Assembly: GCA_002256025.1 (NCBI GenBank)
Contig: NKIB01012257.1
Coordinates: 1 to 64,000 of the forward strand
Origin: Asterionella formosa
Taxonomy: Eukaryota
DNA length: 64,000 nucleotides
Direction of reading: 5' to 3'
Part shown: piece by piece, positions 1-64,000 of the stretch
Position numbering within the stretch: the stretch's first letter is position 1
Layout of the letters: each line of letters opens with the position of its first letter
The notes under the pieces: generated by a model
What the model was told of the DNA's origin: nothing
The model's database searches: none
Seen by the model: the letters and a program-made list of their open reading frames with translations, nothing else
Translations under genes and position numbers: made by a program

Positions 1-1224
1 AGTAGGTGAACAAGCAAGGAATCTGCTGGACTGAAGATATATGTGTTAGCCATATCACAGGATTTACTGAAATCAATAAACAAGCTTCCCCTGAGCGTCA
101 ATTGATCATATCTTTGCTGTAAGACTCGAAATGTCGACCTGGCTTGTTAGGATACACAAAGAAGTTTGAATCTTGATGTTTAGTATGTTGTTATCCTTCA
201 TCAATGGGACCACTGGAACTTGAGAGGACATCAACAATGTTAATTCTAATTGGACTCTTTTTGAATTCAAAGTGAAGTATCTAACTAGAAGTAGTAGTAT
301 TTGTTGAATATATGAGCTTATTTGTTAATCCTTGTGTGTAACTCGTTCTCCAAGTCGACACCAAACTATACAATGAGGGTTAGTCGAGTTCTCTCATTAT
401 TGAGTTCTTATACATACATGATATAACACTAACCCTATATACATCTGTATTGATGCGCAAGATCGCTCACCTGGTACCTCGGTACCTGGTACCGGCATAA
501 CAAGCCGCTATGATTGCTGTGTGTACAGTTGACTTCACGAAATATTGTAAGGATGGCGATTACCACCGCCATCGCACGTCGCACCATGTAAAATACAGGA
601 AGGACTTGTACCAGGTACCGGTTGGCAACAAGCAATGCCCGCATCATCAATAATTAACAATCATGCAGTTTTTTTACATGGGGTACCGGCATATATATAC
701 CGATAGTCTAAGGTAGTAGACTAGTAGTAAGTATATATATTTTAGCTACTAGACTTAGCCCAATAGACTATTAAATATATATTTTTAAAAGGGAACAACG
801 TTCAACCCTTTGACCCTGTCGTTGATCGAACGACACATACGAAAGTCCATTAGAGTTGGTCTGGAGATTACAGACCCGAGAGGTGAGCAGTAAAGAGTGA
901 TGGAATGATTACAATCCGTCTCTCAGCGTTGCGTCAAGTCGTAATGTCCCTGCAGCACATGAGTAGCAGTGAGAGCGTTCTATCTGAATTGCCCCGTTGA
1001 GATGCTTATTTCTATTTCATTTACCACGCAATCTCCTGTTTGTCACACTTTCTCGCTCTTTTTATTCTCGCAGAAGCAGCTCTTTTTGCACAACGGGTCA
1101 GTCGACGGCTTCAGTAGCACAGGAGTCGAAAAAGAACGAGAACGAAGCGCTACTCCTATCTTGGAATCTCATTGGCATTTTCCATTGACGTTCACATCTG
1201 CTTTCACCACTTTGTTATACCACC

Positions 1225-4200
1225 ATGTTCGGACAGTCCAACTCCTCTCCTTTTGGGGCACCTCCCTCCTCCACTCCATTTGGATCCAGTGCCAATTCAA
1301 CGCCAGCCTTTGGTTCGCCGACGCCTGCACCGTTTGGAAATTTTGGAGGTGGCAACACAGGAGGAGGATTTGGAGCTCCTGCTCCCGCTCCATTTGGAAG
1401 CAATACCACTGGATTTGGAGCTCCCGCGTCGTCCGCTCCGTTTGGAGGATCCTCTGGAGGTGGGGGGTTTGGTGGAGGTGGCTTCGGAGCACCGACAAAT
1501 ACGAGCCCATTCGGGGCACCTGCACCGAGTAGCGGATTGTTTGGAGCACCAGCACCAGCTCCTTCCGGTGGAATATTCGGTAGTTCCAATGCCGGAGGAG
1601 CTGGATTTGGAGCTTCCGGTGGAAGCACCTTTGGTGGATTTGGAGCCACCAATACTAACACTGGAGGTGGGGTGTTTGGAGCACCAGCTCCATCAGTATT
1701 CGGTTCATCAACCCCTAGTGTTTTTGGTGCACCTGCTCCTGGTGCATTTGGGGCCCCAGCTCCAAGTGCGTTTGGAGCCAATAATCCGAGTGTATTTGGC
1801 GCACCGGCTCCTGGGGCTTTTGGAGCACCCGCAGGTGGTGGATTTGGTGCGCCGGCTCCTACTGCATTCGGGGCTCCAGCTCCAACTGCGTTCGGAGCTA
1901 CTAATTCTAGTGTATTTGGTGCACCCACTCCTGGGGCTTTCGGAGCCCCTACAACCAGTGCGTTTGGAGCACCTGCAACTGGGGGTGGTTTGTTTGGAGC
2001 TCCAGCTCCCGCACCCTCCTTTGGAGGCTTTGGATCGTCACCACCTGCTCCTTCGGGTGGAATGTTTGGGGCTCCAGCACCAACACCTGGTGGAAGTATC
2101 TTTGGATCGCCATCTTCGGGGGGAAACGTTTTTGGAGGAACACCTGCACCATCTGGGGGAGGTTTATTTGGAGCGCCTCAGCAACAACAAGGAGTTGGGG
2201 GTGGTTCCACTGTGGCTCCATACCAAGCGACCTCCCGTCAAGATGGGACGAGCATGATAAGTCTTCACTCTATTTCCGCCATGAATCAGTACGAAAACAA
2301 ATCTTTTGAAGAATTGAGATACGAAGACTATTCCTTGGGCAACAAGGGAGACAGCAGTGGTAACAATACGACGGCTGGTGGGTTTAGTTTCGGAGCTCCA
2401 GCTAGTGGTGGCTTCGGAGCCCCCGCACCGGCTAGTAGTGGATTGTTCGGAGCGCCCGCTGTAACACCCCCTGCATTCGGCGCTCCTACTGCCGGAGCCT
2501 TCGGAGCCCCTGCACCCTCAGGGGGATTTGGTGCCCCTGCTTTTGGTGCTCCTGCTCCTGCCGCTGGAGGATTTGCCTTTGGTGCATCGACTCCAGCACC
2601 AGCATTTGGAGGATTTGGAGCAAAGCCACCAGCTGTATCTGGTGGACTTTTCGGAGCACCTGCTCCTGCACCTTCTGGTGGGTTGTTTGGTGCTCCCGCC
2701 CCTGCTCCTAGCGGAGGATTATTTGGAAGCCCTGCCCCTGCAGCATTTGGTGCCCCTGCATCAGGTGGTCTCTTCGGATCAGCACCAGCTCCTTCCTCAG
2801 GAGGTCTCTTTGGAGGACCTGCTCCCGCATCTGGTGGTTTGTTTGGCTCTCCAGCTCCGGCATTTGGCGGATTCGGATCTAAGGCACCTGCTCCTGGCGG
2901 GGGGCTTTTTGGTGCCCCAGCGCCCTCGAGCGGTCTTTTTGGAGCCGCTCCCGCTGCTGGTGGGGGATTGTTTGGATCGCCAGGTATGTACTTTGTATTC
3001 TTGTTTGTTTCGCTTGGATCTATTGGGCGTGTGTTAACCTCCTTCCTATTATTTAGCTCCCGCACCCGGTGCCTTTGGTGCCCCTCCAGCTTCTGGTGGA
3101 TTGTTCGGCATGGCGGCTCCAGCTCCCACACCTGGTATTTTTGGTGCTCCCACCTCATCGGTACCTCCACAAAATTACTCTGGTGGTTATCCGTATGGTC
3201 CCGCGCCAACCATAATTCCTCCCGCAGCCGATGCGGTGCTGGTACAGCAATTGGCCGCGGTACAGAATCAGCGAAAGGAATTGGAGAAGCTTGATGTATG
3301 GAGGGGGAAATCGCCACAACAATCGAGCGTACTTCCTAGCTCGCTGTCTGAATCAGACGCAGCATTATGGGTTTCGCCTTACAGCACATCTAGTCAAATG
3401 TCGACCTATCGAGCATCGCCGAAATCAGCTGTAAAGATTCGTCCTCGCGGTTTTGGGCAATTAGATGCATCCACTTCGGTCGCCTTGGGGCAATTAGGAA
3501 ATTCATCGCCATTTATGTCCCCTGGAGCTGCGTCATCCGCGAAGCACCTAGTTATCAAGCCAGAGGCCCACACGCCGAAGCCCAGTTTACGATTGCGGCT
3601 TATGGATGGCCCGTCAGGGGATGGTGATGCCAACGGGTTACAACGATTGCCAGCATCGATTACGAGCCCGCCGCCTCAGATGAATGGACTGAACCTGTCT
3701 ACTCCCACACCTTCAGCCGCAAATAAGGAGTCATTGCCATTTGTCAGGAGTCCAATGCTTAGCCCACAAGATGTCCCTACTTCTTCCAAGAATGCGACTC
3801 CGACAAATGGAGCAGGCTTTGATTTTTATCGTCAAGTCGTTGGATCTCCACGACCGTCGGCAAACACAGAAACAAAAAGCTTGGTCCCCAAGTTAACAAA
3901 ACCTGGTTATATCGTAACGCCATCGCTTCAGGAGCTCTCGAAAATGTCGGAAGCTGAGCTAGCAACTGTATCTGGTTTCTCTATTTTGCGAGAAGGATTT
4001 GGAAACGTGGTTTGGGAAGGAGCTGTGGATGTCCGCGGGGTTGACTTGGATGCAGTTGTCAACATCGGCAAAAATGACATTGCAGTTTACGAGCAGCAGG
4101 AACTAGAAGGCACAAAGCCTCCACAGGGGTCAAAGTTGAACCGATCAGCAATACTAACGATTCCACATGTCCTCCCGAAAGGTGGCGATGCGGAAGCAGT

Positions 4201-6757
4201 ATCCAAGTTTACTAATAAGCTGAAAAAAACGACTGCTAAACTTGGAGCTGAGTTTATATCTTATGATTCCTCACTTGGTGAATGGGTATTTCGAGTGAGC
4301 CATTTCAGCAAGTACGGTATCCTAGATGATGACTCTGATGATGAGGTCGAGGAGGAGATATTCCCAGAGAGCATCGCCAGAGATCACCCAAATTTTGAGT
4401 CAGGGGAGCGTGGAGGGCGCTCCCCGGAGAAAGCAAGTGACACAAGAAGCCCGACACGGTTCACGGCACCAACTGATGACAATGATGAAATGAAACAAAA
4501 CGAAAATATTGAAGATGATGAAGTTGCGCTCATATCTGATGTAGAAATGATAACAACCGACTTTAAATTGGAAACAACAGAGGAGCAGATCCTTGAGGCC
4601 GCCAACCACGCATACCAATCTCTTTCATCCCCAGAACTGATGCAGGTTGAAGCTGATTTGGTCGAATATGGGCAAATTGAAAAAGAATTCTTTCCTAACC
4701 AAGATATGAATGTGGATATGTTTATTTGCCCACTTCCTATACCACCAAACCAAGACAGATTGGTCATTTACCGATCACCTGGAATCTGCTCGAGAATAGC
4801 ACAATCTAGAGGCATATCGTTTGCCTCAGAAACAGACTTTGGTTTGCGAATGGGTCGTTCTTTTCGTGTGGGGTGGGGCCCTGATGGTTCTTTTCTCTGC
4901 ATCCGCTCGAATGGCATTGTTATCAAGAGTCGACCGATATTCTCTGAATCCCAAGAGAGGGCCGAAAAGTTACTAGAGGTTCATAGACAATATGCCACCA
5001 AGTCCCTGGATGCCTCCGAGGAGTTGCCTTGTTTTATTCTGAGTAATGAAAAGTCCATCCTGAGTGATGCTTCGGATGCATACTCGCAATCCATTTCGTC
5101 ACTAGACAACGGAGGATCAGTTGCAAAACAAGCATTTGCCTTGATATCCACATTCTTACAAGAAGCAGTAAATTTATCGAGCAACTCATTCATGCTAACT
5201 GATTTCGCCGAGAATAGCCGGGAAATGGTGCGAATTAGAAATAGCCAGGAAGCATTCAAGGGATGGATGCGAGAAGCGTGTTCACAAGGCTCAAAAGCTG
5301 CTGTGCGAAAGGCCGAACAACGACACGATGCTATGGGTGCGGTGTTTGCTGCACTGTCATCTGGAAATCTTGAATCAGCGACAAGTTTGGCGTCAAAATA
5401 CGGCTACCACCAGCTTGCCGCTATGATCGCTGTGGGACCTGCTGGTGCAGAATTTGTGAAAGATCAGGTGAGACAATGGCAAGTGGCGGGGAACTCAAAG
5501 TTCATAGCAGACGATATTCTCAGAGTTTACACGCTCTTGGGTGGCAACTTGAAAGTGGAAGAAGAACTCTACAGAGGAGGAGACCACTCTGTTGATTGGA
5601 AACGAAGACTAGGAATGTTGCTATTCTACACTTGCGATAATGACGGTGGTGTATTTGATTTCGAGAGACTTGTAGATATGTATCAGGTCAGCGTTGATCG
5701 CGGAGTTGCACCTAAGCCTCAATCGGAATTTTGTAAAAACGATGAAACATGTTTGCTTTACAGACTTATCAGTATCGGCAATCCAATAGTCAGAGGTGAA
5801 CATTCAATCAAGTATTCTATGGCTGATGTGATCTCACCAACGAGTCACGCGATCTATCCACAAGATTTCGCAGCTTCGTTCCATCTTGCAGTTGCTCTGT
5901 CTGCGATCGGATGTTGTTCGCCTCTCTCGGAAACAGAGCAGGTCAAACTCTATGATGGATATGCGGCGCAACTGATAAGTACTGGGCAATGGGAACTTGC
6001 TGTATATGTGATGCTTTGTTCGCTTGGTGAGAAGCACTCGCACTTTGATGTCTGGCGGTATGCTCGAGCGAAGCAATTTGTGCTTAGTCACTATAACTCA
6101 ACTGCTGAGCCAAAACGTGATTTCTTGGTAAAGATAGGATTGCCGGGCGCGTGGTTTGACGAATGCCTCGCTACTCAGGCTGCAATGTGTGGCGATGCTT
6201 TCGCTTTTATCAACCACGCTATTAAGTTTGCGCCTGACGATGCCAGAGTTGTCCTAGAAGAAACAGTGGTCCCTTCTCTCCTCTTCCGAAACGCCAAGGA
6301 AACCTTGAAGAGTCTAGAGTTGTTGCGATACTTTGCATCTGATGATGATACACTTTCTGCATCAATTTTGCATTACTTCCGTTTGTGTGAAAGCGTTATG
6401 TTGGTCGGCGATTTCATTCCTTGTGAAAAAGAGCAGCAAATAAATTCGTTAGTGAAATCCGCCAGCAACTTGAAGAAGAAATTTACTCGCTACAAAACCC
6501 ATGCCATTAATGGCTTGTCAGGGTATAAATTGTTCCCCGGCGCACCAGTTTCAATGAATTCATTTCTTGCGGAGGTTCTCTCGGGCTTGAATTTTGTGAA
6601 CCTTCAGTTGTCTGCACTTCAAGCTGGCGAGTCGATTTGGGACGAAGAAGTTCGACATGTTCCAATGAAACTGGCCTCTCAACTCACTGCGGGGTCGGGC
6701 AAGGCAGTATACCAAGGTGCTCTCGCGAAAGATCAACAGATCAGGGGATTAATTTAG
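1225..6757 (+). CDS. NUP98: Nup98-Nup96 nucleoporin precursor; exons 1225-2983 and 3057-6757 (intron 2984-3056), ~1819 aa
   Basis: Long FG/GLFG-repeat N-terminus. GLEBS-like segment SISAMNQYENKSFEELRYEDY. Autopeptidase domain ending WVFRVSHF/SKYG (HFS at 4301-4309). Nup96 motif MGRSFRVGWGPDG. A GTATGT...TTTAG intron joins the two ORFs in frame. Confidence 0.95.
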
Positions 6758-6792
6758 AGACTAATGGAAATAGATAATATTCAGTGACGTTA

Positions 6793-7473
6793 TCAGGAGT
6801 ACCAATCCTTCGCCCAGTCGGGATATGGTCGCTGTAGTCTATAGTTAAGTAGCAACTCATCGCCGGGGTTGATATTTCTTGTGGCATAGAAAGCTGCCCC
6901 GGAAAGGGAATTCAGATTTATATGGGTTTCATTCAAGCGTACTACTTCATTCATTTGACTGTCAAAATACCATGGTGATCCATCCAATCGCATTGTATTT
7001 GGCAGCGGAAAATGTGTCGTTCTTGATTTCCCGGTCCCCGAGTTTTCAAGGACTAACCTCCATTGGAAATTTAAAACGTCGACGTTAGCATGTGTAGAAC
7101 TGTGATTGACTAAATGACCACAGGCCGATGGATTTGTGTCCATCCTTTCGTTAAAACCTGTCACTAGCGCTTCGCCATCCAAAAAACCACCACTAGGCTG
7201 AAGATTTAAGATGTACGCACACTCTTCCATTTTGTGACCAGTTGGAGACTCGATATTCGCTAGAAACACGTCTTCGTCTGAAGAAAAAGACGGAAGTGGA
7301 GGTGTGTACACACCTGGATATAGACAAAGGATGCAACCCTGTTTAATTTCTGCACCTGCAAAAACGCCGTGGCCTGCTCCCTCCAACTGACTGACTTGAA
7401 TGTTTACCAAGCACTCGTGATCCCTTTCAAGGAGCTTTACTATCTGATTTATAAGCGTACGGCTGGGTTTCAT
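6793..7473 (-). CDS. SET-domain lysine methyltransferase (SETD9-like); start could be upstream at 7617
   Basis: SET motifs GAGHGVFA, LCLYPGVY, GHLVNHS and ATRNINPGDELLLNY. Confidence 0.85.
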   Translation of the reverse strand: MKPSRTLINQIVKLLERDHECLVNIQVSQLEGAGHGVFAGAEIKQGCILCLYPGVYTPPLPSFSSDEDVFLANIESPTGHKMEECAYILNLQPSGGFLDGEALVTGFNERMDTNPSACGHLVNHSSTHANVDVLNFQWRLVLENSGTGKSRTTHFPLPNTMRLDGSPWYFDSQMNEVVRLNETHINLNSLSGAAFYATRNINPGDELLLNYRLQRPYPDWAKDWYS

Positions 7474-7699
7474 TATTGATCGAGGATAGGTCGTGAGAAA
7501 GGAAATGGTGATGGCACACACCCCATGGCCCAATGGTATCCTTGCTTGTGATCCACGATAGAATAATAACGGCAAAATTGAACTGACAAAAACGCTTATT
7601 TTTATGACCACAGCCATGTACTAATATCTAGCGAGTAGATGATGTGATAGAAGTTCTCCTTATGTACGACTTTTTCAATTGATCCCGTAGTTCTTGACA

Positions 7700-8490
7700 A
7701 AGTAATTAAGTTCTGCTATGCATCCCGCCTTGAGCACATTCCCTCAAATGTATTATAGTTCATCATATGGGGCAACCCTGAAGATATTTGCCAGTACCAT
7801 ACATAGTATAATCCAATGCCCTTGAGACTAAAATTACTGGTAGTCTGCCTAGTCACCAGACTAAAACTCCAAAGGGAATTGGCATAAAAATTCTGATAAG
7901 GAATGAAATGTGTTGCAGGTGCTCCAGAATCTGAATCTTTTCTGTAAACATGAAGTGCTCCACATGAATCACTACAGCAAAAAACAAAGGCAGGAGGCAG
8001 GACTCCCCCTTGTTCTTGTCTTCATCTGGTGCCTCACTTCGTCCTTTATTTGCAACTTGTTTGAACATGATAGTTGCATCTCAATTGAAAACCAATCGAA
8101 ATATCAAAAAATTTACCTCATATTTATATTTTTCCAAATCTAATAAATATTCCCTCCTATTATGGCACCAGCTTGCAAAACCCATTTGGCGTCAGAATGT
8201 CAGCCATCATCAATAAAATCTTGTTCCCAAAAAATGGACCTTAAACCAATTCTTACTTGCTGCTTCGATTGCCAATAATCACAAAATAATATAGAATTGA
8301 TGGAAGAAATTTTCAGTGCGTGAATTCTTATTTTCTTTGCTCAAAATCCTCATAAGAGGGATACTGGTGATGGAAATAATGAAAGGTGGTGTGGCCAGCT
8401 CATTGTAGCAAATCCAGGTGTCCACAAAAGTAAAATTCGTGCAAACAGGACTCTTCTCGTTCAGGTGTGTATGCATGCTGTAATAATCTG
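7700..8490 (-). pseudogene. Decayed transposase-like relic, possibly Plavaka-type
   Basis: Broken reading frames (…ENFFHQFYIIL…, LQHISF…IPFG) in CpG-poor DNA. The family assignment is tentative. Confidence 0.25.
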
Positions 8491-8519
8491 ATGGGATGAA
8501 TGGTTTTAGTGGTTACTTA

Positions 8520-8740
8520 CTAATTTACTGGCAATCATTTCTGATCAGAAGGTGTGATCTGTAGTAAAAAAAGTTCGATTATTATATCCTATGCGTCAAA
8601 TTTTTTAAGTAGTGGGATAGATTGATAGCAAAGAAAAGAACTAAATATTGAAAATCGGTTATCTAATTTTACTGGCAATCATTTCTAACCAGAAAATATG
8701 ATATTAAATCAATAAAGTTTGATTTGTATATCCTATATGT
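8520..8740. repeat. Diverged direct repeat (two ~75-bp copies about 143 bp apart)
   Basis: CTAATTT(T)ACTGGCAATCATTTCT…AAAGTT.GATT…TATATCCTAT occurs at ~8520 and ~8662. Confidence 0.75.
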
Positions 8741-9608
8741 TCGATCAAAAAATATTGATCAAATGATCAACAGTATCATTGATATGAGAAAATGAACTAT
8801 CAAAATTATTTATGAAGTATGGCTTGAGTCGGTCCTACAAGCGAGGTGCTACTACTCGTGTGAGGAATCAAGGAGTAGACTGGTGACGGAGGAAAGAAGC
8901 AAGTGCAAACAAGGGAGGAAATCCTCTTATCTTGCTTGATGATGGATTGTTAGTCAAACCAATGTAAAAAGTAGTTTGCCTTTAATTTTGACTCTTCTAA
9001 CCATGTATACTCACATACAAGCAGAGACCACTTCGGGTTTGTCTTGCCTTCAGCATATACACTCATGTGCTGCCAAGCTAAGAAGGTTGGAAGAAAGGTG
9101 CTTGAAACTTCTGGGGAGCTCGAAAGAATTGGGATTCCTGCTGACCAACCAGAATCAGGCGCTGATGAGTCAGAATGATTGAAAGATTCATCTCTCATGC
9201 CAAAGAATCAAAATAGGGCTTCAAGGACTGACTACAAATGTTAACTGCTATTAAAACAGATATAATCTGTAGCACGACTTAAATAAAGGGTTGGAATACC
9301 GGTACCTGGTGCCGGTAGTGAATTTCGTGTGGGTCAGCCAATCTACCATACGTAGTCGTACGAATGTACGACCATTCTCCCTACCGGTACCAGGTACTAT
9401 AGTCCCTGTAAGCTAGATACGGCTGCTGAGTTCTGCAACAAGCCGAAGACGGCGTGATACAAACGTTCTCGTCCTTCGTTTTCTCACCTGCTTCCATCGT
9501 CCTGCATTTTTCATTCATGATGCATACCGGTAGTACTCAGATAAAAGTTATTAATTCTATTAAAATTCGTCGAGAAAAACTGGAACCTATAAATCGCATC
9601 ATCAAATT

Positions 9609-11159
9609 ATGGGGAACAAGGTGTCCATGTCCATAGCTCTTGATCACGAAACGCGAAATGTTAGAGCTGGCAACCCCCTGACCGGAAAAGTAGTTGTCGA
9701 GGTCGTCCGGGGGAACGTTCAAGGCCACGAAGTCCGGCTTGATGTTGTTGGAAGGGAAAAAATCAGTATGGGGCGTGCTCAGCAAGATGAACATGAGATA
9801 GTTCGTATATCCACAGTCCTGTCTGATCTTCGAGGCCATCGCCTAGCACGTGGGAAGTTTGAATATCCCTTCTCGCTGGAGTTGCCTGAATTCTTACCGT
9901 CAAGCATGACATCTTCAATTGCAGGAGACGGCCTAGATAGGCATGGATGTAAGGTTGTTTACGATGTCGCATCTACTTTGGGAGGACTTTTCTGTGACAA
10001 GGTTTTCATTGTTCAAGCGGCTCCGTCGCCAATTTCGGGTATTCCATTTCTTGTTGAACCCAAGACACAGATCATCAAGGCTGCTGGTGTCTTAGAAAAA
10101 GGATCCGTTACGTTTGGTGCTTATGTATATGATTCCTACGTTGGTAAGGGCGAAGGGCTAAAGATGGCGATCGCTGCAATCAATAACAGTACGGTAGAAT
10201 TGAGAGTGGAACTCAAGGTGGTGGAGCGCATTGAATGGAAAGGCTCTACCGAGAAATCTACGAACCATATTAAGAATACTTTGGTTATCAAGAATAATGT
10301 TTCCCTGCCGGGTCTACGCACTGAAAAGTGCACAAGGAAGCAGGTCTTACATGAAGGCACGGTGAAGGATCGCAGCAATAGAAATGCTGATGCAATCTTA
10401 TCCAGCTTGCAAACGGGAGAAAGTGTCATCACTCTTACGATCCCAAAGGTGGCCCGTGACACATACCTGGGTGAAAGGATGAGCGTCTCTCATTACGTCA
10501 AAATTAAACTAATGACCAAGACGAGATTGGTGGAAAATGTCGATACAAAGATTCCAATATTCATCTGTACACCGCGCAACGAAGTCCCAACCGTTGCTCA
10601 AGCTCGTCTGGTGCCTACCATTCCTCATTTTCAAAGCGAGGAATGCCCTATTGCAACACCGATTGCAACTCCTATTCCGATTCCACCCGGTGTGGATAGC
10701 CCACCTAGTGGAGCATCAAGTGTAAACAATGGCTCCCTCCAAAGGCGTGACATAGAGGACGTCGGTGTCCTTCCACCTCCCACCGCTCCCACACTATCGA
10801 ATCTTTTGGCGGAACTTTCGAATACGTCAAATGCCTATGATGTTATTTCCAAAAATTTGAACTATCCGGCATGGCAGCATGCCTTGTTTTCATACCTTTC
10901 CCCTTCTGACTTTGGTTCCATTCTGAACCATGTCAGTTCTGATGGGCCGCGCATTGCCTCGTTGATGGCCGCCAATGTAATGAACTTTACATGTGAACAT
11001 ACTGTACAAGGTCTTCGAAACACTGGTTCTGCCTACCGACTTTTGCTCCTGGAATATGTACTTCCCTTTTGCTCTGACTTGCCAACTAACGATTACATGA
11101 TTCGAGAAGAACTTACAGATTGGGAGTGGTCTGAAGCAATGGCTCAATTTGGTGCGTGA
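9609..11159 (+). CDS. Arrestin/Vps26-fold N-terminal domain protein, 516 aa
   Basis: Arrestin_N-type signature AGNPLTGKVVV…LARGKFEYPFSLELPEFLPSSM…CKVVYDV. Pro-rich linker, helical C-terminus and an MGNKVS N-terminus. Confidence 0.8.
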   Translation: MGNKVSMSIALDHETRNVRAGNPLTGKVVVEVVRGNVQGHEVRLDVVGREKISMGRAQQDEHEIVRISTVLSDLRGHRLARGKFEYPFSLELPEFLPSSMTSSIAGDGLDRHGCKVVYDVASTLGGLFCDKVFIVQAAPSPISGIPFLVEPKTQIIKAAGVLEKGSVTFGAYVYDSYVGKGEGLKMAIAAINNSTVELRVELKVVERIEWKGSTEKSTNHIKNTLVIKNNVSLPGLRTEKCTRKQVLHEGTVKDRSNRNADAILSSLQTGESVITLTIPKVARDTYLGERMSVSHYVKIKLMTKTRLVENVDTKIPIFICTPRNEVPTVAQARLVPTIPHFQSEECPIATPIATPIPIPPGVDSPPSGASSVNNGSLQRRDIEDVGVLPPPTAPTLSNLLAELSNTSNAYDVISKNLNYPAWQHALFSYLSPSDFGSILNHVSSDGPRIASLMAANVMNFTCEHTVQGLRNTGSAYRLLLLEYVLPFCSDLPTNDYMIREELTDWEWSEAMAQFGA

Positions 11160-11336
11160 TTTGTGAGAATATATATAATATTACATATTTTGCTTTCAGA
11201 AAACAAGGGGTATGGCTATAAGCAACTATAGATCGTCGCATGAAGCTTAGTCTCCATAATGATTCAACTATCGTTCACGTTGACCTTCCTCCATATGGGT
11301 GAGAACAAACACACGACACCTCGAAGTGCATTTCTC

Positions 11337-12368
11337 TCAATCAAAATCAGTATGTTCCATATGCAAGTTTGGCCACTTACTTCCATTTGGCGGAAAGTCC
11401 TTTTCCAGGGAGGAATGTTCTGGATCCCGCAATGTAAAATACAACAATACCCGACGAGTGGACTCCGATATATTTGGTCCACCGCAATGCAATGTTCTCG
11501 AGTCCATGATTGCAACTTCACCCTTTCGCAAGGATGCTTTGCGGTAGTCACACGACATGGAGAAGGCTTCGTCCAAGTTGTTGTGCTTGTCGTGAGAATC
11601 TTGCGTATTGGTCAATGGCAGGAACCATGTCGGTCCCATGTCTTCATTCACATCTTGAAGGGCAACAAAGCAAGAATAGAGGACTGCCTTTGGTGTAAAC
11701 TTGGAGTCGGGATGAATTGGCTGACGAAAGGAACCAGGGTCTGAGATGAGTGCTGAAAACTCGTGAAAGACCGCCGGGATGCCTGAAAACAGTTCTGTAA
11801 ATAGACTCTCCAGGGCAGATCCATGGCACAACATTTCATGCAAGGCGTCATTGAAGACTCCGTCGTTTTGGAGGTACATATCATATCGACAAGCTCGAGA
11901 GTGCACCTTTCCAAATCCGTTGCAGTCATACATGGCAGTTTCCTCGTTGTGGTCGGCGACAAGAAGTTCTGCGTTGATTCGTTTCAAGCATTCATCGCAT
12001 AGGTCTGAGGAAAGGACAGATTCGAGTCTTACAATTCCATCCGAGATTAAAATGGCAGCAGGCGTTCCTCTTGTTTGGTCCTTTGCCGTATACTCCAGTT
12101 CCTCCAGTACTTGGTTGTCGATTCTCTTTTCGCGGGCAGCGCTCACTGCTTCTTTCTGTTCTTCAAGCCTTCGGAACGTTTCGGCAATGACGTTATTGTT
12201 CTTTGCAGTAATGATGGGAGGCGCATCGTCCTCGGGCTCGTCTGTGAGGAGCATATCTTTCCCGTGCATAAACTGAAGAAGAGCAGCCAATGTGTCGCCC
12301 GAGAGGTCATCATGAATGTTCACGTTGTCTTCGCCGGAAGCGGAATCGTCTTCATGATCAGCTATCAT
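11337..12368 (-). CDS. PhyH-family Fe(II)/2-oxoglutarate dioxygenase
   Basis: RQPIHPD (HxD), FVALQDV..DMGPTWFLP, MDSRTLHCGGPN…RRVLLYFT. Confidence 0.88.
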   Translation of the reverse strand: MIADHEDDSASGEDNVNIHDDLSGDTLAALLQFMHGKDMLLTDEPEDDAPPIITAKNNNVIAETFRRLEEQKEAVSAAREKRIDNQVLEELEYTAKDQTRGTPAAILISDGIVRLESVLSSDLCDECLKRINAELLVADHNEETAMYDCNGFGKVHSRACRYDMYLQNDGVFNDALHEMLCHGSALESLFTELFSGIPAVFHEFSALISDPGSFRQPIHPDSKFTPKAVLYSCFVALQDVNEDMGPTWFLPLTNTQDSHDKHNNLDEAFSMSCDYRKASLRKGEVAIMDSRTLHCGGPNISESTRRVLLYFTLRDPEHSSLEKDFPPNGSKWPNLHMEHTDFD

Positions 12369-13872
12369 TTTGTGGAGGTGTGTCAGGAGGCAGAAAATAA
12401 AAATACCAAATTCCTCTTGCTTTTATTGTTCCTGCACTCAATGTCTTATAATACCAGTGGTATCGGTATAATTATAAAATAATGACTGCAATTACGAAAA
12501 GGAGCTGAATTACTCCTTCGCCCCCACCCCTGCTTTGCTGCTTCGATGATGAAAGCTGATCATGGCAACACCACCAGCCATCATCGTGACTACCGGTAGA
12601 CTGTAATCTACTTGAACTTCATCGTAGGTACTGTACAACCAACGTACGGACTTGACTCCCATGTGGTTGTTGTTCTGCTCCGTTCGATATCTTTACATAC
12701 ATTCGTGACAATCTGTCTTTTACTGTACATTGCTACGTGCACACACAACCATCAAACACTGCATGATAATAAACACAATGCTGTTGAATGGCTGATGTAT
12801 TAAGTGCCTTTACCGGCAAATACCGGTACGTTAGAATTCATTTGTTTGCTCTTAAATCATTTTTGTGCAACGAAAATGTGTTGATGTAAACAACTGCAAA
12901 CTACATATAAATGAATACCTGATTGGTATCTACGGTACCTGGTACCTTGGAATTCCTACACTTTGCATGCATGCATACCCTCGGCTCGTAGTTGTCATTG
13001 ATCATATCATACGACATCTATCATGTGGTTTTCGTCGTCGTCATTCCTCTGTGGGTGAATATACAAAATAAGGTCTGTTTGAGGTTGGTTTTTGTATAAT
13101 CATCACATTTACCTATTATATGTATTTTCCACATTAATAACATGGTATAAAGAGTGCGAAATACACCTCAAGGCCCTGTATGTATGTGATTCAGACGGAG
13201 TAGTAGATGCAGTACCAGTAGAGTTGTGTTGAACAAACGTATAACAGAATTGCTATTTTATAACTAACATGATCACTGAATAAAAAATAAAGAAAAATGA
13301 GCCATTAAGGTATATTAAATGTCATGTATTAAGTGCCTTATTGTTCATCTCTTGTGATGGTCTCCATCCTCACTTTTGTTTGGTTTCCAAGATATTCAAT
13401 AATCATCATGTCCTCTTGCATTGGCTTTGTTAAGAATGTCCTATGCAATGGTATTTTTATTCCATCCAAAGGTATGTGTGAGCTGTCCATGATGACATTT
13501 TCATCATTTACACTTCAGTACCCTTGATACCTTGTTTTCATTGTACAGCTTTTGTCGTAGCAAAATAAGAGAATGTAGGTGTTCAAGAATCCAATTCATA
13601 TTGGTGTCCCTCATGAAGTACTGTCAATTGACTTCATGATAGAGTGCATGAGAAAATGTTGATTGAGTTAATCGTTGAATTTTTTACAATAATGTTGTAT
13701 TGATGTCTTTGACCAGTGTTGGAAGGCCAATTATATGAGATTCATTCACTCAACCACAGAGCATTCCTAGAGATTTCTAGGACCCATGCCATTGAAAATG
13801 GAGCCACTCGTCCTCTTTTTTATTTTTGAACAGGAGACGAGACAGTCAAATGACTTGAATCTGTATCCTTAC

Positions 13873-14565
13873 TTATGTCACATGCCTTCTGGGTTCGTCA
13901 GAAGATAGGATCTCTCCTCGGCATAAGGTAATCTTGCGGTGTGATTTGGCAAACAATTCGGGTTTGTGGGTCACGCAAAATATAATAGCGCCTTGTTCAG
14001 CCATCTGTACCAGTGATTCTTCCACTTTCCTCACAACTGCCGATGTTTCCTTATCCATCCATTCGTCCAACAGCAAGAGGGGAGCACTATTGTTGGAACA
14101 CTGACCACAACACGCTTGCAGTAACGCATATTTAAACACTTGCGACGGGGATAGTTCGGAAAACGTCAAGGAAAGGTCCAACTCCAGTATAGAGTTCCAG
14201 CGATCAATATCGTTTGTACCTGTTATTGTATCTCTGATGGGTTTCTGGAAGGTTGGGCTATCCGGTTTTCTGTCTAAATAAATAGGTTGGACGGAGGGAT
14301 CTGAAAGCGCAATCGACGTTGACCCTTGTAGTATACATTGCAAGACGGTCGACTTTCCAGAACTCGAGGCTCCCACCAGTAAAATTAGCTCCGACTCCGC
14401 TACTAGGGATATCGACTTGAGAGCGTATTCTCGAACCGGAACACTCGATGTCAATGTGCGCCAAACGTTGGTAGGAAATTGTTTGGATAGATTATCAATG
14501 GATATTCGAAGTGACCAGCAGCTGCTGGGCCACAAAAGTAACGATATGGCGATTCTTGAAAGCAT
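13873..14565 (-). CDS. Stand-alone ABC-type ATP-binding protein with N-terminal signal peptide
   Basis: Walker A GASSSGKST, Walker B LLLLDE, H-loop VTHK and a degenerate signature LSPSQ. Hydrophobic N-terminus. Confidence 0.8.
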   Translation of the reverse strand: MLSRIAISLLLWPSSCWSLRISIDNLSKQFPTNVWRTLTSSVPVREYALKSISLVAESELILLVGASSSGKSTVLQCILQGSTSIALSDPSVQPIYLDRKPDSPTFQKPIRDTITGTNDIDRWNSILELDLSLTFSELSPSQVFKYALLQACCGQCSNNSAPLLLLDEWMDKETSAVVRKVEESLVQMAEQGAIIFCVTHKPELFAKSHRKITLCRGEILSSDEPRRHVT

Positions 14566-15089
14566 TATCAACGTTCATGGCCATGTCGTTTACCGGTATA
14601 CGTGCTCCATTGACCCACCCATGCATCGTTGGCAATGGGATGGATTACGGCTTCTTTTCACGGATGACAATTGAGGAAAACGCTTCTCTAAAATTACAAA
14701 AATATGGATATGATGTTTGTTCTCACTTTTGACAAGGTCTTGTTTTTCCGCAATATGAAAATAGCCCATTTCGCTCCCCTTTTGCACCGATTTTGCTAAA
14801 TATAGGTAGCCTGGACAGCAAAATTTAGATCCAAATAGCTGAAATTATTTCGGGAGTACAGGTATGTACGGACAAACAAGAAAAACTTGTCCGCAGTATT
14901 CGGACAAATACCATTTTTCAAAAAGAGATGGCGCCCGGTACCGTAAAACCACATCCTCACAAAGAAGTCACTTCGTTGGCCGCTGACTCACATTCCGGTA
15001 TTCACCTTCCCTTGATTTCGAAATGTCACTCGAATTTTGTTTCACCACAATGGCGGTCGATATAATCACGTTATTACAACAAACCCATC

Positions 15090-15872
15090 ATGTTGGTAGC
15101 ATCGTTCGTGTTGCTATCTAGCATGATAATGTCACGGATTCTCGCATTTCCACGCCAAACTCAATTTCTATCAAAAAATAAACCATGTTGTCACAGTCCA
15201 ACACGTCGTTTTGGGACATTTTATAATGCCCGATTTGACTGCTGGAGACCGGACGTTCAAGACGTCGAACGAATTTCGTTTGGAAAGCCTGCCAAGAAGA
15301 AAGGAACTGGATCTCGTGGAGTTCCTCATCGACTCAATAATGATGAGCGTTTCTTGTTTGATCTGGCCCGTTCCAAAGGACTATTGGTTGTAGCCGGGTC
15401 GGCATGGAGGAGTCAACGCCGTGATGCACCACTGTTGAATACGTATCGATCTTTGTGTGATGCCAAGGGACAAGCATGTATTGTATTGCACAAGGGAAAT
15501 CAAGGTGTAGATTCTCTTGTGGTGGACATTAGTCCTTTGAGAGTGCCAGAGTCGTTCCAAAACATTGCCAAGACGTGTGTTGAACAAGTTGGTATGACTG
15601 GCACTATTGTGTCTGGATCGGAAGTAACATTACAGGACGATGAACAAATAGAAATTATAAATTCAACTGACGATCCATGGGAGTCAAGACCAATCTATCA
15701 GTTGCCTCCCTTTTCCATTGCCTGGGAACTCGAACGAACCGAAGCCAAGGAATTGGGCAAAATCCTTGTAGACCTCTTTAAAACGGCTGAAGGCAAAAGA
15801 GCAGCTTCTATCAAATCAATTGGTATTAAACCAGGAAAATCAAGAAGACACGGTGGATACGGAATCGGATAA
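15090..15872 (+). CDS. Hypothetical protein, probably plastid-targeted
   Basis: Intact 260-aa ORF with a signal peptide ending ILA-FP and a basic, conserved-looking core (GSRGVPHRLN). Confidence 0.7.
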   Translation: MLVASFVLLSSMIMSRILAFPRQTQFLSKNKPCCHSPTRRFGTFYNARFDCWRPDVQDVERISFGKPAKKKGTGSRGVPHRLNNDERFLFDLARSKGLLVVAGSAWRSQRRDAPLLNTYRSLCDAKGQACIVLHKGNQGVDSLVVDISPLRVPESFQNIAKTCVEQVGMTGTIVSGSEVTLQDDEQIEIINSTDDPWESRPIYQLPPFSIAWELERTEAKELGKILVDLFKTAEGKRAASIKSIGIKPGKSRRHGGYGIG

Positions 15873-15986
15873 GTAATTGCCCTTATGGTCCAACAACACT
15901 ATCTATAGCACTGTAATAAGTAGCTAGCTAGATTACTTTTTCAAAGTGTATCAATCCTCCTTCTCAGCATACATTTGTTCCTCTCA

Positions 15987-16688
15987 TTAAAACGGAAGTT
16001 GGATGGAAGGCAGTTCAAAAGAGGGAAGTGTCGGCAATGATGGAAGTGTTACAAATCCATCAACTATCAAGTTTTGAGTGAAGGAAAAGAACCCAGCCAC
16101 GGCCACCAACAATCCCAAAAATGCCACTTCTTTTGGAGCTGGACTATACGGAGCCAACATACGAGCAACATAGGAAGCTCCCAACCCTACACTCACCACA
16201 GTCGCGATAGTCAACCCAGTTCCGACACTTCCCACGTCTCCCGATGTGACCATGGGACCACTCACCAACACCAATACCGCTGCGGCGACTGCTGCGGGAA
16301 CCAATACCTTGGCGTTGTCCAAGGAGGGAAGTTGAAGGAAACTATACAGAGCTTCACCAACACAGACAATAGCAAGGCCGTATGTTTCTTGTCCTAGTAC
16401 CAAACTAACCGTCTCCATACTGAGGCCATTAAGTGTGGGTGCCACTGTTGCAGCGACAGTGTCGAGCTTGGCAATTGTGTCGTCCGCCATTGAGGAAAGA
16501 TTGTCCAATAAGGCAGCATTCGGTGTATCCATATCAGGCATTGACTCAATAGCTGACTTGTATCCACTTACATCAACGAGGTCCGAATTTGCCATTCGCA
16601 GGCTCAATGTTGATTGAAAAGCGTGTCGGGGCACCGTATGGACAAACGCCGACGAAATGGCCAAAAAACTTAGGAGGAAGATTCTCAT
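15987..16688 (-). CDS. Plastid-targeted multi-pass membrane protein of unknown function
   Basis: Bipartite presequence ISSA-FV plus a Ser/Arg transit region, followed by about 4 hydrophobic segments. Confidence 0.8.
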   Translation of the reverse strand: MRIFLLSFLAISSAFVHTVPRHAFQSTLSLRMANSDLVDVSGYKSAIESMPDMDTPNAALLDNLSSMADDTIAKLDTVAATVAPTLNGLSMETVSLVLGQETYGLAIVCVGEALYSFLQLPSLDNAKVLVPAAVAAAVLVLVSGPMVTSGDVGSVGTGLTIATVVSVGLGASYVARMLAPYSPAPKEVAFLGLLVAVAGFFSFTQNLIVDGFVTLPSLPTLPSFELPSIQLPF

Positions 16689-17096
16689 GATTGCAGTTTC
16701 TCTGTTCTTTTGAGTATTCGGTAAAGAATAATTGCAGACGTTTACGTATTAAGTCAAATGAGTAAATGAAATAGAGAGCGACGAGGATGAGTCGATTGGT
16801 CCTTGTGGTATTTGATGTGCGGTTTCGGAGAGCGAATCCATGATTTGTCATTTCTCAGTTGTTATTTTGCATATATTTCATACATCGGCGGACGCGTCGC
16901 CTTCCTCCACAATTATGTATTACTATGTAGAGCTAGTATGAAGTAATCACTGCATACTGGTATATCATACGTATATATGGTGAAAACTACTCATACAACA
17001 CGGAGCTAGAGTGACGCAGGAAATTGCCTCCAAGTGTCGCTCGCCACTTCAACATGTGCCGTCCGAGAATTGTTCAACAAAATCATAGCCACCACC

Positions 17097-17886
17097 ATGA
17101 TGACACCCACAAGGATCTCTCGCTTCTTAATTATTGCGGCCTTACCTTTAGTGGTCGCATTTACAATTCCTGCTATTTCTTCCACACCTAGTCGATTGCA
17201 TTCTTCAAATAATGATTTGTTGACACCAGACTACGAAATTGAAAAGTTGCCTTTTCGTATTGGCCATGGGTTTGACATTCATCGGATGGCTCCAATTCAG
17301 GATGCTGGTCAACCTATTGTGATTGGTGGTGTTGTCATTGATCATTTGGATCAAAAGGTGTGTGGATATTTGGGTGGTTTGTGCTTTCGTGACTACCAAT
17401 ATTTTTATTTTCTAGCTGAACCCCTATTTTTGTTGTCGCCAGTGGACTGATGCCGATGGAAAGTACGTGGACAAGGGAGACATTTATGAAACACAACTAG
17501 GCGTCGTGGCTCATTCTGACGGTGATGTCATTTATCACTCTGTAGTGGATGCCATTTTTGGAGCATTAACACTTCCTGATATTGGTCAAGTTTTTCAAGA
17601 CACTGACCCTCGGTGGAGGGGGTGTGATTCTTCCAAATTTATGGAACATGCTTATAACATTATGAAGAGCTACGGTTATAAGATTGGAAACGTGGATGTT
17701 ACTTTGATTCTCGAGCGTCCTAAAGTGGCGTCTTTCAAACCAAGAATGAAGGAAAATATTGTGCGATTGCTGGATACGACCCCAGGACGAGTCAATATCA
17801 AAGCGCGAACACATGAACGACTGGACAGTATCGGTGAACTGCGGTCACTGAGTTGTCATGTGGTACTAACGCTGGAATTAGCGTAG
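17097..17886 (+). CDS. ispF: 2-C-methyl-D-erythritol 2,4-cyclodiphosphate synthase (MEP pathway), plastid-targeted; exons 17097-17357 and 17443-17886
   Basis: RIGHGFDIH, AHSDGDV..HSVVDAIFGA…DIGQVF, GNVDVTLILERPK, VNIKART. Phase-0 intron GTGTGT…CCAG. VVA-FT presequence. Confidence 0.96.
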
Positions 17887-17982
17887 AGAATATAATAGAG
17901 TTGCTTGCTAGATATTTGTTCTTGTCGGTGTTACTGGACAAACGTGTTTGTTTGGCATTAGGTACTACCGTTGCGGTCATGG

Positions 17983-19053
17983 TCACGGTTGTGATTCCTC
18001 AGGAGCATCTTCTGTAGACGTCACAGGCTCCGGATACACCTGTCCCCATAGTTCGTTCAACATATGAATACACGCTCGATTGTTGGCCACCCAAACTAAG
18101 AACTTGGCCGCTTGTGTCGGTGTCAAAATAGCTCTTACGTGGTTGAATTCCGTGGCCAAGTCATCGCCCATTTGTGCGAGCCGTTCTCTTAGTTCCCCCA
18201 CCACGGCCAAGGACGTTTTCAAGGAATTATCCAGTTCTTGTGCAACTGCGCGGCTGTCTTTGAGGGCAGACGCTTGTTCTGGTGTCACGTCGAGATACTG
18301 CACAAGATATTGGAACATGGCCTTTGGGTCCAAAGAGGCTAGATCTTGACTGGATAATGGAACATCGACAGGGTGAACCACGGCGGCGGTGACGGACGAT
18401 GCATCAGATGTAGTGCTCGTAGTAACCTTGTTGTTATTGGCAGCCACAGTCCCTTGTAATGCTCTCATGGCTACTGATGTCGTTTGTGTAGGCATCAAAA
18501 GTCGTTCAATATTAGCCAAATGAAATTCAATTGCAGATCGCTTGTCTCTACCGTAATCCGCAAATTTCTCTTTGAAGGTTTCAATGTTGGCATAAATCTC
18601 TGCTTCTGAAGCTCCAGACTTAAGCATGGAGTCAATTTCTTCCGTCACTCGTTCTTGCTCGTCACGGAGTGTATCTTCGGCCTCCTTTCCAATCTACATT
18701 CGTATACGTAGGGGACAACAAGTCATTGAGAAAGAGCAGACCGAATTTTTGGTACACATCATGAGAAACAAATGAATATAACACCGTTTTATGTCTCCTT
18801 TCCTTACCTGCAATTGAAGTCTCAAACGAATGTTCTCTCCCTCCAGCACATTCATTTCATGTTCCATATTTTCCGTCGCTTCCCTCTTTCGCCTTCGACA
18901 TTCTCGAGCACTCAATCGATTCTTTTCCAATCGCCGTAGCTTTTTCTCGGACAAGTCTCGCCCATCCTTGGTAGTTGTCTTGAGCGATCGTTTCGTAGCA
19001 CCTAGTGGATCATCCCGCTTGAATGTATCTTCGTTGCCACTGGAACTACTCAT
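17983..19053 (-). CDS. bZIP transcription factor; exons 19053-18808 and 18693-17983, ~318 aa
   Basis: Basic region KKLRRLEKNRLSARECRRRKRE plus zipper. A GTAAGG…GTAG intron gives an in-frame join. C-terminal ILTPTQAAKFLVWV is DOG1-like. Confidence 0.9.
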
Positions 19054-19639
19054 GTCCGCTCTGTAAGAAGCGTTTCAGTTTGTACTTTGGAGTCGTTATC
19101 GAAGAATAAGTTCGTCAATAGAGAGCCAAAGTGGATAGGAGGTAGGAACGGAACGTTAAACCTGTGGGCGAGATTGCTATACACCACAGAAAGCAAGCAG
19201 GGGGGTGAAGATAAATAATCAGTGCTTTTTGCTTGAGATGTGGCTGTTCTGTTGATGTGAAATGAATGAGCCTCAGGCATCAGTGACCGGTAATACCATG
19301 TGGATACAACGAAGCAATCATAGCATACATGCAGCCAGTATAGGTACACCCCATGTCAAAGAAGTGAGCACTTTTGTAGTACCTTTACTTACTACCGCAC
19401 TACCAAGCGATAGTTATCACTCTTGGTCGAATGAGTCGCCTTTGGTTGTTTAAGCTCCTCCCATCATCAATCAGATGTACCAGGTACTGGTACCTGTACT
19501 CACAGTATGAATTATCTCAAGAAAGAATCATTTACATTTCATTTAACTTTTGATATTGGTTTGAACAAATGATTGATTGGTGGCTGAATAAGTCTAGAAT
19601 GAGACTGTTTCTGAACAGAGTCAATTATTGAAGCAATGG

Positions 19640-20600
19640 GAGCTCCTGCAATGGTTGCAACAAATTTGTTAAGTTTGGAGGGAAGAATTGAACATGTATC
19701 CTCATAAAAAATGTGAAAAGGGGCATTATCTAAGGATAAAATAATCTTTCTGATCTGAGATCCAAGAACATATTCAAATCCAATAGATATTTACTGAAAT
19801 TTTGTTAATCATCCATGTTTCACTGCTGGATTTGTACACATCTGTGAAGTGGCTCAAATCAATGTTACAAAAACAACAAGGATTATTGGATTCCCCAAAA
19901 ATTAAAAGTGGCTTGAGTTTTTTCCAGCTGCCCTCCATGTCAAAGCAACTTTCCTCATTTTTCCTCCTTTGTACTATTTTGCTACTTGACTGAGCTTGGA
20001 ATTGGGGAGAGCATGATATAAGTATCTGGTCTCATCCATACTGAAAAGTTCAGCTGGATTCTATCCATAAGAAATAGTAAATAAGCTTTCCATTCTTCAG
20101 CCTTATCATTCATCATGTCTAGATTCCCAGACTCTCCATAAGTGCCATAGGCTTTGACATAGTGTCTTTTCTTCCAGTTTTTATGCAAGCCATTAGAAAC
20201 CTTAAAATTATGACCTGCTTTGAAAGTTTTGTTTTGTAGGATGGGTCTACTAATCAAATATCCATTTGCATGAGCAGTACAAAACAATGTCTGCTGTCAC
20301 TCACCACCCAATAAGTTTGATCTGACTGTGTTTATTTCATGGATCAAGTCATTGTTATCAATAAAGAATGAAAATGTGAATACTTAGATACTCCAATCAG
20401 GGCATGCAATGGAAAAGAATTTACAACAAATTGCTATCTCCTGATTGTCTTGTGTTTTGCAAGATTTTTGCTCCCGAAAAAGAGCATTTGCATATGATTG
20501 GGATTCGCAGATGTATTTTTTGATATACCTACCAACAATGCACATACTCTTGGATGTGATTTGTTTTTAGCAGGAGTTCCCATGATATCACTTTTGGACC
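19640..20600 (-). mobile_element. Decayed pogo/Tigger (Tc1/mariner superfamily) transposase
   Basis: Motifs appear in the correct order across frameshifts: FKVSNGLHKNWKKRH…GESG, ELFSMDETRYLYHALP, DMEGSWKKLKPLLIFGESNNPCCF, LDNAPFH, QFFPPNLTNLLQPL. Confidence 0.85.
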
Positions 20601-20943
20601 TCTTGGTGAATTTGACTAGTATAGGTGGTGTAGAGGATGACAGTTTGTTCCCTGCCATGGAAAACTCGCCAGTCAGGTTGGGGCAAGTCTGTTGACTGCT
20701 TGTGGGCTAGAAGAAATGATTTGTCCTGATCTGAGCACATATCAAGCAGTGATAGTCAAGGCTGCTAGTGATTGATCATGGTTCAAAATTGTTCAAATCA
20801 AACTAGAAGGGAGTAAACATTTGTGTCCACTCTTTGATACAAAATGATGGGTTGAAAATCTTGAATTGGCCTTGCGAAATTTTGTGCTCAACAATGGTCT
20901 CAAAAGCTTTATAGATATTAGAATAACAGATCTACAACAAAAA

Positions 20944-21810
20944 TTATGATGCATCAACCAATCCACACACTTCAATTGCAATGTTTCGCAGTCTCTCAGC
21001 ATCCTTCCGATTCGGCACTTCCAACTGTACTCCTGGCATCATGAACCTAGATTTTTTCCACCATTGCGGATTGTACTCTGGCGGAACATCACCTACCAGC
21101 ACACAGTACAATACACAAGCTTGCAACCATGTCCCATGAGGACTTGGGTGGTGGTTGTCAACGTAGAAAAGTTTTTCCCACAATTTTCGATCTGTGTTGT
21201 GCACTTGCAAAAAAGCTTGCCCAACAGGTGCAACTACAGGCTTCTGAGACTCTGGAAGCAGATCCGACAAGACTGCCGCATAGGTTTGGTACCCTTCAGA
21301 AATGCTCTTAGTAAAGTCCTCGACTGATCCGAGATCGTCACTTCCCTTGGTGGGCTTTCGATATGCAGCTGTTTGAAGAAACACGGGCGTGGCTCGGGAC
21401 TCAGCCAAGAGTGGGAAGTAGAGCGCCTGAAGGGATGAAGCGCTCATGTGTCGAGTTTTCAACCGCGCTGGACCTTGCGTGTAGTCGTTAATGACGATAA
21501 AGTCCCATTGTGACGATAGCATTTCCTCGACAGTGTCAGCGCCAATATCACTGTGAGGGTCTTTGCTGGTGAATTTATCTTGCATGCCATTCCCCTCTCT
21601 CCAAAGAGAAGTCAGGGTAGCCCCTCCTCTCAGACAAGAATCTTGTTTCACGTGACGGAATTTGACTTGTAGCATCTGTTCCAACAAGCGAGGGCTGTCG
21701 TTGAAATACTGGATGGAATTGCCGAGAAAACCAACCTTGATTTCCTCGCCACTTGCGACCATGATGGACAGCGAAAGGGTCCAGAGGGAAGTGAGATAGG
21801 ATGAGACCAT
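20944..21810 (-). CDS. Secreted SGNH/GDSL-type hydrolase
   Basis: Signal peptide, block I FLGNSI, WDFIVINDYT, VAPVGQAF and C-terminal DNHHPS (DxxH). Confidence 0.85.
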   Translation of the reverse strand: MVSSYLTSLWTLSLSIMVASGEEIKVGFLGNSIQYFNDSPRLLEQMLQVKFRHVKQDSCLRGGATLTSLWREGNGMQDKFTSKDPHSDIGADTVEEMLSSQWDFIVINDYTQGPARLKTRHMSASSLQALYFPLLAESRATPVFLQTAAYRKPTKGSDDLGSVEDFTKSISEGYQTYAAVLSDLLPESQKPVVAPVGQAFLQVHNTDRKLWEKLFYVDNHHPSPHGTWLQACVLYCVLVGDVPPEYNPQWWKKSRFMMPGVQLEVPNRKDAERLRNIAIEVCGLVDAS

Positions 21811-22226
21811 GAACGAGCCTTTATGAATGGGGGGACGGAAGTTACAAATGTGACCAAGAAGTTTTCTAATGATGCGACGAAGCCGTACCAGACTGATGGT
21901 TGATGCTGATGAGGCGACAACATTTTGGCTGTACTTTACTAACTACGGGTAAATGTATGAATGTAGTCGGCGTACTGTACTCACTATTTATGTGTGTAAA
22001 ATTGGGAGACAATGAATAGCGGACGTATCTCTGTTAAGAACCGCCCTAATAAATATACCATCAGCCTAATGATTATTGCCATCCGCAACATAATAATGAC
22101 CCGAAACTTCAATTGGCTTGGTCTTGGGTCGATCCGTTGGAGATGCTCTAAAATAATAAGAACGAGTCAAAATTCCGAACTCGACCTTGCAGCTCAACGA
22201 AGCACTCACCATTGCTACTAAAAATA

Positions 22227-22817
22227 ATGACGACGGGACTTCTTTCTTCTCTCTGTCGATCCAACCGCGGCATTCTTCGTCACAAACTTGCATTGATTGA
22301 TGCGTTGGTCAATCGCTTTGGACCCGACGAAGCCAAGGATTGGTACAAATCGCCATGTCAACTCGTGGGCGCGTCGATGGGCCAGCATATCCGACATTCC
22401 ATGGATCACATGGAGCTCACTATTCTACTAGCAGCAACAGCAAATGGTAGAGAAAGCAATATGCCAGTGTTGCATTATGATTTACGCGTCCGAGGAGGAA
22501 CCCTAGAGCATGACATGGACGAAGCGAAGAAACGGATAAGCAATTTATCCGAAATGTTGAACCAAGTGCAGGCAGATTGCGGATTACCAGTCCAGGCTCA
22601 TTTTATGCTGGATGGACAAGGTCAAGAGGTGCAATTCAATTCAACATTAGCCCGAGAGTTAGGGTTTGTTGCTCATCATGCAATACACCACATGGCCATG
22701 ATCAAAGTAATAGCCATTCATCATGTAGGGTTGGCTTCGAAAGATTTACCAGAGGATTTCGGACGAGCACCGAGTACATTGCACCATGATTTTACAATAG
22801 CTGGACATTCTACGTAA
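22227..22817 (+). CDS. DinB/YfiT-superfamily protein
   Basis: SMGQHIRHSMDH, HYDLRVRG, STLARELGFVAHHAIHHMAMI, FGRAPST. Confidence 0.85.
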   Translation: MTTGLLSSLCRSNRGILRHKLALIDALVNRFGPDEAKDWYKSPCQLVGASMGQHIRHSMDHMELTILLAATANGRESNMPVLHYDLRVRGGTLEHDMDEAKKRISNLSEMLNQVQADCGLPVQAHFMLDGQGQEVQFNSTLARELGFVAHHAIHHMAMIKVIAIHHVGLASKDLPEDFGRAPSTLHHDFTIAGHST

Positions 22818-24448
22818 GCAACTTGTTGCATCAAATTCCGGCCCTTACTAGTCTAATTACCGTAGGGATACATATTATATATTACTACTGTGTTGCCACC
22901 ATTTGCTTTTTCTTTCAGATCTTGAACAGTATGTTACTATAATTCACACAATTTTGACTTCATTGTGTTCTTTTCTTGTCATATTTGGAGTCGTTGCCAG
23001 CAAGAGATTACACATGTCATTTGCTAAGGCCCTTGCTTACCAGTTGGAAATTCGTATTCAGAAACTTTACCAAATTTTTAGATTTCTACGAAATCCGATG
23101 CCAAAAAGGACATTCCTTACCGCACCGGACTTCCATTTTGGGAATAGTCAGAAGTTTTTTGGACAGCCGTTCCTTGCCATCCGGAATTTCCATCAGATCG
23201 GTAGTAAAATGATGATGATAAACATTGTGTTTGCTTGGTACTGGTGCCTCAACGTTCCATTAATTTATCAGTTGACAGAGATGATGCACTGTCAGCCAAC
23301 AAATAACCTTCTGCATCATTTCTTTCTATTCCTGATTTGAGTTCTTCAAGGAAATCAAAATTTGCTGCAGCAAGCAACAATCATATGAATCTTTTACCTT
23401 ACAATCAAAATTTTGTAGGGGACCCGAAATATTTTCCTGAAAACTGTACCAATAAGCCATTTATCTGGTTTCCATATGCTACCTGTGGATGTTTTGTTGA
23501 TGCAGTCATCAACCTTGATAGAAAAATGAGCTCTTTGCCACTGTTTCAGGACCAAACTGATGCCTTGCTTGTTTGCATGAAACATTATTCAGCACTGGCT
23601 GATATCTTTTCTTCATCATCTGAGCTAGTATCCTCAGCAATCAAGTCCAACACTTGATTGATTATGATATTGTAGAGAGTATCTTGCCAAGGATCAAATC
23701 ATCATTGTTTCCAAATGTGATTTTAAGTTTCCGAAGAAAATCATCTGCATCCCGAAAATCGATGATATTTCTGACATTACTGAAAATATTTTGAGTTTCA
23801 GAAATTCAAAACCCAGCAAATTCATGTTTCCAATGTGATAAGGAATGATTTTTGGTAAAACGTCACAGGAAATTTGAGTCACGAGTTAGTTTCCATAGCA
23901 TTAAATAAGCATTGGCCTACCGTACCTGGGCGGACCAGCAACTTGAATGAATCATTGGGCGGATATGTAATAAGGTATCAGTACCGTGTACGTGGTACAG
24001 TACCTAGGCACCTGATACCACTCCGAGTACAAGCAAGCAGCATCCATGCTGGTGCCCCTTATAGTGCACGTGCCAAGCTCCTGACACATCGTTCATATAA
24101 AGGGTATTGGGTACACCAGGCAGCACAGTATGTCTTACTATCGTACCCCGGGGATGATATGTACAACTGCGGTTGGTTCTTCTTTGCGTACTGGTATGTG
24201 TGATCGATGTGCATTGATTTACGTACAACCGCTATTGCGTTTCGAGGGTTGCCATGTAATTATGCATATGCACCGGGTATGATAGTCATACCTGTTTATA
24301 TATTTCATGTAGACTATGCACTGCATGTGAATAACTGGACAGTACATAGGTAAATACCACGGATTATAAATAAAGGGAAAATGACAAAGAATGATGTCCT
24401 ACTGACAAAAGGAGACATAAAACGATAAAATAAAATGATGTATACCAG

Positions 24449-24536
24449 CAAGTTGCGGTAATTTTGCTGAAGCTAAAGATTTAGCTATCTTTATCCTAGA
24501 TTAAAATGGAAGTTTGAGCAAAATGACCGCAACCTG
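24449..24536. mobile_element. 88-bp micro-MITE-like element with 20-bp terminal inverted repeats
   Basis: CAAGTTGCGGTAATTTTGCT … AGCAAAATGACCGCAACCTG (18/20 complementary). A related copy lies at 55503-55538. Confidence 0.6.
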
Positions 24537-24714
24537 TAGTATATATGTTATGTATACATTAAATGTACTACCTGTACCCGTGCTGGTACGAGCGCTCTAT
24601 AAAACTAGAAAACCATCAAGCATCGAAATATTTGGGGCTCTGATTTGTGCCGTCGATACCGGTACTTCCACTGTCATTCACCATCCAATAAAATATCTTT
24701 TTCCACAAGCAAGA

Positions 24715-27700
24715 ATGAGCGGCCCTTTGACTCACGATGAAATTTTGTCTGCCGCCATTGCAGGACTGTCGAAGGAAGAGCTTTGCGACCGCAAGAATGA
24801 GATCGAACAGCGATTGCAAGAGATACAGATTGTGGAGCCTAGCAAAAAAAGGCCTCGAACGACTGCGGATTGTGCGTCTATTGACGTTGTTGCCAATATT
24901 GTGCCCATCCTTGCCAAAGCAGACACGCATTGGGATTTTTGCATGAAGGAAATGATGTGGCTGGCTGCAGATTTTTTGTCGGAGCGGAAGCGGCAGTTGA
25001 CCATGGCCAAAAAGCTGGCCACCGGCGTGAGTGGCTTTCACGCCACCAAGGAGTCACGACGCGTGCGAGCGTTGGCGGAAGCCGAGCTGCAACGACGAAG
25101 ACTGGCAGGGAAAATTGGGCGAGAGGTACGAACTTGGTGGACCAAGATTGAGCGGGTGATCGCGTACAAGCAAAAGCTCGAGGCAGATAGCGAACGACGG
25201 AGAGCAATGAATCAGCAACTGGTAGATTTGGTTAAGCAAACAGAACGGTATGGACGGTCCTTGTCAGCGGTTCAAGAATCAGATGACGATGCTCATATTT
25301 TGACTATAGAAGAAGCCTTGGCCGGGAGTAATGTTCGGCGAGTGCAGCAGCCAACTGATTATGCGCGTCTTGCTATCGCGGCTGACGATTACGAAATTTA
25401 TGGGGAATCAACAGAAGATTCTGGATCAGATGGTTCTTTTGTTCTAGGAAGCGAACCTGATGATGACGATGAAACGACTCTGCGTGAAGCTGAAGAGCTG
25501 GAGACACAGGAACGGCGTCGTGGGTTACGTCACTGCGATGGTGACGATGACAGGTCATATATGGCCGATCCCGATGAAATCGAAAGGCTACAAGAGGAAT
25601 CAATTATGGACATCAATCTAGTATTGGAACGAATGAGAGAAGAAGCATCGAAAATACCGGAGGCGGAGGAAGCCGATACAGCTGACCTCATTACAGATGC
25701 TAGTGACGAGAAGCAACCGAAACAAGTGACTTTTGCTTTAGATTCCAAGCCAGAAGGCGATTCATCGCAACCAGCCGTGAAACCAGACCCTGGAAACGAT
25801 GCGGACGATGATGGTGACGCTAGTGATGTCGAAGACTTTAGAGATGATACCTCAGATGGTTCCGAAGAGTTCGTTGGCAATCTCGACGCTGTCGATGATG
25901 AAACAACTATCGAAGCAGAAGAGCGGCTTGGTCGAGAAATGTCGGTCACTGACGAAATCAGTATGTTGCAGCGAGAAGGAGAAATGTCTGTTGATGAGCT
26001 ACGGAAGCTTTATGCCATTCCAGATGATGCTGAGAGGTCTGAAAAGGAGGACAACTCGGGCGATGATGAATCATCGGAAAACTTGTCGAGGAAGGGTTCT
26101 GTCAAACAATATGAAACTCTATTCAGTGCAGATGACAATGAAGACCAAGATGAATTCCAGCCAGATTCGATGGAAGTTGATGATGAAACCACGCTAGAGG
26201 CCGAAGAAGGCCTGGGTCGCGAAATGAGTTATGACGAAGAAATCAATTTGCTCCAGAAGGAAGGCGAAATTCCTGTGGAACAACTTAGAGCAATGTATGC
26301 ATCAATGGCTAATGGAGGTAACAATAGTGATGATAACTTTTACGATGATGAAGGGGATGACGACCAAATAAATTCTACTGAGTCAGAAACCAACGACGAT
26401 AACATAAACATCCTCTTAGATAGTGGAATCAATGATGACTCCGCTGCCGACGAGTTCCGACCGGAAGATGAAGTGGACGACGAGACCACTATGGAAGCAG
26501 AAGAACGGCTGGGAAGAGATATGAGCTACGAAGAGGAGTTAGCGCTTCTCAAGCGTGAGAGTGAAATGTCTGTGGAGGAGCTACGCCAAGTCTACCAAGG
26601 AATAGCCGAAGAGAGTATAGGCGACGAGGAGAATCCAGAAGTATTTTCCGACCATTCTAGTGCTAACGGCAACGATGACGGCTCCGAAGAGTTTGTTGAT
26701 GATGAGAATTTGGTTGACGATGAGACAACGATGGAAGCTGAAGAGCAGTTGGGTCGAGAAATCAGCATCGACGATGAAATTCGTATATTAGAACATGAAG
26801 GCGAAATGCCAATCGAAAAGCTTCGTGCTATTTATGGGCACGAGAATAATACAATCAATGATGGTGGGAAGGAGATTGATCGTCGAACTGGAAGTAAACG
26901 GAAAATTTTCGCCCTACCGAACCAGAATACGACTCAATCAATGAGCGAGGATGAAGGATTGGTGGCATTACAAACCCTAAATGAGATGGAAGAGAAATTA
27001 CGAAAAACCCTTGCTACTCGGCCCTTTCTCATGTCGTCATGGGTACATATGCGGGAATACCAACAAATTGGGCTAAATTGGCTAGTTTCCATCCAGAGTC
27101 GCCGTCTCAACGGTATATTGGCTGACGAAATGGTAAGGTTACTTCAATGTCATTCCACCTCGTGCAGAAATGAATCTCAATTTAGTTTTTTCTCTGTATT
27201 TAGGGTTTAGGAAAGACGTTGCAAACCATTGCTCTGCTTGCATATCTTGCGGCCTACAAGGGAATTTGGGGTCCACATCTTGTGATTGTTCCGACTTCTT
27301 GTATAGTCAATTGGGAGACAGAGTTGAAGCGTTTCTGTCCCGCAATGAAGGTCCTGTGTTACTACGGTTCAGCCAAGAGAAGGAAAGAGCTTCGCACTGG
27401 GTGGACAAAATCCAACTGGCATCACGTGGTGATCACATCATATCAATTAGTTGTGCAAGATGCCTTCGCTTTCAAGAGAAAAAAATGGTATTACATGATC
27501 CTTGACGAAGCTCAAAACATAAAGAATTTTCAAAGTCAGAGATGGCAGACTCTGATTAATTTTAATACACAGCGACGGCTACTATTGACAGGAACCCCTT
27601 TGCAGAACAATCTAATGGAACTCTGGTCTCTACTTCATTTCTTGATGCCTCATGTCTTTCGATCTCGAAAAGAGTTCTCTTACTGGTTTTCCAACCCGAT

Positions 27701-30700
27701 GAATAATATCATTGAAGGAAATACGCGCAGGAGCAATGATTTGATTAGTCGGCTTCACGGTATCATTCGCCCATTTGTACTCCGAAGGCTAAAAAAGGAT
27801 GTAGAAAGTCAAATGCCTGGAAAGTATGAACACATTATTAAGGTCCAAATGTCAAGGCGCCAGATGTTCCTCTACGAGGAGTTCATGGCTAGGTCGTCAA
27901 CCAGAACAGCCCTAAAGAAGGGCGGAAATTTTATGGGAATGATGAATGTTCTTATGCAACTTAGAAAAGTGTGCAACCACCCAGACCTCTTTGAACCTCG
28001 TTCGGTGGTCACTCCTTTTGCCATGGAAATGATTGAATACGAAGTACCTAGTTTGGCTGTACATGTCACAACAGCAACGAATGGCTCGACCATTAGTGAT
28101 CACCTGCGACTTGCGCTTTGGAGTAAAGGCATGGGCGTACCGTCTCCTGAAAGGTCATTGAGTTACGATATTGTGGAATGCGAACAGTTGCAGAGACTCT
28201 CTATTGATGAAATCACGTTCGTTGCAGACGATAAGGATGTAGTCATGGATGAACCGAAGGCAGAGTCAGGAATGAGCTCAGAATTAACTGAGCTGTTAAC
28301 ATTGATCCGACGAAATGAACACGAGAACAGATTGGCAACACGACAATTCCAGAGTGTTGTCCATTCCCGAAGATGTTCAATGTCTGCGTTTCCTTTCTCG
28401 TTACGACTTCTAGAGCTGGTTCAGCTTGATGTGCCTCCACTTGATAGGCCCGAAGCTGAGGCTATACAGAAGCGAAGAATAATTTCGACGCCATCTGAAT
28501 TGTTAGCAATAAGGCGTACGCATCTTGATCGAGCAGAGGACCTAGATGAACTTCTCAAAAAGTTTGTAATTTGCATCCCTAGGGCCGGAGCATCCAAGAT
28601 GAGAATGAACATCTCATTACATGATCGAAAAACTGAATCGTTTGAAAAAAGTTTCAGTGAAATGCTCATGAAACCATTGGAGGAATATTTCTTCCCTTTT
28701 AGACGAGCACAAGCCCGACTTTCGTCGTTCTTTCCTGACAAAAAGCTTATTCAATTTGATGCTGGGAAGCTCCAGAAACTCTCGGTCCTCCTGCGAGACC
28801 TTAAGCATGGTGGACATCGTGCTCTAATCTTCACGCAAATGAGTAAAATGTTGGATACCCTTGAAGCGTTTTTGAATTTAAATGGCCATACCTATCTACG
28901 ACTCGATGGGAGTACAGGAGTCGACCGAAGGCAAAGGCTAATGGACAAATTCAATAATGATGAGAAAATATTTTGTTTTATTTTGAGTACACGAAGTGGT
29001 GGCCTCGGAATTAATTTAACTGGGGCTGATACTGTCATCTTCTATGATAGCGATTGGAACCCAGCTATGGATGCACAGGCACAGGATCGTGCCCATCGAA
29101 TTGGTCAGACCAGAGATGTGCACATTTACCGGCTTATTACTGAACACTCTATCGAGGAAAATATTTGGACAAAAGCAAAACAAAAACGAAATTTAGATCT
29201 TATTGTTATGGACGAAGGAAAATTTGACGTTGGGCACGTCAAAGCAGGCGATGAAGACCGCAATTCAGAGAATGGCCCAGTCCAAGATATCTATACCAAG
29301 GGTGGGCTCCGAGAAATCCTAGGAATCGAGACCGACGGATACACCCCCAATTCGAATGTGGATGTGATTGAGGCTGACCAAAACATGACAAAAGATCAAT
29401 TGGAACGAGCAATGGCTTCACTGGAAGATGAGGAAGATGCTGTGGCTATGAAGGGAGCTCAAAAAGAAGCCGAGGAAGAACTCCAAGAGTTTGATGAAAA
29501 TGTTGAGTATAAGCAAGAGACTGAATGTGATTGCGATAATATAGACGACAAACAGGAAGCTAGCAACGACACGAAACAATCGGAAGATCGTGCGGCATCA
29601 GGAAAAGAGGACGAAAACGCCACCAAAAAGGTTACAGACGATGAAATGGTCAAAGAGTTTGAGGCCTGGCAGAGTAATATCGGCATGGATGCGACCGCTA
29701 TAGAATCGTCCCTGGGACCAACGGAACGCTATGGACTCGGTTTTCGAGAATCAATCGACCCGTTTTGGTCTATATTTGCTGTCATGGAGTATAAGCGCAA
29801 GATGGAGGCCATGGAATGCGAAGAAGAAGAGATTGATGTTGATGAATTGGAACGAGTCAAAGCCAAAGAAGAACAAGCAGCAATTGATGACGGGGATTTG
29901 CTTGGCACTCATCCTCCCCCAGATGCTTTGCCTCGTCAACGCAAGATCTACTTTCGAGAACGAGCTCGCTTGAGATCTGACAGGAAACGTCGCAAGTTGA
30001 CTGGAGAGAGCTGGATCACGAGAATCGATGCAATTTCTCAAGTGCACTATTGGTACAATGAAGATACTGGCGAAGCCATCTGGGAGAAACCAAAGATTCT
30101 GGTCGAGCTGGATGAAGTCGCGAGTGCTCAAGTCAAGAAGTGGAATGCAATGCTAATCAAACCGTTGGTGCATATAATGGAGTACCTGATTCCTTACCCC
30201 GATAGAACGAAGTGCTCTTTGGTCTGCAAACAATGGAAACTTGCTGCGAAGGACTTCGGGTTCGTTCTACACGTATTCCCTGTTGAAATGGGTGCCCTTT
30301 CTCTAGAGGGAAGAAAACTTGAACATAATCACTTTCGTACAATCTCTGAAGTTATGCAGGTTGTTCAGCCTGGAGATACAATTGGTAAGTTTAACCCTCG
30401 GACCTTGCAATTCATCCAGTTCGTTTTTCTCAAAAACTGTCGGTTCCAGAACTTGGGGATGGTCACTACTGGATAAATGAACCTGGACTCACTGTCAACT
30501 TCCCACTTCGCATTGTGGGTGATGAGAATGACCCTTCGCATGTTGTGATCGAGTTGAGTGGATCAATTCGCTGGCAAGCCAAACGCGGCTGGATCGAGGG
30601 AGTAACTTTCCGACGACCCCGAATTTCGAAGGAAGGCGCCCGAATCCCCGAAATTCTAAGCGTGGAAGGAGGAGGACGACTTGATATTTTCAACTCTATC

Positions 30701-31189
30701 CTAAATAACGAAGGTAGCCTAGCGAGCCCGGCTATTGTACGCGGACTCGACTCAAAGGCGAGATGGACCAGCGTGAAACTCAGAGGTGCAATGGCTAGTC
30801 CTGGGTTGAGAGTGGAAGACAAGGGTGAGGTAGAGCTCGAAGATTGTACTGTGAGTGATAATGGCGGTCCTGGGGTTGTTTGTCATGGCAGCTCTCGGCT
30901 GCGAATGATGAACTGTAGGGTTGAGCGCAACACAGGCTTTGGAATTCGTTTGGGCGGAAATAGTCGCTGCGAGCTTTCCAAGTGTCGTTTCGCAGATAAC
31001 GCTGGTGGTCTCATTGACAAAGAAATCGGGTCTACTTGCTCACCATGTAACGGAAACATTTTGTTTGTTTCATCCCACAAGCATATTCCAAAGCTCGTGC
31101 CCGGTTTCCGGCTGATCAGGGAGCTCGTCGACCATCAAACACCTGAGGCAGACATGGTCCCATCGCTAATCAAGTCTGGTAAGGGATGA
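24715..31189 (+). CDS. SWR1: SWR1/PIE1/SRCAP-type Snf2 ATPase (H2A.Z exchange) with C-terminal WW, F-box and beta-helix domains; exons 24715-27132, 27204-30384 and 30450-31189, ~2112 aa
   Basis: HSA region THWDFCMKEMMWLAADF. LNGILADEM|GLGKT is restored by intron 1. ILDEAQNIKN, QLRKVCNHPDLF, split-ATPase insertion, FPDKKLIQFDAGKLQ, DSDWNPAMDAQAQDRAHRIGQ. Intron 2 (GTAAGT…CCAG) joins the last ORF in frame. Confidence 0.93.
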
Positions 31190-31348
31190 ACACACTATTA
31201 TATTAGCTAAGAATACATTAAAATAGACCATATAGAAGCACATTTGATTGCAACTAGAAAACCTCAATAATTATTCAAAATACTGCTCAATGCATTTGAA
31301 AAGAAGTATCGTTCCTCGAGTTGAGTACCCTGGTATGCAAAACCATTT

Positions 31349-32515
31349 TCATTGTAACAGGGATGAATCATCGTCGTCTTCCAATTCAGATTCTTCTTCG
31401 TCAGAGGATTGCGGGACAGAGAAGAATTCTCCAAGCGCTATCTTTCGACATGACACTACTGCACACGTTCCGTCTTCCAGTTCCACTACTTCACAGTTTG
31501 GTACCAATGAACGGTGCAGGGAGCATTCTGGCATTTCATCTTCTCTAAAAATTACAGTTCCGACTTCAATTTCTGTCGCCGCATAGACACCATCAACATT
31601 GCACATTGGTTCTTGATCCTCAAGATCATTCGAAGCAAAATAAAAGTCCCTTGCATATGATACACTTGGCACATCTTGCTGAGGAATTTCGGTCTGATGC
31701 CACCACAGCCTTGTGTTGATGATCAAGACGTCCCCTTCCTGGCATTGCACTGTCACAGACCCTGTAGTTGTATTCCAATCCACGTTCTTTTCCAAGAACT
31801 CCTTTCTCAGCTCCTCTGTTGGACGCAAGAACCAACGTTTTGATCCCGAAAGCTGATAGTGCCAGGTGCCATCGTGCGACACCGCATCCGTGTGTTCGGG
31901 GCGTCCATCAAGTGCGGTCTCGCCCTGATTTCGACCAAAAAAGAACCACACAGCAGGCCCATATGTCCACGATAAATCTGGAAGCTCCTCTATGGGCAGC
32001 TTACTAAGAGTTTCTTCCTTCTGCTGGTGCAAGAGAAAGCTGCAATACCCCCGAGTGTTGTTTGATGGATCCAGAAAGTCGTTCGGAGCACCCGAAGACG
32101 ACCCTTGCTCAACACACCAGGTTTCCTTGTCTTCGTCACTCATGTTTTTAAAAATTGACTGAAGTGCTTTCCAACTGAGATGTGGACCTTTCCTGACAGG
32201 AAAATTGGATAAATGGACGGCTTTGTATTCATCATAAATGTTCAACAGCGAATCGGCATCGTCGGGCAAGCCCTGAAAATTGAAGGAGGGAATGGAAGAA
32301 TGATGCTTCACACCATTATCTAGCTTCAACCTTTTCCTGTTTCCACCAATGCTTGAAGCATCACGCTCGCCAGATGAAGGTAATAGCTGCTTTTCAGCCA
32401 TTGCTTTCTCCATGGTGTTGGATTCATTGGTACCAGTACTGGCCAAATTTGAAGAAATTACTAGTCCGTTCTCCGGGTTGTTTTCATGTTGGGAAGGGAC
32501 AACAAGGAACAGCAT
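31349..32515 (-). CDS. JmjC/cupin-like oxygenase with degenerate SET-like C-terminus (start may be 32413)
   Basis: RPEHTD (HxD), TWHYQLSGSKRWFL, QEGDVLIINTRLWWHQT. Tail reads GVYAATEIEVG…LHRSLVPNC…RKIALGEFFSV. Confidence 0.8.
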   Translation of the reverse strand: MLFLVVPSQHENNPENGLVISSNLASTGTNESNTMEKAMAEKQLLPSSGERDASSIGGNRKRLKLDNGVKHHSSIPSFNFQGLPDDADSLLNIYDEYKAVHLSNFPVRKGPHLSWKALQSIFKNMSDEDKETWCVEQGSSSGAPNDFLDPSNNTRGYCSFLLHQQKEETLSKLPIEELPDLSWTYGPAVWFFFGRNQGETALDGRPEHTDAVSHDGTWHYQLSGSKRWFLRPTEELRKEFLEKNVDWNTTTGSVTVQCQEGDVLIINTRLWWHQTEIPQQDVPSVSYARDFYFASNDLEDQEPMCNVDGVYAATEIEVGTVIFREDEMPECSLHRSLVPNCEVVELEDGTCAVVSCRKIALGEFFSVPQSSDEEESELEDDDDSSLLQ

Positions 32516-34179
32516 CGGCCGGCCACTCAAATATTTGCGGGAAAGCAAATAAAGCACTAGGATAATTTCTATGTAACTTTAATCGAATTCATTCCATATA
32601 CTTTCTCATGGTAAGGTTACCAGTATTACATTTACATTGGTCATACTGTCAGATATTTAATGGTTCAAATCATTAAAATGAGCATACCATTGTTTTATTC
32701 TTCCTTCCCATCATCACGACTTTCATCCTTGCACAATCCATAATCAAAGGCAAGGTGCTGCTGTTCTACAGTTACTGTATAATGCATTGTCCTGACCACC
32801 CCCCTCCCCCCAATGTACACTCTTGTGACTGAATTCGACTGATTTTACTTGAGGGAGGCCAGGAAAATGAAGAGATTTCCTATATAGTAGACCTACGTAA
32901 ATTTTATCAGTTCTACAGGATTCAAAAATGAAAAATTGAGGGCATTTAAGGCTTTGTTGCTGGCACTTTTCTTGATATGATCTTGTTTATTATTTCATTT
33001 TTATGTATTGCCTTTTTTCATTGCAAACACTCAAACAAGTAATCTAGCTTGTTCATCAGAAACCAAAATATTTCATGACAGTTCTGATTAAAAAAGGCAA
33101 GAACCAAGACTATTCATGTGTGCGATGCCTTCTTGCCATTACCTCAGGGTTGTGCATTTTGATCAGACAATAAATCATAAGCAAGGTAGAGTAGCTTGAA
33201 GTTCTTGTTTTTGTTGTCTGCCTGGCAGTAGCTAAGGCAGTATATGAAAAAAGGATCTAGTTAGAGACATGTTTGCCAATGCTCCCTCTGCTGTTCCAGC
33301 ATTAGAGATGGATGAATTCCCAATTGTCAATTTAGTGATGAAATATGATGATGGGACTATTAGGAAGAGAGGGTTCCAACTCATGATCTTGAGATTATCA
33401 ATCAGGTTCTCTAGTACTGCGTTCATGAGTTCATGGAGGCACCTGGCCCTCCATGGGCATACTTGCTTGCTTAGCTTTGGAATGGATCTCACCAGCAGAT
33501 GAGGAAGTGGCAGAAGCTAGCTAACAGGACAGGGGACACCTTTTGTACGACTTTTAGGACCTTGATGGCACCAATTCTTGTGGATGAGACAATGGAAGAA
33601 AGCATCTCACCAGGATGGATTACTTTCATGTAGTGACTGTTACTACTATTCTACTAGGTCAACGTCAGTGATAGATTTTTGTAGATGGCCTGTGTGCAGA
33701 TTCTTTCTTGGTCTGCTTGTATACCAATGACTTGTTAGCTACTCATAGAAGCAAAGTGGCAAGCCCCAGCTGCAATTACAGAAGAGAAATGAAAGATGAT
33801 GTTCTGCAATATGACCAGAACATCAACCTTCACCTTCAACCATGGCGCTTTCTACCAATGCTGCTCCTTCTGATAGTATTCCTATGGCTGAAACGGTCTC
33901 CTTCACTCCTATTCATCTCCCACACAGGAGGAGGACAATAAAATTTTATAGTAGCCTGGAGAGACACGGGGGAAATCGATAAGTCTTAAGGGGGCCAATA
34001 TTGCACCCAAGGATGACGTTTCTTCCACAATTCACATTGTGGGCGTACTTTTGTAGTACAACTTTGGTGAGGATTGATCTGTGTTACATTTGGCGATGCG
34101 CAAATTCTTTCCAACATCACTGCATCAGTTGGATTGTTTGATATATTGTGAACAATGCAATTTCTGCTGTCTTGTGGTG

Positions 34180-34730
34180 TCCTTTCATTGTTTGCAGGGT
34201 TGCTGGTGAACCTTTGTTGTGTGGTGGAATCACTTGTAGGTTTTTCGTATTTATCATTATTTCTGGCATCATTGCTGTAGTTTGTTGTAGAGGTATATAC
34301 ATCTTTCTTTGTGTCCATTTCATTGTTTGATAGATCTTGAGCAGTGTACTTGTTGCTTTCTTTCTCTTGTAATTTCATTGAATGCTGGGTTACCAGTGAG
34401 CTCTTGTGTGGCGTAATTGGTAGTTGGTTTTCCGTTTTTATCAAGATTGTATCTGACATCAGCATTGTGGTTTGATAATGTATCTAGCACATCTTTCTTC
34501 CTTTTCTTTGTGTCCATGTCATTGTTTGATAGATTGTGACATCTGTAATTTCCTCTGTATCTTGTAATTTTATCATTTGCTGGGTTGGCTACTGGTGGTG
34601 AGCCCTTGTCTAGCAGAATCGGTAATAGGTTTTCCATATTTATCATTATGTCTGACTTCGTTGTTTAGTTTGTAGATGTATCTAGTAGTACATCTGTCTT
34701 TCTTTTCTTTGTGTCCATTTCATCGTAGTT
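34180..34730 (-). repeat. Three diverged ~200-bp tandem units encoding a frameshifted Asn/Thr-rich repeat (MDTKK…DK.GKP…NPA)
   Basis: CTTTGTGTCCAT recurs at ~34307, ~34507 and ~34707, and the translated units align by eye. Confidence 0.75.
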
Positions 34731-36418
34731 GCGTTGACTGGTGTATTCATATCTATTATTTATTCTTTTTGTCAAATATAACAGGGTCAGCTGTTGCAGC
34801 AGGGGAGAAGTGAGTAGAGTCGACTGAGAGTTCCATCTTGAGAGAAGATTCAGCCGTCAAATCTAGTGTTGTAACATTGTTTGCTGTAGTGTTGCGCTGG
34901 AAGGAAGAATCTGTATCCATCTTGTCCGATGCATGAGATTGTCGAGCAGCGATCACCACTGTATTGGGCAAGAAAGTGTCCATCATGGTGAAAACAGTTG
35001 CTGCGTTTGTCATGTTGATCTGATCACACCTACTACCGGTATATGAGGAGATGAATAGTTCTGCAAACGTGGAAAGTGAAAAGGCATACTATGTTTTTAC
35101 CAATTTAAGTGTACCAGGAGTCTACAGGTGAGTCTGCGTAGCGTTCTGGCCGAGGGGTACGTCCTCCCTACCATGGTAGGCCCCTTCCCCCTCACAATAC
35201 GGCAGCACCGGCTGCAAGAACTGCTCATGCATCGGACGCATTGACCAACAATTCACCACTACAACGAACAGCGACGGAAAACAACACTACAATAATCGAT
35301 TTTGGGGCCAAATACTCTCTCCTAACAGCGGAGCCTCCCTTCGAACTCAATTACAATGTGCCAACGACCATGAATACAACCGACAAGCATGGCGACAACA
35401 CTACTACAACTGACGATAATTACGATGATTGGAAAAACAAGAAAAATTCAGTAATGGAACACAATATAATGGCCGCAGGCGCAAACCGCAATCGCAATAC
35501 CGCAACACACACAAATCTCACAAGAAGCCTTCATATTCATCTCCCACACAAATCCTTCAAGTCAATAATTCGGTTGGCACTGGAAATCCCTTTTTGCATG
35601 ATTCTCTTTTCCCCTATTGTCCCCGCCCGCCTCCTCCTCTGACCCTCCATCACACATCCCTAATCGCCGCTTTGGTCTCCCACTACAACAAAAAGCGCTA
35701 ATTGCATCATGCCTTGTCCTCTCCTCCAAATGACACAGACTACTGCTGTTACCATGGCATCATCCACCCAAATGCAAAAACATTATTCCTTTCAGCCCAC
35801 TACAAGGAGGTAGTATGCTCCTCTCACCTTAGTAGTACTCCTCAGCCCTACATTTCATCCTGGCAATTTCCTCCTGCCAGGATTCTCAATTAAATTTTCA
35901 CCAAAATGGCGATTAGGTTTGCCATAAATACATTCTGCATCTCCCAAGATGACCGTTCTCTTGCTCTCATCTTATGTTGTCATCAGGCTAGCTATGCATC
36001 ACAGATTTCATTGATTTTTCCACTTGCTTCTGGACCCTCTTTTAAAAACAAAAATGGCCATGCATTTTTGTATTTGCTTTCTACTTCTTTATTGGCCTTC
36101 CTCTCTTCCGGCCATCTTTTTGTATACTGGCTGTCTTACAAACACTTTTGACCCCTCTAAGAGCCCTACTAGCTATTTGGACTCCTTGGTTCCCTTGCTT
36201 GCCATCTTTATCATTGTTTCCCTGTCTGCAACCCCTATGAGTCCCTTATTGGACTCACCCTCCTCACTTGTCATTCCCAATGGGCACAAGTGTGACTCCA
36301 TGTCCTCCAATAGAGTCTAGTTTCAATAAAAGCATAATACTTTCAAATTTTCTTATTCTAGCTAGTACTATTGCTTCTTGTTAAAGTGCGCCTATCCACA
36401 TAAATATGGCTCATAGTC

Positions 36419-36470
36419 GGGGAAATGGCTTAGTGGTTAGCACACATTCTGTGGTTGCGGATTCCATTGG
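36419..36470 (+). mobile_element. tRNA-derived SINE-like head (degenerate)
   Basis: A-box TGGCTTAGTGGTTAGC followed by TCTGTGGTTGCGGATTCC, resembling 61484-61545. Confidence 0.4.
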
Positions 36471-36761
36471 CTGCTTCCAGCATTCTCCACCTATCTTTTT
36501 CATGTAGTCCTTCGGTTTCCAGCCGGGTGCGACTGAAAAAAAGACAGGTCTCGTTCTACTGTACAGACGAACAAATCCGGTATTAACAATTGCTTGTTTC
36601 CATTGAACATGTGGGCATGAGTGCGATTATTGGATAGCGTTAACATACTACAAATTTAATTTCAGTTTAGATGTCACTCACAGTCAAATGAGTCGACTTT
36701 GATGTACCAAGCTCTCAATAAAGACACATTACTATTCTGATTGTAATGACCCAGAAAATAG

Positions 36762-39502
36762 GCTATTCAGAGGAAGACCGATACTTGAATTGAATGATCA
36801 ATGGTTGTACACCTTTGATCAGTAATTGTGAGATAGACATGAGTCTAGTATCCATGAAAAAAATGAATGGAATACAACAACATGCATCATTCAATTGAAG
36901 AGCGCATTTGTCGATGTCCTGGCATTGGAAGCGGTTCTACACCAGCGCTTTGAGCTTCACAATAAATACAGCGTATGCAATGAGCTACAAACACATGAAA
37001 GAATCAACATAAACAACAAGAAACTCAACAAGCTTGACAAAATGGCTGGAATAAGATGCATTATTCATTCAAGAAAAGTCATGATGATCATGTCACCACA
37101 TTTCATTTTGATCCAAACAGATACTAAAGCTGCATAATATCATCAGAGTCTGTCATTAAAACCACAAAAGGCAAGGCAAACAAATGGGAGGCAAATAAAT
37201 GCCTCATTAAAAGATCAGACCAAGCCATCTGCCTTCTCCTCAGTCATCAAGATATGGGGACAGATGAACTCACAAGTGCCACCAGAATATGGCATTTACA
37301 ACACACATAATTTCCCCTACTCTCATTCGAGAGAGTGTATCCACCCTTTCCCCGCCTTGTAGCGCCCAAAGTCACCACATTTGTTGGGTTGATACTGGGT
37401 AGGTTAAGATTTTTATACAACCTAGGCTGTCAATGCCAGGAAGCGCCATGCGGGCTACCCTACTTTCTTGAGTAGTAGTCTTAAGGCGCTTAATAAATGA
37501 AGTTAACTAATGGATGTTCCTATAAACAATGCAAACAGTCAGTTTGATTATTCAAACTGAACACCAACTAGTTTTAGTAACTCACAGTAAGAATATAGAA
37601 ACGAAAAAGAGACAAACGTCTCTATCTATAGCCTTCTTTGTCTAACAATACTAGATCTATTGTCTACAAAAGGTAATAATTTAACACGTTGATAAATGGA
37701 TCTAAGTTTTAAACAACATGTCTACAGATATTTCTGAAGAAAAGTATGCATGAGGCTTATCAAGTTTGATGGGAACGAAACAAACTAGTATCAGTGGAGT
37801 GTGAAAACGCTTGCTTTTGCCAACAAAGCCAGAGGACAACAAGAACCCATCATGCTCTGACAACAACTATGAAGTCGAGACGGACAAGGGAGGAATCAAG
37901 GCAACCTAGAAGGACAACGACAAGGCATACCAGCTGCACCGGAATCGCCTTCGGACTTGTGAATCAAACGAAAACGAAGAAATTGATTGATGGCCACCAT
38001 GCATACATGGCGTGGAAGAACCTTGAAGTAAGAGATGTCCCCCATTCTGTGTCGGACCTGATTCAGTTGCTTGTCAAGCAAATTCAACAAGTGCATACTA
38101 AATGACAGCTCCTATGATCCAGACGAATGGTTCATCAAGCTTGACCTAATTCAAAGCAAGATGATGACGATCAATCCATCATTCGAGAAGAAGGGGGAGA
38201 TGGAAATCATTGCAAACGTAATTGACAAGCTTCCAGTGGAATACAGCTATGTTTTGACTGTCATCGAGAGTAGTATGACAACAATCAGCCTCAACAAACA
38301 ACAAATCAAGAGCAAGATCCAAGCGTTCTACAATGGAGCGAAGCACAAAAGGGATCGCTCTAGCTATTTACACAGATGTACAAAGGAATCTGCAAGAATT
38401 GCGGCAATCAAGGGGAGGGCACACTTGCATCGATCAAAAACGAATGCAAATGGAAGGAACGAAAAATATGAATTTAATGTTGTTATAATTAAAATAAATA
38501 TGCCAGGCATATTGTAAGAGACTGGCTTGAAGCGAAAGGTGCAAGGCACAGTGAGAAGAAAAAGGAATCTGACATGTATGTTGGAATATGCAAAGAAACT
38601 ACAGACATGACAACAACTACTACCACTCCTATGGGTTTGTTTTGTATTTACCATGGAAGACAAGGGGTTCAAAATGTACCAACTGGTTTTTCTATGTTTC
38701 CCAGCCTATGATTTAGTTACTAGGCAGAGTGGGTTGGGCTACAATTCGGATACCTAGACAAAAATTAATCCCTAGTAGTAAAAGTTTCAAATGTGTCATA
38801 CTTGCTTGTTGCTTGGCTACAGTCACAACCACACTGGGGTTACATACCGCATGTACAACATGGCTTCGAAAAAAGCGTTTAATACTAGATATCTTAAATG
38901 GGCTGACTGGCATGGAAATGTCAAACCTACAGCAGACATGGATGAGGAATTTGACACTCCTCCCGACAAACTGGGTGGCACTACACCACTGCTACAAATT
39001 ATACTACAAAATCTACTAAGCTAGTGCATGATAGCAACAGGCTTTGTGACTTCGCCTCCACCTATATGCTCAGGCACCCATCAGCAAAGGTGTTCAAAAA
39101 AAGTGAGTATGACAAGAGTATGCACTACAAGGAGGGCCTTATTGTGGTGAAGGACCACATGCAGATGCCAGGTGTCGATTTTACAGATCATTTGCATTTG
39201 TGGTTATAGACACTGGCATAAATATTGTATTCAGAAGACCGATAGTTTGAATTGAATGATCAATGGTTGTAAACCTATGATAAGTTAGTGTGAGATAGAC
39301 ATGAGTCTAGTATCTAGGAATGATTGTTCCTATAAATGCAAACAACATTTGGAGATATAGTTTGCTTGATTATTCAAACTGAGCAAAGTAGTGTTAGTAA
39401 CTTACAGTAAGAACATCATAGAAATGAAAGGTAAATAAATGTCTCTACTATCTATAGCTTCTTTGTCTATGATAGATATATCTAAAAGGTAATACTTTAA
39501 CA
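36762..39502 (+). mobile_element. Decayed, internally deleted Ty1/copia LTR retrotransposon; 3' LTR ~39226-39502, 5' LTR split (~36762-36871 + 37515-37686)
   Basis: Diverged direct repeats both ending AAAAGGTAATA.TTTAACA. Gag relics IKFDG…QWSVKTLAFA, AFGLV…AYMAWKNL, DPDEWFIKL. Integrase C-terminal LLGYSHNHTGVTYRMYN. RT start YKEGLIVVKDHMQMPGVDFT. Integrase precedes RT, which is the copia order. Confidence 0.85.
36872..37508. mobile_element. 637-bp insertion into the 5' LTR, flanked by AATGGA; possibly a 5'-truncated non-LTR element
   Basis: Absent from the 3' LTR. AATGGA at 36866-36871 and 37509-37514, and AATAAA near the right end. Confidence 0.55.
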
Positions 39503-39968
39503 TAACTACCTGTTAGAAGATCCTTTTTCTCCATCTCAGGGAGATATTTCATGCCATCATCTTGGATATTTGTCATCATTCCTCATTGTTAGCACACATA
39601 ATATGGAGCTAATAACATATGCAGGACTAACTGGTGGTAACCGTGTATATAATTCATGTACCGGTAATCGGTATCATGTCAAGTCCCGACAATATTTCTA
39701 CAACTGTACAGTATTCATTCTTTCTATTTTTTTATCAAATAATTTTATACCGGTGTATAGCTAAGAATGATATATGCCCCTTATTTATCATCAGTCAGAC
39801 AGATAATTTTTGCGATAAAACAAAAACTTTTTCCTACTTTCATCAATTCTCAATAGCAGCACTGAGCACTCTATACATTACACTATTACGTTCGCCATTC
39901 TCATCGTGACCCGATAGCTTTAATTCGCTGGTCTGCATATAGCATTTTGTTATTTTCCAATAGTCAAA

Positions 39969-41339
39969 ATGAAGGAACGAGCGAAACTGAGCAAACCCCC
40001 TTCCGCAGAAACAACAGAGGAGACAAAACGACTCGTACCATTGTCTCACATCAACCGTCCGTACTTTGATGCAGTACCAGTCACGGCTCGACGCAATGGA
40101 ACACCAATGTACTCTTCCGACAGCACCTTGAACTACAGTCGAGCTGGTATTGGTGTGGTATTTCGTGACGCTGACAGCAGTGCTCGAGCTCTGCAGGAAC
40201 TCGCTCAGAAGAAACAGGAACGTCTAGAGCGAAAGCGGGCAGGAATTTTGTTGGGCCTACTCATCTTTGCCGCCGGGGCTGTTCATATGGTTACTAAGAC
40301 TGCAAAGCCCTCGTCACAGCAGCAGCAAAAACGAGATAAGACATACAACGTGGGAGGCAAGGAAGTCGATTATGGAGATGGGGACAAAGACGGAGATGGG
40401 ACGATGCAACTTCGGTCCGGAAACGAAACTCGGCGTGATTCTATTCTTGACAACTTCGCTGACTCAATGAGTGAATTTCAGGATACCATGACGCCCTTTT
40501 TCTTTCATGTACCTCGTAGTGGTGGTCAAACCATCAAGGACGTGGTTGGGTTGTGCCTGCAAAAGGTTCAAGCGAACAGTGTGGGGATTCGAGAGGGACA
40601 CGAATTAGACACGACATTACAGGTTGTCACCATTGACAATGCACGTTATGTAAATGTTGATGCAACCAGCAAGGAAGGAATCGATAGAGCTGCACTGATG
40701 GGATTTTCTTCCTCGCAAATGGCGGATTTAGTGAGTTCGCCGTATTTCTTGAACGCCGCAAAGTCCCTCTTTACGACCGACAGACAAGGACGTGCATTCA
40801 TTATTTTGAGACAGCCGGTCCACCGGGCTGTTAGTATGTATCACTACAAAAAATCTTTGGGGTTAATAGACGACAGCGTCAGTCTAGAGGACTTTGCTCA
40901 GGGAAACGGAATTGAGAATAACTGGATGACTCGTTTCTTGACAAATGCTCTCGAGGGTGACCTCAAAAAGTCTCACCTTGACCAAGCCAAAAAGGTTCTA
41001 TCAAAAAAGTTTTTGATTGGTTTCCTTGATGATCTTGAGGAAAGCATGGCTCGAGTTATGAAATTCTCGGGTTGGAAGGCCGATGAAGACGAAACAAAGG
41101 CTTTAATGCAGGAAGATTGTGTCAGGCGAAAATTGACGGAAGGAACAAATAAGAATCCAACAGAGTACGAGTTGCCAAAAATGGGATCGCAGGCTCACGC
41201 TCTGATTTCATGGCAGACACAATTCGATATGAAGCTGTACGAATTCGCAAAACAGCTCTTTGATATACAGACAAAACAATATGGAAGTAAGGAAAGAAAG
41301 AAGGAACTCAAGAAGAAGAACAAGGCAGGTGGAAAATAA
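39969..41339 (+). CDS. Type II membrane (Golgi-type) sulfotransferase-family protein
   Basis: Single TM segment AGILLGLLIFAAGAV. 5'-PSB-like FFHVPRSGGQTIK, 3'-PB-like ILRQPVHRAVSMY, NNWMTRFL, FDMKLYEFA. Confidence 0.85.
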   Translation: MKERAKLSKPPSAETTEETKRLVPLSHINRPYFDAVPVTARRNGTPMYSSDSTLNYSRAGIGVVFRDADSSARALQELAQKKQERLERKRAGILLGLLIFAAGAVHMVTKTAKPSSQQQQKRDKTYNVGGKEVDYGDGDKDGDGTMQLRSGNETRRDSILDNFADSMSEFQDTMTPFFFHVPRSGGQTIKDVVGLCLQKVQANSVGIREGHELDTTLQVVTIDNARYVNVDATSKEGIDRAALMGFSSSQMADLVSSPYFLNAAKSLFTTDRQGRAFIILRQPVHRAVSMYHYKKSLGLIDDSVSLEDFAQGNGIENNWMTRFLTNALEGDLKKSHLDQAKKVLSKKFLIGFLDDLEESMARVMKFSGWKADEDETKALMQEDCVRRKLTEGTNKNPTEYELPKMGSQAHALISWQTQFDMKLYEFAKQLFDIQTKQYGSKERKKELKKKNKAGGK

Positions 41340-41513
41340 AGTCGAAAACTAGTCCCTTTCTAAATGTTGTGTATCCATTGAGACAAGACTAATATAGCAC
41401 TTGCTCTGTGTATCATGGTTTGAGTTCATCTGAACTTTCCGGTATAACATTGTCTTCACTATTTATCAATTAATTAAATTACAACACGGCAACACTGAAC
41501 ATTTATGGCTATT

Positions 41514-42890
41514 TCAGATGTCGTCGTCATGTGACTTGGCGCTTTCCCTCGATTTAACCGGTTCCATCCTATAGGTCTTGGATTTGTTCTGGAGAAGGTT
41601 GCTTCCATCTGCAATAGGTCCAGCAGGTTGAAAGGGGTCTAAGATGACATCGCTATCTTCGTCGTCTTCATTGTCATTGAAATCCCAAGAATCGTCAGGA
41701 GCGAAGTCCTTTTGGTTGGCATCTGAAGGCTCAGACGAAACGTCACTCCACAATTTTGTTCTACACTTTCCAAGAGTAGCAGCCGAAACATCAGTTGGAG
41801 CCACAGCCAATTGAAATGGCATCATCATATTTTTCCAAAAAGGAAAGTTTTCTGCCGGGCTTGGTTCATCGAGAGTCAGAACATCCATTTTCATCGAAGG
41901 GTGTTTTCGATTCAACTCGTCGTGAATACGGCTAGAAACAGGAACAATGTGGGGCTCAATCATGGTTACTGTACTGTCAAAATCAGACATGTATTCCATG
42001 CTATCTGCTGAGCTTTGAGGAGTAGATCTACAATCATCACGAACTGAGTTCACAAGGCCGGCCGCTGCCAACATCTTACCCAACAGACTAGAACCGGATT
42101 CACTCCCAACATCGATTCCCTTTTTTGAATTATAGCCTTTGTCAAAGCTAACGCTGGAAGCCTCCACATCATCGACAGGGAATTGGTGGTCGCCATTAGA
42201 TTCTTTCCAATATGATTTCCTGTGTTGTTTATGTAGAAGCAGTACAGCAAGGGCTACCATGGCAACCGCTCCAGCAGCCCCAGCAGCGATGAAAGGCAAT
42301 CGATTGTCTGATCCTTTGTTTGGAGCTTGCACCCCTTGGATCACCTTATCCTCAATCGCAGATGGATCTATTGTATCTGTCGGAGATAGCGTCGAAACAA
42401 ATGTCGGTGTAATTGTTGTTTCCACAATCTGCTCATAGACTGCATTCGAAACATTGTGAAAGTCAAATGTCAGCTGCAACGCTTCAGTCAATTCCGGCAC
42501 CCAGGCTTCTTTTGCAATTTGTTCGATCTCATTAACTGATGGAACATTTGTCGAGTTAGACGTGAATGCAACCAATCCTCCTCGAACATAGATAACAGTA
42601 GAATTCAAAGTTTCTGTGACTTTTTTAACCCCAAGAAGCCCTGCGTAGTCGTATACAGTGTTGATGCCAAATTCATATGTTTTGAGCTTATTTTCCAGCA
42701 ATGTTTCAGCAATCTGAATCACTTGACCTGCTTGATAAACAGACATAGGAGATGCAGGTGACAGTGTAATGGAGAAGTCCCGGAATATCACACGCTGTGG
42801 CCCGTTGTTGTCCGCTTGATACCCATAGGCTGACAAGTGCAATAGAGGCACCAACAAGGGCAAGCATGACCAAAACGGCAGTACCTTCAT
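41514..42890 (-). CDS. Type I single-pass membrane protein of unknown function
   Basis: Signal peptide, Thr/Pro stalk, TM segment FIAAGAAGAVAMVALAVLLL followed by HKQHRK, and an acidic disordered tail. Confidence 0.8.
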   Translation of the reverse strand: MKVLPFWSCLPLLVPLLHLSAYGYQADNNGPQRVIFRDFSITLSPASPMSVYQAGQVIQIAETLLENKLKTYEFGINTVYDYAGLLGVKKVTETLNSTVIYVRGGLVAFTSNSTNVPSVNEIEQIAKEAWVPELTEALQLTFDFHNVSNAVYEQIVETTITPTFVSTLSPTDTIDPSAIEDKVIQGVQAPNKGSDNRLPFIAAGAAGAVAMVALAVLLLHKQHRKSYWKESNGDHQFPVDDVEASSVSFDKGYNSKKGIDVGSESGSSLLGKMLAAAGLVNSVRDDCRSTPQSSADSMEYMSDFDSTVTMIEPHIVPVSSRIHDELNRKHPSMKMDVLTLDEPSPAENFPFWKNMMMPFQLAVAPTDVSAATLGKCRTKLWSDVSSEPSDANQKDFAPDDSWDFNDNEDDEDSDVILDPFQPAGPIADGSNLLQNKSKTYRMEPVKSRESAKSHDDDI

Positions 42891-43765
42891 CGTCGATTTT
42901 GAATGAGGGACCTTTGCTGTTTTTCCGTTACAGATGAGTTACATGAAAACCGAGAGTAAGAGGAAAAGGTGCGCCTCGGACTTCGGATTGTTGTGATCAG
43001 TTTGACATGTGATTCGAGGGAATTACACGATCAGAAGCAAAACCAAGGTCAAACCCGTCAAACATACACCATAATCATTTACCCGGCATGAGTTTAACTA
43101 TGGCAAAGGCATATACATACATAGAGATTATTAAGCTTAAATACTAAAAGTAAACACAGGACTTCAGTTATATAAATATTCATGTATATTGAGTGTACAA
43201 ACCTATTTAGTTCATACACATGTAGTTATCTATGCTATTTTTAAATCAAAGATTATGTTTGGTACGATAAATTTGCTCTCAGATAAGCAGATTGAACGGA
43301 AGGCAATGGCACATTTATGTACGTATGATATTATAAATGTTACCAATTTGGCCGTGACCGCTTCGAAATGACCTCAACATGTATGAATTGTTTTATACCG
43401 GTATATATATGTAACATTGTTTTTACGATTGGTAAACTTCAGCCCAAGTAGTATTATCCTGTATAAGGGCGGGTATTTCATGGACAGACATAGTACAGCC
43501 CAGTAATCAATGTGTACTCATGACACTGAAGTGTTGAAGCAGTGAAGAACAAGAAGTAGTTAGTTTAACTGTGTGTTTTGCATGAAATTCCTACAGTCAT
43601 AACAATTGAAAATTTTCGTGAAAACAAGGATGGGAAGAAGGAAGAGCAAAGGGTTCACTGCAAGTTCTTTGGGAAAGAGGATTCATTCTTGGCAGCACAA
43701 ACCTACTAAACAAATATACACTTTATGGGAAGAGAGAACTTGGAATTGTCAACAATGTCAACTGC

Positions 43766-43930
43766 TTGAGACACATCATGGGAATGTGTGCTGACTTTTT
43801 AAATGATGGGGGCATGCTGCAATATATTACGACCAAGATTGGCGTCATGGCCCTCCTGACACCGAAATGTGATGCTGAACTTGCAGGAGGGGAACAAAGG
43901 TTTAAGTACATGTGGGTTTGTTCCAAAGGT
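43766..43930 (+). mobile_element. Fragment of an IS630/Tc1-like DDE transposase
   Basis: CADFLND..MLQ…LLTPKCDAELAG…KYMWVCSK resembles the TPKxHxELAGxxIEYxW motif around the catalytic Glu. Confidence 0.55.
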
Positions 43931-46638
43931 CTTCAAGAAACATCAATGTGCCTTCAACTTTGACTACAAGTTGGTTTGGAGTGTGATAAATGATGTTGAT
44001 GGTGTTGAGTTTCCCGTTGCATCAATCCTTACACCAACTACATAGTTGTACTACTACATCGCAATATAGAAATTTCATTTAGACTATAAAATAACACATG
44101 CTAGATCTACAGTGGCTGGGCACACAATCGAGTCTTATATGTGAGACGTCCAAATTCACAGAATAAAGGCAATTTTTCGTCGCCATACTGAGGCTTCACT
44201 CCATCACAGATTCACACCAAGGGTTCAACAATCAACCTGTTTCTCCAACAAATAACATCAACAAATGTAACATAGGTTTCAATCCGCCACACCCCTCGAC
44301 AGGACAAAAACCAAAAAACGAGGGACCCACAGTTTACCCACAAAACATCATATCCAAAACGATGCTTTACCCACACAGTTATTTATCACCCCCCACAGTC
44401 AACAACACTAACCATCATAGTAAAACAGGGTTTCCACCTTTTCCACTATATAAACACCCTTACCTATGACTATGTCCTCATCATCCATGAGAAGGCAGCT
44501 AGTAGGGACATCACATTGCCCTAACAATCAATTAACTACACAAATAAAATGTACCACGACTATATGTAGATGCACTACGATAAGCTCTTGTTAGCACCTT
44601 ATGTCCACCACGGACATAGTAACAAGACCTGGATTTACCTGGGTTATTCCAAGACATCGAATTAATTAGAAATAAGCAAGTTTAATACTCCGTTTCAATG
44701 TAAACCTGATATTATCACGCCCTGATACTAGTTCCAATCTTCTCTCCTTATGACTACCTGAGTTTGTCATACAGGAAACCGAGATTCGCCACCTGGTACT
44801 TTTTCCGCCCTCATCTCTACACCTTGCTAGACAAAAACAATCGAACTACCGTCGAAGCTTGGACAGCCAATTCAATCACATCGACTTCACTACATCAGGT
44901 TCTGCTTTGATTCCAACATCATTGCATCTAGAGACCCCGTCAAGGATACAGAACAATCTCATCCGGACTTGGCATCTTCCTGATCAACATATCCCCAGAG
45001 AGGCGTATCATACAACTTGCACTATACACCCTACATCTGGCCTCACCGATGTACAAAAATATTATTCATATTGCGGTATCGCTCACTGCCTGTCAACCTC
45101 ACTGCATTGTCCGACACCCAAAATAGAGCATTAAAAAATGTCAATCAAATTTATAGAACATTAAAGCTATCCAATAATGGCACTCGGGCCCAAATAATGG
45201 GAAACAATTAGTAATACCGGTTTTATTCACCATCCAAAATAGAGCATTCAATGCCTTTACCACCCCTTGCAACCTACCAGCACATCTTGCAACACATAAT
45301 TCATTATGAACTACTAGTAAAAAATCTTTCACCAACCGAATGCTATACTTAAGTCTACTCTCATTCCTCCGAGCCTCCACTCAACACTCTCCATTCGAAT
45401 ATTTACCTTGGTTTGCTGATGTAGTTCTTGGCAATCAATGCTGTTCTAATTCTATCAGCATTTTAAAACGGGATTTTGGCTGGAATATTATTCAACATTG
45501 CTTGATTAGCTTGACTGAACAAATATGCACGCAGTGCTAAAGCCAGATGCCAGACGCCAGACGCCCAAACACATCCCCCTCAATATTATCATCCCAGACA
45601 TACCGGTGCATGAGCTCCAATGGATTCCCCAATCCGACCTCCTTGCTGGGCACCAACAGGGCCGCCACCTCACCCAACACTAGGTCCCGCCCACCCCACC
45701 CAACAGCCATAAAGCGAGCCTCCCAAATCACTGGCATCAGCTCATGTGTCTCACGATGCAACAACTCTCTCACCTGCTCCGCATCATGCTGCACACAGGC
45801 CAACACATCATCCAACGCCGCCAACAACTGATTATACCATTACCATCATGGGGCAGGTCCACAGACACTTCCTCATTGGGGACGCCATTGGCAGCACTTG
45901 CATTGCTAGTTCCGTTCATCATCATACTATTATAATTATATGATACCAAAATATACCCTCATGCATCACATTGTGAGTATGGTAGACCAGCACATAACCC
46001 CCGCATGATTCTAACCACACACCCTGCCTACTGCCTCAACGGCCACATAGGGAACAGAAATGCATGCCTCCCGATCGGCGTACACAACTCATAACACAAG
46101 TGTACATCACCATGCGGATATATGGCTCCCCCCGACATTTCAAATTACAAGAATTTCAAAATACAACCAATTTTTTTCAGTCATCATTTACTGTGTGGAT
46201 GTGCTTGCTTCTCACGAAAGCTCCTCTCCAGCAATATGTGCCATTTATCAGCTCCACGTACAGACAACTGGATATCATTTTGAGGCGGGACCAGGGAATC
46301 TTGATTCCAAGAGTGCACCCAGCCATACATTGGAATAGTTTTGGTGCTCAAAACTCCCTATTTTTCTGCTCTGATTCAGAAGCCAAATACCGGTACATAT
46401 ATATATATATATATGCGTACAGTATTACGGTGCCAGGTAATGTACGATATACATGAATCACACATGCTGTGTAAAAAATATTTGTCGTTACACATTTTAA
46501 TTGAGGAACGGAACGAACGGTTACATGCGATCAAGTGATAATTCCATGTCATCACGTTTACGTGAAGTTATCCAGTCTTGTTACCACCTCCCTTGTATCA
46601 TAACTATGGAAGGCATAATTAATTTGACAGAGGAAGGT

Positions 46639-46865
46639 CCGGTAGAACACATTTCGTACTCACGAAAAGATAGAGCTAAATAGCTCGATTACTGCCTTGA
46701 ACGTGAAGTTAAATATTCCCGGTAGAAAACATTTCGTACTCAGGAAAAGATAAAGCTAAATAGCTCGATTACTTGATCGTCGCAGTACACAAATTTATGT
46801 CGTGCGTAAATTGATCAACCAGAATGCATCTCCTTTTCAATCCTTGAACGTGAAGTTAAATATTC
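46639..46865. repeat. 80-bp tandem duplication, second copy interrupted by ~67 bp
   Basis: CCGGTAGAA.ACATTTCGTACTCA…GATTACT at 46639 and 46719. CCTTGAACGTGAAGTTAAATATTC at ~46695 and ~46842. Confidence 0.85.
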
Positions 46866-47308
46866 ATTACCACGCACTTCGTTCGGGCTTATAGACTAAA
46901 TGGTACCAGGTACCAGGTACACTTCAGCCGTAGTACTCGCAGCATAGATTTACGGCCTAAGCAGGATCCAATTTTGTCTGGAACAAAAGCGGTTAATACC
47001 TTCTCTATGTAGACGAGCAGAATTGGCGACAATTTCAACATGAATTCTTTTCATAATTTTATCTAATGTCGTATATTCTGTGGTGTACATACCGGTATTA
47101 GATTGCTCATCTCTCTAACCAGGTACCGGTGTGTAATATTTATATATATATGTTCCCTTGTTTGCTTCCTATGATATCTCGGCAGCAGTATGCCCACCGC
47201 AAACTGCCTTTTTGGGAAGTCTATCACACCAACTACACGTTCTCTTTATCGACTCCTACCGGTAGCTCTACCAGGAGACTACCGGGTATTACTATACACA
47301 TTTAAATC

Positions 47309-48508
47309 ATGTGCAGTACCGGTACTCCACAACTCTTTTACGAAGCAAACGAAGTAAACGAAGCAAGCAAACGAAGCAAACCCATGATTGCAAAGACGGG
47401 AATACGCACAAAATCGGAAACAAAACCAATTGCTTCCATTGCAACAATGCACGCAACGGTTACAGCAACGATTGCGAGCGATCCACCCCCCGTGCCTCCC
47501 TTGACTTCGGAGGAGAAGGAGAATAGCGCAGATCACACTCCCAAGACGGACTCTTCGCCTTCTCAAAATTCGTCAACTCTGACTAATAATAATAGTGGCG
47601 TCACAGCATCTACCAAGGAAGCTGAAACAGGAAGCAACACTCCGCCCGATCCGAGCCCCTCACCGCCTCCTACTGCCGAGATGGTAGTCATGATGCACTC
47701 GATGGATGTAAATATGCAGCAACGACGTGATGTGGGCAATGTGCACTGCTCTAACTATCCTGGGGAGGTTTGCAGGTCAAGCTTCAACTACTCCTTGTAT
47801 TATCCAACAGCTTTGGACTACAGCTATGCCCCCCAATACCATTCGCCAAACTACTCACATCACCCTCATTTGGGATGCGGTTGCGCGAATTGTATTCATT
47901 GGAATCTACAGTACTCCCGCCCATCGATGGGGGTATACACGGATGGTAACACGTACGCCATTCCTCATCAGCGCCATAAAGAGGAAAGGAAGTGGGTCGG
48001 TCCACAGAACATGAAATTTCAAGGTAACATTAACAACCTTGAAAAGATTGCGACCCAGGACTCGAACATTATGAAACCTGTCTCCCGAGAATGGAAGCGA
48101 GACGAAGGGACGAAGCCAAAAGGGGACACAGCGTATTGCAAAGACGCTCGTAAGGTGGAAGATCTGCTCTTGCACTTGTCCAGCGGCGACGAAAGTCATG
48201 CCATTGTTGTCCTTTGCAAAATCCTGGAACGAAACGATTCCATGAGAGGACATGTCGTTGAAAGATTGAAGTGTCACCGTTTGGACACTTTGATTGTCGA
48301 CGGCCTCGCGTTGTTCATCAAGGAAAATAAGAATGACGATGCTTCAACAGAAAACCAAACCGCAATTGAGGCAGTCACAACTGCAGCATTGTACAATGCG
48401 GGAAAACGCTGTAAACACGGTGAAATCGCTGACCGTCTCGTTGTACCCGTGCATATGGCAAAGGCATGCAAGCAACGAGCGCTTGAGATGAAAGGGCAAG
48501 AGCTCTAG
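47309..48508 (+). CDS. Hypothetical protein, 399 aa
   Basis: Long intact ORF with a disordered Ser/Thr/Pro N-terminus, a Tyr/His/Cys-rich middle and a helical C-terminus. No family recognised. Confidence 0.65.
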   Translation: MCSTGTPQLFYEANEVNEASKRSKPMIAKTGIRTKSETKPIASIATMHATVTATIASDPPPVPPLTSEEKENSADHTPKTDSSPSQNSSTLTNNNSGVTASTKEAETGSNTPPDPSPSPPPTAEMVVMMHSMDVNMQQRRDVGNVHCSNYPGEVCRSSFNYSLYYPTALDYSYAPQYHSPNYSHHPHLGCGCANCIHWNLQYSRPSMGVYTDGNTYAIPHQRHKEERKWVGPQNMKFQGNINNLEKIATQDSNIMKPVSREWKRDEGTKPKGDTAYCKDARKVEDLLLHLSSGDESHAIVVLCKILERNDSMRGHVVERLKCHRLDTLIVDGLALFIKENKNDDASTENQTAIEAVTTAALYNAGKRCKHGEIADRLVVPVHMAKACKQRALEMKGQEL

Positions 48509-48677
48509 TGATGCAACCAAGCATGGAATAGAGAGACATGAAGCCACACAAAAGAGTAGCTCTGATTCATAGCGACGATTTCATATACAACTGTGCCTGA
48601 TCAACAAAGTAATTGGATTATAAATGAGATGTTATGATAGTTACTTTGCGAATAATAGTGAGTAATTACAAAAAAAA

Positions 48678-50264
48678 TCACTCGGTCATTCCAAGGTCCT
48701 CAATGATTGCTCGGGCCAATTTCTCCCACTCGACCTGCACATCCTCAAGTATAAGGCCTTTAGTGAATGTGTAAACTGTGGGGGGTATCTCTTCCTTGGC
48801 CAAGAGGTCACGCCCACGAGCTGGAAAATCTTTCGCCTCATAGTTTCGCCAACCTTCTTCGCCGAGGGCAACGGTCATCGATTCCCTGAATTTGCAAGGC
48901 GATGCTGTGGCTAGTACAGCAACAGGTCTACCATTGGAATTGATTGGAAAGTATCCCAAGTCTTCGGCAGCTGCCAACGCCACGGCTGTGTGAGGGTCAG
49001 CGATGTATCCAAATTCAGCAGCTACTTTCTTCAACGTTGCACACATCTTGTCATCTGGCACTCTTGCACTTCGGAACTCGGCCTGTAGCTTTGTTAGCCA
49101 CTTGATATTTAGATCTAGTTTTGCGGTTTTGTCAACACATGTCATCCACTCATTCACCAGGACATGATTAGAGTCCGTCAAGTAAAACAGGAGTCGTTCA
49201 AAATTGTACGGCAATTGGATATTGATAGCGTCCGAAAGAGTATGCAACATTTGTTGAGATTTGTGATACTTCCCAGTCTGAAAAGCGCGAAAGACAATAT
49301 CGTTCACGTTTACACCAGCGCACAAAGTTCCTAGCGGTAATCCACACTTTTTGGCAATATAGCCGCCAGCAATGTTTCCCATCGCTCCAGTTGGCAATAC
49401 AATGTCAAGAATGTTCTCTTTGCATGGCTCCTTCCCAAGTTGTTGCATAACTCGTAAATACGTCCACACAAAATGTACGGCTTGCATGAGAGGGCGTCCA
49501 ACATTGTAACTGTTGACTCCGCATATTCGGTGATCGCGGCGTCCATTTTGAGTTGTGCAAATATTCTTGATTGGCTTGTCCATATCGTCTCCGCCACCTT
49601 CAAAGGCCACTACATGAACACACTTACTTTTGACCGTAGTAAGTTGCCGCCTTTGAAATTCACTGATCTGACCCTTGGGATAGTGTACCAATATTGTGAG
49701 GAGAGGATTTCCAAGATCAGAGACCGCTTGCACTGCAGCAGGACCAGTGTCGCCGGTTGTAGAAACGAGGAGAGTGGTCGGGATCTTTCGCAGAGTGCTA
49801 AAGTGTGAAAGCATACCGACTACTGCTCGCATACCAAGGTCTTTGAAACGGCAACCGGCTTGGGGTTAGGAAGAAGAAAATCCCCTGTCGTGTTCTGGCG
49901 AGCAGTTGTTAACCGTACCTTTGAAACAAAATGTAGGACCATGAAAAAGTTCCGCGACATAGACACTGCCAAGTTGGACAATCGGAACAGCGTGATCTCT
50001 GTCTTCGAAACCCTCAAAAGTGGATGCGCAAATCCCAGCAAGAGCAGGATCCGAGAGTTCCTCAGTAGAGATGAAGAGGCGAAGAACGGCAGCAGAGAGT
50101 TCGGGGTATGTTAGGTAAGACCATTCCTTCAGTGCTACTTCGTCGACTACGGGAAGCTTCTCCGGCACAAACAACCCTCCATCCGGAGCATATCCCAAAC
50201 TGAGGGCCTCTTCAAACCTGAAGGAGCGAGATCTTTCACGCGTTGAGGTGTATCTATTCGACAT
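48678..50264 (-). CDS. thrC: Threonine synthase (fungal/proteobacterial long type); exons 50264-49919 and 49840-48678, ~502 aa
   Basis: YTSTR, APDGGLFVP, ELFHGPTFCFK|DLG (PLP lysine), TTGDTGPAA, NSYNVGR, LPTGAMGN, PYNFERLL, DPHTAVA, ATASPCKF. Confidence 0.95.
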
Positions 50265-51714
50265 GTTTTGTCCTTTGCAGTATGATAGCTGCTATATAAT
50301 AATATGCTCAAATTGTTACACAACCATTTATTTACGTTGGAAGATACTGCGCCATGCGAGTGTTCTTGTTTCGAAAAATGGGGAGGCGCGAGCATATCGG
50401 TCTGTCCATACATACCGGTATATGCTTTCTTTGTCAAGATATATTATTAGTACTGAGTAAATCATGGGGAAAATTTCGAACAGCATTGACCACTGCCTGA
50501 TGGTTCTTTTACAACATGTTTTGTTACTATGCAAAAATCAATAATTACTGATAGTTCTCTCATCTGATAGAGTGTCAATCTGTTCCCGTCATATTGTCTC
50601 TGTTGAAATCCACATCAGTCAGAGGAATTTAGCTGCCAGTACTTCTCATAAATTCTGCTGAATCGATGCTATAGTATTTATTTTCCCAGGTTATGTCCTC
50701 CATCAGATTTGAAGTGACAAGGTGCAGCAGAATGCGTGTTTTGTGGATACTGTAGCTCTATGACAGTCACTCACAGTCATCATTTCCTCGTCCCAAATAA
50801 GAATTTGAAGGAAGCTAAGAAAATCACCATTCTGACCTCTGACGTATGTGAGATTTCAATAAACCTATGTAAAAAATTTGCAGATTAGCAATGGAATTTA
50901 ATCTGTTGAAAATTAGATGAACCATCGGGATTATTCAATCATTAGAACATGCGCTACAGTTTTCTACACACCTGTTTCATCAGATTTTCCTACTACAACA
51001 CCAACCAAAATCAAAGATTGAGGATCTAAAGTATGAGCTGTCTCTCATGGTGGAGAGTGAAAATCATGTTGTAAATCCTGAGCTTGTCATTGAGCAGAAG
51101 ATTGATATGATGCTTGAAAGAAAGGTGAAAACTCAACATGATGAGTTCCTGCCTATTCAAGATTTTTCAATGAATAGTGAATCAGCAGATTCTCAAAGGT
51201 GATTTGCTTGCCATGAAGGAACAAAATGAAATGGAGGAGAGTGATGTTGCAATTCTCTGGGAAACTGGCACACAAAAAGGTAAAAACGCTTTATTGGAGT
51301 CTAGCAGTTCCATTGACCTAGCTGGCTGTTTCAACCTCTCATTCACAATCTATTGATGATGATGAATTGATTATAAAAGTTGAACCAAGTAGAGTTTTAA
51401 AATAATTTGATTACATTCAATTATACCTAATTATACTGCTAGTAGTGTCATTTCAATATTTCCGATTTACAACATAAGTATCTTCAATAGATTTAATTTA
51501 ATCAAAACACTATATGTAATTTATGCTATCCTTATTTTGAATTCACAAGTGCTTGATGAAATCATTTTGCAATTGTTAGTGCTCAGCTTTATTCATGTTC
51601 AAATTGTTTTGAAATCTAAAAACCTATGCATGTTGTCATGATTAACATTGTCAACTATAAATCCTTCCTGAATAATTATCAAATAAATATTCATTTGTGT
51701 GCTGCTTCAACGTC

Positions 51715-52180
51715 CCACTCATCTTCTATGAACAAGAAGTTGTGTAGTATGATACATGCTATGATGACATGATTCATAGCAACCAATGATCAAAGCTTAT
51801 TTGGAAGTGCCATGATCTGCCATGATCCTCCTCCTTGCCTGTAGTACACCACCAAATGCTTGCTCTTCATCCTTGCTTTGGGCATTTTGATGCATTGCAA
51901 AATATGCAACTTCTTGTGGATTTCAAATCGTTTTTTACAAAATTCGCCAATCTGGATAGATATCATCAACCAAAGACAATAGTACCCTAGATTGTGTGTT
52001 ACTTGTTTATGATTGTGAAGTTGACGGGATGAAAGTATGGCTCCGCCTGAAAAAATCTTCAAGAATCTTTACAAGCAAGGAAAGACTCATCCGGAAGTGC
52101 ATCCTAAAATGTGCAGGAGCTTCTTAGATCACAATGTCTTCAAAATCATCATTCTTAAATAGCTTGTTGTACTCCATATG
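51715..52180 (-). mobile_element. Decayed PIF/Harbinger DDE transposase (C-terminal half)
   Basis: Across frameshifts: LVDDIYPDWRI, SKDEEQAFGGVLQAR, IIACIILHNFLFIEDE. These match the Harbinger DGIYP.W / KDVERAFGVLQAR / ACIILHNMI.EDE motifs. Confidence 0.85.
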
Positions 52181-53970
52181 GAAATTTTTTAAATTTTGAG
52201 GGTAAATTTTGTGGATTTTTCCACCTTGGAACCTCCTTACCTGCTCTGTCTTTTTCTTTACGATCTAACTTCTTTGTTGACGATGAATTCTCGCACTTAG
52301 ATGCGATCTTAATCTGATGAGTCGCTATTGTTGCTCATAATTCATTTTGTGTATATATATGTACTGCTATCAAATAAATTTTTAAGTACCTGGTACCCTT
52401 TACTAGGGCTCTACTGGTGTGGAGAATGTTGAGTCGCACCAGGGCGTACAGCGCCCTTGAGGAGACCTCTGTAGGGCAAAGTTACATGGGGGCGGAAGGA
52501 AGGCAGGGGAGATTGCAGCGGATAAGATACTGGGTGATTTTGCCTTGGCCATGGTGTTTGCACTGGTGGATTTGTCGGGTTAGGCGGAGTTTGGCAGTGT
52601 GGTACATAGCTAGCCAGGCTATCATGGTGGAGTGATGTAATAAGCTTTGAGATAAGGGAAGACCAAAATAGATGGCTCTGTTCAACTATGGAAACTTTAT
52701 CATTTGTAGAATAGACAGCTGTTACGTCAGAAATTAGTTTTGGAAGGAGTTTTTGGCGAGCCATAGCTAGCAATGGTTGCACCATGGATGAAGTCATTTT
52801 TGTTAACTCTGGGACTCCGGTCCTGATTTACACACCGGTATATTCCTTTGTGCATGTAGTGATATTGTAACTACAATCAGCAACGTAGATTCATTATGAA
52901 CGTGTAAACAAAAGCCATGAGTATACATGTTGGCATACTCCTAACTTATATATGAGTTTTGGCATTGAGCAAAATTATATCTAAATTCAGCAACGTAGAT
53001 AAAGTGTAAACGTTTAAATATCATTTTTTTTAATGGAACTTTATCAATCTGGCGCCGATTCCCATTTAATTCAAATATTCAAATGGACACTCGAATCATG
53101 AGAATTCATAGTGGGAAACTCCCTGTTCCACGCCGTTTTTACAACCCTAGCGATATTTTCTCCGAACTAGGGTTAATTCGGGGCCGCAACCTTAATGTAG
53201 ACATACATGCAGACATCAAAGAATACACTAGTTGTTCTATATGCGACTAGAATATTCGCATTGCGGAAATAATCACAAATTCCTTTGAGTAACGTATTGT
53301 GTATATTGCAACACTTTGGTGCAAATATGATAATCTGTTTTATAGCCCATTCCTATTCCCCTTTTCAAGGCAAGTATTCATTGTGCTGCCTGCCAGCATT
53401 AGGTTTAGTTTATGGCTGTAATTAAGAAAAAGTGAAATTTGACAGAGTAAGGTCAATTGCATAGTGAGAAGGTTATGCAGCAGAATACAAACAGGAAGGA
53501 GTAAGTGACACTTTTACACTGCGCTTCATTCATAGCAGGAAAGTCGAGATGATAATAAGTATCCATGATTGATACACAAATGTTGACAACTGGTAATTTA
53601 GGCTCTGTCCTGTCCTTCATAGAGTCAAACATAGGCAAATCAGGCAGGAATCTTAGTGAAACAATGGCAGGAGAGAAAAACGTTTTACACTCAGGTATTG
53701 TACAGCTGTCAGACTGTGATTCTTGCCAATCACATTTGATACTTAAGCAGGAGAGTTACGACTGCGACTAATGGAATAGCTCCACCACCCTATTTATGTA
53801 AATTCAGTGCTTTTATGAACACAAAACAATGATGGACTGAAAGGCGAAAACGAAATTTAAACAAACTTGGCCATGAATGTACTGGTACTAGATGCAGAGG
53901 TTGACCTCAACTTGATTGTCCTCGTCCCAATACGAGAAAGAAAATTGTTAATATACATGTCATGGTTGCG

Positions 53971-54817
53971 TTAGACAGCGAAAAGAAAATCATCGTCAGT
54001 GTCTTTGGAGCTCGTGACAATGTCGGGCCCATTGAGTGCCACAGAGTCATTGTCGGGAGAATCCATGATGCCTTTAAGCCAAACATTAAGGTCATCTTGA
54101 TTGACAGATTCCACCATGCGACAATCTAACCACGCAACCTCGATTGGGGCCAGCCTTGTGGATTCGAACGAATGTGGCGGTTGCAGCAAATTCAGAGGAT
54201 CTTGATTTACTGAGTCGTCGCTACAGGATCGTTTGGCGTCACGAGGGCGTACATTGCATTCCGACGAGTCAGAGTCAGAGACATAAGACGCTGGCCTTCG
54301 TTTCGGCTTCAAGATACCATGACCGTGCCGCTTAACGAAGTTTCTCCTGATAAGGTAATTAGCAAAAGGTTAGAAGTAGAATGTCATGCATCGCTCAATA
54401 GTCAGAGTGCATCATTAAGCATCAATTCACATACTTGGCGACTGGACAGCGACAGACAGTGCAGTAGCGAAAACGACGTCCACTTGAGGAGCATGTACGG
54501 TGGGAACAGATCAAAATTCCTCCATGAAGGACACTATCCAAAGGAACGTCAATAAAAGCGTTTCGAGGATTATGCAGGTCTGGAACACCCCGGGCCTTGC
54601 AATGATACCGGGCTACGCGACGGTCGGGGGAGCCATCATCGCTCGGCAAAAAGATCTCGAGGCCGTCGACTTGCTTCATTCCTGACTTCTTCGATGACTT
54701 GGTCTCGAAACAATCCTCAACATTCTCATTGATTTCCATGCACAGCATGTCAGCTTCGTGGCCGCTCATAGCGTGTTTCGTTTTTTCAGGAGAGGGCGGA
54801 ATTAACAATGATAGCAT
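53971..54817 (-). CDS. Cys/His-rich putative zinc-binding nuclear protein; exons 54817-54435 and 54346-53971, ~252 aa
   Basis: CKARG…H…HG..LICSH.TC…FRYCTVC.CPVAK|RNFVKRHGH. A GTATGT…TCAG intron restores the frame. Basic KPKRR follows. Confidence 0.8.
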
Positions 54818-56754
54818 TTTGTACACTTTCCATATGGTTGGGTGAAAAGGAATCTGTCTTGGTTCCAAGAAATTCAGCTTGAAACGGAAATAAACAATTT
54901 TAGGAAAAGAAAAAAGTCTAACAATCGCAATAGACTTTGAAGGGGAGATGAGGATCTGATACAAGTTGCAACTCTCAACAAACAAGCAGGATAACAGATG
55001 GACAATTAACTCGGCGGGGATCAATGATAGCCAATTAACTGGTCAGGGTCAATAGGAGTGATCAATATATGTTATAGTCTTTTTATGGGGCGATTCTGTA
55101 AGGAGCTCACTGAAGTGAAAAGATTCGTTTCTGCATGTCGACGTTTCGGTCTTCTGTGCAGTCTGCTACAACACATTTTTCTGCATTTGCTTCTTTTTGA
55201 TAATTCTTCGCCGTAGACAAATATCCCTGATGTCTTCCTCTCGCTTTGTTATCTGCACAGTTGATCGAGGGCAATTAGAAGATTAAAAAAGCAGCATTGA
55301 TGCTTGTTTCAATCTATGAAGGTAAATATTGGACAACACACCCGGGATTCTTATTGGTTCTGGTTCTGCTATTTCAAGGGAAGGAGATTTGTTTGCATTC
55401 TCACTCCTCACTGGGATGCAATTACGGCAACAATTGCAAAAGAGCACCTGGCAACAATTACTCCGCAGTACTCGTACCTGATGGTATGGTACCAGGTACC
55501 AGCAAGTTGCTGTAATTCTGCTAAATGACCGCAACTTACAGATACCTGGTGAGCACCAGGTACCATAGTCTACCAGGAAATGTTGTCTGGTACCTGGTAC
55601 GGGTAACCGTTTAGCGGGTACATACCCATAAGATATCATACGCACCACTTGAACGTTTTATTATCGGGATTTCAATCGAGCACCATTTTCTTACGTACAA
55701 ACAGCCACTATGCAACGGCGGGATCCCATAATACTAGCATACCGGTTGTTTTTAGTATATAATGGAGGATTGCTTTACATATGTGTAGGGGAAGTTTACC
55801 AAATTCTGTTTCCGACAGGATAGAAAGTTCAATGCACATACTGGTACCTGGTACCTGGTACCAGGTACCTGCAAAATCTACCCTATTTTTTTCACTCATC
55901 TCTCATCAGAAGGAAGCCTATTCCTGTCAATCCATATCAATCGCCATTACGGTATACACCTCGTTTCTGGGAGGAGTTGCAGAAAAAGACGTTAATCGCG
56001 ACTTGCTGCTACCTGGTACATCCTATTTTCTTACCCTTCATCTGTCCAATGTACATGTGTGCGGATTGTTACATACTGTCTACATTAAAGTACCACCGGA
56101 ATACCGTTAGTTTTTCTAAACGTTACACACCTACATAGGACATAATTGAGATACCGGTAAGTTTTACGGCGGCCCCGTAGTTGCACATGGCGAGGTCTGC
56201 ATTTTACCAAAATATTAACTTGTGCTCCCTCTGTCCCAGCATTCTTGCAACCTACCATTAGGTCACTGCCGCACATGAAGCGCAACCCTCCAATAATTCT
56301 CCGTCTAGTGGCCCCTCCCATTTAAAAATTATTCAGAGCACAATGGTGTACCGGTAAAAAATACATGTTCTATAAGTACCGGTACCAGGTACCTGGTAGT
56401 CTAGAAATAGGTGAACCTGACTTGGGGTTTTTTCGCGTGTTTTTTGTAAAATTGCGCTCCAATCGGAATGTTATACTTATTAAAGTAAGTGGCACCGAAA
56501 TGTGGGTTGATAAGAATATGTCAATTAAATTTTATAGTACATTAGATCTATCCAATAATCGCACTCATACTGAAAAAGACAAAAACAGTATCATATCAGG
56601 TGTTGGAAACAATCAAATCATCGTGCATTGTATTTTTTTGAACTATTTATATAAGTTAAATTGATGGTAGTATACACATGATGTGCCATGTAAAGAGTGT
56701 CTTTGAACTACACAATTAACTGTTTATATATTTATGCGTTTAAAATTTTATAAA

Positions 56755-58550
56755 GGGCCGTTCTTATCATTCTGTTATTTGTTGTCATTGGTGTATCATC
56801 GCCGAAATATGATACAAAAATGGCGGTTTCGGTTTTTTTGTGTATCACCAACGGTTTTTTTGGTCTGATCACCGGTGTATCATGGGTGTATCACTGATAC
56901 AGTTTTTGGACCCCTGACCAATGCTGTATCACTGATCAAGCCGTTGATCACTGTGTATCACGTCCGTTGCCACTGATAAAATAACTGTAGACATGCCAGC
57001 GCCAACTATATAATCTATTTTGTGGATGGGAAAATCAACATCAGCAACACAGCGAGCGCAACTTGAAAACGCCACTGGTGCAATCGATTGATCTAATGGC
57101 GTCTACAACACAAAGACTAACCTAACACCACTTTTTGCAAGCACTTTTTTCATATAATAGTATTATTGTAGTCGTATTAGCAGTCATAGCTTTAGTCGTT
57201 GCCGTAAAAAATCAATAGTTCTGTTTGCAATCATATAAAATGACGAATGTTCCTCTTCTACATTGTTGATTCGTAATTTCTTATGCAATTTTAAAGATAT
57301 ATCTATATTTCCTTTTCTATTGCATCTTTCGTACAATGATATCTTAGACCGCAAAAGCGCAGCGACTCCTTTGCCATTTTGATGGAGAAATAGCTGATTA
57401 TCGACATGGTCAATGTGTTGACGAGTCTCTCAATACCTGGTACCAGGGGCTAGTAGCATGTACCGCACAGGCTCCGTAAAAAAGGGTCGTTCTTATCATT
57501 TTCGATTTGGTATCATTTTTTTTAAAAAAGTATCATGTAACGGCTACTCGATTTAAACCGAAAAAATTCATTCTCCACAAAAATAAAAATAAAATTGTAT
57601 CACCAAAAAGTATCACGAAAATTCAACGGTTACGGGCTGGCTACAAACATGTGCTTTTCCTTCCTGACTACCAGTACATAATGGTACCAAGCCAGTCCTC
57701 AAACCATGCAAGACATGCGAATTATGTATATGGACTACTATAGTCAATGGTATTTGCACAGGTATTTGTTGTAGTCACGTGATCATTTTCGTATTCTATT
57801 GCCTAGTACCTTGTCATGAATTCCCGGACCAGGTACCTGCAATTAGATAGCGGGTATGTCTCTATGCACATGACTCAATCTGTTCAATTTTCGACTCTGT
57901 GGTAGTCGTTCTTTGGTGTTGTGGCTGAACATTAGCTACCACACACGGCCGCTATAATGATTGTATTGTGCTTCTTTGATGCACACCATAACAATTTTTG
58001 TGTATATTATCTAAATGTCAATAAAAGTACTGCCCTGCAGGCGTATTTTCGGTTATTTTATTAGTGACAACGGAAATGATACCCGCGTGAAAACGTCAGT
58101 ATCAATGATACCGTTTTTGGAGGGGACAAAAAAAGGTACCGGTATCAATTTTGTATCATTGATACAAAATTGATACCATCAAGTTACCGTTGCTGATACC
58201 GTGTTTTGATACCAACCTTCATTTTTTGCCCGCAACCCGGAAATGATACAGCAAATTCGGAATGATAAGAATGACCCTAAGATGATATGATATTTGTTTT
58301 TTATTCCGGTTGTTATTTTTATTTAAGCTACGCATATGCATATTACTGCTCATATATATCTAGATGCTCGTAGCTGCCCTGTCACCGTTGACAATCCTTG
58401 TTACTCCATGATACACTGTGATCACAAATTAGTGATACAGTGACACTTTTGGAATGAATGAAATTCAGTTCAAATCGAGTTACCGTTGCTGATACATTTT
58501 CAAAAAAATTCAAATTCCGTGATACACGAAAAAAATGATAAGAACGGCCC
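56755..58550. mobile_element. Non-autonomous TIR element (outer) with many GTATCA/TGATAC subterminal repeats
   Basis: GGGCCGTTCTTATCATT at 56755 and AATGATAAGAACGGCCC ending at 58550 form a perfect 17-bp TIR. TAAA lies on both flanks. Confidence 0.8.
57484..58277. mobile_element. Related non-autonomous TIR element nested inside the outer one
   Basis: GGGTCGTTCTTATCATT at 57484 and AATGATAAGAATGACCC ending at 58277 (16/17), with the same subterminal hexamers. Confidence 0.75.
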
Positions 58551-60193
58551 TAAATGTATACATGGCTAATACATTTGAAATCATGTCGTGATCAGGTTTC
58601 TTTGCTTTCTTGCATACATTTCCTCAAACGAAAGATCACAGCACATGAAAAAGAAAACTGAAGTGACGCTACAACATCATGATACTCCTTGGATCTTCGA
58701 AGGATTGAATTGAAATGGAAAAGTGAACAATGGCATCTAGCTATGGTACTTTAAGACAAGATTATCAATTGTTGTTTTAACAAAGACTAAATGTCTTCGC
58801 TTTATTCTTAAGGCTCCTGCAATTCAACACTAAAGGTTGTCAAAATTCCCTGGAACTAAGAATTTATATGAGTTATTTTTGAATGACATGATACCATTTG
58901 AAATATTCAAATCAGTGGAAATTTGCGCATACGTGCATAGATTCCTTTTCGAATTCTCTAATTTTATAGACATGTATTGTACATCTGTATGTATATACCG
59001 GTATACAGGCCACTCTATACACCGATCGACGGTTTATGTGTCATACGACCCGGCGGCTCGGCAAATATTTGATGGTGTTGTGTCAAATGCTGATCATCAA
59101 CCGGTACTCGTAGTGGATATGGTACCTCCCCCTGGTACTGGCGTACTGGTGACCACCCAAGAAAATTTTAAATGTGTATATCCAGTGTGGCCGGTGTGGG
59201 TTTGCTAGACCTCGCAAAACGGGCCGATCAAATATCGGTAAATAATTGAGGTTGACCAATCAAAATATTTATAGTGAAGCGGACACTTACAACGGAGTTT
59301 TTGTACAGGAGATTGTAGGACAAAAATTGAATCACAAGTTTTCAATTCCGATGATAAAGTTTCGGCGATTATAGATTCTGATTCCGACATTTTGGAGACC
59401 GTGCGTTGAAAAGGCCAATATTGTCGAATTTTTGAACGACGATAGCTCAACGTTGGCAGGGTTTAAAGAAGAGTTAAGTACAGAGTAGGTAATCTTCATA
59501 TAGCCCCGGAGGTTAACTTCCGGCAAAAGAGCAGAAAGGAATTTCGGTTTTGGCCCGCTTAAATCCACCATTTTCAGCATAGTTGAAAATTCGATCTTCC
59601 TTTCTGCTGTTTCTCACCAAATCCTATTTCCTGACGAAACATAGCGTTGACCTGTACCCCTAATTTGTCAGAAGACTTTATCTAAGCCTAGCTATGGAAA
59701 GGGTTTATATTGGTGAAAGCTCCGTTTAGTGACATACATTTATGTTTTACTCGTAAGAAGTGTGCGTTTGAGTACTCTGACTCAATTTCATTGTTTTAAC
59801 CCTACCTCTAATCTAGGTTTAAATTCAGGAACCTTCAGTGATTCAATAGCTCATTTTTCATTCAGTGGGAAACCACAAATTTGGACAAAAGAAAAATGGT
59901 AAACGCTATCATCGTTAAGAAATATTCAAAAAGAATCATTTTATAGTTCTTAGAACATAACTTATACCACATACATGCGGGTTGCTTCTTTCAGGAAAAT
60001 GGTGAACAAACAGTATTTTTACGCTCTAAACAACAACGTGTTCACGATTTCTTGATGAATATGTTATGCGATATTTGACTCATACATTTTTCTACAGGAA
60101 TCTGCAAAGCTAACATCGATTTGGGGCGGTAAATACCAATCCAATGACTGGAACAATATGCTGTTATATAAGCAAGCCAAGACTAGCAAGTAA

Positions 60194-60407
60194 TTTCTTC
60201 CCGTCTGTTTCTGCAGTGACATCAAACAAACGGATCGTTATTTTACATAAATATGAGAAAAGAGTGTATCTCTTTTTGGTAAGTGAAGAGAGAATAGAAC
60301 TTTCTTCCCATCTGTTTCTGCAGTGACATCAAACAAACGGATCGTTATTTTACATAAATATGCGAAAAGAGTGTATCTCTTTTTGGTAAGTGAAGAGAGA
60401 ATAGAAC
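60194..60407. repeat. Near-perfect 107-bp tandem duplication
   Basis: 60194-60300 and 60301-60407 differ at two positions by eye. Confidence 0.95.
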
Positions 60408-61469
60408 TGCATGTTGTGACATGTGCAAAACATAACTAACAAGAAATTGTTTTGCATTTGATACTATAGTGAAAACAAATTAAACGGATCTACAATTGGA
60501 AATAATGTAGGCTGATTCAGAATCGAAGTACAAGGGAATGGGGAGACGCAGCTAGCAGTAAGAGTATCAGAATTGGGTTAGTAGGGAAGTAGACGAGAAA
60601 GCAAAAAGTGGGACGGGAAAAAAGGGAGAACATGAATTGTGTACATTAACACAAGATTTGAAAGAAAAATACAATTGTGTCTTAATATAGTGGCTAAATT
60701 TTAATCCGATTCTACTTTTTTTGAATGATTTCATCACCGGTATAAGTATGATGGTTTTAATGTAGGTATATGATGAACGAATACACAACTAGGTTGGTAT
60801 TACGATAAATCGATGATGTTTTTGTAGAAACAATCTGTATTCAATGATCATAAAAAATGAGATTAAAATTCAAGAAAGAATGATCAATTTATCATATTTA
60901 TAACATGAAGCTGTACAATCACCACGTGGCATTAAATTCTGTGCCACTTACTAGCTTACTTGTGGTACCTTATGAATTTGATAGTTTCTATGTGCAGACG
61001 TTTCATGTTGCTCATGGGAGCAATAGGAAAAGTGGTGATTTGCAAAGAAGGTTTTATTTAGGCGCACAACAAAATAATCAGCATTTTCAAATCTTAATAA
61101 CTGGAAAGAATATTCTTTGCCATTGTGGAGTTTAGCTAACCAGAGGAGATTTCCGGTTCTGTGAAGGTTTACGATCAGCTTCACATTCCTGCCCTTTAGC
61201 TAAGTGCATTGATACTGAGTGATCTGCAACTAAAGTGACTCATTTCAACGTAATTGGGGAGTGGCAATTCTAGATCAACATTTCGATCAGTGGACATAAG
61301 AGACACGAGGAGTGTTCCCATGCATCCAACTTTATCAGCATTACCAAGTCATGAGGTCTGGCAGAGTGCATTGGAACTAAAAATATTGTAGAGTTGATAA
61401 GTACTCATGCAAGTTTCATTTACGTTTGCCCTTTATCATCATGCATGAAGGACTATCAAGGTGACATAC

Positions 61470-61840
61470 TCGCTCAGTGGTTAGGGAATAGCTTAGTGTT
61501 TTAGCAGGTTGCCTTTGATCTGAGGTTGTGAGGTTCGACTCCCGCAATTTTTTTGAGAATTAATGGTTGGGTTCGACTCCCACACTCCTTACTGTCCTGC
61601 ACGGTCTTGCCTGGTGCGCAAGAAACAGTGGCTTTGCTCCCCTACAAGCAGGCCGCCTTCTTAGGTCGGAGTTTCCCCTAATGCTGTGGCTAAAATGATC
61701 ACCTTTCGCGAAAGGTGAATGGGGACGCATCTACGCTAACAGAACTAGGGAAGCACAGGTCTTGTCGGCAAGTAGCACAATGAAAGACTTGCATAGAAAT
61801 AAGGGAGTACGAATGGGCTATAAAACATGCTATCCTTTTA
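61470..61840 (+). ncRNA. tRNA-headed structured element (SINE-like or unknown Pol III ncRNA)
   Basis: A-box-like sequences at 61470 and 61489, B-box GGTTCGACTCC at 61532 and 61570, several nested stems in 61584-61808 and a terminal TTTT. Confidence 0.6.
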
Positions 61841-62081
61841 ATTCACTCAGTAGATATCTCCCTATTTCTCTATTTTCTGTTCACATATATTCTTAACTCT
61901 GATTGGCATTAATGCTGCTTGATTGCTTGCAAGGAAAACAAGATTTCCTAAGAGGCAGTCACAACACACTTTACCTCTTAATCGTTGTCTACGTGGCCTT
62001 GAAAAACCAAGAAGGCAGCCTAAGAATTGGAAGGGTGCAGGAAGGAAAATAAAAATCTTAATGGCATTTCCTTTGTATTAT

Positions 62082-64000
62082 CTACAGAATAATCCTGACT
62101 CTTTGCTCGCCTTCGCGCCGTTTGTCCATGGAATCAAACTTGAGGCACTCGACTGACAGTATGGATTCAAACTGGGAGGCAAAGTGAATTCCGTCTACAA
62201 TGCTGGCCTTTGCTCCAAAAGATTGTTTTAGTGGAGTCATCTCCACCTTCTGCCGCTTCCCAGCTAGATAACAATTCAGTGCGGTTTCATCAGGGGTCAC
62301 TTTCTCTTTCTGCATGGCATATACAATTTGAAGAGCAATATCTGGTCGCAGCGCTCGTCCACTAACAAATAGTAGCCCATGATAGGAGGCGACAAGAGTT
62401 AAATCCAGCGCTCTTTTGTCTCTGATACATTCTCTTCTGATCATACTCTTCCAAGCTGTTAATGCACCATTGATATCATCACCAAACAATCGGAAGACCC
62501 CATTGACAAAGCGACCATCTATTGGCACTCCTGAACGAGAAGCATTCTGGAAGAGTTCTATTGCGACTGAGGCATTGCAATTACCATATTGCAATGCCTT
62601 GGCAGCAAGAGCATAGGTCTGCGAGTTAGGTCTTGGGGCTCTGACACCAACTCCCTTACCTGAGATTTGCTTATTCATCAGGTCAAGCACAATGCGAGCT
62701 GCATCTGGGGCCGACAATGAATCAATGTGGGTGGCAAGAGAAAATTTTAGATTCTGCGATATCACATTTCCTCCTCCTACAACCATCAATTCTTGTTCCA
62801 AAACCCGAGCTGCTTCAGATGATCTAGCTTGAATCAGTGTGCTGCCATCCCCACATTTAGCAAAAGCGCCCATCAGAGCATTCCACGTACGAACATCGCC
62901 ATTTGGAAACATTTCAAACATCCAGCAGGCCGACGATATATCTCTGAGATTTCCGTAAGCAGATATTGCTGCACGAAGGACGGCATCTGTCACGTCCACT
63001 TCACACTCTATTAAGCCCACACGCATCAGCTCTGTTAGTTCTTTTTCGTCCAATGCAAACCCAGTCATAGAGGTCAAAGTATACTTGTCTGGTCGAAAAC
63101 CTGCCTCTATCAATCTCCTGTACATTTCAATTGCTTTCCCTCTGATTCCTTGATCTCCATCTTTGTCAAAAATATTTTTATATCCAGATATCATAATGTT
63201 GTAGTGACGAGTAGATGCCCTAACCTTCAAGAATTTGTCAAAGACAATTTGAGCGCTGGCCATTTCCCCAGCTCTACAGAGAGTCGTCAAAAAAGCCGCA
63301 AATGCTGACGATAGCATCTCATCATCTTGTTTCTGAACAGTAAACGTTTCCAGCATCGTTGCTAAATCTTGAGTCTTACCTGTTCTTGCCAATGGCAAAA
63401 TAACCAAATCAATTGTGTATCGATCTGGCTGAAACACGGATATGATTTCATTCAGAATAGCAAGTGCTTCTTCGTTTGTTGTTGCAACTTTAAGGCGAGC
63501 ATGATAACAATACAGCGTAGGTTCGATTCCAAGGCGCACGAGCTCTTGCCACAGTTGGTCTACCAAAGGTCGACTTGACAAATTCATGACCGTTGCAAAC
63601 GACGTTGCATCCAAAGCAATATTCCAACGTGATTGACAGCTGCTCAATATCGATATGACGTTCTCAAGTCTATCGCCTTGATCATCTAACAAGGCTGCTA
63701 GATAAGTATTGAGTGCCAGCACACTAATTTGTTCTTGCTTCGCTGTTGCCACATCTCGTAGTTGATCTAATGTCGATTCCATCCTTTGGATTCGGCCACC
63801 TTGTCGAAGTCCTTGCAGGTACGCAACATACGCAATAGAGGATGGTAAATGTTGCTGCTGTAACAAGTCTTCCATTAATTGTTGTGCAGTGTCCAACAAA
63901 CCAGCAATGGACAGCACCTTGACCAGTCGTTCCTTAATATCTACAGAATTTGGTATATCTGATATTTGTAACAATCGACCAGCATCTGATACTTGTCGTG
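62082..64000 (-). CDS. Pentatricopeptide repeat (PPR) protein, 5' end beyond the window
   Basis: PPR-like units PSSIAYVAYLQG, HYNIMISGY…GFRPDKYTLTSM, DVRTWNALMGAF, PNSQTY, VTPDETALN. The frame stays open to the window edge. Confidence 0.85.
   Translation of the reverse strand, partial: RQVSDAGRLLQISDIPNSVDIKERLVKVLSIAGLLDTAQQLMEDLLQQQHLPSSIAYVAYLQGLRQGGRIQRMESTLDQLRDVATAKQEQISVLALNTYLAALLDDQGDRLENVISILSSCQSRWNIALDATSFATVMNLSSRPLVDQLWQELVRLGIEPTLYCYHARLKVATTNEEALAILNEIISVFQPDRYTIDLVILPLARTGKTQDLATMLETFTVQKQDDEMLSSAFAAFLTTLCRAGEMASAQIVFDKFLKVRASTRHYNIMISGYKNIFDKDGDQGIRGKAIEMYRRLIEAGFRPDKYTLTSMTGFALDEKELTELMRVGLIECEVDVTDAVLRAAISAYGNLRDISSACWMFEMFPNGDVRTWNALMGAFAKCGDGSTLIQARSSEAARVLEQELMVVGGGNVISQNLKFSLATHIDSLSAPDAARIVLDLMNKQISGKGVGVRAPRPNSQTYALAAKALQYGNCNASVAIELFQNASRSGVPIDGRFVNGVFRLFGDDINGALTAWKSMIRRECIRDKRALDLTLVASYHGLLFVSGRALRPDIALQIVYAMQKEKVTPDETALNCYLAGKRQKVEMTPLKQSFGAKASIVDGIHFASQFESILSVECLKFDSMDKRREGEQRVRIIL

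What the first reader, a model, noticed from the sequence alone, without database searches (positions are those of the whole stretch)
29990..31189. SWR1 H2A.Z remodeller fused to WW + F-box + right-handed beta-helix
Seen: in the same ORF as the ATPase, a WW domain (W…HYWYNEDTGEAIWEKP, ~30003-30092) is followed by an F-box-like motif (WNAM..KPLVHIMEYL.P..DR.KCSLVCKQWK.AAKD, ~30141-30254). After a 65-nt intron comes a pectin-lyase-like beta-helix (FRTISE…QPGDTIELGDGHY…DCTVSDNGGPGV…NCRVERNTGFGI). Known: yeast Swr1 has no such tail, animal SRCAP ends in AT-hooks and plant PIE1 in SANT. F-box plus beta-helix is the FBXO10/FBXO11 architecture of SCF substrate receptors. Inference: one polypeptide may couple histone-variant exchange to SCF ubiquitylation, with WW reading proline or phospho motifs. 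I do not know whether this is already described in stramenopiles.
Basis: partly seen in the sequence, partly recalled or inferred. Interest (0 to 1): 0.78.

Follow-up and report, generated by a model that had tools for sequence, protein, structure and literature searches.

The report
SWR1 remodeller with built-in F-box tail
A chromatin-remodelling motor of the kind that loads histone H2A.Z carries, in this alga and across diatoms, a relative of the brown algae and a water mould, a tail built like the target-choosing part of a ubiquitin ligase, which suggests the two activities are coupled.

Summary
A three-exon gene (24715-31189, + strand; 2112 aa) encodes HSA, a split SRCAP/Swr1-type ATPase, then WW, an F-box and a right-handed beta-helix (Pfam). 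The 65-nt intron at 30385-30449 is real. One 6403-nt poly(A) RNA contig runs from the ATG to the 3' end with both introns removed.

The tail is not a local oddity. The same collinear architecture occurs in centric and pennate diatoms (Skeletonema, Thalassiosira, Fragilaria, Nitzschia), in Chrysoparadoxa and in the oomycete Pythium brassicae. It is therefore old and conserved in stramenopiles.

Public records call these proteins "helicase", "hypothetical" or "p400". Seven literature searches aimed at the fusion found no description of it.

A homologue's whole tail folds with high confidence (pLDDT 88). Its beta-helix matches solved beta-helices at Z 23.

The functional reading, Skp1/SCF docking, stays inferred. 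The complex predictor was unavailable. This window's copy has Leu where 172 of 187 relatives keep the F-box Pro.

Verdict: a real, expressed, conserved new variant of SWR1. Its mechanism is plausible but untested.

The parts
24715..31189 (+). Whole gene: 3 exons, 2112-aa SWR1/SRCAP-type protein with a WW-F-box-beta-helix tail
   Evidence: ORFs. Spliced CDS of 6339 nt. RNA contig X2 record 11 spans 24715-31245 with both introns removed. Collinear with Fragilaria crotonensis KAI2509861.1 (2011 aa) over its full length.
24715..27132 (+). Exon 1: N-terminus, HSA domain (about 24919-25107), acidic region, start of the SNF2 domain (27058-27132)
   Evidence: Pfam HSA 2.7e-13 at residues 69-131; SNF2-rel profile positions 1-26 at residues 782-806. 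HSA aligns to SRCAP residues 131-248.
25894..26841 (+). Four tandem copies of a roughly 42-aa motif (VDDETT.EAEE.LGR.[MI]S...E.E[MI].[VI]E.LR..Y); a fifth, degenerate copy starts at 25465
   Evidence: Regex positions. The copies align to two such motifs in human SRCAP and one in p400. No DNA-level tandem repeat was found.
27133..27203 (+). Intron 1 (71 nt, GT..AG), which splits ...ILADEM | GLGKT...
   Evidence: Sequence. Skipped in RNA contigs of X1, X2 and X8.
27204..29105 (+). Split ATPase: SNF2 lobe (27204-27989), roughly 260-aa insertion, Helicase_C (28767-29105)
   Evidence: Pfam SNF2-rel 9.4e-77 at residues 1-262; Helicase_C 1.2e-26 at residues 522-634. Best solved relatives are SRCAP (677.7 bits) and Swr1 (631 bits).
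29106..30005 (+). Post-helicase conserved and acidic linker, ending in a basic RKRRKLTGE patch; open frame throughout
   Evidence: Translation. Aligned to Swr1 up to query residue 776. Conserved in relatives.
30006..30092 (+). WW domain (SW..(x)..YWYNEDTGEAIWEKP)
   Evidence: Pfam WW 3.7e-5, 24.1 bits, below the cut-off of 26.9. Family profile against PRPF40A WW, 5.6e-7. AF2 of the window's own piece gives a three-stranded sheet at pLDDT 93-96.
30141..30263 (+). F-box (WNAMLIKPLVHIMEYLIPYPDRTKCSLVCKQWKLAAKD...). The canonical (L/M)-P is M-L in this copy.
   Evidence: Pfam F-box-like 28.7 bits against a cut-off of 24.3; F-box 20.2 bits (cut-off 20.5); F-box_5 20.8 bits. Family profile against the Skp2 F-box, E 0.005. 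Column counts: Pro in 172 of 187 sequences, Leu in 3 including this one.
30324..30384 (+). N-terminal cap of the beta-helix (HNHFRTISEVMQVVQPGDTI), end of exon 2
   Evidence: Family profile matches the caps of PL6 alginate lyases, 5e-6. Helix 191-197 plus the first strands in the homologue model.
30385..30449 (+). Intron 2 (65 nt, GT..AG)
   Evidence: Sequence. Skipped in RNA contigs of X1 and X2, retained in X7. The protein junction matches Fragilaria residues 1787/1789.
30450..31189 (+). Exon 3: right-handed parallel beta-helix (to about 31066), short C-terminal tail, stop at 31187-31189
   Evidence: Pfam Beta_helix 4e-13, 49.7 bits against 25.9; NosD 1.3e-5. Homologue model matches solved beta-helices: VIA Z 23.3, rmsd 2.5 A over 239 residues to 8ja4; Foldseek E 5e-4 to 2pyg.

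Best explanation
This is the stramenopile orthologue of the Swr1/SRCAP ATPase, the catalytic subunit of the complex that exchanges H2A for H2A.Z. Its C-terminus has been an F-box substrate-receptor-like module since before diatoms, other ochrophytes and oomycetes diverged. The module is a basic patch, a WW domain, a connecting helix, a three-helix F-box and a single beta-helix of about 200 aa.

Shown:
- one spliced, polyadenylated mRNA;
- the domain identities;
- the confident fold of a homologue's tail;
- deep conservation.

Inferred: the F-box docks Skp1, and through it most likely Cul1-Rbx1. The WW and the beta-helix then select a partner. The WW would bind proline-rich or phospho-Ser/Thr-Pro motifs. 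The beta-helix would work as the CASH repeats of FBXO11 do. On this reading an SCF-type ubiquitin ligase activity sits on the remodeller at the nucleosomes it works on. It would act on a chromatin-bound substrate, or on the remodeller itself through F-box-dependent turnover.

The confidence given (0.55) is for the inferred Skp1/SCF mechanism. For the shown part (real, expressed, conserved architecture) my confidence is about 0.97.
For: One gene, one transcript:
- The open frame is continuous from Helicase_C to the F-box.
- X2 contig record 11 covers 24715-31245 with both introns removed. X1 record 6 (28651-31700) has no mismatches and lacks the 65-nt intron.

SWR1 identity: HSA, a split ATPase, and SRCAP 677.7 and Swr1 631 bits against INO80 445.

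Tail domains:
- F-box-like and Beta_helix are above the Pfam cut-offs in the window protein.
- Of the 37 members of alignment A1, 32 match F-box-like, 28 Beta_helix and 21 WW at E<=0.001.
- Of 20 tail-bearing relatives scanned, all 20 match F-box-like at E<=0.001 and 14 are above the cut-off, many over profile positions 1-45 of 47.
- The family profile hits the Skp2, FBXO42 and FBXL3 F-boxes and the PRPF40A, TCERG1 and Pin1 WW domains in the PDB.
- AF2 of the whole tail of homologue P0008: pLDDT 88.3, pTM 0.75, with the F-box helices at 129-159. The beta-helix scores Z 23.3.

Conservation:
- 105 relatives of the 162-aa WW+F-box piece at 47-99% identity. By my count of that table, 49 carry SNF2 and/or Helicase_C on the same polypeptide.
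- Full architecture in Fragilaria (2011 aa), Chrysoparadoxa (partial, 1305 aa) and Pythium brassicae (2084 aa: WW at 1414-1440, F-box-like 28.6 bits, Beta_helix 37.7 bits).
- F-box core positions are nearly invariant: L9 in 181, M13 in 178, P20 in 186, R22 in 185, C29 in 179 and W32 in 184 of 187 sequences.

Precedent for the module's role: in FBXO11 the F-box binds SKP1 and the CASH repeats recognise substrates (review passages).
Against: Skp1 binding was not tested, and no cullin, Rbx1 or substrate evidence exists.

In this window's copy the hallmark F-box Pro is Leu. It is one of 3 of 187 sequences with Leu, and the RNA contig X1 agrees with the genome. Correspondingly, Pfam matches only profile positions 9-37 of 47.

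Folded alone, the window's 162-aa piece gives a confident WW but a weak F-box region (pLDDT 53-64, whole-piece pTM 0.43). That piece is cut off from its beta-helix.

The WW is below Pfam's gathering score.

The beta-helix is one short domain with no UBR finger, unlike FBXO11. Its nearest solved folds are polysaccharide enzymes and phage tailspikes, which says nothing about protein substrates.

F-boxes are also used outside SCF ligases (recalled: Ctf13, Rcy1, KDM2B in PRC1.1).
Confidence: 0.55

Rival explanations
1. The F-box binds Skp1 but not as part of a cullin ligase. Skp1 would be a structural or regulatory subunit of the stramenopile SWR1 complex, and the WW and beta-helix would be assembly or targeting surfaces.
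For: The sequence evidence for an F-box is the same as above. The F-box is more strongly conserved than a generic one, and it packs into a single well-defined tail model (pTM 0.75), which fits a fixed structural role. Non-SCF uses of F-box and Skp1 are known (recalled: Ctf13-Skp1 in CBF3, Rcy1, KDM2B-SKP1 in PRC1.1).
Against: Nothing here separates this from the SCF reading. F-box followed by beta-helix is known from true SCF receptors.
Confidence: 0.17
2. The tail does not bind Skp1. The F-box-like helices are only a scaffold between two reader domains. WW and beta-helix tether SWR1 to a proline-rich or phosphorylated partner such as the RNA polymerase II CTD, or to a modified chromatin protein, to direct H2A.Z deposition.
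For: The WW profile is closest to PRPF40A, TCERG1, Pin1 and FBP11, a group recalled to bind proline-rich and phospho-CTD peptides. The window copy lacks the F-box Pro. The F-box region of the window's piece folds weakly on its own.
Against: 172 of 187 relatives, and the oomycete copy ('LLPSVLLAIL...VCRAWRRAA'), keep the canonical F-box signature. F-box-like scores are above the cut-off in 14 of 20 relatives scanned.
Confidence: 0.2
3. Artefact: two neighbouring genes, a SWR1 gene and a WW-F-box-beta-helix gene, merged by the reader or by assembly.
For: In one search, 56 of the 105 listed relatives carry no precomputed SNF2 or Helicase_C domain. They include an NCBI model for Nitzschia inconspicua of 617 aa.
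Against: There is no stop between Helicase_C and the WW over about 300 codons. A single RNA contig covers everything. The short entries I read start inside the SWR1 post-helicase or helicase region (P0272 'MDQGNF...', P0131 'MDAQAQDRAHRIGQ...') or, as I read it, at an exon edge (P0185); P0008 starts in the conserved pre-WW region. They are fragments or split models. Full-length 2011- to 2240-aa versions exist.
Confidence: 0.02

Closest known systems
Swr1 (yeast) / SRCAP (human) / PIE1 (plants): catalytic subunits of the H2A.Z-depositing SWR1-type complexes
   Same: N-terminal HSA domain. ATPase split by a long insertion. Highest similarity among all solved SNF2 proteins (SRCAP 677.7 bits, Swr1 631 bits). 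The acidic DDETT-type motifs align with SRCAP's.
   Different: Yeast Swr1 ends about 29 residues after the shared region. SRCAP's AT-hooks and PIE1's SANT domain are recalled, not tested here. None of the three is known to carry WW, an F-box or a beta-helix. This protein adds about 370 aa of such a module and has 4 (+1) copies of the acidic motif, against 2 in SRCAP.
FBXO11 / FBXO10 (DRE-1): SCF substrate receptors with F-box plus CASH (right-handed beta-helix) repeats
   Same: Same order, F-box then beta-helix, and the same Pfam families (F-box-like, Beta_helix, NosD) (row 11). In FBXO11 the F-box binds SKP1 and the CASH repeats bind substrates.
   Different: FBXO11 stands alone (927 aa) and has three CASH domains and a UBR zinc finger. 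Here there is one helix of about 200 aa, no zinc-finger hit at E<=1, a WW in front, and fusion to a remodeller. I claim no orthology. The atlas score of 0.89 is only a lead.
Plant F-box protein SKIP5 and chlorophyte F-box plus beta-helix proteins
   Same: They are the nearest named clusters by language-model features (0.93). AtSKIP5 is described as a member of the SKP1-interacting F-box proteins of SCF ligases (search listing and start of abstract of PMC11906370).
   Different: This is a lead only. There was no alignment or E-value, no SNF2 part and no WW. I did not check whether SKIP5 has a beta-helix.
Rice TED1, a SWR1-like scaffold whose C-terminal extension promotes assembly of SCF(D3)-D14-D53
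   Same: A lineage-specific C-terminal extension of a SWR1-type protein is functionally tied to an SCF ligase (abstract of PMC13556982).
   Different: The link is in trans: the F-box protein D3 is a separate polypeptide. No F-box is reported in TED1. I read only the abstract and the outline.
KDM2A / KDM2B (FBXL11 / FBXL10)
   Same: A chromatin enzyme and an F-box in one polypeptide (recalled, no call).
   Different: A JmjC demethylase with LRR, not an SNF2 motor with a beta-helix. KDM2B's F-box-SKP1 works as a structural part of PRC1.1 (recalled).

Membership tests
Swr1/SRCAP subfamily of SNF2 ATPases | HSA domain N-terminal to the ATPase | tested here: met
   Pfam HSA 2.7e-13 at residues 69-131. 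It aligns to SRCAP residues 131-248.
Swr1/SRCAP subfamily of SNF2 ATPases | ATPase lobes split by a long insertion (INO80/SWR1 type) | tested here: met
   SNF2-rel ends at residue 262 and Helicase_C starts at residue 522 of the exon-2 translation, an insertion of about 260 aa.
Swr1/SRCAP subfamily of SNF2 ATPases | Closer to Swr1/SRCAP than to INO80, p400 or other SNF2 subfamilies | tested here: met
   SRCAP 677.7 and Swr1 631.2 bits, against INO80 about 445, p400 about 400, and ISWI or SNF2 at 365 or less. No tree was built.
Swr1/SRCAP subfamily of SNF2 ATPases | H2A to H2A.Z exchange activity; the only such gene in the genome | not testable with these tools
   No genome is held for this window.
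F-box proteins (Skp1-binding, SCF substrate receptors) | Match to F-box profiles above the curated threshold | tested here: met
   F-box-like 28.7 bits against 24.3. 32 of 37 alignment members match at E<=0.001. 14 of 20 scanned relatives are above the cut-off.
F-box proteins (Skp1-binding, SCF substrate receptors) | Conserved (L/M)-P at the start of helix 1 (common, not obligatory) | tested here: inconclusive
   Pro in 172 of 187 family sequences. This window's copy has Leu, one of 3 that do. The oomycete copy has L-L-P.
F-box proteins (Skp1-binding, SCF substrate receptors) | Three-helix F-box fold | tested here: inconclusive
   In the homologue's whole-tail model, helices 129-137, 141-149 and 153-159 lie in 10-residue blocks with mean pLDDT 77-89. 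The window's own truncated piece gives only pLDDT 53-64 there.
F-box proteins (Skp1-binding, SCF substrate receptors) | Binds Skp1 | not testable with these tools
Stand-in Skp1 sequences had been prepared.
FBXO11/FBXO10 family | F-box followed by right-handed beta-helix (CASH/PbH1) repeats | tested here: met
   Domain order and Pfam families. Fold at Z 23.3.
FBXO11/FBXO10 family | Three CASH domains and a C-terminal UBR-type zinc finger (as described for FBXO11) | tested here: not met
   A single helix of about 200 aa. Pfam lists only Beta_helix and NosD for exon 3 at E<=1. It works like an FBXO11-type module but is not filed as a member.
WW domain | Two signature Trp, an aromatic cluster, C-terminal Pro; three-stranded sheet | tested here: met
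   W...YWYNEDTGEAIWEKP. Pfam 24.1 bits is below the cut-off of 26.9, but the family profile hits PRPF40A WW at 5.6e-7. AF2 strands 39-43, 50-54 and 60-61 lie in a region of pLDDT 93-96.
Right-handed parallel beta-helix (pectin-lyase-like fold) | Profile match and fold | tested here: met
   PF13229 at 49.7 bits against 25.9. VIA Z 23.3, rmsd 2.5 A over 239 aligned residues to 8ja4; Z 22.1 to 2pyg. Foldseek E 5e-4.

The most novel reading that the evidence does not exclude
In stramenopiles the SWR1 complex is itself an SCF-type ubiquitin ligase. The catalytic ATPase doubles as the F-box receptor, so H2A.Z exchange and ubiquitylation happen on the same nucleosome in one machine. The substrate could be evicted H2A-H2B, H2A.Z, or a WW-bound factor such as phosphorylated RNA polymerase II.
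Probability: 0.3. Interest if true: 0.85.

Novelty: new variant of a known kind. Interest (0 to 1): 0.62.

Why it matters
SWR1 and SCF are two of the best-studied eukaryotic machines, and they are not known to be joined in one polypeptide. A fusion kept across diatoms, another ochrophyte class and oomycetes is a strong hint of the Rosetta-stone kind that histone-variant exchange and ubiquitin signalling, or Skp1-dependent assembly, are functionally coupled.

It makes that coupling directly testable in tractable organisms such as Phaeodactylum, Thalassiosira and Phytophthora. The tests are ordinary ones: tail or F-box deletions, Skp1 co-purification, and H2A.Z and ubiquitin ChIP.

It could also guide a search for the same link in trans in animals, plants and fungi. 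The rice TED1-SCF(D3) report (abstract) suggests such links exist.

It also corrects annotation. Public records split the gene or call it 'helicase', 'hypothetical' or 'p400'.

Tried and rejected
- **Whole-genome search.** No genome is held for this window. I could not ask whether a second, tail-less SWR1 gene exists.
- **Earlier findings of this scan.** Nothing by place, sequence or words.
- **Skp1 in the window.** 35 ORFs of 130 aa or more were scanned. None is Skp1 at E<=1e-4.
- **Sequence search of the tail against the PDB.** With one sequence, only weak WW and Skp2 hits came up. The family profile did better. No solved F-box plus beta-helix protein appeared in Foldseek or VIA, whose lists were filled by beta-helix enzymes. 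That says nothing about FBXO11, which may simply not be solved in that part.
- **Atlas search.** Only leads: SKIP5 at 0.93 and FBXO11 at 0.89. No structure search was possible.
- **DNA-level tandem repeats in exon 1.** None.
- **tRNA near 24443-24507.** None.
- **Strain variants in RNA contigs.** Of the 33 shown, 18 are synonymous and 15 are not across the gene; in exon 3 the split is 6 to 3. The list is too small and was cut, with 126 variants not shown, so I did not use it as evidence of selection.
- **Literature.** Eight searches in all. Seven were aimed at the fusion; one search looked for SKIP5. None returned a paper describing a SWR1/SRCAP-F-box fusion. The main text of the broad chromatin-evolution preprint 10.1101/2021.11.30.470311 has no occurrence of 'F-box'. 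Its supplementary architecture figures and tables were not readable and could list the architecture.
- **Artefact or two-gene reading.** Rejected; see the rival explanations.
Full report
**Observation**

Three long open frames lie on the + strand, at 24505-27210, 27204-30476 and 30395-31189. Their translations join through two short GT..AG introns:
- Intron 1 is 27133-27203 (71 nt). It splits the SNF2 motif ...ILADEM|GLGKT....
- Intron 2 is 30385-30449 (65 nt). It splits ...PGDTI-E-LGDGHYW....

Pfam on the exon translations gives, in order along the protein:
- HSA, 2.7e-13.
- SNF2-related, 9.4e-77.
- Helicase_C, 1.2e-26, about 260 aa after the SNF2 lobe.
- WW, E 3.7e-5; its 24.1 bits is under the cut-off of 26.9.
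- F-box-like, 28.7 bits, over the cut-off of 24.3.
- In exon 3, Beta_helix PF13229 (49.7 bits, over 25.9) and NosD (1.3e-5).

**Is it one gene and one transcript?**

The ATPase and the WW/F-box sit in the same uninterrupted 1090-codon frame.

Of 19 public runs listed, 17 hold at least part of 29000-31400, and 15 of those are on record as RNA. I laid four runs from four studies on 24300-31700:
- X2, a poly(A) metatranscriptome: one 6403-nt contig covers 24715-27131, 27203-30383 and 30449-31245. That is the whole CDS with both introns removed.
- X1, a poly(A) transcriptome: two contigs, 24719-28581 and 28651-31700. Both are spliced and match the window without a mismatch.
- X8: splices intron 1.
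- X7: its contigs run unspliced through both introns (27017-27407 and 30190-31242). As both introns are retained, I read this as pre-mRNA or DNA carried into that library rather than regulated retention, but that is an inference.

Contigs cannot prove a single molecule. Together with the open frame and the collinear full-length proteins described next, the two-gene reading is very unlikely.

**What the motor is**

Against all solved structures, the exon-2 protein is closest to human SRCAP (677.7 bits) and yeast Swr1 (631 bits). It is well separated from INO80 (about 445 bits) and p400 (about 400 bits). The HSA region aligns to SRCAP residues 131-248.

The alignment to yeast Swr1 reaches residue 1485 of 1514. 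The yeast protein therefore ends where this protein goes on for about 530 more residues.

**What the tail is**

I could not hand a spliced sequence to the tools, so I modelled the whole tail of a homologue that is recorded as one piece. This was P0008, an MMETSP transcript ORF of 436 aa. It is 62% identical to the window over the WW/F-box piece and 48% over exon 3. The model used a 37-row alignment.

AlphaFold2 gave pLDDT 88.3 and pTM 0.75. The model shows a WW sheet (strands 81-96), a long helix (108-126), three short helices (129-137, 141-149, 153-159) at the F-box, and a beta-helix from 203 to 408.

The beta-helix matches solved right-handed beta-helices strongly:
- VIA Z 23.3, rmsd 2.5 A over 239 residues, to the alginate epimerase/lyase 8ja4.
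- Z 22.1 to AlgE4 (2pyg).
- Foldseek E 5e-4.

A profile of 16 tails searched against PDB sequences finds:
- the WW domains of PRPF40A (5.6e-7), WBP4, TCERG1 and Pin1;
- the F-boxes of Skp2 (0.005), FBXO42 (0.014) and FBXL3 (0.06);
- the N-terminal caps of PL6 alginate lyases (5e-6).

The window's own 162-aa WW+F-box piece, folded alone, gives a confident WW (pLDDT 93-96). The F-box part is weak (53-64). That part is cut away from the helix it packs on.

**Conservation**

The 162-aa piece finds 105 longer proteins at 47-99% identity, nearly all over its full length. By my count of that table, 49 carry SNF2 and/or Helicase_C on the same polypeptide. Named sources include Skeletonema menzelii, S. 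marinoi and Thalassiosira.

Cluster look-ups and further searches add named records:

| Record | Organism | Length | Public name |
|---|---|---|---|
| KAI2509861.1 | Fragilaria crotonensis | 2011 aa | helicase |
| CAM9514029.1 | Chrysoparadoxa australica | 1305 aa (partial) | unnamed protein product |
| IV203_031284 | Nitzschia inconspicua | 617 aa | hypothetical protein; UniRef name 'WW domain-containing protein' |
| PybrP1_012802 | Pythium brassicae (oomycete) | 2084 aa | hypothetical protein |

Pfam on the oomycete protein shows HSA, SNF2, Helicase_C, WW (1414-1440), F-box-like (28.6 bits) and Beta_helix (37.7 bits) in the same order.

BLAST shows the window protein is collinear with the Fragilaria protein from residue 1 to the end. 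The exon 2/3 junction falls between Fragilaria residues 1787 and 1789.

The short database entries I read start inside the SWR1 helicase or post-helicase region, or (P0185, as I read it) at an exon edge. They are therefore fragments or split gene models, not stand-alone genes. Full-length forms of 2053-2240 aa also exist in metatranscriptome assemblies.

The hallmark Pro of the (L/M)-P motif is kept in 172. This window's copy has Leu there, one of only three that do. The X1 RNA contig agrees with the genome over that stretch.

The fusion thus predates the split of ochrophytes and oomycetes and has been kept since. How far it reaches beyond these groups, and whether a tail-less paralogue coexists, I could not test.

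**Mechanism**

Four things are shown: the architecture, its expression, the fold and the conservation. What follows is inferred.

F-box followed by beta-helix is the layout of FBXO11. There the F-box binds SKP1 and the CASH repeats recognise substrates (passages of a 2026 review). The atlas cluster for FBXO11 carries the same three Pfam families.

The simplest reading is that the stramenopile SWR1 ATPase docks Skp1 through its F-box, and probably Cul1-Rbx1 with it. WW and beta-helix would choose the partner. This would put ubiquitylation at the site of H2A.Z exchange, or subject the remodeller to F-box-type turnover. I put this at about 0.55.

There are two live rivals:
- Skp1 is bound as a structural subunit without a cullin (about 0.17).
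- There is no Skp1 at all, and WW and beta-helix act as readers or tethers (about 0.2).

The artefact reading is about 0.02.

I prepared a test of Skp1 docking. Stand-in Skp1 sequences came from metagenome contigs and were confirmed by Pfam at 1e-24 to 1e-28. The complex predictor was never available, so the central inference is untested.

**Comparison with known systems**

The motor is a member of the Swr1/SRCAP subfamily. The tail works like an FBXO11-type receptor module but is not an FBXO11 orthologue. It has one short helix, no UBR finger hit and an added WW.

A functional link between a SWR1-type protein's C-terminal extension and an SCF ligase has been reported in trans for rice TED1 (abstract only). 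KDM2A/B are a recalled precedent for a chromatin enzyme that carries an F-box.

**Novelty**

The proteins are in public databases under generic names. Seven full-text searches aimed at the fusion returned no description of a SWR1/SRCAP-F-box fusion. An eighth search looked for SKIP5. The main text of the broad chromatin-evolution preprint does not mention F-box.

I rate it a new variant of a known kind. It is a real and testable lead, with interest 0.62.

Noticed in passing
window 25894-26841 (a degenerate copy starts at 25465): Exon 1 holds four well-kept copies, plus one degenerate copy, of a roughly 42-aa acidic motif (VDDETT.EAEE.LGR.MS...E.EM.VEELR..Y). They align with two copies in human SRCAP and one in p400. 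From memory, this region of Swr1/SRCAP binds the H2A.Z-H2B dimer. If so, the stramenopile protein has multiplied it. Fragilaria has at least three copies.
   Followed up: partly
window 30153-30155: This organism's F-box has Leu (CTA) where 172 of 187 relatives have the hallmark Pro. The RNA contig agrees with the genome. It could weaken Skp1 docking in this lineage, or it could be neutral.
   Followed up: partly
window 24443-24507: A stretch of about 60 nt upstream of the gene lies in very deep RNA contigs (depth up to about 3400 in X2) that run on into unrelated sequence on one side. It looks like a repeated or shared element. It is not a tRNA.
   Followed up: partly
window 27017-27407 and 30190-31242: Run X7 holds contigs of a strain about 2% different that retain both introns. 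Retaining intron 2 would end the frame after ...PGDTIGKF...TTG and remove the beta-helix.
   Followed up: no
P0272 (Nitzschia inconspicua IV203_031284) and P0259 (Fragilaria crotonensis KAI2509861.1): The public gene models look imperfect. The Nitzschia entry starts at an internal Met in the post-helicase region of SWR1. The Fragilaria entry lacks the ADEMGLG of ATPase motif I at the position of intron 1.
   Followed up: partly
window 31349-32578 (- strand): A convergent 409-codon ORF with no Pfam match at E<=1e-4. It is transcribed: X2 record 12 lies on the - strand. The X1 contig runs from the SWR1 gene straight into it, so the 3' ends abut or overlap.
   Followed up: no
window 1189-6754, 6796-7620, 9564-11156, 11340-12422, 17416-17883, 48681-50291, 62085-63998: The neighbouring ORFs are ordinary eukaryotic genes: Nup98-96 (FG repeats, GLEBS, autopeptidase, Nup96), a SET-domain protein, an arrestin-like protein, a PhyH dioxygenase, IspF (YgbB), threonine synthase and a PPR protein.
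   Followed up: no

What the first reader, a model, noticed from the sequence alone, without database searches (positions are those of the whole stretch)
61570..61840. tRNA-headed element with a ~225-nt multi-branched RNA body
Seen: after a T-arm (TGGG TTCGACT CCCA) the sequence folds into nested stems. These are ACTCCTT 61584 / AAGGGAGT 61801 (closing), ACTGT 61591 / ACAGT 61625 enclosing TCTTGC / GCAAGA, CCGCCT / AGGTCGG, TTCCCCTA 61673 / TAGGGAA 61746 enclosing CTGT / ACAG and a perfect TCACCTTT-CGCG-AAAGGTGA hairpin, and CAGGTCTT 61756 / AAGACTTG 61784. A TTTT follows. The segment is more GC- and CpG-rich than its flanks. I cannot assign it to a known RNA family. Inference: a SINE with a structured core, or an undescribed Pol III RNA or ribozyme. 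GAATGGGGAC and CGAATGGGC echo the HDV J4/2-P2 strand, but I could not build the full pseudoknot.
Basis: partly seen in the sequence, partly recalled or inferred. Interest (0 to 1): 0.7.

Follow-up and report, generated by a model that had tools for sequence, protein, structure and literature searches.

The report
Decayed SINE copy, not a ribozyme
This is one decaying copy of an abundant short jumping element (a SINE with a tRNA-like front and a tail borrowed from a larger retrotransposon) in a diatom-like alga, and the branched fold and ribozyme echoes seen in it are mostly chance.

Summary
The stretch is the rear 75% of one copy (61483-61839, +) of a ~363-nt interspersed repeat: 391 places carry one 20-mer, 42 of 68 full copies have ~16-bp target-site duplications. 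The last ~65 nt match the 3' ends of resident RNase H-bearing LINEs (69-72%), so those LINEs probably copy it. The listed stems exist, but the fold is no better than shuffles (z -0.52), several pairs are private mutations, paired body positions are not conserved and no HDV pseudoknot is found. The only clearly covarying pair lies in the LINE-derived tail hairpin. One oddity stays open: a T7 run, a likely Pol III terminator, sits inside the element right after the first B box. Earlier scan notes on other pieces of this genome describe what appears to be the same family. Verdict: new member of a known kind, barely described in diatoms.

The parts
61470..61483 (+). left target-site duplication (decayed)
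   Evidence: 79% identical to 61843-61856; family TSDs mostly 16 bp
61483..61839 (+). whole SINE copy, 91% identical to the family majority consensus
   Evidence: loose ends of contigs pile up at 61483 and 61839
61484..61551 (+). tRNA-Ala-derived head with A box (about 61489-61499) and first T-arm/B box (61532-61542)
   Evidence: 45 of 70 columns identical to tRNA-Ala(AGC) of locus L143, consensus 47 of 70; ARAGORN finds no tRNA in the window
61548..61554 (+). internal T7 run, a likely Pol III terminator, in place of the tRNA acceptor 3' strand
   Evidence: T>=7 in 36 of 85 and T>=5 in 67 of 85 full copies; T7 in 12 of 16 copies >=94% identical
   Evidence: direct repeat of 61532-61546, 93%; pair probabilities mostly >0.8 for consensus 40-67 with 80-108
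61592..61759 (+). SINE body of unknown origin, shared with a family that has another tail; holds small hairpins 61605-61623 and 61699-61718
   Evidence: no Rfam, MRP or LINE 5' homology found
61760..61825 (+). LINE-derived 3' tail
   Evidence: consensus 285-350 aligns to LINE termini at 69-72% over 57-67 nt
61773..61820 (+). tail stem-loop: outer stem 61773-61779/61814-61820 and inner GAAA-loop hairpin 61786-61809 (damaged in this copy at 61793 and 61802)
   Evidence: folds in SINE and LINE ends; pair 61795/61800 covaries
61836..61839 (+). terminal TTTT
   Evidence: family ends in short T runs
61843..61856 (+). right target-site duplication (decayed)
53331..53394 (-). second, 5'-truncated copy (tail only) of the same family in this window
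   Evidence: 89% over 66 nt
62082..63998 (-). neighbouring PPR-repeat protein gene; the SINE lies about 240 nt beyond its stop codon on the opposite strand

Best explanation
One inactive, neutrally decaying copy of a tRNA-Ala-derived SINE family of about 363 nt. Mechanism: (1) a source copy is transcribed from its tRNA-type internal promoter (inferred from A/B boxes; not shown); (2) the RNA's last ~65 nt mimic the 3' end of a resident RNase H-bearing LINE and fold into an outer stem plus inner hairpin (homology shown, binding inferred from stringent LINEs); (3) the LINE's endonuclease/RT copies it from the 3' end by target-primed reverse transcription, leaving ~16-bp TSDs and 5'-truncated copies (products shown, enzyme inferred); (4) inserted copies decay, CpG sites about four times faster (shown; methylation inferred). 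The body's hairpins are inherited from the source gene and not under visible selection in the copies.
For: Dispersed high copy number: 143, 139 and 391 places for three motifs, reversed-pattern controls 0; 40 other near-full-length places at 82-87% among 40 of 746 candidates scored. TSD score >=8 in 42 of 68 complete copies vs 1 of 600 mismatched flank pairs, modal length 16. Of 136 non-redundant copies 85 are full, 43 start late with the 3' end intact, 8 lack the 3' end (biased, since many were picked by a tail motif). Head 67% identical to tRNA-Ala over 70 columns. Tail matches LINE ends: 6 of 27 testable LINE loci beat all 100 shuffles, at the LINE terminus; the LINE has an RNase H-like domain and an RT-like region. 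Tail pair 61795/61800: A-U 55, U-G 40, U-A 18; 116 of 125 paired, top mutual information of all variable columns. CpG change 21.4% vs 4.9%.
Against: Pol III transcription is not shown, and an internal T7 should stop Pol III at about nt 70; the 20 tRNA genes that I took as nuclear end in T4-T6. Tail-LINE similarity is modest: E 0.034 for the consensus but E 1 for this copy with a LINE-end HMM; 21 of 27 LINE loci did not beat all shuffles; all matching LINE copies seen are broken, so the exact partner is unknown. The covarying tail pair reflects about two events in source lineages, and two source-level changes at helix ends (311 T>G in 36 of 127, 298 T>C in 13 of 120) are uncompensated. No empty insertion site was seen in three other DNA runs.
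Confidence: 0.92

Rival explanations
1. The body is a functional structured RNA domain (like CORE, V, Deu or Meta domains) kept because it helps the SINE RNA (stability, RNP assembly), even though inserted copies decay.
For: The head and body are shared by a second family with an unrelated tail (5 of 41 sampled places); several body hairpins have high pair probability in the consensus; the body is GC/CpG rich.
Against: Consensus folds no better than shuffles; no 70-nt body window below z -1.7; no compensatory source-level change in the body; 4 of 5 tail-B copies break one pair of the CGCG hairpin without compensation, the fifth has a deletion there; only 1 of 75 metagenome matches to the hairpin was a homologue, at 98% identity, so no distant relative was found.
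Confidence: 0.12
2. An HDV-like or other self-cleaving ribozyme lies in the element.
For: Two short motifs resemble the HDV J4/2-P2 strand (reader; HDV features recalled, not from a call).
Against: Strict nested-pseudoknot descriptor: 0 hits on either strand of this copy and of the consensus, 0 of 85 full copies (plus strand), 20 of 20 synthetic controls found; the relaxed descriptor hits 21 of 30 shuffles. No Rfam ribozyme at E<=5. One motif is a private mutation, the other is LINE 3'-end sequence.
Confidence: 0.02
3. A stand-alone undescribed Pol III RNA gene, or retrocopies of a cellular RNA such as RNase MRP/P or SRP RNA.
For: tRNA-type boxes and a terminal TTTT; by eye the tail motif recalled the CR-V strand of MRP/P RNA (recalled).
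Against: Copies fall into subfamilies with linked diagnostic sites and swapped tails, as SINE source genes do; the genome's own RNase MRP candidate (47.4 bits, two places) is unrelated to the element (235 and 122 of 300 shuffles score as high); this copy is 9% from the consensus with TSDs.
Confidence: 0.03
4. The family is not made by ordinary Pol III initiation at the first head: the T7 ends that transcript, and full-length RNA comes from read-through favoured by the long T-arm1:T-arm2 hairpin, or from Pol II co-transcription.
For: T7 is the source state in both tail families; host tRNA genes use T4-T6; consensus 37-110 folds with z -2.89, 2 of 500 shuffles (window picked after the fact); substitutions inside the T run are 6.8% vs 3.7% at other T positions (38 of 562 vs 253 of 6888), as expected if interrupted runs are favoured as templates.
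Against: Internal T4-T5 runs occur in mollusc and crocodilian SINEs and Pol III read-through is common (PMC4758252 passages; PMC3141230 abstract); a duplicated, self-complementary T-arm pairs with itself automatically; runs of T slip and misalign, which inflates the substitution count; no transcript ends were available (contigs only).
Confidence: 0.2

Closest known systems
tRNA-derived SINEs (SINE2 type) as defined in SINEBase (PMC3531059, section 4 read)
   Same: Under 1 kb, interspersed, over 100 copies, at least 60% identity to a tRNA over 60 nt, head-body-tail layout, subfamilies; internal duplication (quasidimeric) is an accepted feature.
   Different: [quoted passage not shown]
Stringent SINE-LINE pairs with a shared 3' stem-loop (UnaSINE/UnaL2 recalled; ZfL2 recognition in PMC4176376, abstract; plant and Chlamydomonas pairs in PMC3747384, passages)
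   Same: About 65 nt at the SINE end match the LINE terminus and fold into a stem-loop with a compensatory change.
   Different: The partner here is an RNase H-bearing diatom LINE (Ambal-like by my recall; clade not tested), similarity is only about 70%, all partner copies seen are broken, and binding is not tested.
'Putative SINE' of Phaeodactylum tricornutum (PMC5859163, passages)
   Same: SINE class reported in a diatom.
   Different: 13 copies covering 1,454 bp there, no head, tail or partner described in the passages read; hundreds of 363-nt copies here. Sequences were not compared (supplements not read).
SINE superfamilies with a shared central domain and swapped tails (CORE, V, Meta, MESC; PMC4758252 passages, others from listings)
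   Same: One head+body carries two different tails.
   Different: Sharing shown only within one genome; no conservation across species found.
HDV-like ribozymes of retroelements (recalled)
   Same: Only short motif resemblance.
   Different: No P1/P1.1/P2/P3 nested pseudoknot; motif sits at the 3' end, in LINE 3'-UTR-derived sequence.

Membership tests
tRNA-derived SINE (SINEBase definition) | short (<1 kb) interspersed, non-tandem repeat | tested here: met
   363-nt consensus, copies on many contigs with unrelated flanks
tRNA-derived SINE (SINEBase definition) | [quoted passage not shown] | tested here: met
   143, 139 and 391 motif places, controls 0; 136 non-redundant copies aligned; the fragmented assembly may count some alleles twice
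tRNA-derived SINE (SINEBase definition) | >=60% identity to a tRNA over >=60 nt | tested here: met
   47 of 70 (consensus) and 45 of 70 (this copy) to tRNA-Ala(AGC); two Ala tRNAs scored highest of 36 sequences from 29 loci of 62 matches
tRNA-derived SINE (SINEBase definition) | non-autonomous, extra body sequence unlike an RNA pseudogene | tested here: met
   no ORF of 80 aa over the element; ~175-nt body plus tail
tRNA-derived SINE (SINEBase definition) | retroposition marks: TSDs, 5' truncation | tested here: met
   42 of 68 vs 1 of 600; 43 late-starting vs 8 3'-incomplete of 136 (ascertainment-biased)
tRNA-derived SINE (SINEBase definition) | transcription by Pol III from the internal promoter | not testable with these tools
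   A and two B boxes present, but internal T7; only contigs available for RNA
Stringent SINE-LINE pair | 3' end shared with a resident LINE | tested here: met
   69-72% over 57-67 nt at the LINE terminus, 6 of 27 loci above all shuffles; alignment; weak for this single copy (E 1)
Stringent SINE-LINE pair | stem-loop in the shared tail, kept by compensatory change | tested here: inconclusive
   same layout in SINE and in 6 of 9 LINE ends by my reading; one pair with three pairing states, but about two events, and two uncompensated changes at helix ends
Stringent SINE-LINE pair | LINE ORF2 binds the tail and mobilises the SINE | not testable with these tools
   needs binding or retrotransposition assay
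HDV-like ribozyme | nested double pseudoknot P1, P1.1, P2, P3 with J4/2 C | tested here: not met
   0 strict hits, positive control 20 of 20; descriptor recalled; no Rfam hit
RNase MRP / RNase P RNA derivative | match to the family model or to the host's own gene | tested here: not met
   no Rfam match at E<=5; no similarity to the host MRP candidate; a host RNase P RNA was not sought
Conserved-domain SINE superfamily | central domain conserved across distant species | tested here: inconclusive
   shared by two tail families in one genome; one exact-pattern scan found one 98% homologue among 75 hits; no other diatom genomes were searchable
Ambal clade LINE (partner) | RT phylogeny places it in the clade | not tested
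   name recalled; RNase H-like and RT-like regions seen; searches gave no defining paper

The most novel reading that the evidence does not exclude
A high-copy diatom SINE superfamily whose source genes kept a full T7 terminator right after the first B box, followed by a duplicated T-arm that folds back over it. Full-length RNA would then need a structure-assisted Pol III read-through or a non-Pol III route, and the RNA is handed to RNase H-bearing diatom LINEs through interchangeable stem-loop tails.
Probability: 0.15. Interest if true: 0.6.

Novelty: new member of a known kind. Interest (0 to 1): 0.27.

Why it matters
As a structured RNA or ribozyme it falls away. As a SINE it is a familiar kind of element in a group where little is in print: my searches gave one paper with 13 putative diatom SINE copies and none describing a diatom SINE-LINE pair. 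The family offers insertion markers for population work in a freshwater alga, a readout of CpG decay, and a natural test of how Pol III handles a long internal T run.

Tried and rejected
Rfam at E<=5 on the region and on four other copies: only sub-threshold chance hits, none to a ribozyme. ARAGORN: no tRNA in the window. First partner candidate, the young poly(A)-ending APE-RT-zinc-finger LINE (L021 family): no similarity to the SINE (137-170 of 200 shuffles as good). Eight further RT loci were LTR-type, telomerase-like or foreign and did not match. The young RNase H LINE family L195-L199 has a different 3' end with no blastn match. No body homology to upstream parts of 18 LINE-bearing stretches; these are broken or partial, so a LINE 5'-UTR origin is not excluded. 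No LINE end was found for tail B (best E 1.9). RNase MRP origin rejected. Hairpin 18-mer: 0 hits in viral contigs; 74 of 75 metagenome hits share only the palindrome. Reads: all four runs are contigs; the RNA run covers the element deeply, but strand, ends and level cannot be read and DNA runs show the same profile, so it is no evidence of expression; no joint skipping the whole element among 15 of 16 joints shown, while contigs of X7, X8 and X11 bridge a junction of this insertion. The sigma-70 scan is irrelevant to a eukaryote. Look-up of earlier findings by sequence gave nothing. The host was not placed by phylogeny: 'diatom' rests, freshwater runs and earlier notes. Repbase and Dfam could not be searched, so a catalogued match is not excluded.

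Full report
Observation. The fold is not more than chance: z -0.52, 56 of 200 shuffles fold as well. Rfam gives nothing over the stretch at E<=5 and ARAGORN finds no tRNA.

What it is. A DNA search of the own genome (68.4 Mb) returned 746 candidates; of the 40 scored, 40 places besides the window match nearly the whole query at 82-87%, all starting near window 61483 and ending near 61839. Three motifs occur at 143 (tail, <=1 mismatch), 139 (hairpin, <=1) and 391 (second T-arm, <=2) places, reversed controls 0. I aligned 136 non-redundant copies: 85 full, 43 starting late with the 3' end intact, 8 lacking the 3' end; full copies are 80-97% identical to a 363-nt majority consensus, median 94% (many were picked through a tail motif, so the truncation ratio is biased). 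Target-site duplications scored >=8 in 42 of 68 complete copies against 1 of 600 mismatched flank pairs, modal length 16; this copy's own is decayed (79%). The head is 67% identical over 70 columns to a resident tRNA-Ala(AGC); a sister family keeps the Ala acceptor strand where this family has a T run. Contigs of four public runs pile up over 61483-61839 with loose ends at both borders, and contigs of three DNA runs bridge a junction of this insertion.

The tail. The first LINE tried, a young poly(A)-ending family, shares nothing with the SINE. Earlier scan notes pointed to an RNase H-bearing LINE. One such copy was found, and its C-terminal frame gave 100 matches. Of 30 loci fetched, 27 had enough downstream DNA; 6 beat all 100 shuffles, each aligning the SINE tail (consensus 285-359) to the LINE terminus, 69-72% over 57-67 nt in the two best (alignment). 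The LINE carries RNase H-like and RT-like regions (clusters commonest in Bacillariophyta). Support for this one copy is weak (E 1 with a LINE-end HMM; consensus E 0.034). SINE and most LINE ends fold into an outer stem and an inner hairpin.

Is the body a functional structure? The consensus folds at z -0.9 to -1.1; no 70-nt body window is below z -1.7. Non-CpG positions predicted as paired change at 5.9% (441 of 7439), unpaired at 5.0% (182 of 3662); CpG sites at 21.4% against 4.9%. That is neutral decay, and the CpG richness is simply the source sequence not yet eroded. RNAalifold on 32 copies gives a covariation term of -0.17 of -26.9 kcal/mol; of 53 pairs 10 have a double change, 9 of them in one sequence only. 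The exception is the tail pair 61795/61800: A-U 55, U-G 40, U-A 18, 116 of 125 paired. It stands for about two events in source lineages, and two other source-level changes at helix ends are uncompensated, so it is a hint. Among 41 places sampled by the second T-arm, 5 carry the same head and body with a different tail of similar layout; 4 of those 5 break a pair of the 'perfect' CGCG hairpin without compensation. Dead copies cannot show selection on a source RNA, so a role for the body is not excluded, but nothing supports it. A metagenome scan found one homologue (98%) among 75 hits.

Ribozyme and RNA-gene readings. A strict HDV descriptor (recalled) finds nothing on either strand of this copy or the consensus, nor in 85 full copies, while detecting 20 of 20 synthetic controls; a relaxed one hits 21 of 30 shuffles. 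The genome's own RNase MRP candidate is unrelated.

Mechanism. Shown: dispersal, TSDs, 3'-anchored copies, tRNA-Ala head, LINE-like terminus, neutral decay. Inferred: Pol III transcription of source copies, recognition of the tail stem-loop by the LINE protein (as shown for zebrafish L2 LINEs, PMC4176376, abstract read), target-primed reverse transcription. Confidence 0.92 for the SINE, about 0.75 that an RNase H LINE of this kind is the partner.

Open oddity. T7 at 61548-61554 follows the first B box; T>=7 is in 36 of 85 full copies, T7 in 12 of 16 copies at >=94% identity, while 20 tRNA genes that I took as nuclear (by locus GC) end in T4-T6. The two T-arms can pair across the run (z -2.89, window chosen after the fact). 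Substitutions in the run are 6.8% against 3.7% at other T positions, open to slippage artefacts. Internal T4-T5 runs are known in mollusc and crocodilian SINEs, usually followed by C (PMC4758252, passages), and Pol III read-through is common in human cells (PMC3141230, abstract); here the run is longer and followed by G. Leaky read-through is the likeliest answer.

Known and new. It meets the three SINEBase criteria (PMC3531059, section 4 read). Diatom SINEs are little described: 13 putative copies in Phaeodactylum (PMC5859163, passages; supplements not read), SINEs only as a category in Pleurosigma (PMC12803021, passages); tables of SINE-LINE pairs in PMC3747384 (passages) have no diatom term. 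Searches gave no paper on this family; Repbase and Dfam were not available. Earlier scan notes on other pieces of this genome report a ~360-nt SINE with a doubled B box, swapped tails, a LINE-like tail and a failed HDV reading; I could not compare their sequences, but my own tests agree. Verdict: new member of a known kind; interest 0.27.

Noticed in passing
window 36421-36660 (+): A copy of a sister tRNA-Ala-headed SINE family of about 240 nt with a different body and tail (73% to a copy in L171).
   Followed up: partly
window about 37290-37510 (+): A LINE-like 3' end with the same stem layout (LINE-end HMM E 0.007; 71% to L178).
   Followed up: partly
window about 52485-52804 (-): Decayed C-terminal piece of the young RNase H LINE family L195 (tblastn E 6e-11).
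   Followed up: no
L370, L371, L373, L374, L388: Family with the same head and body but another ~70-nt tail of similar stem-hairpin layout; its partner LINE was not found.
   Followed up: partly
L052, L058, L069, L075 (around 1468-1532): A tail-only SINE copy embedded in another repeat that was then itself multiplied.
   Followed up: partly
L293-L367 except L347: The 18-nt palindrome CACCTTTCGCGAAAGGTG is the core of a longer palindromic repeat (often CCCAG...CTGGG arms) in apparently prokaryotic metagenome contigs, up to four copies in 12.6 kb (L342-L345); unrelated to the SINE beyond the palindrome.
   Followed up: no
L408 and L409 (G000:C1782:5058-5287 -, C5787:567-796 +): RNase MRP RNA candidate of this alga, 47.4 bits, just under the Rfam cut-off of 50.
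   Followed up: partly
L190 1318-1639; L387; L388; L407: Copies with only one T-arm or without the T7 spacer, probably deletions between the two repeats.
   Followed up: no
L005, L190, L369, L407: Head-to-tail or closely spaced double copies of the SINE.
   Followed up: no
L111 (G000:C10287): A 1058-aa open frame that looks like telomerase reverse transcriptase (recalled from motifs; RVT_1 hit, translation).
   Followed up: no
L112 (G000:C9266, 642 bases): Short contig whose translation looks like a mammalian L1 ORF2 piece (recalled), probably contamination in the assembly.
   Followed up: no
L021 family; L195-L199: Two young LINE families: APE-RT-zinc finger with poly(A) end, and an RNase H type with a GC-rich 3' hairpin.
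   Followed up: partly
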